Notes under the pieces: model-generated
Told to the model about the DNA's origin: nothing
Seen by the model: only the letters and a program-made list of their open reading frames with translations
Database searches by the model: none
Program-made: the position numbers and the translations under genes
Shown here: in pieces, positions 1 through 31,102 of the stretch
How the letters are laid out: each line of letters starts with the position of its first letter
How positions within the stretch are numbered: position 1 is the stretch's first letter
Origin: Candidatus Aenigmatarchaeota archaeon
GTDB taxonomy: Archaea; Nanobdellota; Nanobdellia; Woesearchaeales; ARS49
NCBI GenBank assembly: GCA_016198725.1
Contig: JACQIC010000078.1
Coordinates: 1 to 31,102 of the forward strand
DNA length: 31,102 nucleotides
Direction of reading: 5' to 3'

Positions 1-72
1 AGAAAAGAGTGAGTTTCCGCGCAAAGCCCAAAAAACCATAAACTTAATAAATAACAACAAAATATTTTGTGC

Positions 73-573
73 ATGAAACGTAGTGTTGGAAACTTAGCAG
101 AAATCATTTTCTCATTCGGCGTCGCTGCAGGAACAGTTTCATTTGGAGCGTATGCCACGTATGATTATGCTACAAAGATACGCGGCCCTGAAAAACAAGT
201 TCTCAATGCCACAGAAGAGTATGTAGGTGAATTATCAGAAAAGGCAAGCCAGGATAATGAGCATACAAAACAACTCATTTCTTACGCGCGTCATACACTT
301 GAGCTTGTCGCAACAAATCCACAACTAACAAGAGATGCGCGATTATATGAAAAAGAACTAATGCAGCTTGAAGAACAATTAAAGGCAACAACCACACCAG
401 AACTGCGAAAAGCAGCTCTTGAAACCGCAAGCGCACGTTTAGATCGGCTGTCAGATGATAAGTTCAGTGGATATGGATATCGGGTTATTTACGGATTGTC
501 AATGCTTCTCTTAAGTTTTTGCGCAGTATCTTTTGTTGGCGTAGGCATTCGTGCGTACCGCGAGCAACAATAA
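73..573 (+). CDS. hypothetical membrane protein (N- and C-terminal hydrophobic segments around a helical soluble region)
   Basis: ORF 67..573 opens on TTG; first ATG is at 73. Hydrophobic stretches IIFSFGVAAGTVSFGAYA and VIYGLSMLLLSFCAVSFVGVGI. No family recognised. Confidence 0.6.
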   Translation: MKRSVGNLAEIIFSFGVAAGTVSFGAYATYDYATKIRGPEKQVLNATEEYVGELSEKASQDNEHTKQLISYARHTLELVATNPQLTRDARLYEKELMQLEEQLKATTTPELRKAALETASARLDRLSDDKFSGYGYRVIYGLSMLLLSFCAVSFVGVGIRAYREQQ

Positions 574-593
574 TATACAATAATATTATACTC

Positions 594-672
594 ACTGACA
601 AAAGTTTTCATACAAAAAGTTGTCAGTTCGTAATAAGCAAATGACAGTTTTGTATAAAAATTTGTGTCATTT
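594..672. repeat. tandem pair of inverted repeats (8-bp stems, 18-nt AT-rich loops) between convergent genes; terminator-like
   Basis: ACTGACAA 594-601 / TTGTCAGT 620-627 and AAATGACA 639-646 / TGTCATTT 665-672. The second overlaps the queA stop. Confidence 0.7.
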
Positions 673-1641
673 ACTATAAGACAAAATAATCATTGCATCA
701 CCAAAACTATAGAATCTATATCTTTCTTTTATTGCTTCTTGATATGCTTCCATGATTCTTTCTCTTGACAAAAAAGCAGAGACCAGCATCAGTAAACTTG
801 ATTTTGGCAGGTGAAAATTGGTGATGATGCCTGCATAGTTCAGCTTCCACTTGTGGCCGGGATAAATAAATATTGAAGTCTCTCCAGTCATTGATAACAC
901 TTTTCCATCTTTTGCAGCAGATTCAAGCGCTCTGATGGAAGTTGTTCCAACAACAAACAATTTTCCTTTGCGGTTGTTTATTTTGTCAGCAGTTTCTTTT
1001 GAAATTGAGAAAAATTCTGAATGCATTTTGTGATTTTCTATTTCTTGTTCTTTGACTGGCAAAAAAGTACCAAGACCAACATGCAACGTTACTTTTGCGA
1101 CAATAACTCCTTTGTTTTCTATCTTCTTCAACAATTCTGGAGTGAAGTGCAGGCCGGCAGTTGGAGCTGCGGCAGAACCTTCTTTTTCTGCATATACTGT
1201 GTTGTATCTTTCCAATGAGGTATATGATTTAATGTATGGTGGAAGAGGCGTTTTGCCAAGCTGTTGCAGGTGTGGAATAATATCTTCTGAAAAAGAAATC
1301 ACGTTGTCCTGCACAGTTCCTGTTATATTGCCAAATAATATTTTGTTTGAAGTCTTGCCTCTGGTTAGGCATTCCCATTTTAATTTGTTAATCTGCTTAA
1401 GCAATAATATTTCTACTTTTCCTCCTGTTTCTTTTTTTCCAGCTAGTTTTGCAGGAAATACTTTTGAATCGTTCAGTACAAGAACATCGCCTTCTGAGAA
1501 ATAATCAATAATGTCTGTAAATTTTTTATGCAGAATAGCCATATCGGAAACTGCCATTAATCTTGAAGCGTCCCTTTGCGTGATAGGCGTCTGCGCAATA
1601 AGCTCTTTTGGAAGTACATAATCAAAGTTTAAAAGGTCCAT
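667..1641 (-). CDS. queA: S-adenosylmethionine:tRNA ribosyltransferase-isomerase
   Basis: Motifs FDYVLPKELIAQTP, RDASRLM, LVLNDSKVFPAKL, GSAAAPTAGLHFT, TLHVGLGTFLPV, VGTTSIRALES, TNFHLPKSSLLMLVSAF, YRFYSFGDAM. Start placed at 1641 (alternative 1647) from TATA spacing. Confidence 0.95.
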   Translation of the reverse strand: MDLLNFDYVLPKELIAQTPITQRDASRLMAVSDMAILHKKFTDIIDYFSEGDVLVLNDSKVFPAKLAGKKETGGKVEILLLKQINKLKWECLTRGKTSNKILFGNITGTVQDNVISFSEDIIPHLQQLGKTPLPPYIKSYTSLERYNTVYAEKEGSAAAPTAGLHFTPELLKKIENKGVIVAKVTLHVGLGTFLPVKEQEIENHKMHSEFFSISKETADKINNRKGKLFVVGTTSIRALESAAKDGKVLSMTGETSIFIYPGHKWKLNYAGIITNFHLPKSSLLMLVSAFLSRERIMEAYQEAIKERYRFYSFGDAMIILSYSK

Positions 1642-1662
1642 TTGCATAAATAAATTAATATA

Positions 1663-1670
1663 CTTATAAA
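1663..1670. promoter_or_regulatory. shared bidirectional TATA box for queA and the divergent oxidoreductase
   Basis: CTTATAAA lies 23-30 nt before the ATG at 1693 (+) and 22-29 nt before the ATG at 1641 (-). Confidence 0.55.
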
Positions 1671-1692
1671 CCACAGTGCTTGAATACTATAA

Positions 1693-2787
1693 ATGGCATT
1701 ACCAAAACTTGATTGCTCATTTGACGTTATTGTTGTTGGCGGTGGATTTTGTGGTATTAATACTGCAAAAATTCTTGATAAAGCGCTTCCAAAAGACAGC
1801 ACACTTGCATTGTTTGACAAAAAGGACTATTTTGAGTACACGCCAAGTGTTCACAAAGTAATATTTAATCTGGATTATGAGAGGAAAATAGCTATTCCTT
1901 TTCAAAACCTGCTTAAACGTACAGCAGTTTTTACAGAAAGCGTCACAGCAATTACTCCTGCATACATCAAAACAAAAAATGGCACATACGGTTTCAAATA
2001 TCTTGTTGTAAGTTCTGGAATCGCGTACCCAATTTTACTTGAAAACAAGAAAAACACGTTTGTGCTGAAAAATTGCGAAGAAGCAAAGAAAATTCACAAA
2101 GCGCTGAAAAAAGCCGAAAATATCATAATTGTCGGAGGCGGTCTGATAGGCGCTGAAATTGCAGGGGAAATAGTGACAAAAACAACAGGGAAAAACATTA
2201 CTATGATTGAGCCAGGCGAACGCATCTTATCGCGAAACCCGCAGGGCGCTTCAAGATGGGCTGCTCGTTTTCTGACAAAACGTGGATGCAAAATAATTTA
2301 TGGAGAAAAAGTTATCAAACAAAAAAACGGTCAAGTCATAACTGACAAATACTCAAGAATTCCGGCGGATATTATTTTTTGGTGCGCAGGAATTAAGTGT
2401 GACAGCAGTTTTCTTGCAAATGGACTGTTGAAAGCAGTGAATAAGCGCAAATGTGTGTTGGTTAATGACTTGCTTCAGATTGAAGGGTTTCCCAACATTT
2501 TCTGCGGAGGAGACCTTACTGCGATTCCAGAAGAGAAAACAGCACAAAATGCAGAACACCATGCACGCATCATAGCACACAACATTCTCACATCTCTGGG
2601 GGTGTGCAAGACATTGTTTAAACACGCGCATGGTTCAGGACCGCTTGTTATCAGTTTTGGAGACTGGGCAGGATTGTTCATATACAAATCATTCTGGTGG
2701 GGTGGAATCATCCCTGCAATCATGAAGAAAATGATAGAAATTAGGGTTATAGCAAATCTCATTAAATTCAGAACAAAGTATTTTTAG
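1693..2787 (+). CDS. FAD/NAD(P)-dependent pyridine nucleotide-disulfide oxidoreductase (AIF/AMID/NDH-2-like)
   Basis: Two Rossmann motifs (VIVVGGGFCG, IIIVGGGLIGAE), LVVSSG, and FPNIFCGGD. Confidence 0.85.
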   Translation: MALPKLDCSFDVIVVGGGFCGINTAKILDKALPKDSTLALFDKKDYFEYTPSVHKVIFNLDYERKIAIPFQNLLKRTAVFTESVTAITPAYIKTKNGTYGFKYLVVSSGIAYPILLENKKNTFVLKNCEEAKKIHKALKKAENIIIVGGGLIGAEIAGEIVTKTTGKNITMIEPGERILSRNPQGASRWAARFLTKRGCKIIYGEKVIKQKNGQVITDKYSRIPADIIFWCAGIKCDSSFLANGLLKAVNKRKCVLVNDLLQIEGFPNIFCGGDLTAIPEEKTAQNAEHHARIIAHNILTSLGVCKTLFKHAHGSGPLVISFGDWAGLFIYKSFWWGGIIPAIMKKMIEIRVIANLIKFRTKYF

Positions 2788-2824
2788 CGGTTCTTTTAAA
2801 TATATTGTCCTGCATATTGGTGAT

Positions 2825-4516
2825 ATGAATAGGCGTTTCATTATACTTTTTGTCATTGCGCTAGTTCTCAGGCTTTTTGTGGCGTTTCAGCCGTTTGAAG
2901 AGGACGAATATCACTGGGCGGGTTCTGCTGAAAGAGAGGACTGGTTTGGCAGCGTGATGAGAAACAGCCCGTTATCAATTTATGCCGCGCAAGTATCTGT
3001 GAACTTACTCGGGCTTTCTGTGCTGGCAATTCGTCTGCCATTCATAATTGCAGGTCTGCTGACAATTTTTGGAGTTTATTTTTTTGCAAGAAAACTGGCA
3101 GGAGAAAAAACTGCACTGGTTGCCGCAGCATTGCTTGCATTATCTCCGCATCATATCCTCGCAAGTACACAGGCAACGTATGAAGGAAGCTTTCTCGCAT
3201 TGTTTTTCTTTCTAACACTTGCTGCAGTCATTGAAAAACAATATTTTTGGAGCGGGATGTTTTTTGGGTTTGCACTGCTGTCAAAAACAAGCGCTTTTGT
3301 GCTGTTTCCGCCGCTTGTTTTCCTGCTAAGCTGGAGAGATGCAAAATTATTTACTGCAGTTAAAATCACCTTTCTGAATTTGCTTGCAGGACTAAGCATT
3401 TTTTTTGTTGGATTTGGAATTCCAAGCATTATTGCACAATCACCTGCATTTATCAACTCAATCGCACAGCTCATCAGCCAGACAGGGTTTCAGAGAGAAA
3501 ACTTCCTGCTTCTGCTAATACAGTATGCGCAGGCAATAATTTGGATTGGGCCGCTATTGTTGTTCGCACCGCTTTTTTCTTCTTGGAATAAGAACAAAAA
3601 ATACTGGTTTGTTATTGGTTATATACTGCTGTTTTATATCATAATTGTCAAGGACAATTTTCCGCCAATTGAAAGGTACTTGATGATATTGCTTCCATTT
3701 TTGTCAATTCTTTCAGCAGACAGCATTGCTTCTTTAAAATTAACCAAAAAAAATGTTGTGATGGCAGGCATAGTATTTTGTGCAGCAGTTGCAGGGGGTG
3801 TTGCGCTGCAATTGATGAACAATGATGTTCTTCCATTTTCTCAAAAAACAACATTCATTGAGCGAGTGATAAATTTTTCATTGAATTTTCTTGTGCCTAT
3901 AAGCGGCAGTTCTGGCCCTGTTGGTTTTTATTTGCCTTTCAGCATTATAGGGATAGCATTTATTATTAGTGCAGGCATTTTCATATCCTCATTTTTTGAC
4001 AGCAAAAAAATGAAAGCTGTATGTTTGACAGTTATGTTCGGGGTTGGAGGCGCATACTCATTTTTGTTTTATTTGGAGTATGCAACAGGCATTTTTAATG
4101 GAAGTGTGCCAGATGCAATTTATGCTGTTATTGATTACGCAAACGCTCACGATTTGCAGGCGCCGGTTTATTTTATGCGAAATTATGCACTTCAATACAC
4201 CCTTGATGCAAGGTACAAAAGAAATCCTGTGCTTGATACACTGCCAAAATTTGACTATTTTTCATTTGATTCATACCGCAAATATGATGCAACAGTACAG
4301 TTAAAACTCGCGACACAACTTGGAGTTGACAAAAATATTAGAACTTTAAGTTTCGCAGACGATAATGAACTGAAAGTACAGGAACTAAAAAAAGAAGGAG
4401 GAACATTCCTTATTGTTGATTTTCCTGCGATTGATAAAAGCGGACCATTGTTTGGTTACCTTAGAAGTTGCAATAAAACAAGAGTGCATGAAATAGGATA
4501 TGTGTTTGTGTGTTGA
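2825..4516 (+). CDS. GT-C superfamily membrane glycosyltransferase (ArnT/PMT_2-like)
   Basis: N-terminal TM then FEEDE acidic loop, RLPFIIAG, LLALSPHHILAS, LLSKTSAF, ERYL; many TM helices and a soluble C-terminal domain. Confidence 0.8.
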   Translation: MNRRFIILFVIALVLRLFVAFQPFEEDEYHWAGSAEREDWFGSVMRNSPLSIYAAQVSVNLLGLSVLAIRLPFIIAGLLTIFGVYFFARKLAGEKTALVAAALLALSPHHILASTQATYEGSFLALFFFLTLAAVIEKQYFWSGMFFGFALLSKTSAFVLFPPLVFLLSWRDAKLFTAVKITFLNLLAGLSIFFVGFGIPSIIAQSPAFINSIAQLISQTGFQRENFLLLLIQYAQAIIWIGPLLLFAPLFSSWNKNKKYWFVIGYILLFYIIIVKDNFPPIERYLMILLPFLSILSADSIASLKLTKKNVVMAGIVFCAAVAGGVALQLMNNDVLPFSQKTTFIERVINFSLNFLVPISGSSGPVGFYLPFSIIGIAFIISAGIFISSFFDSKKMKAVCLTVMFGVGGAYSFLFYLEYATGIFNGSVPDAIYAVIDYANAHDLQAPVYFMRNYALQYTLDARYKRNPVLDTLPKFDYFSFDSYRKYDATVQLKLATQLGVDKNIRTLSFADDNELKVQELKKEGGTFLIVDFPAIDKSGPLFGYLRSCNKTRVHEIGYVFVC

Positions 4517-4566
4517 ATTTCCAATTCGAGAAATAATCCATAACCCTTAAAAATCACTTTAATTTG

Positions 4567-4609
4567 TATTTTCACGTGTGAAGCGCAAAGCGCTGAACTC
4601 GGGAAAATA
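4567..4609 (+). repeat. REP-like hairpin, copy 1 (AGCGC-AAA-GCGCT core)
   Basis: TATTTTC 4567-4573 / GAAAATA 4603-4609 enclose core 4582-4594. The element ends at the A of the downstream ATG. Confidence 0.65.
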
Positions 4610-5340
4610 TGTGGAAGAATCAGACTGTGGGCGTTGTTTTTTCAACGTACAACGAAAAAGACAGCATCAGGCAACAGATAGAAGACTGTTTTGCAACAGG
4701 CTTTGTTGATGAAGTTATTGTTGTCAATAACAATGCGTCAGCAGGCACAGATGAAGAAGTTCGCAAGACAAAAGCAAAACTTGTTTATGAGAAAAAACAA
4801 GGATATGGGTATGGCTACCGGACAGGACTGCGTGAAGTCAAGACTGGCATCATAATTATGAGTGAACCAGATGGGACTTTTGATCACAAAAGGGATATTC
4901 CGAAGCTTTTGATTTACTCTGATGATTTTTCTGTTGTTTTTGGTACGCGAACAACGCAGGCGCTCATACATCAGGGTGCAAACATGGGAATTTTTCTGAA
5001 ATGGGGGAACGTGTTTGTTGCAAAACTTATTGAAGTGTTTTTTAGCACGACACACCTGAGCGATGTTGGGTGTACACTTCGTTTATATAAACGCAAAGCG
5101 TTGCATAAAATAATGCCTCATTTCAGTATTGGCGGAAATTATTTCAGCCCTGAAATGATTGTGTTAACAGCTATGCACCGCATTCCATTTGTTGAAATTC
5201 CTGTTAATTTTCTTCAGAGAATTGGAGAAAGCAGGGGTGCTGCCAATTTCTTGAAAGCATTTAAACTTGGAATGTACATGATAGGGCTTATTTGTTATTA
5301 CAGAATAAATTCAATAGTCTATCCTAAAAGGTACAAATGA
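4609..5340 (+). CDS. glycosyltransferase family 2 (DPM1-like polyprenol-phosphate glycosyltransferase)
   Basis: VVFSTYNE, VIVVNNNAS, GYGYGYRTG, MSEPDGTFD (variant DxD), VFGTR, DVGCTLRLYKR, EIPVNFLQRIGES. Confidence 0.85.
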   Translation: MWKNQTVGVVFSTYNEKDSIRQQIEDCFATGFVDEVIVVNNNASAGTDEEVRKTKAKLVYEKKQGYGYGYRTGLREVKTGIIIMSEPDGTFDHKRDIPKLLIYSDDFSVVFGTRTTQALIHQGANMGIFLKWGNVFVAKLIEVFFSTTHLSDVGCTLRLYKRKALHKIMPHFSIGGNYFSPEMIVLTAMHRIPFVEIPVNFLQRIGESRGAANFLKAFKLGMYMIGLICYYRINSIVYPKRYK

Positions 5341-6527
5341 AACTTTATCCTCTGAGGGCTGAACATTACAAGTATGACAATAAATATGGGACAGTTCATC
5401 TTGCAGGCAGATCGCCAAAATATCATGTTGCAAACATTTACAAGCCGTTGCTCGCAATTATTGACGCATTGGGTGGGTGCCTGTTTTTCTTTAACAAGCT
5501 AAAAAAACAGCCAGCACAGCCAAAAAAAATACTTGTAATACGGCTTGATCATTTAGGTGATGTGGTGATGACTCTTCCAAGTTATGCTGCGCTTAAACAA
5601 CTTTATCCGCACGCCGAAATTCACACTCTTGTGCGTGGATTTGCAGAAGATCTTTTTTATCAGAATACGAATGTTGACAAAGTAATTCCATTTGACCCGC
5701 CATGGTTTGCCCGTGATAAAAAAACTTCATTGTGCGGCACGCTTAAGTTTCTTCTGAATCTCCGCAAACAAAACTACGATTTAGTTATAGAACTTCATGC
5801 TGATCCCAGAAATATCATTGCCGCAGCGCTTATAGGAGGTTATAGGCTTGGTTATGGAATTCGCGGATTTGGTTTTCTGCTGCACAAAATAGTTGAATTT
5901 CCAGTTTTCAACCATATGATTGAGAGTAATATTGCGTTAATCAGGGCTTTAGGGTACAGTGGGAGAACACCATTAGAGGCGTTAAAACTCGCATATTCAT
6001 CAGAGGATGAACAAGTGATTAATCAATACGGTTATTCTGGCAGGAAATATGTTATTATCAACCCCGGAACTGGACGGCAAAACAAGTACTGGGTTGCAGA
6101 ACGATGGGCGCAAGTGGCTGATGCGCTCATAAGTGAGGGATATCTTGTTATTCTGACAGGCAGCGCGGCAGACATTCAAGAATGCGGAAAAATACAAAAT
6201 GTCATGAACTGCAAGGCAGCTATGCTTGCAGGAAAGACAACACTGCGACAATTATTAGCGCTTGTTGCGCACGCGTCGCTTGTTCTCTCTCCAGATACGG
6301 GTATTGCTCATTTCGCGGTAAGTCTTGGCACGCCTTCAATAACTTTATTTGGGCCGATACCGCCTGCGTTGGCAGGATATGAAGATGCCAAGCACAAGTG
6401 CATAGTAAAAATACTGCCGTGCAGTTACTGCGCAAAAGCAGTATGCCCGCGTGCAGACAAGCCAAATGAATGTATGATGCTTATCACTGCAGGAGAAGTT
6501 ATTGCAACAGCAAAGGGAATATTATAA
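5337..6527 (+). CDS. glycosyltransferase family 9 (WaaF/RfaQ heptosyltransferase-like)
   Basis: KKILVIRLDHLGDVVMTLP, INPGTG..KYW..ERWAQVAD, LAGKTTLRQL, SPDTGIAHFA, ITLFGP. ATGA overlap with the upstream GT2. Confidence 0.9.
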   Translation: MKLYPLRAEHYKYDNKYGTVHLAGRSPKYHVANIYKPLLAIIDALGGCLFFFNKLKKQPAQPKKILVIRLDHLGDVVMTLPSYAALKQLYPHAEIHTLVRGFAEDLFYQNTNVDKVIPFDPPWFARDKKTSLCGTLKFLLNLRKQNYDLVIELHADPRNIIAAALIGGYRLGYGIRGFGFLLHKIVEFPVFNHMIESNIALIRALGYSGRTPLEALKLAYSSEDEQVINQYGYSGRKYVIINPGTGRQNKYWVAERWAQVADALISEGYLVILTGSAADIQECGKIQNVMNCKAAMLAGKTTLRQLLALVAHASLVLSPDTGIAHFAVSLGTPSITLFGPIPPALAGYEDAKHKCIVKILPCSYCAKAVCPRADKPNECMMLITAGEVIATAKGIL

Positions 6528-6532
6528 GCTCT

Positions 6533-6638
6533 TATAATAGACGAAGTAAATAATTAATATGAAATTAATATGATTTACTCGTCTATTATATTCGACAGAC
6601 ATAACAATTTATCATTAATTATATACTTATGTCTGTCG
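6533..6638. repeat. tandem pair of long inverted repeats with AT-rich loops
   Basis: TATAATAGACG 6533-6543 / CGTCTATTATA 6580-6590 (plus inner AGTAAAT/ATTTACT) and CGACAGACATAA 6593-6604 / TTATGTCTGTCG 6627-6638. Confidence 0.8.
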
Positions 6639-6692
6639 TTATAACAGTTATAGTTCTTAACATTTATAAATCATGACACGTGTGAAACACAG

Positions 6693-8099
6693 ATGCGTCT
6701 CATTAAGAACAGTGGCTACACGCTTGCAAGCAGCGTGCTTGGGGGTTTGTTTTTTTTCTTTGTCAACGCGCTTGTTGCAAGGCATCTTGGTGCAGAGGGT
6801 TTTGGAGCGTACACTTTCGTGCTTGCATTTCTTTCTTTCTTCTTTATGCTCGCGAATATTGGTATGGACAGCGTGATTGTCCGTGAACTTGCAAGAAACT
6901 GGAATGCAAAAGACAGCATTATTGGCGGAGCGGTTATGTTAAGAACGCTGTTTTCCCTGGCGGCAATGATACTTTCAGTTGCGCTCATTCGCGTACTTAA
7001 TTATTCAGAGTTTATTCAGTATGGAGTACTTTTGGTGGCGCTCACTCTTTTGACGAATTCTCTAGTGAGCCTTTGGTGGTCGGTATTTCAAGCGCGATTT
7101 GAAATGAAGTGGTATGCGCTCACAAATTTGAGTGGCAGAGCAGGAATTTTGGCGCTGACAATTTTCTTTATACTGCAAAAGCAAGGAGTGCTTTGGCTTT
7201 TGGCAGTGCACACGCTCGCAGGAATAGTGCAGTTGATTATTGTGTGGGTGCTTGCGGCAAAACGCATCACGTTCACGCTGAAATTTGACAAAGAACGCAT
7301 CCTGTTTCTGCTCAGGGAATCATGGCCTTTGGCGCTTGCAGGACTTTTCATTTCACTGTATTATAGAGTTGACGTGTTTATGCTTTCATTCTGGCGGCCT
7401 CAACAAGACATAGGGTACTACGCGGCAGTATACACTATTACAGAAGCGCCTGCGATGATATCAGTTGCCTTGAACGCATCGCTTTATCCGCTGCTTTCTC
7501 AACTGCACACGGTAAAAAACAAGTTCCAGCAATACAGTGCGTGGTCTGTGAAAGCGATGATGGTGCTTGCGTTGCCAATGGCAATAGGTACAACCATACT
7601 CGCACAGCCGGTAATAAACGTAGTTTATGGACAAGCATACACTGCATCAGTTCCTGTACTGCAGGTGCTTATCTGGGCAGGAGGAATAATAATGACAAAC
7701 GTCATAATCGCATCAATGCTCAATGCGCTTGGCGCCCAAAAAATAACAACAACTGCAACAGGATTCAACCTGATGCTTAATGCAGCATTGAACTTGTACG
7801 CTATTCCTCGCTATGGAATTATGGGTGCTGCGGCAACAACTGTTGCAACAGAACTTGTTTGTGGATTAATGATGTGGTATGCGTTATACAAAAAGAATTA
7901 CCAGATAATCCACTATTCTTGGCTCAGGTGCGTTTTTGCGGCAATACTGATGGGTGCAGTTGTTTACACAATAAAATCACTTCAACTTCCAATTGTCATA
8001 ATTGTCGGGATGCTTTCATATGCAATATTTTTGTTTCTTCTCAAAGGAATCACCGCGGCAGACATAAATATTTTTCACAGAATATGGAGAATGAAATGA
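6693..8099 (+). CDS. Wzx-like oligosaccharide flippase (MOP superfamily)
   Basis: LVARHLGAEGFGAY, IVRELAR, LLRESWPL, IYYRVD-like SLYYRVDVFML, IGYYAAVY, LYAIPRYGIMGAAATTVATE; about 12-14 TM. TTTATAAA at 6663-6670. Confidence 0.9.
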   Translation: MRLIKNSGYTLASSVLGGLFFFFVNALVARHLGAEGFGAYTFVLAFLSFFFMLANIGMDSVIVRELARNWNAKDSIIGGAVMLRTLFSLAAMILSVALIRVLNYSEFIQYGVLLVALTLLTNSLVSLWWSVFQARFEMKWYALTNLSGRAGILALTIFFILQKQGVLWLLAVHTLAGIVQLIIVWVLAAKRITFTLKFDKERILFLLRESWPLALAGLFISLYYRVDVFMLSFWRPQQDIGYYAAVYTITEAPAMISVALNASLYPLLSQLHTVKNKFQQYSAWSVKAMMVLALPMAIGTTILAQPVINVVYGQAYTASVPVLQVLIWAGGIIMTNVIIASMLNALGAQKITTTATGFNLMLNAALNLYAIPRYGIMGAAATTVATELVCGLMMWYALYKKNYQIIHYSWLRCVFAAILMGAVVYTIKSLQLPIVIIVGMLSYAIFLFLLKGITAADINIFHRIWRMK

Positions 8100-8902
8100 T
8101 ATCTGCGGTGCTTGTTGTGCACAACGAAGAACAACGAATCAGGCCCTGCCTCGAGAGCATTAAGCGTGTTGTTGATGAAATTATCATAGTGCATGATGGA
8201 GCATGTACTGATAAAACACTTAGCATTTGCAGAGAGTACAACGCAAAAGTGTTTGTGCGCCCATATATTGGCGAAGCAGAACCGCACAGGTGTTTTTCAT
8301 TCCAGAAATCAAAAGGTGACTGGGTGCTTCAAATCGATGCTGACGAAAGATTGTCTAAAGAAGCTCAGCATTGCATAAAACAGCTTGTCAAAAGCTCAAC
8401 AGCAGATGCTTACGCTTTTCGTTGGGAAGACCCTGAGGAAATACGCATTCTTGGTATTTTCGCCATTAAAAAATACAAGCCCTGCCTTTTTCGTAAAAAC
8501 AGAATAAAATTCACTGGGCTGGTGCACGAGCAGACAGGAACTACTGGAAGGATGGTAACGTCAGAAGTTCTTCTGCATCACAAGCCAAAACCATTGTCAA
8601 ATCCTGAAGTATTCAGAAAAAAGACAAGGCACTGGGCGCAAGTGGCGGCGCAAACATTGGTAAAAAGAAACATGGCAAAAAAACCCGCTTTTTATTACCT
8701 ATTCAAAGCGCCAATTTGGGCAATGATTTATTTATTCATCTATTTATTCTTTAAAGCATATATTCTCAGCGGCAAAAACGGATGGCTGATGGCAAAATAT
8801 CATGCAACATACAATTTTCTGCTTAACTATAACATTTATCGCGCAAAACTCGAGAGGGTAAATTTCAAAAAAACCAGTTCGTCATCAAAAGCAAAACCGT
8901 AG
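8096..8902 (+). CDS. glycosyltransferase family 2 (WaaE/KdtX-like beta-glycosyltransferase)
   Basis: Start at the ATGA overlap with the flippase stop. ISAVLVVHNEE, IIIVHDGACTDKT, WVLQIDADE, FTGLVHEQ, LLHH. Confidence 0.85.
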   Translation: MISAVLVVHNEEQRIRPCLESIKRVVDEIIIVHDGACTDKTLSICREYNAKVFVRPYIGEAEPHRCFSFQKSKGDWVLQIDADERLSKEAQHCIKQLVKSSTADAYAFRWEDPEEIRILGIFAIKKYKPCLFRKNRIKFTGLVHEQTGTTGRMVTSEVLLHHKPKPLSNPEVFRKKTRHWAQVAAQTLVKRNMAKKPAFYYLFKAPIWAMIYLFIYLFFKAYILSGKNGWLMAKYHATYNFLLNYNIYRAKLERVNFKKTSSSSKAKP

Positions 8903-8965
8903 CGTTCTCTTCAAAACCACAGTCATTAAAACCGTAGCCGTTATCTTGCCACCGTAGCCATCCCC
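8870..8965. repeat. degenerate tandem array of AAAACCGTAGCC-like units (15-20 nt period)
   Basis: ACCGTAGC at 8896, 8931 and 8951; variants ACCACAGTC at 8916 and AAAACCAGTTCG at 8870. Confidence 0.6.
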
Positions 8966-8966
8966 A

Positions 8967-9012
8967 GAATTTAGCTGAACGCAGCTGCGAAGCAGCGGAG
9001 TTCGCTAAATTC
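8967..9012 (+). repeat. REP-like hairpin, copy 2 (GCTGC-GAA-GCAGC core)
   Basis: GAATTTAGC 8967-8975 / GCTAAATTC 9004-9012, inner GAAC/GTTC, core 8984-8996. Confidence 0.7.
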
Positions 9013-9083
9013 GTACCGTAAGACCTGCAGCCAGGTGCGTATGTGCATAATATTTATAAGCGCCTTTCTTCTTTTTTTAAAAC

Positions 9084-10655
9084 ATGAAACGCGTTCTTTT
9101 TATTTATCCATCTTCCTCGCCAGACTTGCCGAATAATGAGGTTGATTTTTCAAGATACAAAAGCGTTCCTGTTGGTCTTCTGGCAATAGCCACTTACATC
9201 AAAAATAATGGGTATGATGTTCGAGTCATTGATGGGCGGGCGTACACAAAAGCTCAGGTCCGTGAATGGGTTGAGCAGGAAATCAAAAACCCTGAACTGT
9301 TGATGGTGTGTGTTTCCCTGACAACCATACAACTTAAGCATGGACTGCAGTTGTGCGATATGATAAAGGAAAAAAGAAAAGAGCTTCCGATTGTTTTTGG
9401 GGGAATACACCCTATTATGTTTCCGTATCAGACAATTATGGATTCTGCTGCGGATTATGTCGTGTATGGTGAAGGTGAATACGCGTTGCGTGACATTCTC
9501 TCGTATGTACAGACGGGAGCGCCAAAACTTGACAGCATAAAAGGAATCATGTATAAGAAACAAGGCAAGCCGGTCATGACTCCGGTGCAACCGGGCATTG
9601 ACATCAACGACGTGCCTGATCCGGATTATGACCTTCTTGAAATAGAAAAGTACATTGAGAGGGAATTTATCACCAACCTTGGCAAGACAAAAAAAATGCG
9701 CGCAATGGACATTTCAACAAGCAGAGGGTGTCCGTATCGGTGCAATTTTTGCACAAATACGATGGATGTGTTCAAACGTTACAGGCCGCTTGCGCTTGAC
9801 AGAGTTTTCAAACTCATTGACTTGTGCGTTGTCAAATACAGGGTTAACCACATTTGGTTTAATGACGACTTGTTTTTCGTGCACAAAAAAAGACTGCAGG
9901 ATATTGCCAATTATATAATTGAAAAGGGGTACTTGCTCAGTTGGGAATCAAATGCGCGTGTTGACCAGTTTAGAGATGGGTTTTTGGATGATGACCTGCT
10001 TGCTTTGCTCAAGAAAAGCGGGTGTTTCGCGTTAAGGATGGGTATGGAATCAGGAAGCAATAGAGTACTTGAACTGATGAAAAAAGACTCAACAGTGGAT
10101 GACATCATCCATGCGGTCAGCCAGTGTGAAAAACACGGCATCATCGCAATAGGGAACTTCATTTGCGGTTTTCCGACAGAAACAAAAGAGGAAGTGCTTG
10201 CTACTGGCAGACTGATTTTGAAGCTTAAAGAAATTTCTCCAAATGGCATGTTTTTTTCGCCTGGTGTCCTGAGACCTTACCCTGGCACTGAAATGTATGC
10301 GATGTGCAAAGAATATGGTTTCAAAGAGCCGAATACGCTTCGTGAATGGGCAAGCCAAAAAGAAGGAAACTGGTTTTTTGTAGAAACAAAAGATCTTCCT
10401 TGGATAAAAGAGCCGGAATGGCTTGAAAATTTCCAAGTATTTTTTTATATTCTGACTGTTTACAAAACGCATCTTTTGTTGAACCAGCCATTATCATTAC
10501 CATGGCGCATAATGGGCAAAATAGCTCAATGGAGGTTTGAACGAGACTTGTGGAGTTTCAGCATTGAGCCAAGCATGCTTTTGAAACTGAAAAAGATATT
10601 GGATGGCGATTCACTGCTCGGTAAGTTGTTAAAAAAAATAGTGTACTACGTTTAA
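9084..10655 (+). CDS. B12-binding-domain radical SAM protein (class B methyltransferase-like)
   Basis: N-terminal cobalamin-type domain (PVGLLAIA, IVFGGIHP, YGEGE), STSRGCPYRCNFC (CxxxCxxC), DDLF, GMESGS, FICGFPTET, LRPYPGT. TTTATAAG at 9053-9060. Confidence 0.9.
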   Translation: MKRVLFIYPSSSPDLPNNEVDFSRYKSVPVGLLAIATYIKNNGYDVRVIDGRAYTKAQVREWVEQEIKNPELLMVCVSLTTIQLKHGLQLCDMIKEKRKELPIVFGGIHPIMFPYQTIMDSAADYVVYGEGEYALRDILSYVQTGAPKLDSIKGIMYKKQGKPVMTPVQPGIDINDVPDPDYDLLEIEKYIEREFITNLGKTKKMRAMDISTSRGCPYRCNFCTNTMDVFKRYRPLALDRVFKLIDLCVVKYRVNHIWFNDDLFFVHKKRLQDIANYIIEKGYLLSWESNARVDQFRDGFLDDDLLALLKKSGCFALRMGMESGSNRVLELMKKDSTVDDIIHAVSQCEKHGIIAIGNFICGFPTETKEEVLATGRLILKLKEISPNGMFFSPGVLRPYPGTEMYAMCKEYGFKEPNTLREWASQKEGNWFFVETKDLPWIKEPEWLENFQVFFYILTVYKTHLLLNQPLSLPWRIMGKIAQWRFERDLWSFSIEPSMLLKLKKILDGDSLLGKLLKKIVYYV

Positions 10656-10658
10656 TTT

Positions 10659-12317
10659 ATGGTGCGGGCATTATTTGTGTTTGCAGTCTTTCTCGCATTC
10701 ACTGTCAATCTTATAACAAGTGCAGTCTTCACGCCAATGACTTATGATGAGCCGTTGCACATTGCTTCTGGCTATACAAAATTTTGGCTGGGTGACTTTC
10801 GTATGAACACTGAGCAGCCGCCGCTTGCGCATTACGTGCAGGGATTGATGGTTAGTTTTGCCAAGCCGTCTTTGAATCTTAACCATTCAAGTTGGACTGA
10901 AAAAAACATGACGCAGTTCAGCCAAAGATTCTTTTTCACAGACAACACGGTGCCTGACACTTTTCTTTTTCTTGGACGAATTCCAAGCATTCTCTTTGCT
11001 CTCTTGCTTGCGGTCGTTGTTTATTTTTTTGCTGCAGAACTCTACGGTTATTGGGCGGGCATATTGAGCATTGCACTGTTGAGCTTTGAGCCGAACATAA
11101 TTGGACATGGCAGTGTGGCAACAACAGACATGGCATTCACATCATTGATGCTTATTACCATATACTGTTTGTGGAAGTATGCGCAAAAACCTGCAATGAA
11201 GCAATTAATGTGGTTTGCGATTTCGTTTGGCTTGTTGCAGCTGACAAAGTATACTGCAATACTAACTGCACCAATATTTTTTGTGCTGATTTTGGCAGTT
11301 GTATTATTGCAGAAAAGAAAACTTTTCACGTTGGCAAAAAATGCAGTTGCAGGTATTTTCATTACGGCATTAGTTGCATGGATTATAATTAACGCCGCCT
11401 ATTTTTTCAGCGGAACAGGAACTTCGATTGGTTCTGCGATGAATGTGGATGAGCATCTTGATGAACAGTACGCGCCTCAAAAAATTTTATCAAACTTGCC
11501 GGATTGGATTGTTTACTCGCTTCCAAATCCGCTTCCTTACCCGTATGTCAAAGGTCTTGGATTTGTGATGTTTGAAAGCAAAAGCTCCATTCGAGTAAAA
11601 TTGTTCAATGTTGTGAGCGTGAAGGGATTCAGAAGTTATTACTTGTTTGCATTTTTGTTTAAAACACCGCTTGCACTTATTGCGCTTTTCACTATTTCGC
11701 TGTTTATTCTGTTTAGAAATATGTTATTTAAAAAAATGGCCAGTGCTGAACTGATAATTCTGATTTTCGTGATTTTCTTTTTTACTGCATTCTCGTTTAC
11801 ATCCAAACAGATTGGGATACGCCACATATTGCCAGTTTATCCGCTGTTCATTATCCTTGCAGGAAAACTTTCAGGAATTAAAACAATGAAGTGGGTGATT
11901 ATTATACTTGTTGCGCTCAATGTGCTGAGCGGCGTTAGTAGTCTTCCAAAACCACTCTCATACTACAATGAAATAATTGGAGCTGAGAACGGGTGGAAAG
12001 TATTTGCAGACTCCAATACTGACTGGGGGTTTGACTTTGATGAACTATTAAAATACTTAGCTGAAAAAAACATGACAACTGCGTCAATGAAAATACTGAC
12101 CACTCAAGATTTTGCGTTTTACAACATACTCGCGAGAAGCGTGCCTATTGTCTGCGAACGAGGAATACACCTGGCATCTGTACACGCAGTTTATCTTAAC
12201 GGAGCGCAATGGCTGTCAAGTTATTCTCCAACAGAACAAATAGGAACTTCGATATTTGCATACAATATCAGCAGCTGCAGTACACCGGCTGTGGCGCACC
12301 TACAGTTTAATAAATAA
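10659..12317 (+). CDS. GT-C membrane glycosyltransferase (GT39/PMT-like)
   Basis: MTYDEPLHIASG, NTEQPPL, RIPSILF, EPNIIGHG..ATTD, LTKYTA, IGIRHILP, DSNTDWG. Confidence 0.85.
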   Translation: MVRALFVFAVFLAFTVNLITSAVFTPMTYDEPLHIASGYTKFWLGDFRMNTEQPPLAHYVQGLMVSFAKPSLNLNHSSWTEKNMTQFSQRFFFTDNTVPDTFLFLGRIPSILFALLLAVVVYFFAAELYGYWAGILSIALLSFEPNIIGHGSVATTDMAFTSLMLITIYCLWKYAQKPAMKQLMWFAISFGLLQLTKYTAILTAPIFFVLILAVVLLQKRKLFTLAKNAVAGIFITALVAWIIINAAYFFSGTGTSIGSAMNVDEHLDEQYAPQKILSNLPDWIVYSLPNPLPYPYVKGLGFVMFESKSSIRVKLFNVVSVKGFRSYYLFAFLFKTPLALIALFTISLFILFRNMLFKKMASAELIILIFVIFFFTAFSFTSKQIGIRHILPVYPLFIILAGKLSGIKTMKWVIIILVALNVLSGVSSLPKPLSYYNEIIGAENGWKVFADSNTDWGFDFDELLKYLAEKNMTTASMKILTTQDFAFYNILARSVPIVCERGIHLASVHAVYLNGAQWLSSYSPTEQIGTSIFAYNISSCSTPAVAHLQFNK

Positions 12318-12337
12318 AACAACTTATTTGAAATAAA

Positions 12338-13051
12338 ATGCCTGCACTTTCAGTTATAATTCCAGCATACAATGAAGAGCAGAGGCTGCCATCCACTATC
12401 AAGGAAATAAAAGCTTATCTTGACAGCAAAAAATACGATTATGAAATCATTGTTGTTGATGATGGCAGTAACGACAACTCAGTGGGTGTGGTTAAACAAC
12501 TTAATCTTTCAAAAGTAAAACTGCTTGTTCATGAAATTAACAGAGGAAAGGGGGCGGCTGTAAAAACAGGTATGCTTGCCGGAAAAGGTGAGTATTTGCT
12601 GTTCACAGACGCAGATCACTCCACTCCAATCGAAGAATTGGAGAAATTCATGCAGTACATAAAACAATACGACATAATAATCGGAAGCAGAAGCATCAAA
12701 GGTGCAAAGCTGGAAAAAAGACAGCCGTTGTATAGAATGTTCATTGGAAAAATCTTCAACAAACTAGTAAGGCTAATAACAGTAAAAGGGCTGATAGATA
12801 CGCAGTGCGGGTTTAAGCTGTTTACTGGAAAATGTGCGCGCCAAATTTTTGCCAAACAAACACTCGACAGGTGGAGTTTTGATGTTGAAATACTGTATAT
12901 TGCAAGAAAATACGGCTACAAAATTCTTGAATTGCCAGTCAGATGGGTGAACAGGCGGGAAAGCAGGGTTGACCCTTTGAAAGACTCGTTGCGGATGCTC
13001 CGCGACCTTTTCGTTATTCGCTGGAATGATGTGCGAGGCAGGTATGATTAA
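12338..13051 (+). CDS. dolichyl-phosphate beta-glucosyltransferase-like GT2 (ALG5/DPG synthase-like)
   Basis: LSVIIPAYNEEQRL, IVVDDGSND, NRGKGAAVKTG, LFTDAD, DTQCGFKLF, WSFDVEIL, ELPVRW. Confidence 0.9.
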   Translation: MPALSVIIPAYNEEQRLPSTIKEIKAYLDSKKYDYEIIVVDDGSNDNSVGVVKQLNLSKVKLLVHEINRGKGAAVKTGMLAGKGEYLLFTDADHSTPIEELEKFMQYIKQYDIIIGSRSIKGAKLEKRQPLYRMFIGKIFNKLVRLITVKGLIDTQCGFKLFTGKCARQIFAKQTLDRWSFDVEILYIARKYGYKILELPVRWVNRRESRVDPLKDSLRMLRDLFVIRWNDVRGRYD

Positions 13052-14750
13052 CGAGAATAAAATATTTCTTATCTTCATTTTTGTTATTGCGTACTTGCAG
13101 TGGGGTTTGTTTGCAGATTTTCAGCACATTCCAGGACCAGTATTTGGAGGAGACCTTTACAGGGAAAGAGGATTTGTGCAGCACATATTAAATGGAGAGC
13201 CGTATTGGCAGGATCCTTATTTCGCAGGAGAGCTCGAGTTTTATCCTCCGATAGGATATGTTCTTGCCGCGAAAACAGTCCAGATGACTGGATGGGATGT
13301 TGAAACAGTGCTTAATTATTTTCCAATTCCTGTATTTATTCTGACTGCACTTTCTTATTATTATCTTGGACAGGTTTTTTTTAACAAAACTTTTGCTTTG
13401 TTGCTTGTTGGTGTTGTTGCAACATTTCAGCTTGTTATTCCAAAACATACTCTTGGGATTGCAATGGCGTTCAGCGTGTTAAGCCTTGCTTTCTATGCAG
13501 CTAATCTCAAGGTTTTTTCACGCAAAAAACAAATACTTTCTGGATTATTTCTTGGCTTGACAGGGCTTACTCATTATTCTGCATTTCTTATTACTGCAAT
13601 GATTCTTTCCATTGGCGCGCTTCTTGAAATTGCTTACAGGATTAAAACTGAAAAAAAAATAAGCGTGTTATCTGAGTTTGCAAACAAGCTTGTAATTATA
13701 GTTATAATGGGACTTGCAATGGCATCTTTCTTTATTTATCCTCTTTATGTAAAGTACGGGCTTGCCACACCAAACCAGACACAAATCTATTCCTTATTCA
13801 ATCCATATGCGCACGGAATTGAATGGGTCATAGGACAGTTTTGGAATACTTTATTCCCTGACAACATACTCAGATGGCTATTTGGAGCAATGGCAGTATT
13901 GGGCATTTGGGCATGCACGGTTCAAAGAAAAAAACAAGAACAGCGCACTGCTTTATTTTGGATGATTGCAGTGATTATAGGAACAAGCCATTACGTAATC
14001 ACAATCCCGCTTTTCAGGACAAGTGTTGTTCCTCCGCATTTATGGGCGGGAATGAATATTCCTTTTTCTTTAATGATTATTTTCGGTCTGAGAACATTAA
14101 CAAAAACTCTTGAACTGAAAACAGGCAAGCCGCAATTAACATATTTGGCAGGTTTTGCTGTTCTGATTATTCTGCCGCTTATATACCAGCAGTATACCAA
14201 TTATAACGCAGATAGGTGGGTGCAGTATGGAAAAACAATGGACCCGTCAACGCAAGCATTTTACGATGTTGGCAAATGGATAATGCAAAACACGGGAACA
14301 AATGAAGTATTTCTGGCGCATGACGAGAGCAGTTTTGCAATTAATGCTCTTACGGGGCGCAAGCTTGTGATGGTAAGAAGAACTCACGCAAGCCCTTATG
14401 TTGATGTGGACAAGAGATACGCAGATTCATTTGTAATGCTTTACGGCACAAATAAAACAAAAATTTCTGAACTGATGAAAGAGTACAACGTGAAGTATTT
14501 GTATGCAGACAGATTCATGATGGACACACCAATGGCAACTGCCGCAAAGTATGCAGATTATCTGCGGCAGCATGGCGTGAATTTTACTGTTGGCAAATCA
14601 AGATATGACCCTGCAAGTACTGACACTCCACTGTATGATGTTGTTGCAGTGCAGGGAATGCCGCAGGCAATTTTGAATTTAAGCACAGAAGTTCAGCAGT
14701 TTGCTGCAGGACAGCAAATGTATGCGATGATTTATAAGTTCGAACAGTAG
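13044..14750 (+). CDS. GT-C-like polytopic membrane protein (putative polyprenyl-phosphate-sugar transferase)
   Basis: N-terminal TM then PGPVFGGDLY..RGF, FYPPIGY, GLTGLTHY; about 11-13 TM and a soluble C-terminal domain. Start at ATG 13044 overlaps the upstream stop. Confidence 0.6.
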   Translation: MINENKIFLIFIFVIAYLQWGLFADFQHIPGPVFGGDLYRERGFVQHILNGEPYWQDPYFAGELEFYPPIGYVLAAKTVQMTGWDVETVLNYFPIPVFILTALSYYYLGQVFFNKTFALLLVGVVATFQLVIPKHTLGIAMAFSVLSLAFYAANLKVFSRKKQILSGLFLGLTGLTHYSAFLITAMILSIGALLEIAYRIKTEKKISVLSEFANKLVIIVIMGLAMASFFIYPLYVKYGLATPNQTQIYSLFNPYAHGIEWVIGQFWNTLFPDNILRWLFGAMAVLGIWACTVQRKKQEQRTALFWMIAVIIGTSHYVITIPLFRTSVVPPHLWAGMNIPFSLMIIFGLRTLTKTLELKTGKPQLTYLAGFAVLIILPLIYQQYTNYNADRWVQYGKTMDPSTQAFYDVGKWIMQNTGTNEVFLAHDESSFAINALTGRKLVMVRRTHASPYVDVDKRYADSFVMLYGTNKTKISELMKEYNVKYLYADRFMMDTPMATAAKYADYLRQHGVNFTVGKSRYDPASTDTPLYDVVAVQGMPQAILNLSTEVQQFAAGQQMYAMIYKFEQ

Positions 14751-14764
14751 GGTATTGATTATTC

Positions 14765-15835
14765 TTAGGGTGTCTTCTGGAGTTCGTATTCTATTTGTTG
14801 TTGAAATCTTTCTCTGAGCTTGTACGTATTTCCGTGCAGGGCATATGCGTTCCAGCCTTGCAATACTTCAAGAACGTCCCATGCAGAAATAATTCCACAT
14901 TTATAATCAGCCAGTAATGCATCAAGTCTTGCGCGTATTTTTTTGAAATTGCGTGTTCTGACAAGTTTGTACTGGTAAAAAATGCGAAAACCAAGAAAGC
15001 TAACACCACGTCCCAATGGAATGATTTTGCATTTTGTAGGGTGGAGTTTGATTTTTAATGTCTTAATAAATTCCGTGATTTTTCTTTCATGTTCTTGTAA
15101 AGCTTTTTTTGAACGGTGGAGTATGACAAAGTCATCAACGTATCGAATATAGTATTTTGCTCGTAAGGTGTGTTTCACGAATTGGTCGAGCTCGTTCAAG
15201 TACACGTTTGCAAAGAACTGGCTCGTCCAGTTCCCCAGAGGCATGCCTTTGCCCGGAGTTCCTGAATCATAATTTTTAAGAACGCGCTGGACAAGCCAAA
15301 GAACGTATTCATCTTTTACGCGTTTTTTGATTATGCCGAGCAAAACAGCATGATCTACGGTTTCGAAATAGTGCCTGATGTCTGCTTTAAAGACGAAACA
15401 TTGAACAAAGTTTTTGTTTTGCGCACCGGCAACTTGTTTGCCATTTTGCGTTACTTTGCGCTTGAATTCATCAAAACGCTGAATAGCAGGAAGTGTGCCC
15501 TTTCCTGCACGACTTGCATAACTATCATAGATGAATAAAGGTTCAAAGATTGGCTTCAGGATGTTGACGAGAGCGTGATGAATGATGCGGTCTCGAAATT
15601 CGCTCACACAAATAACTCGTGTCTTTGGATCACGCAAAACAAATTTTCTTAAGGCGCGAGGTTTGTAAGTTTGTGTGCGCAATTCTTTTAGTAGATTGCA
15701 CAAATGAAGCTGCCAATGTTTATTGAATTCAATCATACAAGGATTGCCGAGCTTGCCTTGTTTTGCTTGTTCGTATGCGTGCTCAAGACTCTCAAAAGTG
15801 CATATGTTTTTCCAAAGATGGTTGTACGTTTTCAT
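14765..15835 (-). CDS. DGR-class reverse transcriptase
   Basis: PKTRVI..SEFRDRIIHHAL, FIYDSYASRAGKG, KADIRHYFETVDH, GMPLGNWTSQFFANVYLNELD (SQ motif typical of DGR RTs), YIRYVDD, FLGF. 356 aa with no maturase or endonuclease extension. Confidence 0.95.
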   Translation of the reverse strand: MKTYNHLWKNICTFESLEHAYEQAKQGKLGNPCMIEFNKHWQLHLCNLLKELRTQTYKPRALRKFVLRDPKTRVICVSEFRDRIIHHALVNILKPIFEPLFIYDSYASRAGKGTLPAIQRFDEFKRKVTQNGKQVAGAQNKNFVQCFVFKADIRHYFETVDHAVLLGIIKKRVKDEYVLWLVQRVLKNYDSGTPGKGMPLGNWTSQFFANVYLNELDQFVKHTLRAKYYIRYVDDFVILHRSKKALQEHERKITEFIKTLKIKLHPTKCKIIPLGRGVSFLGFRIFYQYKLVRTRNFKKIRARLDALLADYKCGIISAWDVLEVLQGWNAYALHGNTYKLRERFQQQIEYELQKTP

Positions 15836-15848
15836 CCAAATTAAAAGT

Positions 15849-16162
15849 CCTCGTAGCCGCTATTGACAATTGCGCTAAGGGTTAACCATTCAGAGAGCAG
15901 GCCAACTGTTGTTGATGTTGTCGTTGGCATTGATGTTGAACCTGTCGTTGTTGTTGATGTTCAACACCACGGCCCGCTCAGTAGCCCTGCCATCTCTTTG
16001 GCGTCACTGCCGTTTCAAACGTTCGCTCTGTTTTGAGGTACTGGCTGTCACGGCTGTATTTCATGGCAATGCCGCAAGCGCAGACTCTTGCCTTGATGGC
16101 AGGACGTGTGGTCTCCCTCTTGTCAAGACGCAGGTCATGCGTTATATGACAGCTACGAGGGC
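15849..16162 (-). ncRNA. putative structured DGR template RNA (5' leader + TR + spacer)
   Basis: TATA box at 16192-16183 and three mutually compatible long-range helices (16160-16149/15860-15849; 16126-16120/15869-15863; 16103-16095/15994-15986). Ends are inferred. Confidence 0.6.
15885..15984 (-). repeat. DGR template repeat (TR)
   Basis: Minus strand reads ...GTGTTG AAC ATC AAC AAC AAC GAC AGG TTC AAC ATC AAT GCC AAC GAC AAC ATC AAC AAC AGT TGG CCT GCT CTC TGA ATG GT, with 10 AAY codons. It aligns ungapped to 16247-16346. Confidence 0.95.
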
Positions 16163-16182
16163 GATAAAAACTCAAATACATT

Positions 16183-16192
16183 CATATAAAAA
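16183..16192 (-). promoter_or_regulatory. TATA box for the TR-RT transcript
   Basis: TTTTTATATG on the minus strand, about 23-32 nt upstream of the first leader helix at 16160. Confidence 0.55.
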
Positions 16193-16224
16193 TTTAGTGA
16201 ACGTGACATTCATTTTTGTCGCCA

Positions 16225-17079
16225 TCAATTTTTCGGCGCGCCGACGACCACCCAGAGAGCAGGCCAACTGAGGTTGATGTAGCCGCAGGCATCGATGTAG
16301 AACCAGTCGCTGTCGTTGATGTACAACACCACGGCCCGCTCAGTAGATCTTGTGTTCAAAGCTGGAGCCCAAACTCTTACTTCTCTAAGTTCTCCATCAG
16401 AACAAGGTTTTGACAAGTATTGGAACACTGCGCCAGCTTCTTCATATCCTTCTCCAAACAATGCTTGCAATAATGGCTTGGCATTTTCAGGAATTTGTTC
16501 AACAGTGCCATGCTTTGAAGAAGATTGTTTTTTGGCCAATAGAATGTAGGCACATGAATCAGCAGAAGTTTGTTTGGTGAACTCTGGGACTTGCAAGGTT
16601 TCAGTACGTAACTGTCCATCAATGTCGCGATAAGAAAGTGTTGCTTCTGCACTATTTTCTGTTGGCACTTTATATTCGATTTTCATTCCAGTGTGAATAA
16701 CATATTGATTAAAAATATCTCGCAGCTTATCACGACATGCCACTACCTCTTTAGTTTGGTCCGAATGCATCAAATGACGAACAACCTGATAAAAAATCTT
16801 CAAGTTCATGACCACTTTTCCAGATTCTTGCTGATAAGCCTGCCATCCTGACACATTATTGCTCACAATATTATTGTTGTCTTTAATTACATTAGGAACG
16901 AGTTTTGCATTAATACTACTGCCGTTGTAAGCCAAATTTTGGAAAAAGTATTCACCATTCTGACACTCGACATTTACTTTGTCAAAGCTAAAAAGTATTT
17001 TCTCCAAGTCTTTCAGTTCATCAGTAAAAACTCTAATGGTTTGCCCAAAAAGTCTGAGTTCAGGATTAAGCTCTGACAT
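16225..17079 (-). CDS. DGR target protein with C-terminal variable region (probably C-type-lectin fold), 284 aa
   Basis: VR encodes ERAVVLYINDSDWFYIDACGYINLSWPALWV at the extreme C-terminus. ATG 17079 is preceded by GGAGG and overlaps the upstream ORF end. CLec fold is inferred from known DGR targets. Confidence 0.88.
   Translation of the reverse strand: MSELNPELRLFGQTIRVFTDELKDLEKILFSFDKVNVECQNGEYFFQNLAYNGSSINAKLVPNVIKDNNNIVSNNVSGWQAYQQESGKVVMNLKIFYQVVRHLMHSDQTKEVVACRDKLRDIFNQYVIHTGMKIEYKVPTENSAEATLSYRDIDGQLRTETLQVPEFTKQTSADSCAYILLAKKQSSSKHGTVEQIPENAKPLLQALFGEGYEEAGAVFQYLSKPCSDGELREVRVWAPALNTRSTERAVVLYINDSDWFYIDACGYINLSWPALWVVVGAPKN
16233..16244. other. GC-rich palindrome just 3' of VR (candidate retrohoming hairpin/cruciform)
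   Basis: TCGGCGCGCCGA is a perfect 12-bp palindrome 2 nt after the end of TR/VR homology and is absent after TR. Confidence 0.6.
16247..16346 (-). repeat. DGR variable repeat (VR)
   Basis: Offset +362 from TR. 12 core mismatches (6 A>T, 5 A>G, 1 A>C) change 10 codons; 2 further A>G at the 3' end (TGAAT vs TGGGT). Confidence 0.95.
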
Positions 17080-18565
17080 TTCCAAACCTCCAGTGCGGTT
17101 TTGTAAAGTAAAGATGCTCGCCAAATCTTTCAGTATCACCGCCAGAAGCCATAAATTCAAATCCGGCGGGAATGTTCAAATACCTCTGACCTTTCAGGTC
17201 ATAAAAGAAAGGATGATTGTCTCTAAGTTCAAAAAAAAGCTTTGCGAACCCGACAGCAAGATTTGCGAACAATTGCTTATTATGGTCGCGCATGTGAAGT
17301 TTTTCTTTCCGCTCATGCTCCACCATACTCTCAAAATCAGCGAGTTGTGTTTGCAATTCATTTCTCACAGATTCAAGTTTTAATCTTATTCTGGAGCATA
17401 CATCAATAAAGTAATTCTTGTCAATTTCAACATCACCGAAGTTTTTGAGTTCTGCATTTATTTCAGATTTTGGAAAATATCTTTCAGCGATTCGTACGGC
17501 ATTATTTGTAAGAGAACGGTGTACGGTTTGTCTGGCAGCGCCTGCTTCAGCCTGCTTCAGTTGCGCAAAAGAAAGAGAAACTCCTTCAATCTGCGCACTG
17601 TACTGAGCACGCTGTTTTGCTGTTTCCCTGTCAAATGCAGAAAGAGCATGTTCTCCTTCCATCCAAATATCCAGTGCAAGCACTGCTGTCAAATAATCAC
17701 GTTCAGTTGAATTCAAATCATGTGACTCACGTGATGGTTCAATGTTCAATCTTTTTTCATCCGCTGAAATTCCAACTCTTTTCATCATTTCACTACTATC
17801 TTTTGCTTTTTGGCTGGCAACGAAACCTCCAATAAGAACAACATCAAGCGGATAAACTTCCTGTAAAACACTTCTTAAAACACTGTCCTCTGAATAAAAA
17901 CTGTCTACAGCAGGATGAGCTTCGTTATTAATATACTTTAGAAAGTTGCGCGGGTCTTCACTTTTTTCGATTTTTTCAACTGCACAAATCGCCTTAATCA
18001 TATCATTGCCTTCAAAGACATGAACGTGAGAAAGTATATCAGGAACTTTGCCTCCACGTCTGAAATAGTCAAAAACAGCTTGTCCTTCAGCATTAAGTTG
18101 CAAGTAACCAGTAATATCTTCGGTATACGTTCTATTGGTGAACCAAAATTCAAAAATATCAGCGCCGTTGGCTAATTTTGGAACTGACTCAAAAAGAGCT
18201 GCGGCAGCAATGCAATGAAGAGATTCGCTTGCTGACAAAACACGCTCAGTAAAGCCTCCGCTAACTTTTGCAAACAATGATGACGAATTTTTTAATATTG
18301 CATACGCCACAGGATCGGGAAATACACGCACCACATTCACCAAACGTTCTGCATTACTATTTCCCAAAACTTTCAAAACATCCTTTCCATAAACGTACCA
18401 GGCAAGCAACATGTCTGAACTGTGTTCAAATTGCGAACCAAATTTTATCACATTATTCTGGCCAGCAAGTTTTCTGACTAAGACTTCAAGACCTTTAGGG
18501 CTTACTTTTTTGCCAAGTTTAGCATTTAACTGCAAGTTCAAATTAACCAAATCATCCATGACCAT
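17066..18565 (-). CDS. hypothetical protein (499 aa, helical/coiled-coil C-terminal half) coupled to the DGR target
   Basis: Long ORF with TTTATAAA at 18588-18581; start may be 18559. 14-bp overlap with the target gene. No family recognised. Confidence 0.75.
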   Translation of the reverse strand: MVMDDLVNLNLQLNAKLGKKVSPKGLEVLVRKLAGQNNVIKFGSQFEHSSDMLLAWYVYGKDVLKVLGNSNAERLVNVVRVFPDPVAYAILKNSSSLFAKVSGGFTERVLSASESLHCIAAAALFESVPKLANGADIFEFWFTNRTYTEDITGYLQLNAEGQAVFDYFRRGGKVPDILSHVHVFEGNDMIKAICAVEKIEKSEDPRNFLKYINNEAHPAVDSFYSEDSVLRSVLQEVYPLDVVLIGGFVASQKAKDSSEMMKRVGISADEKRLNIEPSRESHDLNSTERDYLTAVLALDIWMEGEHALSAFDRETAKQRAQYSAQIEGVSLSFAQLKQAEAGAARQTVHRSLTNNAVRIAERYFPKSEINAELKNFGDVEIDKNYFIDVCSRIRLKLESVRNELQTQLADFESMVEHERKEKLHMRDHNKQLFANLAVGFAKLFFELRDNHPFFYDLKGQRYLNIPAGFEFMASGGDTERFGEHLYFTKPHWRFGNVRA

Positions 18566-18602
18566 CTTAAAGATTACTATTTTATAAACCTTGTTGTTTT
18601 GA

Positions 18603-19874
18603 TTATTGAACAGTGGTGACAGAATCCCTTATCGCCGCCTTCGCAGCAATCTCTCCAGATTCAAGTGCAGTATTTTGGTTTCTTATTTTCGGGAAAGTTA
18701 CCTGAATGCCTGCCATGTAGACTCCTTTGATGGGCGTGCGGACGTCAGGCATATATTTAACATAGTCTTTTTCATAAACTGGTTCTGAGTATTTTTCCCT
18801 GAAGACTTTCACCCAGACAGGTTTTAAGTCTGGAAAGAATTTTCTGATGCTGGCGAGATATTCTTGTTTTATTTGTTCATCTGTTTTGTTCCAGTCTTCT
18901 TCAGAGCCGCCGTAACGCACGCACCAGGTTATTTTGTTTTTGTATTTGTCAATCAGCCATGAATGCTGCATTATTACTTGCACTTGTTCGCTGAAAATGT
19001 TCAGCCAGTAATTTCCATTATTCAGCAGTTCTTTTGTTGCAAATACAAGACCAATTACTGGGCAGTAATGTACTTTTGATACTTTTGCAGTATACTCGTC
19101 AGGAAAACCGGTTGTTATTTTCAGCAGCTCTGGAAGTGGAATTGTATTAATTATTATATCTGCTTCAAAAGTCTGATTCTCAGTTCTAACAATTTTTTTC
19201 AGCACATCAACATGTTTTATTTTTGTGTTAACAAGAATTACTCCGCCTCTTGCCTTAATATCTTTTTCCAACCCATCAATCATTGGCTGCAAGCCTCGTT
19301 GTGGAAACATGAAATCATCATAAACTTCTTTCTCATAAAGACGATACGCAAACTGTTTTGCAGCTATTCTGTCCAGCGGAATGTTAAACTTGTTCCTGCC
19401 ATACAGATTATACCAAATATAGTCAGTTGCTTCTCTGCCGCAATACTTGTACAGCCAAGTCTTTGCATCAAGCTCATCAGGAATTTTCGATGGGCTCATC
19501 AAAAAAATAGTGTACAATCCAAATAACCCAAAACGGAATTTTGCCCACAAAGAAAGTTTTGGGAATTTAAGCAGGCCAAAAGGGCTTTGAATGTTGTAAA
19601 AAATTCCATTCACGCCAATCGCGACCTTCACCTTTTTCCACACAATGTTGCTCATGCAGCCATAGCGTGCAAGATATTTTTGAGTGACAGTATTGTGTTT
19701 AACAATGTGATGATAATACTTGGGAATCTGCTCACCATTCATTTCAAAACTCGACGCCAAACCACCCAAAAAAGGTGCGTGTTCAAGAATAGTCACCTTC
19801 CACCCAGCGTCTAACAGTTTGTCTGCTGCTGCAAGGCCTGACAAGCCGCCTCCAAGGATGATAGCACGATTCAT
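18603..19874 (-). CDS. FAD-dependent oxidoreductase (protoporphyrinogen/amine-oxidase fold) of glycan clusters
   Basis: Start re-set to MNRAIILGGGLSGLAAA; ILE..PFLGGLASSF, KYYHHI, YMAGI, ALESGEIAA. Confidence 0.85.
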   Translation of the reverse strand: MNRAIILGGGLSGLAAADKLLDAGWKVTILEHAPFLGGLASSFEMNGEQIPKYYHHIVKHNTVTQKYLARYGCMSNIVWKKVKVAIGVNGIFYNIQSPFGLLKFPKLSLWAKFRFGLFGLYTIFLMSPSKIPDELDAKTWLYKYCGREATDYIWYNLYGRNKFNIPLDRIAAKQFAYRLYEKEVYDDFMFPQRGLQPMIDGLEKDIKARGGVILVNTKIKHVDVLKKIVRTENQTFEADIIINTIPLPELLKITTGFPDEYTAKVSKVHYCPVIGLVFATKELLNNGNYWLNIFSEQVQVIMQHSWLIDKYKNKITWCVRYGGSEEDWNKTDEQIKQEYLASIRKFFPDLKPVWVKVFREKYSEPVYEKDYVKYMPDVRTPIKGVYMAGIQVTFPKIRNQNTALESGEIAAKAAIRDSVTTVQ

Positions 19875-19899
19875 AATATGGCATAGATTCATACAGTTT

Positions 19900-20943
19900 T
19901 TAAAGATATTCGACAAAATGAATGCTGCTGAACTCTTTTGCATACTCTTGATTTTTCTTAAGAAAATCTTTTGCCAGTTTTTTTCCTTTTAATTCATGCC
20001 AGACAATAGTGTTATAAAATGTTGCGCCGGCAGCAAAAATTTTGAACAATGGTGTGTGAAACAGCAGGTGTTTGAAAAATGGAATTTTTATAAACATCAT
20101 TTCAATGTTAACAACAGGATGGTTGCTGATGTTTGCGCGGACAAAAGGAATAATTTCAAGTTCGTCGCCAATAATGTCAAACTTGCTTGAACCAATACCG
20201 AGTTTTTCAGCATGTGCGATGAAAGGAATTTCACACAATTTGAAACCCATCATTGTTGCAAGCGTTGCATCAAGGGAAACAAGGTCGTGTGATGCAAGCA
20301 CACTGTTCATTGCTTTTGGCGTGCCTGTGCGAGGTCCTTCGCCTTCAATGCAGACAGTTGCATCAGCAACAGCAAAGTCAACCTTCAAAGCTTTGTTGAT
20401 TTCAGCAATTACTTCATGCACGTGATCATGATACAGGTGCCGATAGCGTGGAATTGTGCCCCACTGGTTTTTCAGCGCTCCAGTCATTGTTGAAACATTG
20501 TGCGTTTTTGGCACTGGAATTGTAACAATTGAATCAGCATCAGTCAGCGGTGTTGGGAACTCTACTGTTTTCAAAATGTCATTTCCTGTTTTTTTTCTGA
20601 CAGGATATTTTGACAGGTTGACAAAACGTGCGCCCACGTCTTTGCAAACATCAAGATACCCCCAGTTTTTTGCTCCTTTATCCACTTGTCGTGTTGTTGC
20701 AACGTCAGCATCTCCCACAGTAATTGATTTTGTTTTTTTCTGCAGTACGCGAAGTACGCCTTCAAGAACCCATGGTGATGTGCATAAGCCAGGAACAACC
20801 TGGTGAGAAAGAAGATTAACTTTCACAAAAACATTTCCTTTGACAAATGACTTCCAAGATGCAAGTTTCATCACTTGTTCAACAGCATCAAGAACAGCAG
20901 ATTTTGATATCTGCCTTATTTTTTTATGGGCAACTACTGACAT
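19900..20943 (-). CDS. DUF362 family protein
   Basis: VFVKVNLL, CTSPWVLEGVL, VGDAD, PVPKTHNVSTMTGALKNQWG, ADATVCIEGEGP, LASHDLVSLDA. Confidence 0.85.
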   Translation of the reverse strand: MSVVAHKKIRQISKSAVLDAVEQVMKLASWKSFVKGNVFVKVNLLSHQVVPGLCTSPWVLEGVLRVLQKKTKSITVGDADVATTRQVDKGAKNWGYLDVCKDVGARFVNLSKYPVRKKTGNDILKTVEFPTPLTDADSIVTIPVPKTHNVSTMTGALKNQWGTIPRYRHLYHDHVHEVIAEINKALKVDFAVADATVCIEGEGPRTGTPKAMNSVLASHDLVSLDATLATMMGFKLCEIPFIAHAEKLGIGSSKFDIIGDELEIIPFVRANISNHPVVNIEMMFIKIPFFKHLLFHTPLFKIFAAGATFYNTIVWHELKGKKLAKDFLKKNQEYAKEFSSIHFVEYL

Positions 20944-20965
20944 GTAAGTGCAGACAGAATAATGG

Positions 20966-20998
20966 TTATAAATATGGTGGCTTCATAAGCTATATAAA
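20966..20998. promoter_or_regulatory. back-to-back TATA boxes for the divergent DUF362 genes
   Basis: TTATAAAT 20966-20973 (23-30 nt from the minus-strand ATG 20943) and TATATAAA 20991-20998 (22-29 nt from ATG 21020). Confidence 0.55.
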
Positions 20999-21019
20999 CT
21001 TCCTGTGTTCAATTGTCTT

Positions 21020-22093
21020 ATGTCTAAGCAAAGTATTGTTGCAGTTTTGAAAACGACTCCTCGGACTGTTTTGCAGGATTATTCAAAACTCATGCGTTTG
21101 GCAGAATATCAGAAATTCCTGCCAAAAAAACACGAAACAATTCTCAAGCTTAACTTGTCTTGGAGTATGTATTACCCTGCATGTAGCACAGAGCCATGGC
21201 AGTTGGATGGAGTTTTAAAAACTTTAAATGAAGATGGATATAATGGATTGCATGCTGTTGAGAACAAAACAGTTGTTACAAAGCCATGGAAGGGTGCAGA
21301 GGGTAACAAATGGCTTTCAGTTCTTCAAAAATACAATCTTAAATTTGAGCCTTTGACAGAAGTTGAATGGGTTAATTATACTCCAAAACATGAAATGCTT
21401 GCGCTTCACCATATTTTTGATGACGGTCATCAGATTCCTAAAATGTTTGTTGGGAAGAATGTTCTGCATTTTCCTACGATAAAAACTCATGGCCATACTC
21501 TGATGACTGGTGCGATGAAAAATGCTTTTGGCGGGCTTATTACAGAAAAACGTCATCATTGCCATAAGCTGATTCATGAAGTGCTTGTTGATTTGCTGCA
21601 AATACAGAAAGAAATTCATTCAGGTATCTTCGCAGTCATGGATGGAACAGTTTGCGGTGATGGTGCAGGTCCCAGAACCATGATTCCAAGAATCCACAAT
21701 TACATCCTCGCAAGCAATGACCAAGTGGCCATTGACGCGATATCAGCAAAAATGATGGGTTATGATCCTCTTAGCATTAAATTCATTAAAATCGCGCATG
21801 ACAAAGGACTTGGTACAGGCGATATAGATCAGATAGACATTATCGGAGAGGATATTTCAAATGTTAATTTTCATTTTACAACTAACAAAAGCCCTGTAAT
21901 TGCAGGAGATCAGTTGTTCAGAAAAGGTGCGTTGAGTTTTATTGAGCCGTGGCTTTTTCATACAGGGCTTTTCAACTTGTGCATATTTGGCTCTGAATTT
22001 TACCATGATAAGCTCTGGTATCCGACAATTGGAAAATGGCGCATTAACAAATTCATGAAAACAGAATGGGGAAAATTATTTGCAAAATACTAA
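21020..22093 (+). CDS. DUF362 family protein (second copy)
   Basis: ILKLNLSW, CSTEPWQLDGV, PTIKTHGHTLMTGAMKNAFGG, MDGTVCGDGAGP, ASNDQVAIDA. Confidence 0.85.
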   Translation: MSKQSIVAVLKTTPRTVLQDYSKLMRLAEYQKFLPKKHETILKLNLSWSMYYPACSTEPWQLDGVLKTLNEDGYNGLHAVENKTVVTKPWKGAEGNKWLSVLQKYNLKFEPLTEVEWVNYTPKHEMLALHHIFDDGHQIPKMFVGKNVLHFPTIKTHGHTLMTGAMKNAFGGLITEKRHHCHKLIHEVLVDLLQIQKEIHSGIFAVMDGTVCGDGAGPRTMIPRIHNYILASNDQVAIDAISAKMMGYDPLSIKFIKIAHDKGLGTGDIDQIDIIGEDISNVNFHFTTNKSPVIAGDQLFRKGALSFIEPWLFHTGLFNLCIFGSEFYHDKLWYPTIGKWRINKFMKTEWGKLFAKY

Positions 22094-22094
22094 A

Positions 22095-22970
22095 ATGCAG
22101 ATTATCAACATCGTAAAACTTCTGCGGCCTCAGCAGTGGTACAAAAACCTTTTGATTTTTCTGCCAATAATTTTTGTTGGACAACTGTTTGATGCCTCTG
22201 CATTGTTGAGAACTGTATTTGGTTTTTTTGTGTTGTGTGGAATCTCATCAGCAAACTATATAATTAATGATATTATTGATAGGAAAGTAGACAGGCAGCA
22301 TCCTGAAAAAAAAAACAGGCCAATAGCGAGCGGTGCAATAAGTATTCTTGTCGCATCATGTATTTCAGTTATTTTGTTGCTCGCTTCTCTTTTGTCTGCT
22401 TATTCAGGAGGAGCGCTGTTTTTTTGGACAGTTGTTTTTCTTTTCGCGTTCACACAATTATATTCATTCATTCTTAAAGAAAAATTATTTCTTGACATTC
22501 TGAGCATAGCAACAAATTTTGTTGTTAGGGCTGTTGCAGGAACATTTCTTATTAATGTTAAAATATCGCCTTGGCTTGTGCTTTGTACTTTCTTCCTGTC
22601 GCTTTATCTCTCGGTTGGCAAAAGGCATGCAGAAGTATTATATTTGGGTGAAAAAGCTGCAATGGTCAGAACAACACATCAATATTACACAAAAGAGTTG
22701 ACAACATCCCTGCTCAACATTTCCACAAGCCTGCTCATCATATCATACAGTCTTTACTCATTTCTTTCAGAACACAAAAACTTGTTGATTACATTGCCTT
22801 TTGCGTTATATGTAATTTTTATCTACTACCACCACATAATTAGTGGCAACAAAATAGCAAGACATCCTGAATATGTTTTTCTTGATTTAAGAATGATTGC
22901 GGGGATGATGTTGTGGAGCATACTCACGGTTGTTTTGCTGTATTTGCCGTCTTTGAATGTGCTTGTATAG
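22095..22970 (+). CDS. UbiA-family decaprenyl-phosphate phosphoribosyltransferase-like protein
   Basis: LLRPQQWYKNLLIF, SANYIINDIIDRKVDRQHPEKKNRPIASG, YSFILK, RAVAG, SVGKRHAE. Confidence 0.85.
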   Translation: MQIINIVKLLRPQQWYKNLLIFLPIIFVGQLFDASALLRTVFGFFVLCGISSANYIINDIIDRKVDRQHPEKKNRPIASGAISILVASCISVILLLASLLSAYSGGALFFWTVVFLFAFTQLYSFILKEKLFLDILSIATNFVVRAVAGTFLINVKISPWLVLCTFFLSLYLSVGKRHAEVLYLGEKAAMVRTTHQYYTKELTTSLLNISTSLLIISYSLYSFLSEHKNLLITLPFALYVIFIYYHHIISGNKIARHPEYVFLDLRMIAGMMLWSILTVVLLYLPSLNVLV

Positions 22971-23055
22971 GAGCGGAACTTAATTTTCGTATGTTTTATA
23001 TTCCGCTCCTATATCCACAAGAGATTACTATTTTATACTATTATTAATCTCTTGT
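22966..23055. terminator. tandem pair of inverted repeats between convergent genes; candidate bidirectional terminator
   Basis: TATAGGAGCGGAA 22966-22978 / TTCCGCTCCTATA 23001-23013 and ACAAGAGATTA 23017-23027 / TAATCTCTTGT 23045-23055. Confidence 0.7.
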
Positions 23056-23065
23056 CGTATATAGG

Positions 23066-23794
23066 TTAAAACAACTTGCACACGTTCTCATACTGTTCTG
23101 GCGTGCCAATGTCAAACCAGTTCCCGCTGAATGAGAAACCGTACACAGGACTCTTCTTGTGCAGCCATGCAATAAAATCGCCTGCACGGTCTGGCTTGTT
23201 GCCCTCTTTAAGATATTGCCCGATCAATGCAACATCCTCTTTTTTCAAAAAGTAGCATAATGTTGCCACGAGGGAAGAACGTGGCTGTGTTGGCTTCTCG
23301 ATGAAATTCACGATTTTTTGTGATGTATCAAGAGTTACAACTCCAAACTGAGACGCAAGCGGCAGATTCTTGATGTCAAACACTGCAAGTGCAGAAGAGT
23401 TATTTTTCCTTGCAAAATCAACAAAATCAGTAATTGAAAACTCAAACAAGTTATCGCCGCCAACGATCAGCAAATTTTCATTTATGTTTTTCGCCTGCAC
23501 TGCAAGTGCGATATCTCCGATGGTTCCTAAACGGTCGTTATCGGACTTCGTGCCGTCATTAATCACGTGAATATTCTTGTCAGTCATGGCAGTCTGCGCC
23601 CATTTCGTGAAATGAGAAGCAAAACGGTCATTTGAAACAATCACAATCTCGTCCACTTCTGTAATCTCATTTATTTTGTCAACAATTCGGCTCAGCATTG
23701 GTCTGCCGCCAACAGGCAGAAGGGCTTTAGGCATGTTTTCTGTCAAAGGATACAAACGAGTGGCATAACCTGCTGCGGGAATTATGGCTTTCAT
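23066..23794 (-). CDS. sugar-1-phosphate nucleotidyltransferase (NTP_transferase family, no beta-helix domain)
   Basis: Start re-set to MKAIIPAAGYATRLYPLT..PKALLPV; GGDN, FGVV, FIEKP, WFDIGT. Confidence 0.9.
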   Translation of the reverse strand: MKAIIPAAGYATRLYPLTENMPKALLPVGGRPMLSRIVDKINEITEVDEIVIVSNDRFASHFTKWAQTAMTDKNIHVINDGTKSDNDRLGTIGDIALAVQAKNINENLLIVGGDNLFEFSITDFVDFARKNNSSALAVFDIKNLPLASQFGVVTLDTSQKIVNFIEKPTQPRSSLVATLCYFLKKEDVALIGQYLKEGNKPDRAGDFIAWLHKKSPVYGFSFSGNWFDIGTPEQYENVCKLF

Positions 23795-23796
23795 GA

Positions 23797-23836
23797 ATTT
23801 TCCGAATTCAGCGATGTGAGCTTCATTCAGGAAAAT
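23797..23836 (-). repeat. REP-like hairpin, copy 3 (degenerate)
   Basis: Minus strand ATTTTCC TGAATGA AGC TCACAT CGCT GAATTC GGAAAAT, ending 2 nt before the nucleotidyltransferase ATG. Confidence 0.6.
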
Positions 23837-23913
23837 CTCATCATTAGTCACTTTTAAATTTTGTGAATGAACATGAGTAACATTTAAAAAGAGCCTGCAA
23901 TTAACACGCGATA

Positions 23914-24020
23914 GGACGGTCACAGGGGCAGGGTTCACCCAGACTCATTCGAACCTGGCAGTTAAACCAGCCTCCGTACCGGACTGTACTGCACTACGCG
24001 GGAACTCCGGTAAGCTGTCC
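23914..24020 (+). rRNA. rrf: 5S rRNA, archaeal type, unlinked
   Basis: Helix I GGACGG/CTGTCC; CATTCGAAC, GTTAA, GTACCGGACTGTACTG and GGGAACTCCGG match archaeal 5S segments. TTTAAAAA at 23883-23890. Exact ends are uncertain by a few nt. Confidence 0.85.
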
Positions 24021-24034
24021 ACTTTACTTTCATC

Positions 24035-24135
24035 ATTTTCTCGAGTTCATTCGGCTTCGCCTCACTCACACGAGAAAATTCAATTTCTCGAATTTGCACT
24101 GAATGAAGCGCGAAGCGCTGAATTCGGGCAAATTC
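24035..24135. repeat. REP-like hairpins, copies 4 (-) and 5 (+), back to back
   Basis: ATTTTCTCG 24035-24043 / CGAGAAAAT 24071-24079 with core GGC-GAA-GCC (-); GAATTTGC 24090-24097 / GCAAATTC 24128-24135 with core AGCGC-GAA-GCGCT. Confidence 0.7.
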
Positions 24136-24221
24136 TCGTCAGGGAAGAACCTCACTGATATGCGGCAAATAGGCGAGCCACGTACGAAAAATATTAATAT
24201 TAATTGTGATAGTGTGTATTG

Positions 24222-26618
24222 ATGAAAGTGTTGTTTGTTTTTGTGATGAGCTTGTTGTTTCTTCCGGTCGTTTACTCTTATGGTGTTTCGGATTTTCCTG
24301 CTCCGTTTGTCATTGACGGTAAACCGCAGTCTAATCTTGCAATTGTTGTTGGTGATAGGGCGGCAGCGTCTGATGTTATTGCCGCACTTGATATTGGGGT
24401 GTTTTTACAGCAGTCGGGTGTTAAGGGTGAGTATGCGCCTTTTCTTTCAGAGGATGCTGTTTCGGTTGGTAGCGTGTCTGAAGTGGTTGCGATTAACAAA
24501 ACATTGGGTGCTGTAAGGCCTGTTTTTACTGAGGTGGATCTTGATTTGCTTAAAGGCGGGTTGATTGTTACGCAGGAGGGAAGCACTGAGTATAACCAGT
24601 ATTTGCGTCTTCCGCAGGGTGGTCCTGCAGGAGTTATTATTCTTGCAGAGACTGATGGTATTGTCGGGCTTGCGCTGGCGTGGGTTGCGAATTTTCCGCT
24701 GTTTACTTGGGAGCTTGAGTTTGAGGAGGGTCTTACGAGCAGGATTGAGGGTGGGAAGCTTGTTGACCTTCAGGATGAGGATGTGATGATTTTGGGCATG
24801 CCGTTTGTTATTGTTGATGCGAGTTATTCGACTGTTACTAATCGGGCGAGCATTACTTTTTTGGGGGGCGGGTTGTCAGCGCTTCTTGGCGAGAATGAGC
24901 GGGAGACTTTTGTTCTTGATGGTAAGGAATACGAGGTTGAGGTTTTAATTATTTCAGAAACTGCTGATGATGGCGACGGCACTGTTAAGTTCAGGATTAA
25001 TGGCGAGATTACTGATGCGCTTGAGGATGGCGAGACTGATTTTCTTGCTGACGGCACTCTTGTGGCTGTGAGGGATATTGTTTCCAGTGCGAAGGATATT
25101 CAAAAAAGTATTGTCCAGTTTTATCTTGGCCCGCACGTCATCACTTTTTTTGACGGGAACGCGTCTGATGACGCGAGCGCTCCTGCAAGTGTGTTGGTTA
25201 ATCTTGAAAGGATGACGAGCAGTTCGTCTTCTATTATGGGGAGTGAGGTTGAGTCGAACAGGACATTTAGGCTTGAAAAGATTAATTATACTTTGTATGA
25301 TGAGAATCTGGTGAGCAGTTCGTTTGTGTTTCCAGGCAAAACTTTGCGTTCACAGCAGGAAAAACAGGAGGGGTTTCTTACTCCTGTTTGGGATTTGGTG
25401 TATCTTGGGCTTGCAGAGGTCGGCGAGACGTATGTGGTGCTTGATCCTGTGGCAGATCATAGTTATGATATTCAGTTCACGAATCAGGAGGGCATATTTT
25501 ATGACATTCCTTTTATTACTAATGACCGTACGAGTGGGAACTTGAAGTTTGGGGATGATAATGACGATCTTTGGTTTTGCGAGCCTGCGAATAACACCAT
25601 GTATCAGGTGACTGATGGTGATTTTTTTGTGCTTTCTAACTGTGATGGTCCTGCAAAGGATGATACTTGTTTTAGTCATGTGCTTCGCTATGATAGTGTT
25701 GATACGACGCAGAACGTGCTTTCTTTTACAGATCTTGGAATGGGGACAAGGGCTGTTGTTTTTGACAATGCAACGCGTGAGGCTGGACTTGTTGCGGGTG
25801 GTGTTTCGTATGCAGTGTTTGTTGACCCTGTGGGACCGCATAATGTGAGTATTGACTTGGATGGAAATGGCGTTGTGCAGGGTGATTGTGCTTATGTCGG
25901 TATTCAGGGTGAGGGGATGTTGTTGTTTGGAGGCAATAATACAAATGAAAGCTCATTGCAGGGTTCTAAGGCGTTTGTGGTTGGCAACGCGAGTAATCTT
26001 ACTGTTATAACTTTGGCTTCTAATTTTGAGGATGCAGGTCAGGATGAAAATTTGACAATTGAGTTTGAGGCGCGTCCGAATAACAAGATTGGTTTGCTTG
26101 CGAAGGGTATCAGGGCGTCTTCTGGAGGGGTTTTTGGTCCGCTTCAGACTGCGCGCAATGAGGAATTGCAGTGGGCTTTGACGCAGTATGGGCTTTGGCT
26201 TGACATTTCTGACCCGCCTGATTCTCCTGAAGTTGTGACGATTGCGTACCCGCTTCAACAGCGTACTGGTCAGGTTTATATTACTAAGAGTCCTTTTAGT
26301 GTTGCTCGGCAGGGCGATGGCGCTTCTGCTTCTGTTGGCTTAAATCCTATAGTTACTCCTGTCAGCAAGCTCGCCAGTGAGGTTGTTGACGTGTCTGAGT
26401 TTAACGCTGTTGTTGTTGGCGGTCCTTGTGTTAATGATGTTGCAGATGTGCTTATGCGGAAGCCTGAACCTTGCACGCTGCCATTTTTGAATGCGAGGGA
26501 GAATGTTACTTTTTTTGAGCATCTGAATGGTAATGTTGCTTTGCTTGTTGCAGGATTGTCTGCTGGAGATACTGAAAGTGCAGTTAAACAACTTTTGTCA
26601 AAGCAAAATTTTATATAG
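24222..26618 (+). CDS. S-layer family protein (Methanococcus/DPANN S_layer_N and S_layer_C type)
   Basis: Signal peptide, then DFPAPFV....LAIVVGDRAAASDVIAALDI; C-terminal AVVVGGPCVN and ALLVAG..AGDT; very acidic; 13 N-X-S/T sequons by my count. Confidence 0.85.
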   Translation: MKVLFVFVMSLLFLPVVYSYGVSDFPAPFVIDGKPQSNLAIVVGDRAAASDVIAALDIGVFLQQSGVKGEYAPFLSEDAVSVGSVSEVVAINKTLGAVRPVFTEVDLDLLKGGLIVTQEGSTEYNQYLRLPQGGPAGVIILAETDGIVGLALAWVANFPLFTWELEFEEGLTSRIEGGKLVDLQDEDVMILGMPFVIVDASYSTVTNRASITFLGGGLSALLGENERETFVLDGKEYEVEVLIISETADDGDGTVKFRINGEITDALEDGETDFLADGTLVAVRDIVSSAKDIQKSIVQFYLGPHVITFFDGNASDDASAPASVLVNLERMTSSSSSIMGSEVESNRTFRLEKINYTLYDENLVSSSFVFPGKTLRSQQEKQEGFLTPVWDLVYLGLAEVGETYVVLDPVADHSYDIQFTNQEGIFYDIPFITNDRTSGNLKFGDDNDDLWFCEPANNTMYQVTDGDFFVLSNCDGPAKDDTCFSHVLRYDSVDTTQNVLSFTDLGMGTRAVVFDNATREAGLVAGGVSYAVFVDPVGPHNVSIDLDGNGVVQGDCAYVGIQGEGMLLFGGNNTNESSLQGSKAFVVGNASNLTVITLASNFEDAGQDENLTIEFEARPNNKIGLLAKGIRASSGGVFGPLQTARNEELQWALTQYGLWLDISDPPDSPEVVTIAYPLQQRTGQVYITKSPFSVARQGDGASASVGLNPIVTPVSKLASEVVDVSEFNAVVVGGPCVNDVADVLMRKPEPCTLPFLNARENVTFFEHLNGNVALLVAGLSAGDTESAVKQLLSKQNFI

Positions 26619-26638
26619 TTGTTTGCGGAAAAAACATT

Positions 26639-27106
26639 ATGCTTTCGCCGTTTATCAAAAAGCTGATGTTTGCGCGTCAGTTTGTGATGTCTGATGGAAA
26701 GATTGAGGTGCTTGGCAGGAGGCAGGTCATGCTTCCTTTGGAGCTTTTGGCTGATTTGCAAAAGCTTAATGAAGTTGAAGCGTATAATGTTATTAAAGAA
26801 GATATCAGGATGATTATGGTTGCTTTTTCTCAAAAGATTGGTTCAAATTCTGCCGGTATGTTTAAGAATATTGAGGATATTTTTGAGTGTTTTGGTTTTG
26901 GAAAGCCTGAGATTGTGGTGCTTGACCAGAGTAAAAAGTCAGTGACTGTTCGTTTTCACGATACTCCTGTTCGGCTGGTGTCTGAGGTGGTTCTTCCTGG
27001 CGCGCTTGCAGGTACATTTTCATTTTTGTTTGGCAAAAAAGTGGACTGCACTTATAAGACGTGTCCTGTTAATGGCTCTGGGTTTTGCGAGTTTAGGATA
27101 GAATAA
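26639..27106 (+). CDS. V4R/HNOB-like small-ligand-binding protein
   Basis: DGKIEVLGRRQVMLP, FGFGKPEIV, LAGTFSFLFG, CPVNGSGFCEF (V4R-type C-terminus). Confidence 0.7.
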   Translation: MLSPFIKKLMFARQFVMSDGKIEVLGRRQVMLPLELLADLQKLNEVEAYNVIKEDIRMIMVAFSQKIGSNSAGMFKNIEDIFECFGFGKPEIVVLDQSKKSVTVRFHDTPVRLVSEVVLPGALAGTFSFLFGKKVDCTYKTCPVNGSGFCEFRIE

Positions 27107-27141
27107 AAAAAGTTTATGATAGAATAAAAAAGAGGTCGTGT

Positions 27142-28437
27142 ATGGCAAGGCTCGTTAATGTAGGATTGGGGTTTTCTGATAAACGGGATGCTGCGCTGGC
27201 AGCGTGCGAGGCGTTGCGTTCTGCTTTGAAGGGTGTTAAAAAGTCTCCGCAGTTGACGCTTGTTTTGTATAGTGGTGATCTTGACCCGTATGTTATTTCT
27301 GAGGCAGTGAAGCGTGAGCTTGGTTCTTTGCCTTTTATTGGCGGTTCGACTGATGCTGTTGTTTTTAATGACAGGCTTTACACTTTTGGTGTTGGGGTTG
27401 CGTGTATTCAGTCTGATTACTTGCATTTTGGTGTTGCCGGCTGTGATGGCATGTCTGTGGAGACTGCAGAAAAGGCAAGGACTGTTATTCGTCATGCGGT
27501 AAGCTCTATTCCTTTGGATACTTATACTGATGCGTACATGGCTTTTAATAGGATGAAGAAGGGAAATGTTACTGGCATAATTCGTATTCCTAATTTTTTT
27601 TGTTTTTTGTTTACGCGCGGGTTTCAGGTTGTAAGGATGGGTAATGAGGACTTGATTATTGAGGGAATTGCTGACGTTATTGGAAATTATGTTCCTGTTT
27701 TTGGTGGCAGTCTTGGTGATCATATGGAAAAGGTGTTTTCGCAGACTCCGTACGAGATTTATACTTTTCATAATGGGAAGGTGTACAGGGATGGGCTGGT
27801 TTGCGCGTTTGCGTGCACTGATATTTTGTACGCGCACTCTTTGGAGCATGGCTACAAGACTACTAATAAAGTTGCGGCAGTTACCGGCATAAAAAATAAT
27901 GGGTTTGTGGTGTCTGAGATGAATCATGAGAACGTGGTCGACTGGTATTCTTCTCAGGTTGGCGTGTCAAAGAGTAAGTTTTTGCAGAATATTTTGTTTT
28001 TCACGCAGAAAAATCCAGTTGGCATTCCTGATGGTTTTGGCAGCATTATCATGCGCGCTGGAGGTGTGCCGTTTAAGAATTATTTGTCGTACATTGCTCC
28101 TTTTAAGGAGAACAGTCCTGTTTTTGTGATGGATATGGTGAGTAAAAAGCATATTATGAAGGCGTGCAGTGTCATTAATGATGACTTGCACAGGCATTTA
28201 AAAGTGCACATGGATCCTGTTTTTACGTTTGTCACGACGTGTTCGAGTCGGCGGGTATTGTTGAAGGATGAGCTGAATAAGGAGGTTGGGCAGTTGAGCA
28301 GGCATTTGCATTGTCCTGTTTTTGGCTTTAGTAGTTTTGGGGAGATTGGGAGTAAGCCGGCAACGCCGACGCATTTTCATCATTTGACGATTAATGTGTT
28401 TACAGTGTATGATAAACTGCTCACAGATTTGAGGTGA
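27142..28437 (+). CDS. FIST N/C domain protein (stand-alone sensor)
   Basis: PFIGGSTD, VPVFGGSLGD, SLEHGYK, VVSEMN, TCSSRR, VFGFSSFGEIG, HHLT. Confidence 0.85.
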   Translation: MARLVNVGLGFSDKRDAALAACEALRSALKGVKKSPQLTLVLYSGDLDPYVISEAVKRELGSLPFIGGSTDAVVFNDRLYTFGVGVACIQSDYLHFGVAGCDGMSVETAEKARTVIRHAVSSIPLDTYTDAYMAFNRMKKGNVTGIIRIPNFFCFLFTRGFQVVRMGNEDLIIEGIADVIGNYVPVFGGSLGDHMEKVFSQTPYEIYTFHNGKVYRDGLVCAFACTDILYAHSLEHGYKTTNKVAAVTGIKNNGFVVSEMNHENVVDWYSSQVGVSKSKFLQNILFFTQKNPVGIPDGFGSIIMRAGGVPFKNYLSYIAPFKENSPVFVMDMVSKKHIMKACSVINDDLHRHLKVHMDPVFTFVTTCSSRRVLLKDELNKEVGQLSRHLHCPVFGFSSFGEIGSKPATPTHFHHLTINVFTVYDKLLTDLR

Positions 28438-28440
28438 AGC

Positions 28441-29670
28441 ATGTTTGATGATTTTTTTGAATGCCAGCTTCAGCAGGATGCGGTGGTTTTGGAGGAGGTT
28501 TTTGACTCGCGTGACTGGGATACGGATGTTGACCCTTTGTCGCTTCCGCATTCTTTTTGGGGCAATATCGCGCTTGATTTTATGGACTCAAAACAGCGTG
28601 ATGTTATGCTTTCAAGTTTTTTCAGGTATTCTTTGAGACGGGGGTTGAAGGTTATGCCGTTGTACGCTTCAGCGCAGTACGCAAAGCTTGACCCTTTTTG
28701 CGTTCGTAAGTTGTCTGATTTTGTGAGGGTTCCTTTGTTGTTGAAAGATGGGAATCTTACTGCCGGTCTTGCTGGTTTTCGTGAGAAATCGCATGAAGTG
28801 CCTGAGATTCTTTTGCCTGCTGATGTGCGTTCGAGCCACGTGTATAAGAGCGGCGGCACTAAGGGTTTGTCAACGCCTACGTACATTACTGATGCTGATT
28901 TGGTTATTGAGGCGTATTCTCTTGCGAGAAGGAGTTTTCTTGCAGGGGGTATGCGTCCTCAGGAACGGTTGTACAGTTGTTATAACCCTACGCACAAAGG
29001 TGGTGAGCTTATCAAGCGTGCTGGTGCGTTGATTGGCAAGAAAACAGTGCTGCTTAAGCGTCCTGAGGATGATATCGTGCAGTGTATCAGGGATTTGCGC
29101 GCGCACAAGATTACAACTATTGCCGCGGTTCAGCCTCCGGTTAGTTCTGGCAGTGATAGTTTTCAGCAGATTAAAAAGGGCACTTCTTTTTTGAATCTTT
29201 TTGAGGCAGACCATTCGTTGTTTGGGGCGCAGGGGCAGGTTAAGAAAGCTTTCGTGACTGGTTATCAGCTTCCTCAGGAGATTATTGCTCTTGCAGAGGA
29301 TGTTGGTCTTTCTTTGTTTACTGCGTGGGGGGCGACTGAAGCTATTGTTGGTGCGACTTCTACTGTTACTGGTCCGCCAACGCGGTTATGCAAGTTTAAT
29401 GCCCAGCATCTTGTTGTTGGCCCTCATTTTCTTGCGGTTGCCAAAATTGTGGATGAGCGTTTGAAGCCTGCGGAAGAGGGGGAGGACGGCATTGTTTTGG
29501 TGAACACTCTTGCAAGGGAAGGTACGCTTTATTTTAATTATGCTATTGGTGATATGGCGCATGTCTTGTCAAAGAGTTGTCCGTGTGGTAGAACAACTCC
29601 TGTTGTTTCAAACATTCGAAGGATAGACAATCCTGCAGAGGTGTTTGGTGTTGGATGCCGGTATGATTGA
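28441..29670 (+). CDS. LuxE/PaaK-like adenylate-forming enzyme (acyl-protein synthetase-like)
   Basis: P-loop YKSGGTKG, TAWGATE, GIVLVNTL, FNYAIGD, CPCGRT, RRID, and C-terminal GVGCRYD. Confidence 0.75.
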   Translation: MFDDFFECQLQQDAVVLEEVFDSRDWDTDVDPLSLPHSFWGNIALDFMDSKQRDVMLSSFFRYSLRRGLKVMPLYASAQYAKLDPFCVRKLSDFVRVPLLLKDGNLTAGLAGFREKSHEVPEILLPADVRSSHVYKSGGTKGLSTPTYITDADLVIEAYSLARRSFLAGGMRPQERLYSCYNPTHKGGELIKRAGALIGKKTVLLKRPEDDIVQCIRDLRAHKITTIAAVQPPVSSGSDSFQQIKKGTSFLNLFEADHSLFGAQGQVKKAFVTGYQLPQEIIALAEDVGLSLFTAWGATEAIVGATSTVTGPPTRLCKFNAQHLVVGPHFLAVAKIVDERLKPAEEGEDGIVLVNTLAREGTLYFNYAIGDMAHVLSKSCPCGRTTPVVSNIRRIDNPAEVFGVGCRYD

Positions 29671-31102
29671 AGTGCGTAATTTCATTAATGGAAAGGCAGG
29701 TTTTGGTTATTCTGGAAGTTTTGAGTGCAGCACGCCTTTTTCTGCTCAAAAACTTGGTGATGAGAATAAATGCAGTAAGTATAGCTTGCCTAATTCTTCT
29801 GTTGCGGATGTTGGTTTTGCGTTGAGTGCTGCAAGACTGGCGTATTCTTTTACTTCAGCGTTGTCTTTTTCACAGCGCATGGATGTTTTGTTGACTGCCG
29901 CAAAAAATTTTGTTGTGGCGCAGGAGCATGAAAATTTTATAGTGGCTTCTACTGGCATGCCTGTTAAGTTTGTCCGCCAGCGTTTTGAGATTGGAATTCA
30001 GTTGATGCTTTGTCTTGCAGATATTTGCGCAGAGCGTTATGGTGTTCAGGATGATATGTTTGTGCGCACTGTTTACCGCGATGCTGCTGTTGTTGGGCAT
30101 GAGTTGAGGTTGGCGCGTGAGGGTCCTGTGAGTGTTTTTCTTCCTCCGAATGACCCTGCTGAGCCATTTTTTATTTTTTCACATGCAGTGCTTTCCGGCC
30201 AGTCTTTGGTGGTTAAGCCAAGTCATGCCGAGCCGCTGACTAGTGTCGTGCTTGCGCAGGCATTGACGCAGGCAGGGTATCCTGATGGAGGGCTTAATGT
30301 CGTGCACTGGAATAGTGCTGATAAAGCTCGCGCTTTGTTGGGGTTTTATTTGTGCCGTGAGACTCCTTTGCGTATAGTTATGGGTAATACTGCATCTGTG
30401 CAGTCTTTGCTTTCAGGTCAGGCAAGTGAAGAGAGTGGCGAAGTTGTTTCCGGCACGACGATTCAGTTTTGTGCGGGGCACACCGCGTGTGTTGTTTTTG
30501 ATGATGCTGATTTTGAGCGTGCTGCCGAGCATATTGTGAAGAGTGCATACGAGTGGACGATTGATTGTGTTTCTGCAAAGACTGTTGTTGTAGTTGGATT
30601 GCAGGCAAGGGATAAGCTTCTTGTTCACCTTAAGGAGCTTGTGTCAAAAAAAGTAGTCGGCAGTCCTTTTGATGAAGCGACAGATATCGGGTATGTTCCT
30701 GCACAGACTCTCTCTGCTCTTGATGAAGTGCTTCGCGGACAGCGCGAGTTTGGAGCTGTTCACCACCACGTGCAGTATAATAAGTTGAGCAGTGTGCAGG
30801 TGGCTCCTGTCTTGTGCGAAGCTGTTTCGTTGAATTTTCCTTTGTTTGGGCAGGAAGCCCCTTATGTGCTTACTTTGTATGTTTGCGCGTCAGAGAGAGA
30901 GCTGCCTGGTGTGCTTGAAAAACTGCGTGATATTTTGCCTGGAAAGCGTATGGGCATAGGTATTTATACAGGCAGGTGCTTTAATTCGGTCATGCCATTG
31001 CTGCGCAAGTGTCATTCTCACTTGGTTTTTTTCAACACGTCAACGATTAATTTAAATTTCGCGCTCGCTCATCAGGATGTTTTCCTGTCAGATGAACTGT
31101 TA
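29663..31102 (+). CDS. divergent aldehyde dehydrogenase / acyl-CoA-reductase-like protein, truncated by the window edge
   Basis: Translated by hand because it is missing from the ORF track: MIEVRNFINGK..., PPNDP, VVKPSHAEP, GYPDGGLNVV, VVFDDADFERAA, WTIDCVSAK, GSPFDEATDIG. Open for 480 codons with no stop. Confidence 0.85.
   Translation, partial: MIEVRNFINGKAGFGYSGSFECSTPFSAQKLGDENKCSKYSLPNSSVADVGFALSAARLAYSFTSALSFSQRMDVLLTAAKNFVVAQEHENFIVASTGMPVKFVRQRFEIGIQLMLCLADICAERYGVQDDMFVRTVYRDAAVVGHELRLAREGPVSVFLPPNDPAEPFFIFSHAVLSGQSLVVKPSHAEPLTSVVLAQALTQAGYPDGGLNVVHWNSADKARALLGFYLCRETPLRIVMGNTASVQSLLSGQASEESGEVVSGTTIQFCAGHTACVVFDDADFERAAEHIVKSAYEWTIDCVSAKTVVVVGLQARDKLLVHLKELVSKKVVGSPFDEATDIGYVPAQTLSALDEVLRGQREFGAVHHHVQYNKLSSVQVAPVLCEAVSLNFPLFGQEAPYVLTLYVCASERELPGVLEKLRDILPGKRMGIGIYTGRCFNSVMPLLRKCHSHLVFFNTSTINLNFALAHQDVFLSDELL

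Follow-up and report, generated by a model that had tools for sequence, protein, structure and literature searches.

The locus described here raises the question of how a DGR without an avd gene could start and bound its cDNA, and of what occupies the interval between its two repeats. The avd gene is present in about 74% of DGRs and is not strictly defining. The window, i.e. the whole stretch of DNA that was analysed (31,102 nt), contains on its minus strand a cassette in the order: target gene with the variable repeat (VR), TATA-like box, putative RNA of about 320 nt (RT-16 leader, template repeat (TR) and short spacer), and reverse transcriptase (RT) gene. The two genes and the two repeats are as follows.

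14765..15835, minus strand: DGR reverse transcriptase of 356 aa, intact (RVT_1, 2e-24)
15885..15984, minus strand: template repeat, with 31 A in 100 nt and 10 AAY codons
16247..16346, minus strand: variable repeat, encoding target residues about 246-279 (last roughly 38 residues)
16225..17079, minus strand: DGR target gene of 284 aa, with a single predicted C-type-lectin-fold domain and the VR at its C-terminal end (ORF; AlphaFold model)

A repeat finder returned the same gapless TR/VR pair as the preliminary description (100 nt, 86% identical). All 14 mismatches are changes from TR-A to VR-non-A on the coding (minus) strand, and none of the 69 non-A positions of the TR differs from the VR. 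Given the 31 A of the 100-nt TR, a hypergeometric calculation puts the probability of all 14 mismatches falling on A at 6e-9. The tally given earlier was also recomputed with the same values, including the AAY codons, the 10 residue changes from TR to VR (N>Y x3, N>D x2, N>S, R>W, N>C, D>G and N>L), and the 29 A of the 94-nt core (4^29 = 2.9e17). An ordinary duplication, with an adenine bias arising from chance or composition, has nothing in its favour except that repeats exist. It is opposed by the P value above, by a DGR-clade RT about 50 nt from the TR, and by dozens of relatives with identical architecture; the adenine-only statistics, the placement of the TR at the RT-16 end in relatives and the RT tree refute this reading, the probability of which is negligible.

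The two repeats differ at their common boundary in the elements listed below.

16233..16254, minus strand: IMH-like element at the 3' end of the VR, within the final target codons (TGGGTGG, then a GC-rich stretch containing the palindrome TCGGCGCGCCGA)
15892-15885, minus strand: putative IMH*-acting last 8 nt of the TR (TGAATGGT), from the TR/VR comparison

The last two mismatches lie here, where the TR has AA (15890/15889) and the VR has GG (16252/16251), changing TGA ATG to TGG GTG. The six VR paralogues of the genome all have GG at these two sites. The TGGGTGG and the GC-rich stretch are kept across the VR paralogues, whereas the TRs read TGAATGG or GGAATGG. The DUSEL4 Nanoarchaeota DGRs were reported to have the IMH TGGGGT and the IMH* TGGAAT (PMC4372165). 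Because GG occurs in all six paralogues and the pair matches the DUSEL4 IMH/IMH* difference, the AA>GG change is most likely a fixed boundary difference rather than mutagenesis. The earlier claim of 14 differences at adenine sites therefore stands as to position; as mutagenesis, 12 differences are left. A 12-nt perfect palindrome is found at 16233-16244, directly after the VR, and its fold as ssDNA (as distinct from a duplex cruciform) was no better than that of shuffles (z 0.37). The absence of a significant post-VR hairpin in this calculation is a difference from the DUSEL4 elements.

The motifs GMPLGNWTSQ and YVDD were found in the RT, in agreement with the DGR-type motifs (GxPLGNxxSQ and YVDD) of the preliminary description. 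DGR RTs have [LIV]GxxxSQ where group II RTs have xxxLSP. The best PDB match is the BPP-1 bRT (8ub7, 2e-38), whereas the group II match is at 5e-22. Sequence comparison gave 1e-65 for the ANMV-1 DGR RT and 1e-73 for the Fischerella DGR RT, and 1e-26 or weaker for group II RTs. A tree with four group II RTs as its only outgroup grouped the RT with those of BPP-1, ANMV-1, VP585, Lagaffe, crAss LMMB and Fischerella (100/100 support). Retron and Abi/UG RTs were covered by NCBIfam scores, which were far lower (retron models, 48 bits) and place the RT outside the retron clade by score. By these sequence criteria the RT belongs to the DGR clade, and the phylogenetic placement proposed earlier bears this out.

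The target showed no match in Pfam or NCBIfam, and its family is small (51 representatives in 1.84 billion). Its AlphaFold model (pLDDT 93.2, pTM 0.86) was compared with 48,161 chains in an exhaustive VIA-align search. The best matches are AvpA (5ioo, Z 9.4) and TaqVP (5vf4, Z 9.3), followed by dozens of C-type-lectin domains (Z 5-7) over target residues about 36-284; 2y3c scored Z 5.3. C-type-lectin matches from Foldseek against the PDB were weak (best E 0.045). According to the predicted structure, the target is a C-type-lectin-fold protein like the DGR variable proteins Mtd, TvpA, AvpA and TaqVP, with the VR in its C-terminal strands. It is closest structurally to the Nanoarchaeota DGR protein AvpA, in agreement with the earlier statement that DGRs occur in DPANN archaea and diversify such folds. 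The target and AvpA share the fold; however, they are only about 7% identical over the structural alignment, and differ in length (284 and 209 aa). Next to the target lies one further ORF.

17066..18565, minus strand: co-oriented ORF of 499 aa (ORF call), with a 14-nt overlap with the target start

Its product has no Pfam or NCBIfam match and no paralogue within the genome, and it is a possible operon partner of the target.

The host genome (1.07 Mb) is archaeal and Woesearchaeota-like. The presence of QueA and a GT9 heptosyltransferase among the genes of the window had raised the suspicion of a bacterial host, which was ruled out: TBP was found, an archaeal 23S rRNA end is located on another contig, searches for the bacterial markers sigma-70 and tmRNA found neither in the genome, and the tetranucleotide composition of the contig is typical for the host genome. 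The closest relatives of the RT (50-70% identity) are nearly all labelled as Woesearchaeota or Nanoarchaeota MAGs, the exception being a block of third-party assemblies labelled 'uncultured Methanosarcinales'. The cassette is a member of the published DPANN/AvpA-type DGRs. With the DUSEL4 Nanoarchaeota and groundwater DPANN DGRs (Paul et al. 2015, PMC4372165) it shares a tiny-genome archaeal host, the order of target-VR, short spacer, TR and RT, a TGGGGT-type IMH against a TGGAAT-type IMH* with the IMH within the last codons of the target, and the presence of multiple and partial cassettes per genome. The present genome contains five modules of RT-16 plus TR, three RTs and several paralogous VRs; two of the modules have no RT. 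The TR probably also has a second, remote target in the genome, the gene of which is incomplete at contig C81. Very probably, the cassette is a complete AvpA-type DGR, located in the chromosome of a groundwater DPANN archaeon that is Woesearchaeota-like.

The interval between the VR and the TR contains two predicted elements.

15976..16164, minus strand: RT-16, Rfam family RF03019 (71.6 bits against a gathering score of 50), a structured RNA forming the leader of the template RNA
16185..16192, minus strand: TATA-like box (TTTTTATA), a candidate archaeal promoter located 28 nt before the 5' end of RT-16

The RT-16 match spans the full model (positions 1-158), and its closing helix ends 2-3 nt ahead of the start of TR/VR homology. 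In a plain MAFFT alignment of 30 RT-16 copies, 16 of the 18 RNAalifold pairs showed compensatory (double) changes. In 25 of the 29 loci selected by RT-16, and in four of the five copies of the genome itself, the start of a TR lies between -9 and +26 nt from the RT-16 end. Among loci selected by their RT, RT-16 was found in 22/28 archaeal and 0/3 bacterial ones; it is present in 35/151 genomes of the phylum and in 0/14 controls. These comparisons show that the VR-TR spacer is a covarying structured RNA, as judged from its alignment, fused to the 5' end of the TR, and not a gene. In its original publication (Weinberg et al. 2017, PMC5737381), the RT-16 motif was described only as 'near RT genes, function unknown', RT-10 alone being tied to a DGR. 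No paper describing the RT-16 leader was found in the literature, and an earlier account is possible in Paul et al. 2017 or in a 2026 ncRNA-mining preprint. The element described here and the Rfam family have the same helices, which also covary in our own alignment; the difference is that RT-16 here precedes the TR in the template RNAs of DGRs as their leader, and the TR begins at its 3' end. A match of at least 7/8 to TTTAWATA was found at -27 to -37 in 21/33 related loci, compared with 5.6% of control windows (p about 2e-11), which makes the TATA-like box a candidate archaeal promoter of the template RNA.

The two ends of this RNA are complementary to each other, and the pairing segments are as follows.

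16149..16160, minus strand: 5' strand of a putative clamp helix (CCUCGUAGCUGU), pairing with 15849..15860
15849..15860, minus strand: 3' strand of the clamp helix (GCGGCUACGAGG), in the 49-nt TR-RT spacer, 14 nt ahead of the RT start codon

The clamp (16160-16149 with 15860-15849) has 12 bp including 2 G-U, encloses RT-16 and the TR, and is part of the minimum-free-energy structure predicted for the 345-nt RNA (z -3.85). Its duplex energy is -30.4 kcal/mol, and the best of 28 same-locus controls is -24.4. With RNAduplex and same-locus controls, the family-wide support over 29 loci was modest (Wilcoxon p = 0.005), the distal site beating every control in 5/29. A contiguous-helix test and its replication gave a clearer outcome: a clamp was found in 16/29 loci of the first set against 27% of mismatched pairs, and in 13/21 of an independent RT-selected set against 17% (p = 6e-6). 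For helices of at least 10 bp, the latter set gave 9/21 against 3% (p = 5e-9). Only about 55-60% of related loci yield a clamp in this simple search, and its sequence differs between them. Together, these results show that the RNA 5' end can pair with a segment just 3' of the TR, and that this pairing recurs across related loci. The Rfam RT-16 model has no long-range partner for its 5' strand, whereas one was found here. The 5' strand of the clamp also overlaps the 5' strand of the local P1 hairpin of Rfam. Since both use the same 5' strand, the hairpin and the clamp would compete.

The BPP-1 DGR (mtd-avd-TR-Sp-brt; Handa et al., PMC6182149) shares with the archaeal cassette the adenine-specific transfer from TR to VR, the IMH/IMH* pair, a C-type-lectin-fold target and an RT of the same clade. 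Its RNP also has a template flanked by mutually pairing RNA segments, the cPRT Stop duplex (bioRxiv 10.1101/2023.10.23.563531; PDB 8ub7), an element which includes an adjoining stem-loop and A-minor adenosines. Judged by complementarity, the clamp is an analogue, and at most a possible equivalent, of this duplex, since its upstream strand is not adjacent to the TR (about 175 nt away here; adjacent in BPP-1). The structured RNA of BPP-1 is located 3' of the TR (Sp, Rfam Phage_DGR in place of RT-16, 140 nt), whereas RT-16 (about 190 nt) is located 5' of it. BPP-1 has avd in its cassette and the archaeal cassette has none. The archaeal TR-RT spacer is only 49 nt, and the archaeal RNA also has its own candidate archaeal-type promoter. 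In retron ncRNAs (msr-msd), the terminal inverted repeats a1/a2 pair to enclose the template. The archaeal RNA, too, is an RT-associated ncRNA complete in itself, with 5' and 3' ends that could pair round the template; however, the retron product is kept as msDNA, whereas that of a DGR is homed into a gene.

Pfam and NCBIfam searches and ORF conservation revealed no Avd-like ORF on either strand of the cassette, and other sources of an Avd function were considered. The VR-TR spacer might encode a small basic Avd-like protein, since a basic 67-aa ORF (15978-16181) covers it on the sense strand, and ORFs of this kind were depicted as substitutes for Avd in the DUSEL4 cassettes by Paul et al. 2015 (PMC4372165); at this position the present cassette has a structured RNA. 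A sense ORF over the element is found in only 4/34 copies, however, and is already broken in a 74%-identical paralogous cassette; it has no Pfam match even at E 10, and the compensatory base-pair changes are typical of RNA. This ORF was rejected as an Avd-like protein for its poor conservation, its lack of a Pfam match and the RNA covariation, and we consider such a protein very improbable. An antisense Avd (architecture B3 of Wu et al.) was rejected as well: the plus-strand 120-aa ORF at 15909-16271 has no Pfam match and is kept in 8/34 copies only. Alternatively, the element might depend on Avd after all, if a protein encoded elsewhere served all five template modules in trans. The genome has one gene of the Avd family (PF05635), at 306-773 of contig C87 (95 bits, E 2e-27), and none of the cassettes has its own avd. 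The '23S rRNA-associated' four-helix-bundle proteins, from which the family takes its name, are classically encoded next to 23S rRNA. The C87 gene lies about 170 nt past the 3' end of the archaeal 23S rRNA and is unlinked to any DGR module; moreover, Wu et al. (PMC5758913) found no trans avd for avd-less DGRs. A trans-acting Avd is therefore regarded as improbable, though less so than a spacer protein.

Current activity of the cassette was labelled as an inference in the preliminary description and keeps that status. The VR was compared in assembled Logan contigs of four groundwater samples from one study, in which rare variants are hidden. The dominant VR was identical in contigs from the four samples; no differences were found across 15928-17300 in samples X1 and X3, and the sole variant contig (16280 T>A, in X2) fits the paralogous VR on contig C46. 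The contigs break at the TR, a repeat shared with C46, and two runs also break at the VR edges. This single haplotype, with its only variant explained by the paralogue, would agree with an intact cassette that is silent or recently retired, the VR being a frozen product of past homing. Against this, the RT ORF, TR, RT-16, clamp and target ORF are all intact, and contigs from a single study conceal rare variants. Between TR and VR, 0/69 non-A positions differ, which speaks for homing that is recent on the scale of background mutation; the VR differs at several non-A positions from its paralogous TR, located on C46. Silence of the cassette is possible, and we regard it as rather unlikely.

An RNA-based mechanism might be proposed by analogy with the Bordetella phage DGR. 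The template RNA would be transcribed from its own promoter. The RT may bind the RT-16 domain; this domain would take the place of the spacer RNA to which RT/Avd bind, and perhaps also of Avd itself, and the clamp would join both ends of the TR in the manner of the cPRT Stop duplex. The cDNA would be started close to the IMH* end of the TR, receive random nucleotides opposite adenines and terminate at the RT-16 closing helix. It would then replace the VR, guided by the IMH, and the ligand-binding face of the target might thereby reach up to about 1e17 variants. For Woesearchaeota-type DGRs in general, we tentatively suggest, at somewhat less than an even chance, that Avd and the downstream Sp RNA are both replaced by the RT-16 domain of about 190 nt, which is located on the 5' side of the template and held to the 3' spacer by the clamp. 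The RT would then need only the RT-16 RNA to prime, run and stop, and the RT-less modules of RT-16 plus TR would be serviced in trans by RTs elsewhere in the genome.

Since DPANN archaea are already known to be rich in DGRs, the cassette alone changes little, and what is useful here is its RNA. The orphan Rfam family RT-16 can now be assigned a concrete role, that of leading the template RNAs of archaeal DGRs, and the small ORFs formerly drawn in place of Avd prove to be RNA. The Avd-less elements also appear to keep a long-range clamp round the template, a possible counterpart of the cPRT Stop duplex in the Bordetella phage DGR. An RT of 356 aa and an RNA of about 320 nt make a small, defined system in which the priming and bounding of cDNA in Avd-less DGRs are directly testable, and such a compact two-part system could interest targeted-diversification tools. 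If the proposal is true, these archaeal elements would represent a protein-minimal, RNA-scaffolded form of mutagenic retrohoming.

The elements of the diversity-generating retroelement (DGR) in the window, whose genes all lie on the minus strand, are listed in order below; TR and VR are the template and variable repeats, and the clamp is a long-range helix between the 5' end of the RT-16 RNA and the TR-RT spacer.

16225-17079, minus strand: target gene, an ORF of 284 aa
16247-16346, minus strand: VR, from the repeat finder
16192-16185, minus strand: TATA-like box TTTTTATA, upstream of the RT-16 5' end
15976-16164, minus strand: RT-16 RNA (RF03019), Rfam match to the full model, 71.6 bits against a gathering score of 50
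16160-16149, minus strand: clamp 5' strand CCUCGUAGCUGU, complementary to GCGGCUACGAGG
15885-15984, minus strand: TR, from the repeat finder
15860-15849, minus strand: clamp 3' strand GCGGCUACGAGG, inside the 49-nt TR-RT spacer
14765-15835, minus strand: REVERSE TRANSCRIPTASE (DGR RT), with an RVT_1 match

The repeat finder returned the same ungapped repeat pair as the preliminary description (100 nt, 86% identity). Read on the minus strand, 14/14 mismatches change a TR adenine to another base in the VR, and the non-A positions are identical (69/69). Adenines are 31 of the 100 TR bases, and the chance of 14 random mismatches all falling on A is 6e-9. The adenine-only signature was thereby confirmed, and its tallies (ten changed residues, 29 adenines in the 94-nt core, ten AAY codons, 4^29 = 2.9e17) were correct. 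The final two mismatches (TGA ATG in the TR, TGG GTG in the VR, with GG in every VR paralogue of the genome) reproduce the difference between the elements at the VR and TR 3' ends of DUSEL4 Nanoarchaeota DGRs (IMH TGGGGT and IMH* TGGAAT; PMC4372165). The best reading is that they form a fixed boundary to the segment that is transferred, leaving 12 mutagenic differences.

The RT carries the GMPLGNWTSQ and YVDD motifs noticed earlier, whereas group II RTs carry ...LSP. Among solved structures, its best relative is the bRT of the Bordetella phage (8ub7, E 2e-38), and the group II RTs rank below (5e-22). The best named relatives are a Fischerella RT (1e-73) and the DGR RT of the archaeal virus ANMV-1 (1e-65), compared with 7e-26 at best for group II LtrA proteins. 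In a maximum-likelihood tree of DGR RTs, with four group II RTs as outgroup, the RT grouped with known DGR RTs (100/100 support) and not outside the DGR clade, the placement that would have refuted the preliminary call; retron and Abi/UG NCBIfam models score far lower on it. Its sub-clade consists solely of archaeal RTs with an RT-16 RNA upstream.

The genome (1.07 Mb, 97 contigs, 92% completeness) encodes a TATA-binding protein and carries an archaeal 23S rRNA, of which the 3' end is present; neither sigma-70 nor tmRNA was found in it. The window is a whole contig whose tetranucleotide composition is typical of this genome (r = 0.984) and encodes an archaeal S-layer-type protein. The closest RT relatives (50-70% identity) are mostly MAGs labelled Woesearchaeota, Nanoarchaeota or Nanoarchaeia, many from groundwater, together with a block of third-party assemblies labelled 'uncultured Methanosarcinales'; the DGR locus is also present in four groundwater metagenome runs. 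These data support a DPANN archaeon as host, in agreement with the earlier assignment. The QueA and GT9 heptosyltransferase genes of the window had raised the doubt of a bacterial host, which was rejected on the TATA-binding protein, the absence of sigma-70 and tmRNA, the archaeal 23S rRNA and the contig composition; the genes of bacterial type were probably acquired. As queuosine is a tRNA modification of bacteria, the full-length queuosine-synthesis gene queA (667-1674, minus strand; Pfam E 1e-118), with best relatives in Clostridia (about 54% identity), looks horizontally acquired. A lone 5S rRNA gene (23912-24023, plus strand) adjoins an S-layer-type gene. Across several genes at 24219-31102, the plus strand has a strong G + T excess (from 24.2 kb onward, GC skew about +0.25 to +0.33 and AT skew about -0.22).

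The target has no Pfam or NCBIfam match and belongs to a small family, with 51 representatives among 1.84 billion. Its AlphaFold model (46-sequence alignment; pLDDT 93.2, pTM 0.86) gave a weak result with Foldseek alone. In an exhaustive comparison with 48,161 chains, the top matches were the DGR variable proteins AvpA of Nanoarchaeota (5ioo, Z 9.4) and TaqVP (5vf4, Z 9.3), followed by a long run of C-type lectin domains, TvpA and FGE-type proteins. The target is thus a C-type-lectin-fold variable protein, as first assumed, with its last two β-strands encoded by the VR. A 499-aa ORF (17066-18565, minus strand) overlaps the target start by 14 nt and might therefore be co-expressed with it; it has no family match and no paralogue in the genome. 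Directly adjoining the DGR is a long glycosylation cluster (2825-14750, plus strand) with PMT_2 mannosyltransferases, GT2, the GT9 heptosyltransferase, a flippase and a B12-radical SAM enzyme, a cell-surface context that may be relevant to the ligand of the target.

The genome has three DGR-type RTs, on contigs C46, C47 (the window) and C55, and five RT-16+TR modules, on these contigs and on C86 and C26. Other parts are:

C86:192-344 (L093): RT-16+TR module, no RT gene found on the contig
C26:10290-10541 (L115): RT-16+TR module, no RT gene found on the contig; own VR at 11503-11567
C81:5-94 (L112): further VR, at the very edge of the contig
C46:11060-15470 (L113): four VR-like segments, upstream of the C46 TR
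C87:306-773 (L111): sole Avd-family gene of the genome (PF05635, 95 bits)

The C86 and C26 modules are candidate trans-served templates. The TR core on C46 is nearly identical to that of the window, but several non-A positions differ. The window VR has no non-A mismatches to the window TR and several to the C46 TR, which shows that the window TR wrote it. The C81 VR fits the window TR best (1 non-A mismatch, against 5 to the C46 TR), and it is probably a second, remote target. Its frame has lost the stop found in the others and stays open for 313 codons, and population heterogeneity or paralogy may explain why the contig breaks within this VR. Some of the C46 segments have 9-12-nt deletions relative to the TR, and may therefore be older or decaying targets.

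VR variation was looked at in the four groundwater runs, stored as assembled contigs. The dominant VR was that of the window in 4/4 runs, and the one difference seen (16280 T>A) is consistent with a paralogous VR. The contigs break within the TR, and in two runs also at the VR edges. All parts of the DGR are intact, and TR and VR do not differ at any non-A position; these indirect arguments favour a DGR that is working or recently working.

Weinberg et al. 2017 described RT-1 to RT-19 simply as motifs near RT genes, with RT-10 alone tied to a DGR (PMC5737381). RT-16 was found in 35/151 sampled genomes of the phylum and 0/14 control genomes. One arrangement is shared by 25/29 of these RT-16 loci and 4/5 copies of this genome: the distance from the RT-16 3' end to the TR start is -9 to +26 nt, a VR with adenine mismatches is found upstream, and a YVDD RT follows about 0.8 kb downstream where the locus extends that far; the loci lacking this arrangement are mostly at or near contig edges. 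Among loci picked by RT similarity, RT-16 lies just upstream in 22/28 archaeal and 0/3 bacterial ones. In the window its 3' end overlaps the first TR bases, and the closing helix ends 2-3 nt ahead of the TR/VR homology. In a plain MAFFT alignment of 30 copies, 16/18 RNAalifold pairs had changed on both sides in a compensatory way, and hardly any pair was broken.

Roughly one in four known DGRs has no avd, the usual helper gene (PMC5758913), and Paul et al. 2015 drew small basic spacer ORFs as possible Avd equivalents. An Avd gene in the VR-TR spacer was rejected here: a sense ORF spanning at least 80% of RT-16 occurs in only 4/34 copies, the 67-aa sense ORF of the window is already broken in a paralogous cassette, and neither it nor the 120-aa antisense ORF has a Pfam match, whereas the RNA pairs covary. 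On these grounds, the ORFs of Paul et al. 2015 are an RNA domain, at least in the clade of the window. The Avd-family protein encoded on C87 is a possible trans factor for the DGR modules; however, its gene lies about 170 nt past the 23S rRNA 3' end and is unlinked to any RT-16+TR module.

In 21/33 loci, against 5.6% of control windows, a TATA-like box precedes the RT-16 5' end by 27-37 nt, so that the template RNA probably has its own promoter. When the 345-nt RNA is folded to minimum energy (z -3.85), the clamp (12 bp, including two G-U pairs) forms; its duplex energy is -30.4 kcal/mol, against -24.4 for the best of 28 same-locus control windows. The RNA 5' end and the segment after the TR can form an uninterrupted helix of at least 8 bp in 16/29 RT-16-selected loci against 27% of mismatched locus pairs, a null inflated because UGUCCYAG/CURGGACA is common to many loci. 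In an independent RT-selected set with windows fixed beforehand, clamps of at least 8 bp occur in 13/21 loci against 17% (p = 6e-6) and of at least 10 bp in 9/21 against 3% (p = 5e-9), and their sequences vary between loci. The clamp 5' strand overlaps that of the local P1 hairpin in the Rfam model, so the two helices may alternate. No description of RT-16 as template leader, of an own promoter of this RNA, or of a long-range clamp in Avd-less DGRs was found in the searchable literature; possibly relevant papers were beyond reach.

DGRs are very common in DPANN archaea (PMC8632793), and the DGR of the window is a member of their AvpA type (Paul et al. 2015; PDB 5IOO). In a BPP-1 control, the Rfam Phage_DGR RNA (RF03022; 2750-2882, minus strand) covers the TR-brt spacer, which confirms a structured RNA on the 3' side of the template in the bacterial-phage type, whereas RT-16 lies upstream of the TR. 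In the cryo-EM structure of BPP-1, the segment just upstream of the TR forms a duplex with Sp 59-70, the 'cPRT Stop'. Cis-primed reverse transcription requires this duplex, and a prediction that took in only 40 nt ahead of the TR recovered it in 207/278 Avd-containing DGRs (bioRxiv 10.1101/2023.10.23.563531). No priming site was located for the window element. By comparison with BPP-1, the archaeal clamp is an analogue of the cPRT Stop; however, about 175 nt separate its upstream strand from the TR, which is not just beside it, so that the clamp would enclose RT-16 and the TR together.

Follow-up and report, generated by a model that had tools for sequence, protein, structure and literature searches.

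The accessory protein Avd (PF05635) is found in most diversity-generating retroelements (DGRs), but not in all, and does not strictly define them. In retrons, the non-coding RNA is ordered as a2 arm, branching G, msr, msd and a1 arm. The DGR RNA used here for comparison, that of Bordetella phage BPP-1, comprises the 3′ end of avd, the template repeat (TR) and a 140-nt spacer, and is bound by bRT-Avd; in this Avd-dependent element an upstream/downstream duplex around TR is known (Handa et al. 2024, bioRxiv 10.1101/2023.10.23.563531). DGRs that lack Avd are an established class, Architecture A, which accounts for 29% of DGRs (Wu et al. 2018, PMC5758913). Within it, Architecture A1 (target-TR-RT), like the DUSEL4 Nanoarchaeota DGRs (Paul et al. 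2015, PMC4372165), has no accessory gene, and neither paper describes a structured leader RNA. A further RNA motif, RT-16, is presented by Weinberg et al. (2017, PMC5737381) without an assigned function, only RT-10 being assigned there to DGR; our full-text literature searches found no paper connecting RT-16 with DGRs.

The window analysed here, a stretch of 31,102 nt (contig JACQIC010000078.1), carries a DGR of a Woesearchaeota/Nanoarchaeota archaeon, in which target gene, RT-16 leader, TR and RT follow one another on the minus strand (Table 1). Architecture A1 and DUSEL4 elements have the same gene order and share with the window the presence of several DGRs per small archaeal genome (here 3 RTs and 5 RT-16-TR modules) and a TR-end motif GGAAU/UGAAU opposite GGGGU/UGGGU in the variable repeat (VR); unlike them as published, the window has a structured leader RNA. 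That the locus is a DGR is indicated by its DGR-clade RT and by a TR/VR pair with adenine-specific differences, the VR lying at the 3′ end of the target. All 14 differences in the 100-nt gapless pair are at TR adenines and, because they fall nowhere else, the element has been active. The RT has its best solved relative in the bRT of Bordetella phage (8ub7; E = 1.9e-38), with an alignment that spans almost the full length (residues 3-340 vs 4-315), and retron-type RTs score far below bRT in this solved-structure comparison. The target gene product gave no Pfam match and resembled nothing among solved structures. Four groundwater DNA runs contain the locus, as contigs only; these break inside TR because the TR core is common to many DGRs of the community (word depth ~735 vs 17), and they gave no usable view of VR diversification. 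Among the sequencing runs listed as containing the stretch, none was of RNA.

Table 1. Features of the DGR locus (positions in the window; all on the minus strand).
Feature	Position	Strand	Remarks
DGR target gene	16225..17160	-	311-aa ORF from TTG start; alternative start is an ATG near 17079
Variable repeat (VR)	16247..16346	-	3′ end (last codons) of target gene; 100-nt gapless alignment with TR
TATA-like box uuuuuauaug	16183..16192	-	Predicted archaeal promoter; precedes the first helix of the RNA by about 30 nt
Basic ORF, 67 aa, pI 9.9	15978..16181	-	Overlaps RT-16; sole ORF in the gap; judged a chance ORF
RT-16 RNA (Rfam RF03019)	15976..16164	-	Structured leader directly abutting TR; 71.6 bits
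H1 5′ strand CCUCGUAGCUGU	16149..16160	-	Predicted 5′ end of the RNA
H2 5′ strand	16109..16126	-	UUGACAA, AGGG and GACCA segments; ends at invariant junction A16109
Conserved junction CACG	16105..16108	-	3′ of A16109; CAC unpaired, G closes P2 in the fold
P2 5′ strand GUCCUGCCAUC	16095..16105	-	Rfam P2; pair probabilities 0.98-1.0
P2 3′ strand GAUGGCAGGGC	15984..15994	-	Last base is the first base of TR/VR homology
Template repeat (TR)	15885..15984	-	Between P2 and H2
H2 3′ strand	15863..15888	-	UGGUU, CCCU and UUGUCAA segments; begins at U15888 of TR-end motif GAAU
H1 3′ strand GCGGCUACGAGG	15849..15860	-	RT start codon follows after 13 nt
DGR-clade reverse transcriptase	14765..15835	-	356 aa; RVT_1, 2.3e-24

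A first-pass annotation had proposed that the slot upstream of TR, ~240 bp without avd, holds a self-promoted leader that pairs around TR. Between the stop of the target (16225) and the start of TR (15984) there are indeed 240 bp, and the sole ORF in this gap has no Pfam match. The leader is a known Rfam RNA family: the RT-16 covariance model matches over all of its positions (1-158 of 158), well above its gathering score of 50. The 9-bp helix said to close a sub-domain just before TR does abut TR, but belongs to this family rather than to an unknown scaffold; it is Rfam stem P2 (CCUGCCAUC, 16103-16095, with GAUGGCAGG, 15994-15986), and the inner hairpins also fit the model. RT-16 accompanies the RT clade at 34 of the 35 archaeal RT loci that have enough upstream sequence, and an RT homologue lies within about 100-200 nt downstream in 23/34 RT-16 copies (in the window, the RT starts 140 nt past the end of the motif); a neighbouring RT gene is what the definition of the family leads one to expect. 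RT-16-TR modules without an adjacent RT also occur, for example on contig C86 of the same genome, and about a quarter of the sampled genomes of the phylum (35/151) contain RT-16. The assignment of RT-16 to Avd-less DGRs is new. Self-promotion of the leader agrees with a TATA-like element whose position is conserved in homologues: the best TATA match begins at -27 to -33 from the H1 start in 26/42 homologous loci, and A/T content is 0.83-0.95 at -29 to -23 relative to that start.

A base-by-base check of the minus strand found all helices described at first pass where they had been placed; the outermost, H1, comprises 12 bp (nine Watson-Crick pairs, then U.G, G-C and U.G). H1, the UUGACAA/UUGUCAA helix and P2 are all present in the minimum-free-energy fold of the window (z = -4.1 vs shuffles), with base-pair probabilities of 0.8-1.0 for H1. 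The H1 of the window outscores 2,000/2,000 shuffles of its own post-TR segment and, of 53 possible partners, comes first. In a set of 53 homologous loci that differ from one another, with 42 distinct arm sequences, cognate arms scored 11.16 vs 7.40 for non-cognate arms (z = 17), a value reached in 0/20,000 permutations. Cognate and non-cognate pairs were searched in the same windows with weighted scores; these replaced an earlier longest-run test over wide windows, which was noisy because AT-rich runs score by chance. Unrestricted RNAduplex on long arms produced over-extended duplexes and was not used, and a hard-constraint fold intended to forbid the clamp was set aside because it cost too many pairs. 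The minimum-free-energy fold includes H1 in 41/45 loci. G.U pairs, workable only in RNA of the minus strand, occur in 18 of the 42 distinct H1 helices. By these measures, the leader/post-TR pairing is real and covarying.

The UUGACAA (16126-16120)/UUGUCAA (15869-15863) helix, with pair probabilities of 0.55-0.88, is part of a second closing helix, H2. When H2 was anchored at 50 loci on motifs picked independently of pairing, canonical pairing was 73% in register vs 32-44% when slid and 59.6 +/- 1.6% with non-cognate partners. The A:U pair at its junction end (A16109:U15888 in the window) is present in 50/50 loci, and the pair after it covaries (CUA/UAG or CCA/UGG; U-A 27, C-G 19, U.G 3); the distal part of H2 is moderately supported (z = 6.9). 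The adjoining CACG is conserved in 43/50 loci, the remainder being one or two bases off, and we infer that it is the neighbourhood of priming. Through H1 and H2, the RNA is held at its 5′ end to the sequence just past TR, which makes TR the single-stranded arm of a three-way junction, bounded exactly by P2 at its 5′ edge and by H2 at its 3′ edge. The clamping of TR by leader-spacer pairing thus stands, with both helices covarying, but is not new in itself, being known in Bordetella. The Rfam model stops where TR begins and has the 5′ arm form a local hairpin, P1; in the window RNA, this arm and the CUA/CCA box find their pairing partners past TR, which shows RT-16 to be one domain, the 5′ one, of a larger DGR RNA.

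Comparison with BPP-1 points to a shared design in a different order. The Bordetella phage sequence confirms A56:U118, followed by G57-C58 and then by the stop strand Sp59-70 paired with avd369-379, 8 nt before TR. In both systems, an RT of the same clade is associated with a TR flanked by essential-looking RNA, and sequences upstream and downstream pair (here as the covarying helices H1 and H2). Directly at the TR 3′ end lies a duplex whose last pair is A:U (Sp A56:TR U118 vs A16109:U15888); 2-3 nt past that A, a second duplex begins, and it stops a few nt short of the TR 5′ end. The likeness of A16109:U15888 to the cis-priming adenosine (2′-OH) of BPP-1 is one of position only. By position too, it is P2 rather than the 12-bp H1 that looks like the counterpart of the avd:Sp 'stop' duplex, and H2, at the end next to the junction, resembles the template:primer duplex. 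Unlike BPP-1, the locus has no Avd gene and no room for an Avd-binding stem-loop, its large structured domain is upstream of TR rather than downstream, the primer-like strand is also upstream (a permuted order), and the post-TR segment measures about 50 nt vs 140 nt. The Rfam RT-10 spacer motif had no match in the window even at E <= 1. With retrons, the window shares a 5′ arm, conserved unpaired nucleotides, a structured domain, a template, a 3′ arm and a same-strand RT gene downstream; H1 and H2 reproduce the topology of the a1/a2 inverted repeats, a resemblance noted at first pass that is one of layout only. The RT is nevertheless of the DGR clade and not the retron clade, and the template is a TR that has a VR counterpart and a pattern of mutation specific to adenines; in retrons, msDNA is primed from a branching G. 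What is new is this layout, retron-like and apparently permuted, in which the primer-like strand precedes TR.

We consider it fairly probable, on the strength of these comparisons, that the locus encodes an Avd-less DGR non-coding RNA that is permuted with respect to Bordetella, with cis-priming at or next to A16109, a stop at P2 and no Avd-family partner. Transcription would start at ~16164-16160 from a dedicated archaeal-type promoter (TATA 16192-16183), and the RNA would consist, in order, of the H1 5′ strand, a short hairpin, the H2 5′ strand up to A16109, CAC(G), the RT-16 core closed by P2, TR, the H2 3′ strand from U15888 and the H1 3′ strand, with the RT start codon 13 nt further on. 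The junction end of H2 would act as the Bordetella template:primer duplex does, and P2, running from 3 nt past the junction A up to the TR boundary, would correspond to the 'cPRT Stop' duplex. Such an RNA would be the Bordetella DGR RNA circularly permuted, with the primer-like strand ahead of TR, as in retrons, and without the downstream Avd-binding stem-loop; cis-priming by the RT would take place at or beside A16109, and the RT would copy TR from the GAA end and stop at P2. Pairing of the 5′ end with the post-TR sequence probably sets the start and stop of DNA copying without Avd, and we infer that the RNA substitutes for Avd functionally. More tentatively, and as a possibility on which we would not insist, the permuted RNA, with the primer A16109 and an RT-binding domain upstream of the template, a retron-like clamp and the Avd-binding element lost, may together with the RT suffice for cis-primed, adenine-mutagenic cDNA, which would make this a protein-minimal DGR.

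With RT-16, an orphan Rfam family gains a function, in DGRs, and an extended structure, and the common Avd-less DGRs gain an RNA model for the start and stop of reverse transcription, with A16109:U15888, the CAC junction and P2 as candidate nucleotides. Should the two-component system (an RT of ~356 aa and an RNA of ~320 nt) prove to work unaided, it would constitute the smallest core of any DGR, would bear on the relationship between DGRs and retrons and would be of interest for engineering targeted mutagenesis.

From a leader-spacer clamp alone, independence from Avd does not follow, because the Avd-dependent Bordetella phage DGR also has an upstream/downstream duplex. A protein cofactor encoded elsewhere might still be needed, be it a PF05635 protein in trans or some non-homologous protein, the clamp then doing only the job of the Bordetella avd:Sp duplex; we think this unlikely, while giving it some weight since RNA duplexes coexist with an essential Avd in Bordetella and analogous proteins are invisible to sequence searches. 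A whole-genome search with an Avd HMM, the check proposed in the first-pass annotation, returned one PF05635 gene (95 bits), on contig C87 about 170 nt past the 23S rRNA 3′ end. PF05635 lies beside the 23S rRNA 3′ end in relatives too, whether or not they carry a DGR, and among 151 genomes of the phylum it is present in 9/35 RT-16-positive and 25/116 RT-16-negative ones, that is, with no link to RT-16 and no enrichment; the 26 RT-16-positive genomes without a match are all at least 95% complete. Because the C87 gene is linked to 23S rRNA and distributed independently of RT-16, a role in trans is unlikely and we rejected it as a DGR component. No avd or PF05635-like segment was found at the locus or in 490 kb covering 79 RT-16/RT loci, and across 33 loci there was no conserved neighbour gene or accessory ORF family within +/-5 kb. 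The Avd-independent subtype proposed at first pass holds as regards the missing avd, at this locus and at the 79 related ones, but falls within a class already known (Wu et al. 2018, PMC5758913).

A static clamp is not the only use to which the 5′ arm could be put: it might toggle between the P1 hairpin and the long-range H1, as a conformational switch gating reverse transcription or RT translation. P1 belongs to the curated Rfam model, the four strands are mutually compatible in compact members (L011 and L003 can form P1 or H1 plus H2), and the H1 3′ strand stops 5-25 nt ahead of the RT start codon across loci. P1 itself, which uses the 5′ arm and the strand assigned to H2, shows some cognate signal, though the weakest (z = 4.9 vs 17 for H1). 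In the window, 5 of its 14 pairs (first 14 with next 14 paired model positions) are non-canonical, it has only 5 to 7 good pairs vs 12 in H1, and its strands pair better with the post-TR sequence than with each other; when RNAs were cut before the post-TR segment, the 5′ arm paired locally in only 7/45 loci. We therefore doubt the switch, at about the level at which we doubt the cofactor.

Less probable again is that H1 and H2 serve only as a closing stem, either protecting the RNA ends or defining them (a role in stability, processing or termination), with priming elsewhere, for example on a short post-TR tail as in Bordetella. Stable non-coding RNAs often have terminal closing stems, a run of at least four T lies within 25 nt past H1 in 15/42 loci, and modules such as that on C86 stand without an adjacent RT. 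Against this, the invariant A:U junction pair and its covarying neighbour directly adjoin the TR end, and the segment between TR and the RT start codon is only ~50 nt long and wholly taken up by H1 and H2; the exact abutment of P2 on the TR start suggests control of start and stop rather than mere end protection.

That the gap encodes a small basic Avd-like protein, or a decayed avd, can be set aside as highly improbable: the 67-aa ORF is like Avd in size and charge, and small basic ORFs between RT and target in Nanoarchaeota DGRs are flagged as possible Avd analogues in the legend of Figure 3 of Paul et al. (2015, PMC4372165), but the ORF has no Pfam match, its reading frame is not conserved and its full-length version recurs in none of 54 homologous leaders (34 have no ATG ORF of at least 30 aa, and the ORFs of the others are short, truncated and similar through nucleotide conservation), leader lengths vary by indels that are not multiples of three, and the region fits the covariance model of a structured RNA.

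The window contains a complete DGR on the minus strand, with a gapless TR/VR alignment in which every difference (14/14) falls at a TR adenine. Among solved structures, its RT is nearest to bRT, the DGR enzyme of Bordetella phage (8ub7, E = 1.9e-38, nearly full-length alignment). Close RT homologues (49-70% identity) come from Woesearchaeota/Nanoarchaeota metagenome-assembled genomes, which identifies the host as a DPANN archaeon; the window's own genome (1.07 Mb) is about 92% complete. A second VR-like copy of this TR lies at the start of contig C81 (1-97; 16 mismatches, 15 at TR adenines) and may be a remote second target. Just past the VR, in the last codons of the target (16233-16244), the GC-rich palindrome UCGGCGCGCCGA is followed by an A-run; targets at other loci likewise end in related GC palindromes and A-runs, consistent with the hairpin/cruciform retrohoming element known for DGRs. 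Contigs from four groundwater metagenome runs break inside the TR (15889-15942), where summed word depth rises from ~17 to ~735, which indicates that many DGRs of the community have this AAC-rich core in common. The window also carries a 5S rRNA gene at 23912-24023 (Rfam RF00001, 49.8 bits).

Features of the DGR in the window, and RT-16-TR modules on other contigs of the same genome
Feature	Position	Strand	Details
Target ORF	16225-17160	minus	
VR	16247-16346	minus	at target ORF
Gap between target ORF and TR		minus	240 bp
TR	15885-15984	minus	
RT	14765-15835	minus	356 aa, RVT_1 domain
H1	16160-16149 with 15860-15849	minus	12-bp helix
H2	16126-16109 with 15888-15863		second closing helix
P2	16103-16095 with 15994-15986		9-bp helix
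RT-16-TR module	C46 15562-15749		intact RT, 72% identical to the window's; about four VR-like copies
RT-16-TR module	C55 7673-7947		intact RT, 63% identity with the window's
RT-16-TR module	C26 10290-10541		RT C-terminal remnant only; two VR-like copies
RT-16-TR module	C86 192-344		predicted promoter, RT-16, TR, closing helices, T-tract

The first-pass annotation had described the leader as an RNA scaffold. It is a structured RNA, but not a new one: positions 15976-16164 match Rfam RT-16 (RF03019) across the whole model (71.6 bits, gathering score 50), and the 9-bp helix is the RT-16 stem P2. RT-1 to RT-19 were listed as motifs near RT genes, with RT-10 (the Bordetella spacer) as the sole DGR assignment and a DGR role for the others left as speculation (Weinberg et al., 2017; PMC5737381); our literature search found no paper connecting RT-16 with DGRs. 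RT-16 is present in 35 of the 151 sampled genomes of the phylum and precedes the RT in 34 of the 35 archaeal homologues whose upstream sequence was long enough to judge. The window's genome has five copies, each followed by a TR; the RT is intact in three (C47, C46 and C55), a remnant in C26 and absent from C86 (none within 1.5 kb), a module for which a VR was likewise not detected. New here is the assignment, from sequence comparison, of RT-16 as the predicted 5' domain of these DGR RNAs, extended by the closing helices H1 and H2.

All helix and TATA-like box coordinates proposed in the first pass were exact. The 390-nt region is more stably folded than shuffles (z = -4.1), and its minimum-free-energy structure contains all three proposed helices, with predicted base-pair probabilities of 0.8-1.0 for H1, 0.55-0.88 for UUGACAA/UUGUCAA and 0.98-1.0 for the 9-bp helix. 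Covariation was assessed on 53 non-identical loci, comparing each leader 5' region with its own and every other post-TR segment, with identical search windows for cognate and non-cognate comparisons. H1 scored 11.16 with cognate vs 7.40 with non-cognate partners (z = 17), the observed value being reached in 0/20,000 permutations, and the window's H1 ranked first among 53 possible partners and was better than 2,000/2,000 shuffles. Its arms have 42 distinct sequences, each with its own complement (for example CCUCGUAGCUGU, CCUGCAAUGG, GUCCUCAAAAUGCC and UUCCUGUGUGUGCCGUA), and it was found in the minimum-free-energy fold at 41/45 loci. The proposed clamp between leader and post-TR segment is thus strongly supported by covariation. 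Of the 42 distinct helices, 18 include G.U pairs that the opposite strand would render as A.C mismatches; H1 is therefore an RNA feature of the minus strand.

The UUGACAA/UUGUCAA helix is the distal part of H2; the junction-proximal part (GACCA:UGGUU, with A16109:U15888), which is the best-conserved stretch of H2, had been missed. H2 was anchored on two landmarks chosen independently of pairing: GGAAU at the TR end, and a conserved box, C[U/C]A followed by CACG. At 50/50 loci the U of GGAAU pairs with the box A, and the adjacent pair is U-A (27 loci), C-G (19) or U.G (3). Canonical pairs make up 73% of a ten-position stretch in register, vs 32-44% when slid by 1-3 nt and 59.6 +/- 1.6% with non-cognate partners. 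P1, the local hairpin of the Rfam model, shares its two 5' strands with the H1/H2 pairing. It is weak in the window (5/14 pairs non-canonical), gave the weakest cognate signal of the helices tested (z = 4.9), and in RNAs cut off ahead of the post-TR segment the 5' arm paired locally in just 7/45 loci. A P1/H1 switch is possible, though not the main signal.

The best TATA match begins 27-33 nt before the first H1 nucleotide in 26/42 loci, and A/T content upstream of H1 peaks at -29 to -23 (0.83-0.95), which fits a predicted archaeal promoter starting the RNA at H1; the promoter proposed earlier is upheld by this conserved box position. None of the sequencing runs listed for this sequence was an RNA run. 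A T-run follows the H1 3' strand in 15/42 loci (e.g. L003, L005, L019, L036, L053 and L059) and may be an archaeal terminator giving a discrete non-coding RNA, in which case RT expression would need read-through. In 14/45 homologous loci, the stretch from the target stop codon to the TATA box includes a further conserved box of approximately CCAYAGGAAAYGAAGG. The window has a degenerate form of it, AAAAAUGAAUGUCAC (about 16200-16225); the box may be a regulator site or may belong to a VR-flanking recognition element.

Avd-less DGRs and duplexes flanking the TR are already known. The former are an established class (Architecture A, 29% of DGRs surveyed), for which an Avd-independent retrohoming variant was already suggested (Wu et al., 2018; PMC5758913). 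The reported lack of avd at the locus was confirmed: the gap has a single ORF (67 aa, pI 9.9), which lacks a Pfam match; a search of 79 RT-16/RT loci (490 kb) with a profile of the PF05635 (Avd) proteins of the phylum was negative; and no ORF family besides the RT was shared within +/-5 kb of 33 loci. The 67-aa ORF was rejected as a conserved gene, an ATG ORF of at least 30 aa being missing from 34/54 homologous leaders; the same probably applies to the small basic ORFs of Nanoarchaeota DGRs flagged as Avd-like (Paul et al., 2015; PMC4372165). An Avd encoded elsewhere could act in trans, and the genome does hold one PF05635 gene (C87 306-773, 95 bits), but it lies ~170 nt downstream of a 23S rRNA 3' end (L001 1-133), an arrangement that recurs in relatives (L087, L089 and L092). 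Many PF05635 matches in the phylum sit 200-700 nt from a contig start, pointing to a four-helix-bundle protein that is conserved next to the rRNA operon and unrelated to DGRs. The rRNA linkage, a PF05635 frequency independent of RT-16 status (9/35 RT-16-positive vs 25/116 RT-16-negative genomes) and the empty RT-16/RT loci make a trans-acting Avd unlikely. Overall, the first-pass interpretation is partly supported: the clamp, the promoter and the lack of avd are upheld, and replacement of Avd by the RNA is a hypothesis.

The spacer of the Bordetella phage ribonucleoprotein takes part in two duplexes that lie side by side: it pairs with the TR 3' end in the template:primer duplex, whose last spacer base is Sp A56, and with the avd 3' end in the 'cPRT Stop'; stop duplexes of this type were predicted in 207/278 Avd-containing DGRs (bioRxiv 10.1101/2023.10.23.563531). 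The phage sequence confirmed the numbering: A56 pairs with TR U118, G57 and C58 follow, and Sp59-70 are paired with avd369-379, whose end is 8 nt short of the TR. In the window, A16109 pairs with U15888, right beside the GAA at the end of the TR. P2 begins after an unpaired stretch of three nucleotides (CAC), its other strand ending at C15984, the first nucleotide of TR/VR homology. The local junction geometry is thus the same, with strands permuted in the window. Mapping strand by strand from position and conservation, we infer that the junction end of H2 would correspond to the template:primer duplex, P2 to the stop duplex and the RT-16 core to the rest of the spacer, whereas the Bordetella Avd-binding stem-loop has no counterpart in the window RNA. 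With ~220 nt separating the TR 3' end from the primer-like strand, H1 and distal H2 would be needed, and joining distant strands in this way is the solution of the retron a1/a2 arms. The A16109/CAC junction would then be a candidate priming site, with the primer-like strand 5' of the TR, in what would be a new, permuted and retron-like RNA layout.

Follow-up and report, generated by a model that had tools for sequence, protein, structure and literature searches.

A putative partner protein encoded directly upstream of a DGR variable gene in an archaeal genome

In the window, the 31,102-nt stretch of archaeal DNA analyzed here, an orphan gene for a 499-aa protein immediately precedes the gene for a DGR variable protein (the target). 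Judged from their arrangement, the two genes most likely form a short operon that has a TATA box of its own, with translation of the second cistron coupled to that of the first. We hold with moderate confidence that the 499-aa protein serves the variable protein as a dedicated and probably non-enzymatic partner, such as a scaffold or adaptor. The features of the locus are as follows:

14765–15835, reverse strand: DGR reverse transcriptase (RT), 356 aa (RVT_1, E = 2.3e-24)
15885–15984, reverse strand: template repeat (TR)
15976–16164, reverse strand: RT-16 RNA motif (RF03019), leader of the template RNA (71.6 bits, gathering score 50)
16225–17079, reverse strand: DGR variable protein (target), 284 aa, with a predicted N-terminal helix and C-type-lectin-fold body (AF2, pLDDT 85)
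16247–16346, reverse strand: variable repeat (VR)
16984–17064, reverse strand: target residues 6–32, predicted N-terminal helix outside the lectin fold (AF2 and fold matches)
17066–17079, reverse strand: 14-nt stretch shared by the 3' end of the 499-aa gene and the 5' end of the target
17066–18565, reverse strand: gene for the 499-aa orphan protein (ORF list)
17087–17091, reverse strand: target Shine-Dalgarno sequence GGAGG, formed by two codons of the 499-aa gene, TGG AGG (Trp-Arg)
18581–18588, reverse strand: TATA-like box TTTATAAA, within the 37 nt of intergenic gap before the 499-aa gene

All mismatches between TR and VR (14/14) fall at TR adenines, and the 284-aa protein is therefore a true DGR target. 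Its predicted model confirms a standard archaeal CLec variable protein, with best fold matches to 5ioo_B (Z 9.8, 166 residues aligned) and TaqVP 5vf4 (Z 8.5). AvpA, a Nanoarchaeota DGR variable protein (PDB 5ioo; PMC5006420), is the closest structure to the target and not to the 499-aa protein; unlike AvpA, the target has an extra predicted N-terminal helix (residues 6–32) outside the fold. The cassette contains no avd gene.

The sequence-only reading had the 499-aa ORF overlapping the target start by 14 nt, and the coordinates agree: the TAA stop codon of the 499-aa gene occupies 17068–17066 and the ATG of the target 17079–17077. The GGAGG that was said to serve the target from inside the upstream gene was likewise located, at 17091–17087, where it is part of the final codons of that gene and precedes the target ATG by 7 nt. 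No intergenic space belongs to the target gene itself. The TATA-like box TTTATAAA lies 15–22 nt upstream of the 499-aa gene, 15 nt before its first ATG (18565, giving 499 aa) and 21 nt before a second ATG (18559, giving 497 aa), and this spacing to both start codons fits a leaderless mRNA and the 497-aa start. One database record of the protein uses the 497-aa start, and an independent assembly of read-archive data contains the identical 499-aa sequence. The description of this box as the only evident one was slightly too strong: TTTATAAA does stand upstream of the 499-aa gene, but a second TATA-like sequence, TTTATATG, was found about 20 nt upstream of the RT-16/TR RNA. A scan for bacterial sigma-70 promoters gave no more than expected from shuffled sequence and has no bearing on an archaeon.

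Family searches left the 499-aa protein an orphan. Scans against Pfam, NCBIfam, PHROGs and PADLOC gave no match, the three homologues defined below matched no Pfam family at E ≤ 10, and no catalogued defence protein was matched among the PADLOC-DB profiles at E ≤ 1. The ESM Atlas offered no usable match for the whole protein or for residues 1–285, and the best PDB sequence-profile match, Izumo1 (E = 0.75), was rejected as noise. An exhaustive HMMER search of 1.84 billion representatives yielded two credible relatives at 26–28% identity, and the family as treated here consists of the 499-aa protein, P0003 (contig C159 of genome G008) and P0002 (three ENA contigs, the longest of 7.25 kb). Another match from the exhaustive search, P0004 (5054 aa, E = 2e-12), was rejected: it is the sum of nine matches of 2–8 bits each, all within a Thr/Lys/Pro-rich tandem repeat, where summing inflates the score. 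Weak matches of 40–120 residues in G009, G034, G244 and G267 (E = 0.006–0.07; the first three are unpublished genomes) were also considered noise, one of them containing eight stops. A genome-contig scan for the family returned only the G008 contig, no further locus appeared in two scans of metagenome contigs or one of viral contigs, and no further member was present in 400 genomes sampled from the order. A word-indexed profile search recovered the query alone and is uninformative on family size.

The genomic context of the family was read at two loci, in the window and on the G008 contig. P0003 corresponds to the 499-aa protein over its full length, with 26% identity by alignment and 28% by HMMER, and its gene lies directly upstream of a DGR variable gene, so that at this locus, too, a member of the family adjoins a DGR target. 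The P0003 gene ends 3 nt before a 257-aa gene whose C-terminus is a bona fide VR. Compared with a paralogue on contig C1 of the same genome, the VR flanks of the 257-aa gene are identical at 15/15 and 41/41 nt, the VR center carries one 3-nt indel and differs otherwise mostly at the first two positions of codons, and the gene bodies share no more than about 45–75% identity (45-nt windows). G008 carries a related RT; its contig C159 ends 12 nt after the target, and contig C89 ends inside the RT. The TTTATAAA octamer is also present just upstream of the P0003 gene (locus L002, 931–938), and the Shine-Dalgarno sequence of the target at this locus is again formed by the conserved Trp-Arg codons (here TGG AGA), giving GGAGA 9 nt before the target ATG. 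This repeated coupling supports the suggestion, made from the window alone, that the 499-aa gene and the target are co-expressed and functionally tied.

The two coupled targets have no detectable homology to each other (hhalign probability 0.8%). Hence, either it is the partner rather than the whole operon that turns up at both loci, or the two genes have stayed together while diverging extremely. A short N-terminal motif, N-x-E-x-[RK]-[LI]-F-G-[QK]-T-[IV], is common to both coupled targets; since it is absent from P0007, the closest target homologue, which is encoded on a 1-kb contig, it may be due to chance. The G008 target paralogue without a partner gene is also without the N-terminal ~68 residues.

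In sister cassettes of the same archaeal family, genes for a MoxR-like AAA ATPase (AAA_5) and a vWA-type protein occupy the position of the 499-aa gene. Three targets, at G000:C46, G029:C26 and G019:C26, follow AAA_5 and vWA genes with 4-nt overlaps. The window target aligns with all three from about residue 45 onward, whereas the first ~45 residues differ, and its predicted N-terminal helix is distinct from the N-terminal tag of these ATPase/vWA-coupled paralogues. A homologous relationship between the 499-aa family and these AAA and vWA partners was rejected after comparison, as hhalign gave 0.1% probability each against the local AAA partner family (A5) and vWA partner family (A6). In line with this, the 499-aa protein has no Walker A (G-x4-G-K-[ST]), MIDAS (D-x-S-x-S) or HExxH motif, and no AAA_5, vWA, VMAP or other Pfam match. 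The genes adjoining the pair in the window encode an FAD oxidoreductase and the RT, and an AAA or vWA gene is absent there. In the same-genus genome G001, neither flanking gene of the window was found; its related RT stands at a contig end. Several other contigs of the family that carry an RT are cut off at that gene and show no target context, and locus L053, from the unpublished genome G025, was left out of the comparison.

Neither the 499-aa protein nor the target has a TM helix or signal peptide by Kyte-Doolittle analysis and inspection of the N-termini, in agreement with the sequence-only reading: 19-residue means peak at 1.39 in the 499-aa protein and at 1.16 in the target, and both lack a hydrophobic N-terminus. 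The pI of the 499-aa protein is 6.1 (6.5 and 6.9 in its two homologues), with residues 1–100 basic (pI 9.65) and the remainder acidic. Its AF2 model (pLDDT 59) is built of helices, including one long hairpin, apart from a small beta domain at the C-terminus, and divides as follows:

17711–18565, reverse strand: residues 1–285, predicted helical N-terminal region (AF2, pLDDT about 40)
17234–17710, reverse strand: residues 286–444, predicted long hairpin with a small insert (AF2)
17081–17218, reverse strand: residues 450–495, predicted small four-stranded C-terminal domain (AF2 and alignment)

The modeled hairpin consists of two helices of ~60 residues each (286–342 and 383–444), with pLDDT values mostly of 70–94 and one 10-residue block at 68. 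Residues 450–495 are among the better-conserved stretches across the three homologues. Based on this model, VIA-align gave only generic helical-bundle or coiled-coil matches (Z ≤ 9.3, residues 284–449). Foldseek, the structure search proposed at the outset, gave nothing at E ≤ 0.001 with the model at pLDDT 59, and no known housekeeping fold turned up. Among the 52 invariant columns of the three homologues, none holds Asp, His, Cys or Ser, which favors a non-enzymatic partner. With pLDDT at about 40, residues 1–285 may hold an unrecognized enzymatic or nucleic-acid-binding fold.

In the partner reading that we prefer, the 499-aa protein and the target would be co-produced in the cytoplasm from one operon via translational coupling, and the 499-aa protein would take the place of the ATPase/vWA module of the sister cassettes. 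We infer that the two proteins form a physical complex, in which the N-terminal helix of the target would dock onto the partner, plausibly at the long helical hairpin or the conserved C-terminal domain, and the hypervariable tip would be presented on, or signal through, the 499-aa protein. A more far-reaching version, which we put forward only tentatively and consider doubtful, is that the two proteins make up a minimal hypervariable recognition module that works without an ATPase, with a lectin sensor that plugs via a swappable N-terminal helix into a coiled-coil output protein. If this were true, one lectin body would be re-used with interchangeable partners (MoxR/vWA or the 499-aa protein) inside one 1-Mb archaeal genome, and the N-terminal tag would be a general addressing system for the DGR variable proteins of DPANN archaea.

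Other roles for the 499-aa gene have to be weighed against that of a dedicated partner. The protein could be an effector that forms a two-gene module of defence or conflict with the lectin. On sensing an invader molecule in the cytoplasm, the lectin would switch on the 499-aa protein, to the detriment of the cell or of the invader; such a module would be a minimal counterpart of MoxR-vWA-VMAP systems. DGR-diversified lectin domains are proposed sensors of bacterial conflict systems (PMC10907252), MoxR-like AAA and vWA partners are present in the sister cassettes of the same archaeal family, and the P0003 gene directly follows an AbiEii/AbiEi pair, a known abortive-infection toxin-antitoxin system. 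Against these observations, the 499-aa protein bears no signature of a toxin, nuclease, protease, TIR domain or pore-forming protein, it has no PADLOC match, no TM segment and no invariant residue of a catalytic type, and its neighbors in the window (glycosyltransferase, FAD-oxidoreductase and DUF362 genes) are not a defence island; we regard an effector role as unlikely. It is more improbable still that the gene is an unrelated passenger, for example a mobile-element remnant, without functional link to the target. Such an origin would suit a three-member family that is absent from the 400 sampled genomes of the order and from the viral and metagenome contig scans, and a protein with no assignable function. 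However, adjacency, orientation, promoter position and a Shine-Dalgarno sequence in the last codons are kept at two loci that have proteins 26–28% identical and entirely different flanking genes, and the window region shows no compositional anomaly. Since the family is extremely rare, the pairing could conceivably be a recent local accident that has persisted in two related lineages.

The suggestion that the 499-aa protein is a novel DGR accessory factor, here replacing Avd and helping the RT in mutagenic retrohoming, fared worst, and we consider it highly improbable. The cassette is without avd, the 499-aa protein was seen only beside DGR targets, and its C-terminal half is predicted to be a helical bundle or hairpin, Avd being helical too. 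Yet a related RT is present in 20/77 genomes of the family (~30 RT copies) and the 499-aa family in 2/77, a count that includes three unpublished genomes, so the protein does not serve DGRs in general as an accessory factor. As to the co-occurrence with avd-less DGRs raised at the outset, most related DGRs were without the protein. The genome of the window itself has three DGR RTs and a single copy of the 499-aa gene, beside one of them; the two other RTs (74% and 63% identical) have no copy beside them. Avd, a nucleic-acid-binding four-helix bundle, is small (~128 aa) and strongly basic, with a mean pI of about 9.5 (Wu et al, 2018; PMC5758913). The 499-aa protein resembles it as a helical protein in a DGR cassette without other accessory gene, but is four times longer and neutral to acidic (pI 6.1), and its gene lies upstream of and coupled to the target, not beside the TR and RT. 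The conserved non-protein feature of these avd-less elements is the RT-16 RNA leader.

Among described systems, DGR cassettes that combine CLec variable proteins with MoxR-like AAA ATPase and vWA partners are 'ternary' conflict systems of the VMAP type (Dore et al, 2024; PMC10907252; Kaur et al, 2020, cited therein). The window shares with them a cytoplasmic DGR lectin-fold protein encoded directly after, and translationally coupled to, a larger partner gene, and its lectin body is homologous to those with AAA_5 and vWA partners in the sister archaeal cassettes. It differs in having one partner instead of two or three, in the lack of a P-loop or MIDAS motif in that partner, and in the N-terminal helix of its target. 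A lectin body that is normally wired to a MoxR/vWA machine is thus found here beside a different protein without enzyme signatures, and the difference in wiring lies in the first ~45 residues of the target. Partner genes are the main handle on what the many cytoplasmic DGR variable proteins do in DPANN archaea and in CPR bacteria, and this locus is a simple two-protein system for studying how a hypervariable binder connects to an output. With three known members, the 499-aa family is not a general DGR component, and its wider weight depends on whether the tag-and-partner principle holds elsewhere. By description only, the 499-aa gene can be likened to the 'potential accessory genes' PAG1-4 and to CH1, conserved hypothetical genes with no recognizable motif that occur in few DGR cassettes, and the authors caution that sets this small speak only weakly for a role in DGRs (Wu et al, 2018; PMC5758913). 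Compared with these genes, the 499-aa gene is tied to its target by apparently coupled translation, an arrangement kept across two targets that are not detectably homologous.

The cassette lies on the minus strand of the window, which is contig C47 of a genome (G000) of 1.07 Mb in 97 contigs that is 92% complete and, in size and DGR type, resembles DPANN genomes. Its features are the following.

18581-18588, minus strand: TATA-like box TTTATAAA, inside the 37-nt gap upstream of the 499-aa ORF
18565-17066, minus strand: 499-aa ORF, stop codon TAA at 17068-17066
17079-16225, minus strand: DGR target (284-aa variable protein), ATG at 17079-17077
16183-16192, minus strand: TATA-like TTTATATG, ~20 nt upstream of the RT-16/TR RNA
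16164-15976, minus strand: RT-16 RNA motif
15984-15885, minus strand: template repeat (TR)
15835-14765, minus strand: reverse transcriptase (RT)

All 14 mismatches between the TR and the variable repeat (VR) fall at TR adenines. The 14-nt overlap that the sequence-only reading had described was recovered, the TAA of the 499-aa gene lying within the start of the target, as was the GGAGG of the target inside the upstream gene (17091-17087, 7 nt before the target ATG, within Trp-Arg codons). The same reading had counted a single evident TATA box, which is correct for the two protein genes and incorrect for the whole cassette, since the RT-16/TR RNA has a TATA-like element of its own in front; a promoter separate from that of the partner-target operon therefore probably drives the template RNA. 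The archaeal TATA box usually lies ~25 nt from the transcript start, so that the partner-target RNA is predicted to begin near 18560 and the mRNA to be leaderless, favouring the second ATG at 18559. The resulting 497-aa version corresponds to the start used in one database record. The 499-aa gene and the target form a promoter-proximal bicistronic arrangement with coupled translation. In agreement with the earlier prediction of no transmembrane helix or signal peptide, neither protein contains a hydrophobic stretch of that kind.

The 499-aa protein matched no family in Pfam, NCBIfam, PHROGs or PADLOC and no PDB sequence. An exhaustive HMMER search, covering 1.84 billion representatives of ~15 billion proteins, yielded three proteins besides the query's own record: P0002 (489 aa, E = 1e-40, known from ENA assemblies only), P0003 (515 aa, E = 2e-15) and P0004, a 5054-aa repeat protein that was discarded as a relative because nine weak repeat matches had been added up to give its score. 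The true members are the query, P0002 and P0003, which align over their full length with 26–28% identity, and an ESM Atlas search with the 499-aa protein gave nothing further. The 52 invariant columns of the three-member alignment are mostly Leu, Glu, Ala, Gly, Tyr and Phe and include no Asp, His, Cys or Ser; Walker A, MIDAS and HExxH motifs were sought in the family and none was found. As judged from its sequence, the 499-aa protein (pI 6.1) lacks a catalytic signature, and neither alignment nor model points to catalysis. An AlphaFold2 model built from the three-row alignment had a pLDDT of 59. In this model, residues 1–285 are helical and unreliably placed, residues 286–444 form two ~60-residue helices folded back as a hairpin (pLDDT mostly 70–94, with one 10-residue block at 68), and residues 450–495, among the better-conserved stretches, form a small four-stranded domain. 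The Foldseek comparison that had been proposed gave generic helical bundles and coiled coils and no specific match; VIA-align likewise reached Z ≤9.3, inside the tool's quoted noise range for helical models. The protein represents an orphan family whose C-terminal half is a predicted helical hairpin. The gene is real and truly coupled to the DGR target, and its family is new and very rare.

P0003 is encoded in a second genome of the same archaeal family (G008), on a 3.3-kb contig (C159), where its gene stops 3 nt upstream of a 257-aa gene. Whether this is a DGR target was judged by comparison with a paralogue on contig C1 of G008. The bodies of the two genes show ~45–75% DNA identity in 45-nt windows, and a ~45-nt core in both is flanked by identical stretches of 15 nt (5') and 41 nt (3'). 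The core varies chiefly in the first and second positions of codons and carries one 3-nt indel. Identical flanks around a variable core are the pattern of homing from one TR, which identifies the 257-aa gene as a DGR target. The RT of G008, at the end of contig C89, is 66% identical to the window RT, and the ends of C159 and C89 are compatible with a putative order partner - target - (TR) - RT. TTTATAAA recurs at 931-938 of the P0003 locus (L002), just within the called ORF; the true start is therefore probably Met18, near 979, which is also the point where the alignment with the 499-aa protein begins. The Shine-Dalgarno sequence of the 257-aa target, GGAGA, lies 9 nt ahead of its ATG and, as in the window, falls on the conserved Trp-Arg codons. 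The genes flanking the pair, in the window an FAD oxidoreductase and DUF362 genes, are unrelated between the two genomes, and no homology was detectable between the window target and the 257-aa target, so that the recurring unit, at n = 2 loci, consists of the orphan gene with a coupled DGR variable gene behind it. The earlier proposal would have fallen if homologues never lay beside DGR targets; P0003 does adjoin one, and the partner-target arrangement is conserved in a second genome. The G008 paralogue without a partner gene is missing the N-terminal ~68 residues. Directly upstream of P0003 (L002 2-900) are a fragment of an AbiEii-like nucleotidyltransferase toxin and a gene for an AbiEi-like antitoxin.

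From about residue 45 to its end, the window target is 29–37% identical to full-length targets on contig C46 of G000 and in G029 and G004, two genomes of the same family, and 18–23% identical to three shorter paralogues; its closest relative is P0007 (46%). By these comparisons it is an ordinary member of the target family of this archaeal family. The target model (pLDDT 85) has a C-type-lectin fold, with two DGR variable proteins of solved structure, one from Nanoarchaeota (5ioo_B, Z 9.8) and the other from Thermus (5vf4, Z 8.5), as best structural matches, and places residues 6–32 in a separate N-terminal helix outside the lectin fold of this hypervariable protein. In sister cassettes with readable flanks, the genes ahead of the targets encode a MoxR-like AAA_5 ATPase and a vWA-type protein, and the junctions are usually 4-nt ATGA overlaps.

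G000, contig C46 (L020 1037-8964): AAA_5 (440 aa) - target - target - vWA (636 aa) - target - target - TR - RT
G029, contigs C26 and C45: sister cassettes of the AAA_5/vWA type
G019, contig C26: AAA partner by hhalign 97%; vWA-like at just 57%

The first of these is the second DGR in the genome of the window, with a 4-nt overlap at both partner-to-target junctions and the same N-terminal tag on all four targets. Most sister-cassette targets open with a common tag, P-x-x-x-L-[DE]-x-L-A-x-K-F. It is absent from the window target and P0007, and the paralogues on G029 contig C45 have a different N-terminal start. The lectin body thus has the appearance of a module that can be reused, with an N-terminus that varies along with the upstream partner, and in the target alignment the association of tag with partner holds for this family. 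No relationship was found between the 499-aa family and the AAA and vWA partner families; in the window, the AAA/vWA genes are replaced by the orphan gene. On the basis of two loci, the most fitting interpretation of the orphan family is that it supplies a different partner to a cassette of known type. In the MoxR-vWA-VMAP systems of multicellular bacteria, DGR targets are putative sensors (Dore et al, 2024; PMC10907252), and the sister cassettes likewise carry MoxR-like and vWA genes.

We consider it about an even bet that the 499-aa protein is a scaffold or output partner of the variable protein. The two would form a complex in the cytoplasm, docked through the N-terminal helix of the target, and for any ligand bound by the variable tip the orphan protein would be the scaffold or the output. 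The main alternative, an effector in a defence-like module, seems unlikely to us, the protein having no catalytic signature. The AbiEii/AbiEi genes next to P0003 hint at a defence-island setting in G008, one without counterpart in the window. That the gene is a passenger is less probable still, since DGR targets number a handful per ~1000 genes and chance is unlikely to have put a second one next to an orphan-family gene. Wu et al (2018; PMC5758913) listed a few conserved hypothetical 'potential accessory genes', each common to 3–4 DGRs, and called the evidence thin; their caution on small gene sets applies equally to a family known from two loci.

An Avd substitute is the least credible reading, as Avd is small and basic whereas the 499-aa protein is large and neutral. 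A general role as a novel DGR accessory factor, raised by the sequence-only reading, does not agree with the distribution: an RT related to that of the window (E ≤ 1e-40) occurs in 20 of 77 family genomes, in ~30 copies, a count that takes in the unpublished genomes G465, G025 and G468, compared with two (G000 and G008) for the 499-aa family, which a search of 400 genomes drawn from across the order did not recover. Most related RTs occur without the protein, and G000 holds three related RTs against a single copy of the gene. The feature common to these avd-less elements is the RT-16 RNA. The partner-target pair, known from two loci, is of moderate interest as a clean system of two proteins in which to study the wiring of cytoplasmic DGR binders.

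Several RT-bearing contigs of the family (G432 C72, G451 C26 and C28, G008 C89, G001 C102) stop either no more than a few hundred bases from the RT or within the VR. This points to breakage of assemblies at the TR/VR repeat, in which case contig surveys would under-count target partner genes in these genomes. Near the third DGR RT of G000 (contig C55, L021 4613-7569; 63% identical) is a 274-aa candidate target from another family; an opposite-strand QueG-like gene separates the two, and there is no partner gene. The G008 target has a third and more distant paralogue on contig C3 (L022 5235-5897; 22% identity), in which the 3' part of a VR-like region can be recognised but has diverged (69% nt identity). 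This gene may have decayed as a target or be templated differently. Contig C45 of G029 (L043 250-13704) carries a tandem array of ~15 paralogous genes of 230–320 aa around one AAA_5 ATPase gene, all opening with a ~30-residue tag, I-L-G-[DE]-K-K-K-x-x-F-D-[DE]-N-L-A-D, and only some matching the lectin-type DGR target. The array resembles one large group of related 'tagged' clients for a single ATPase.
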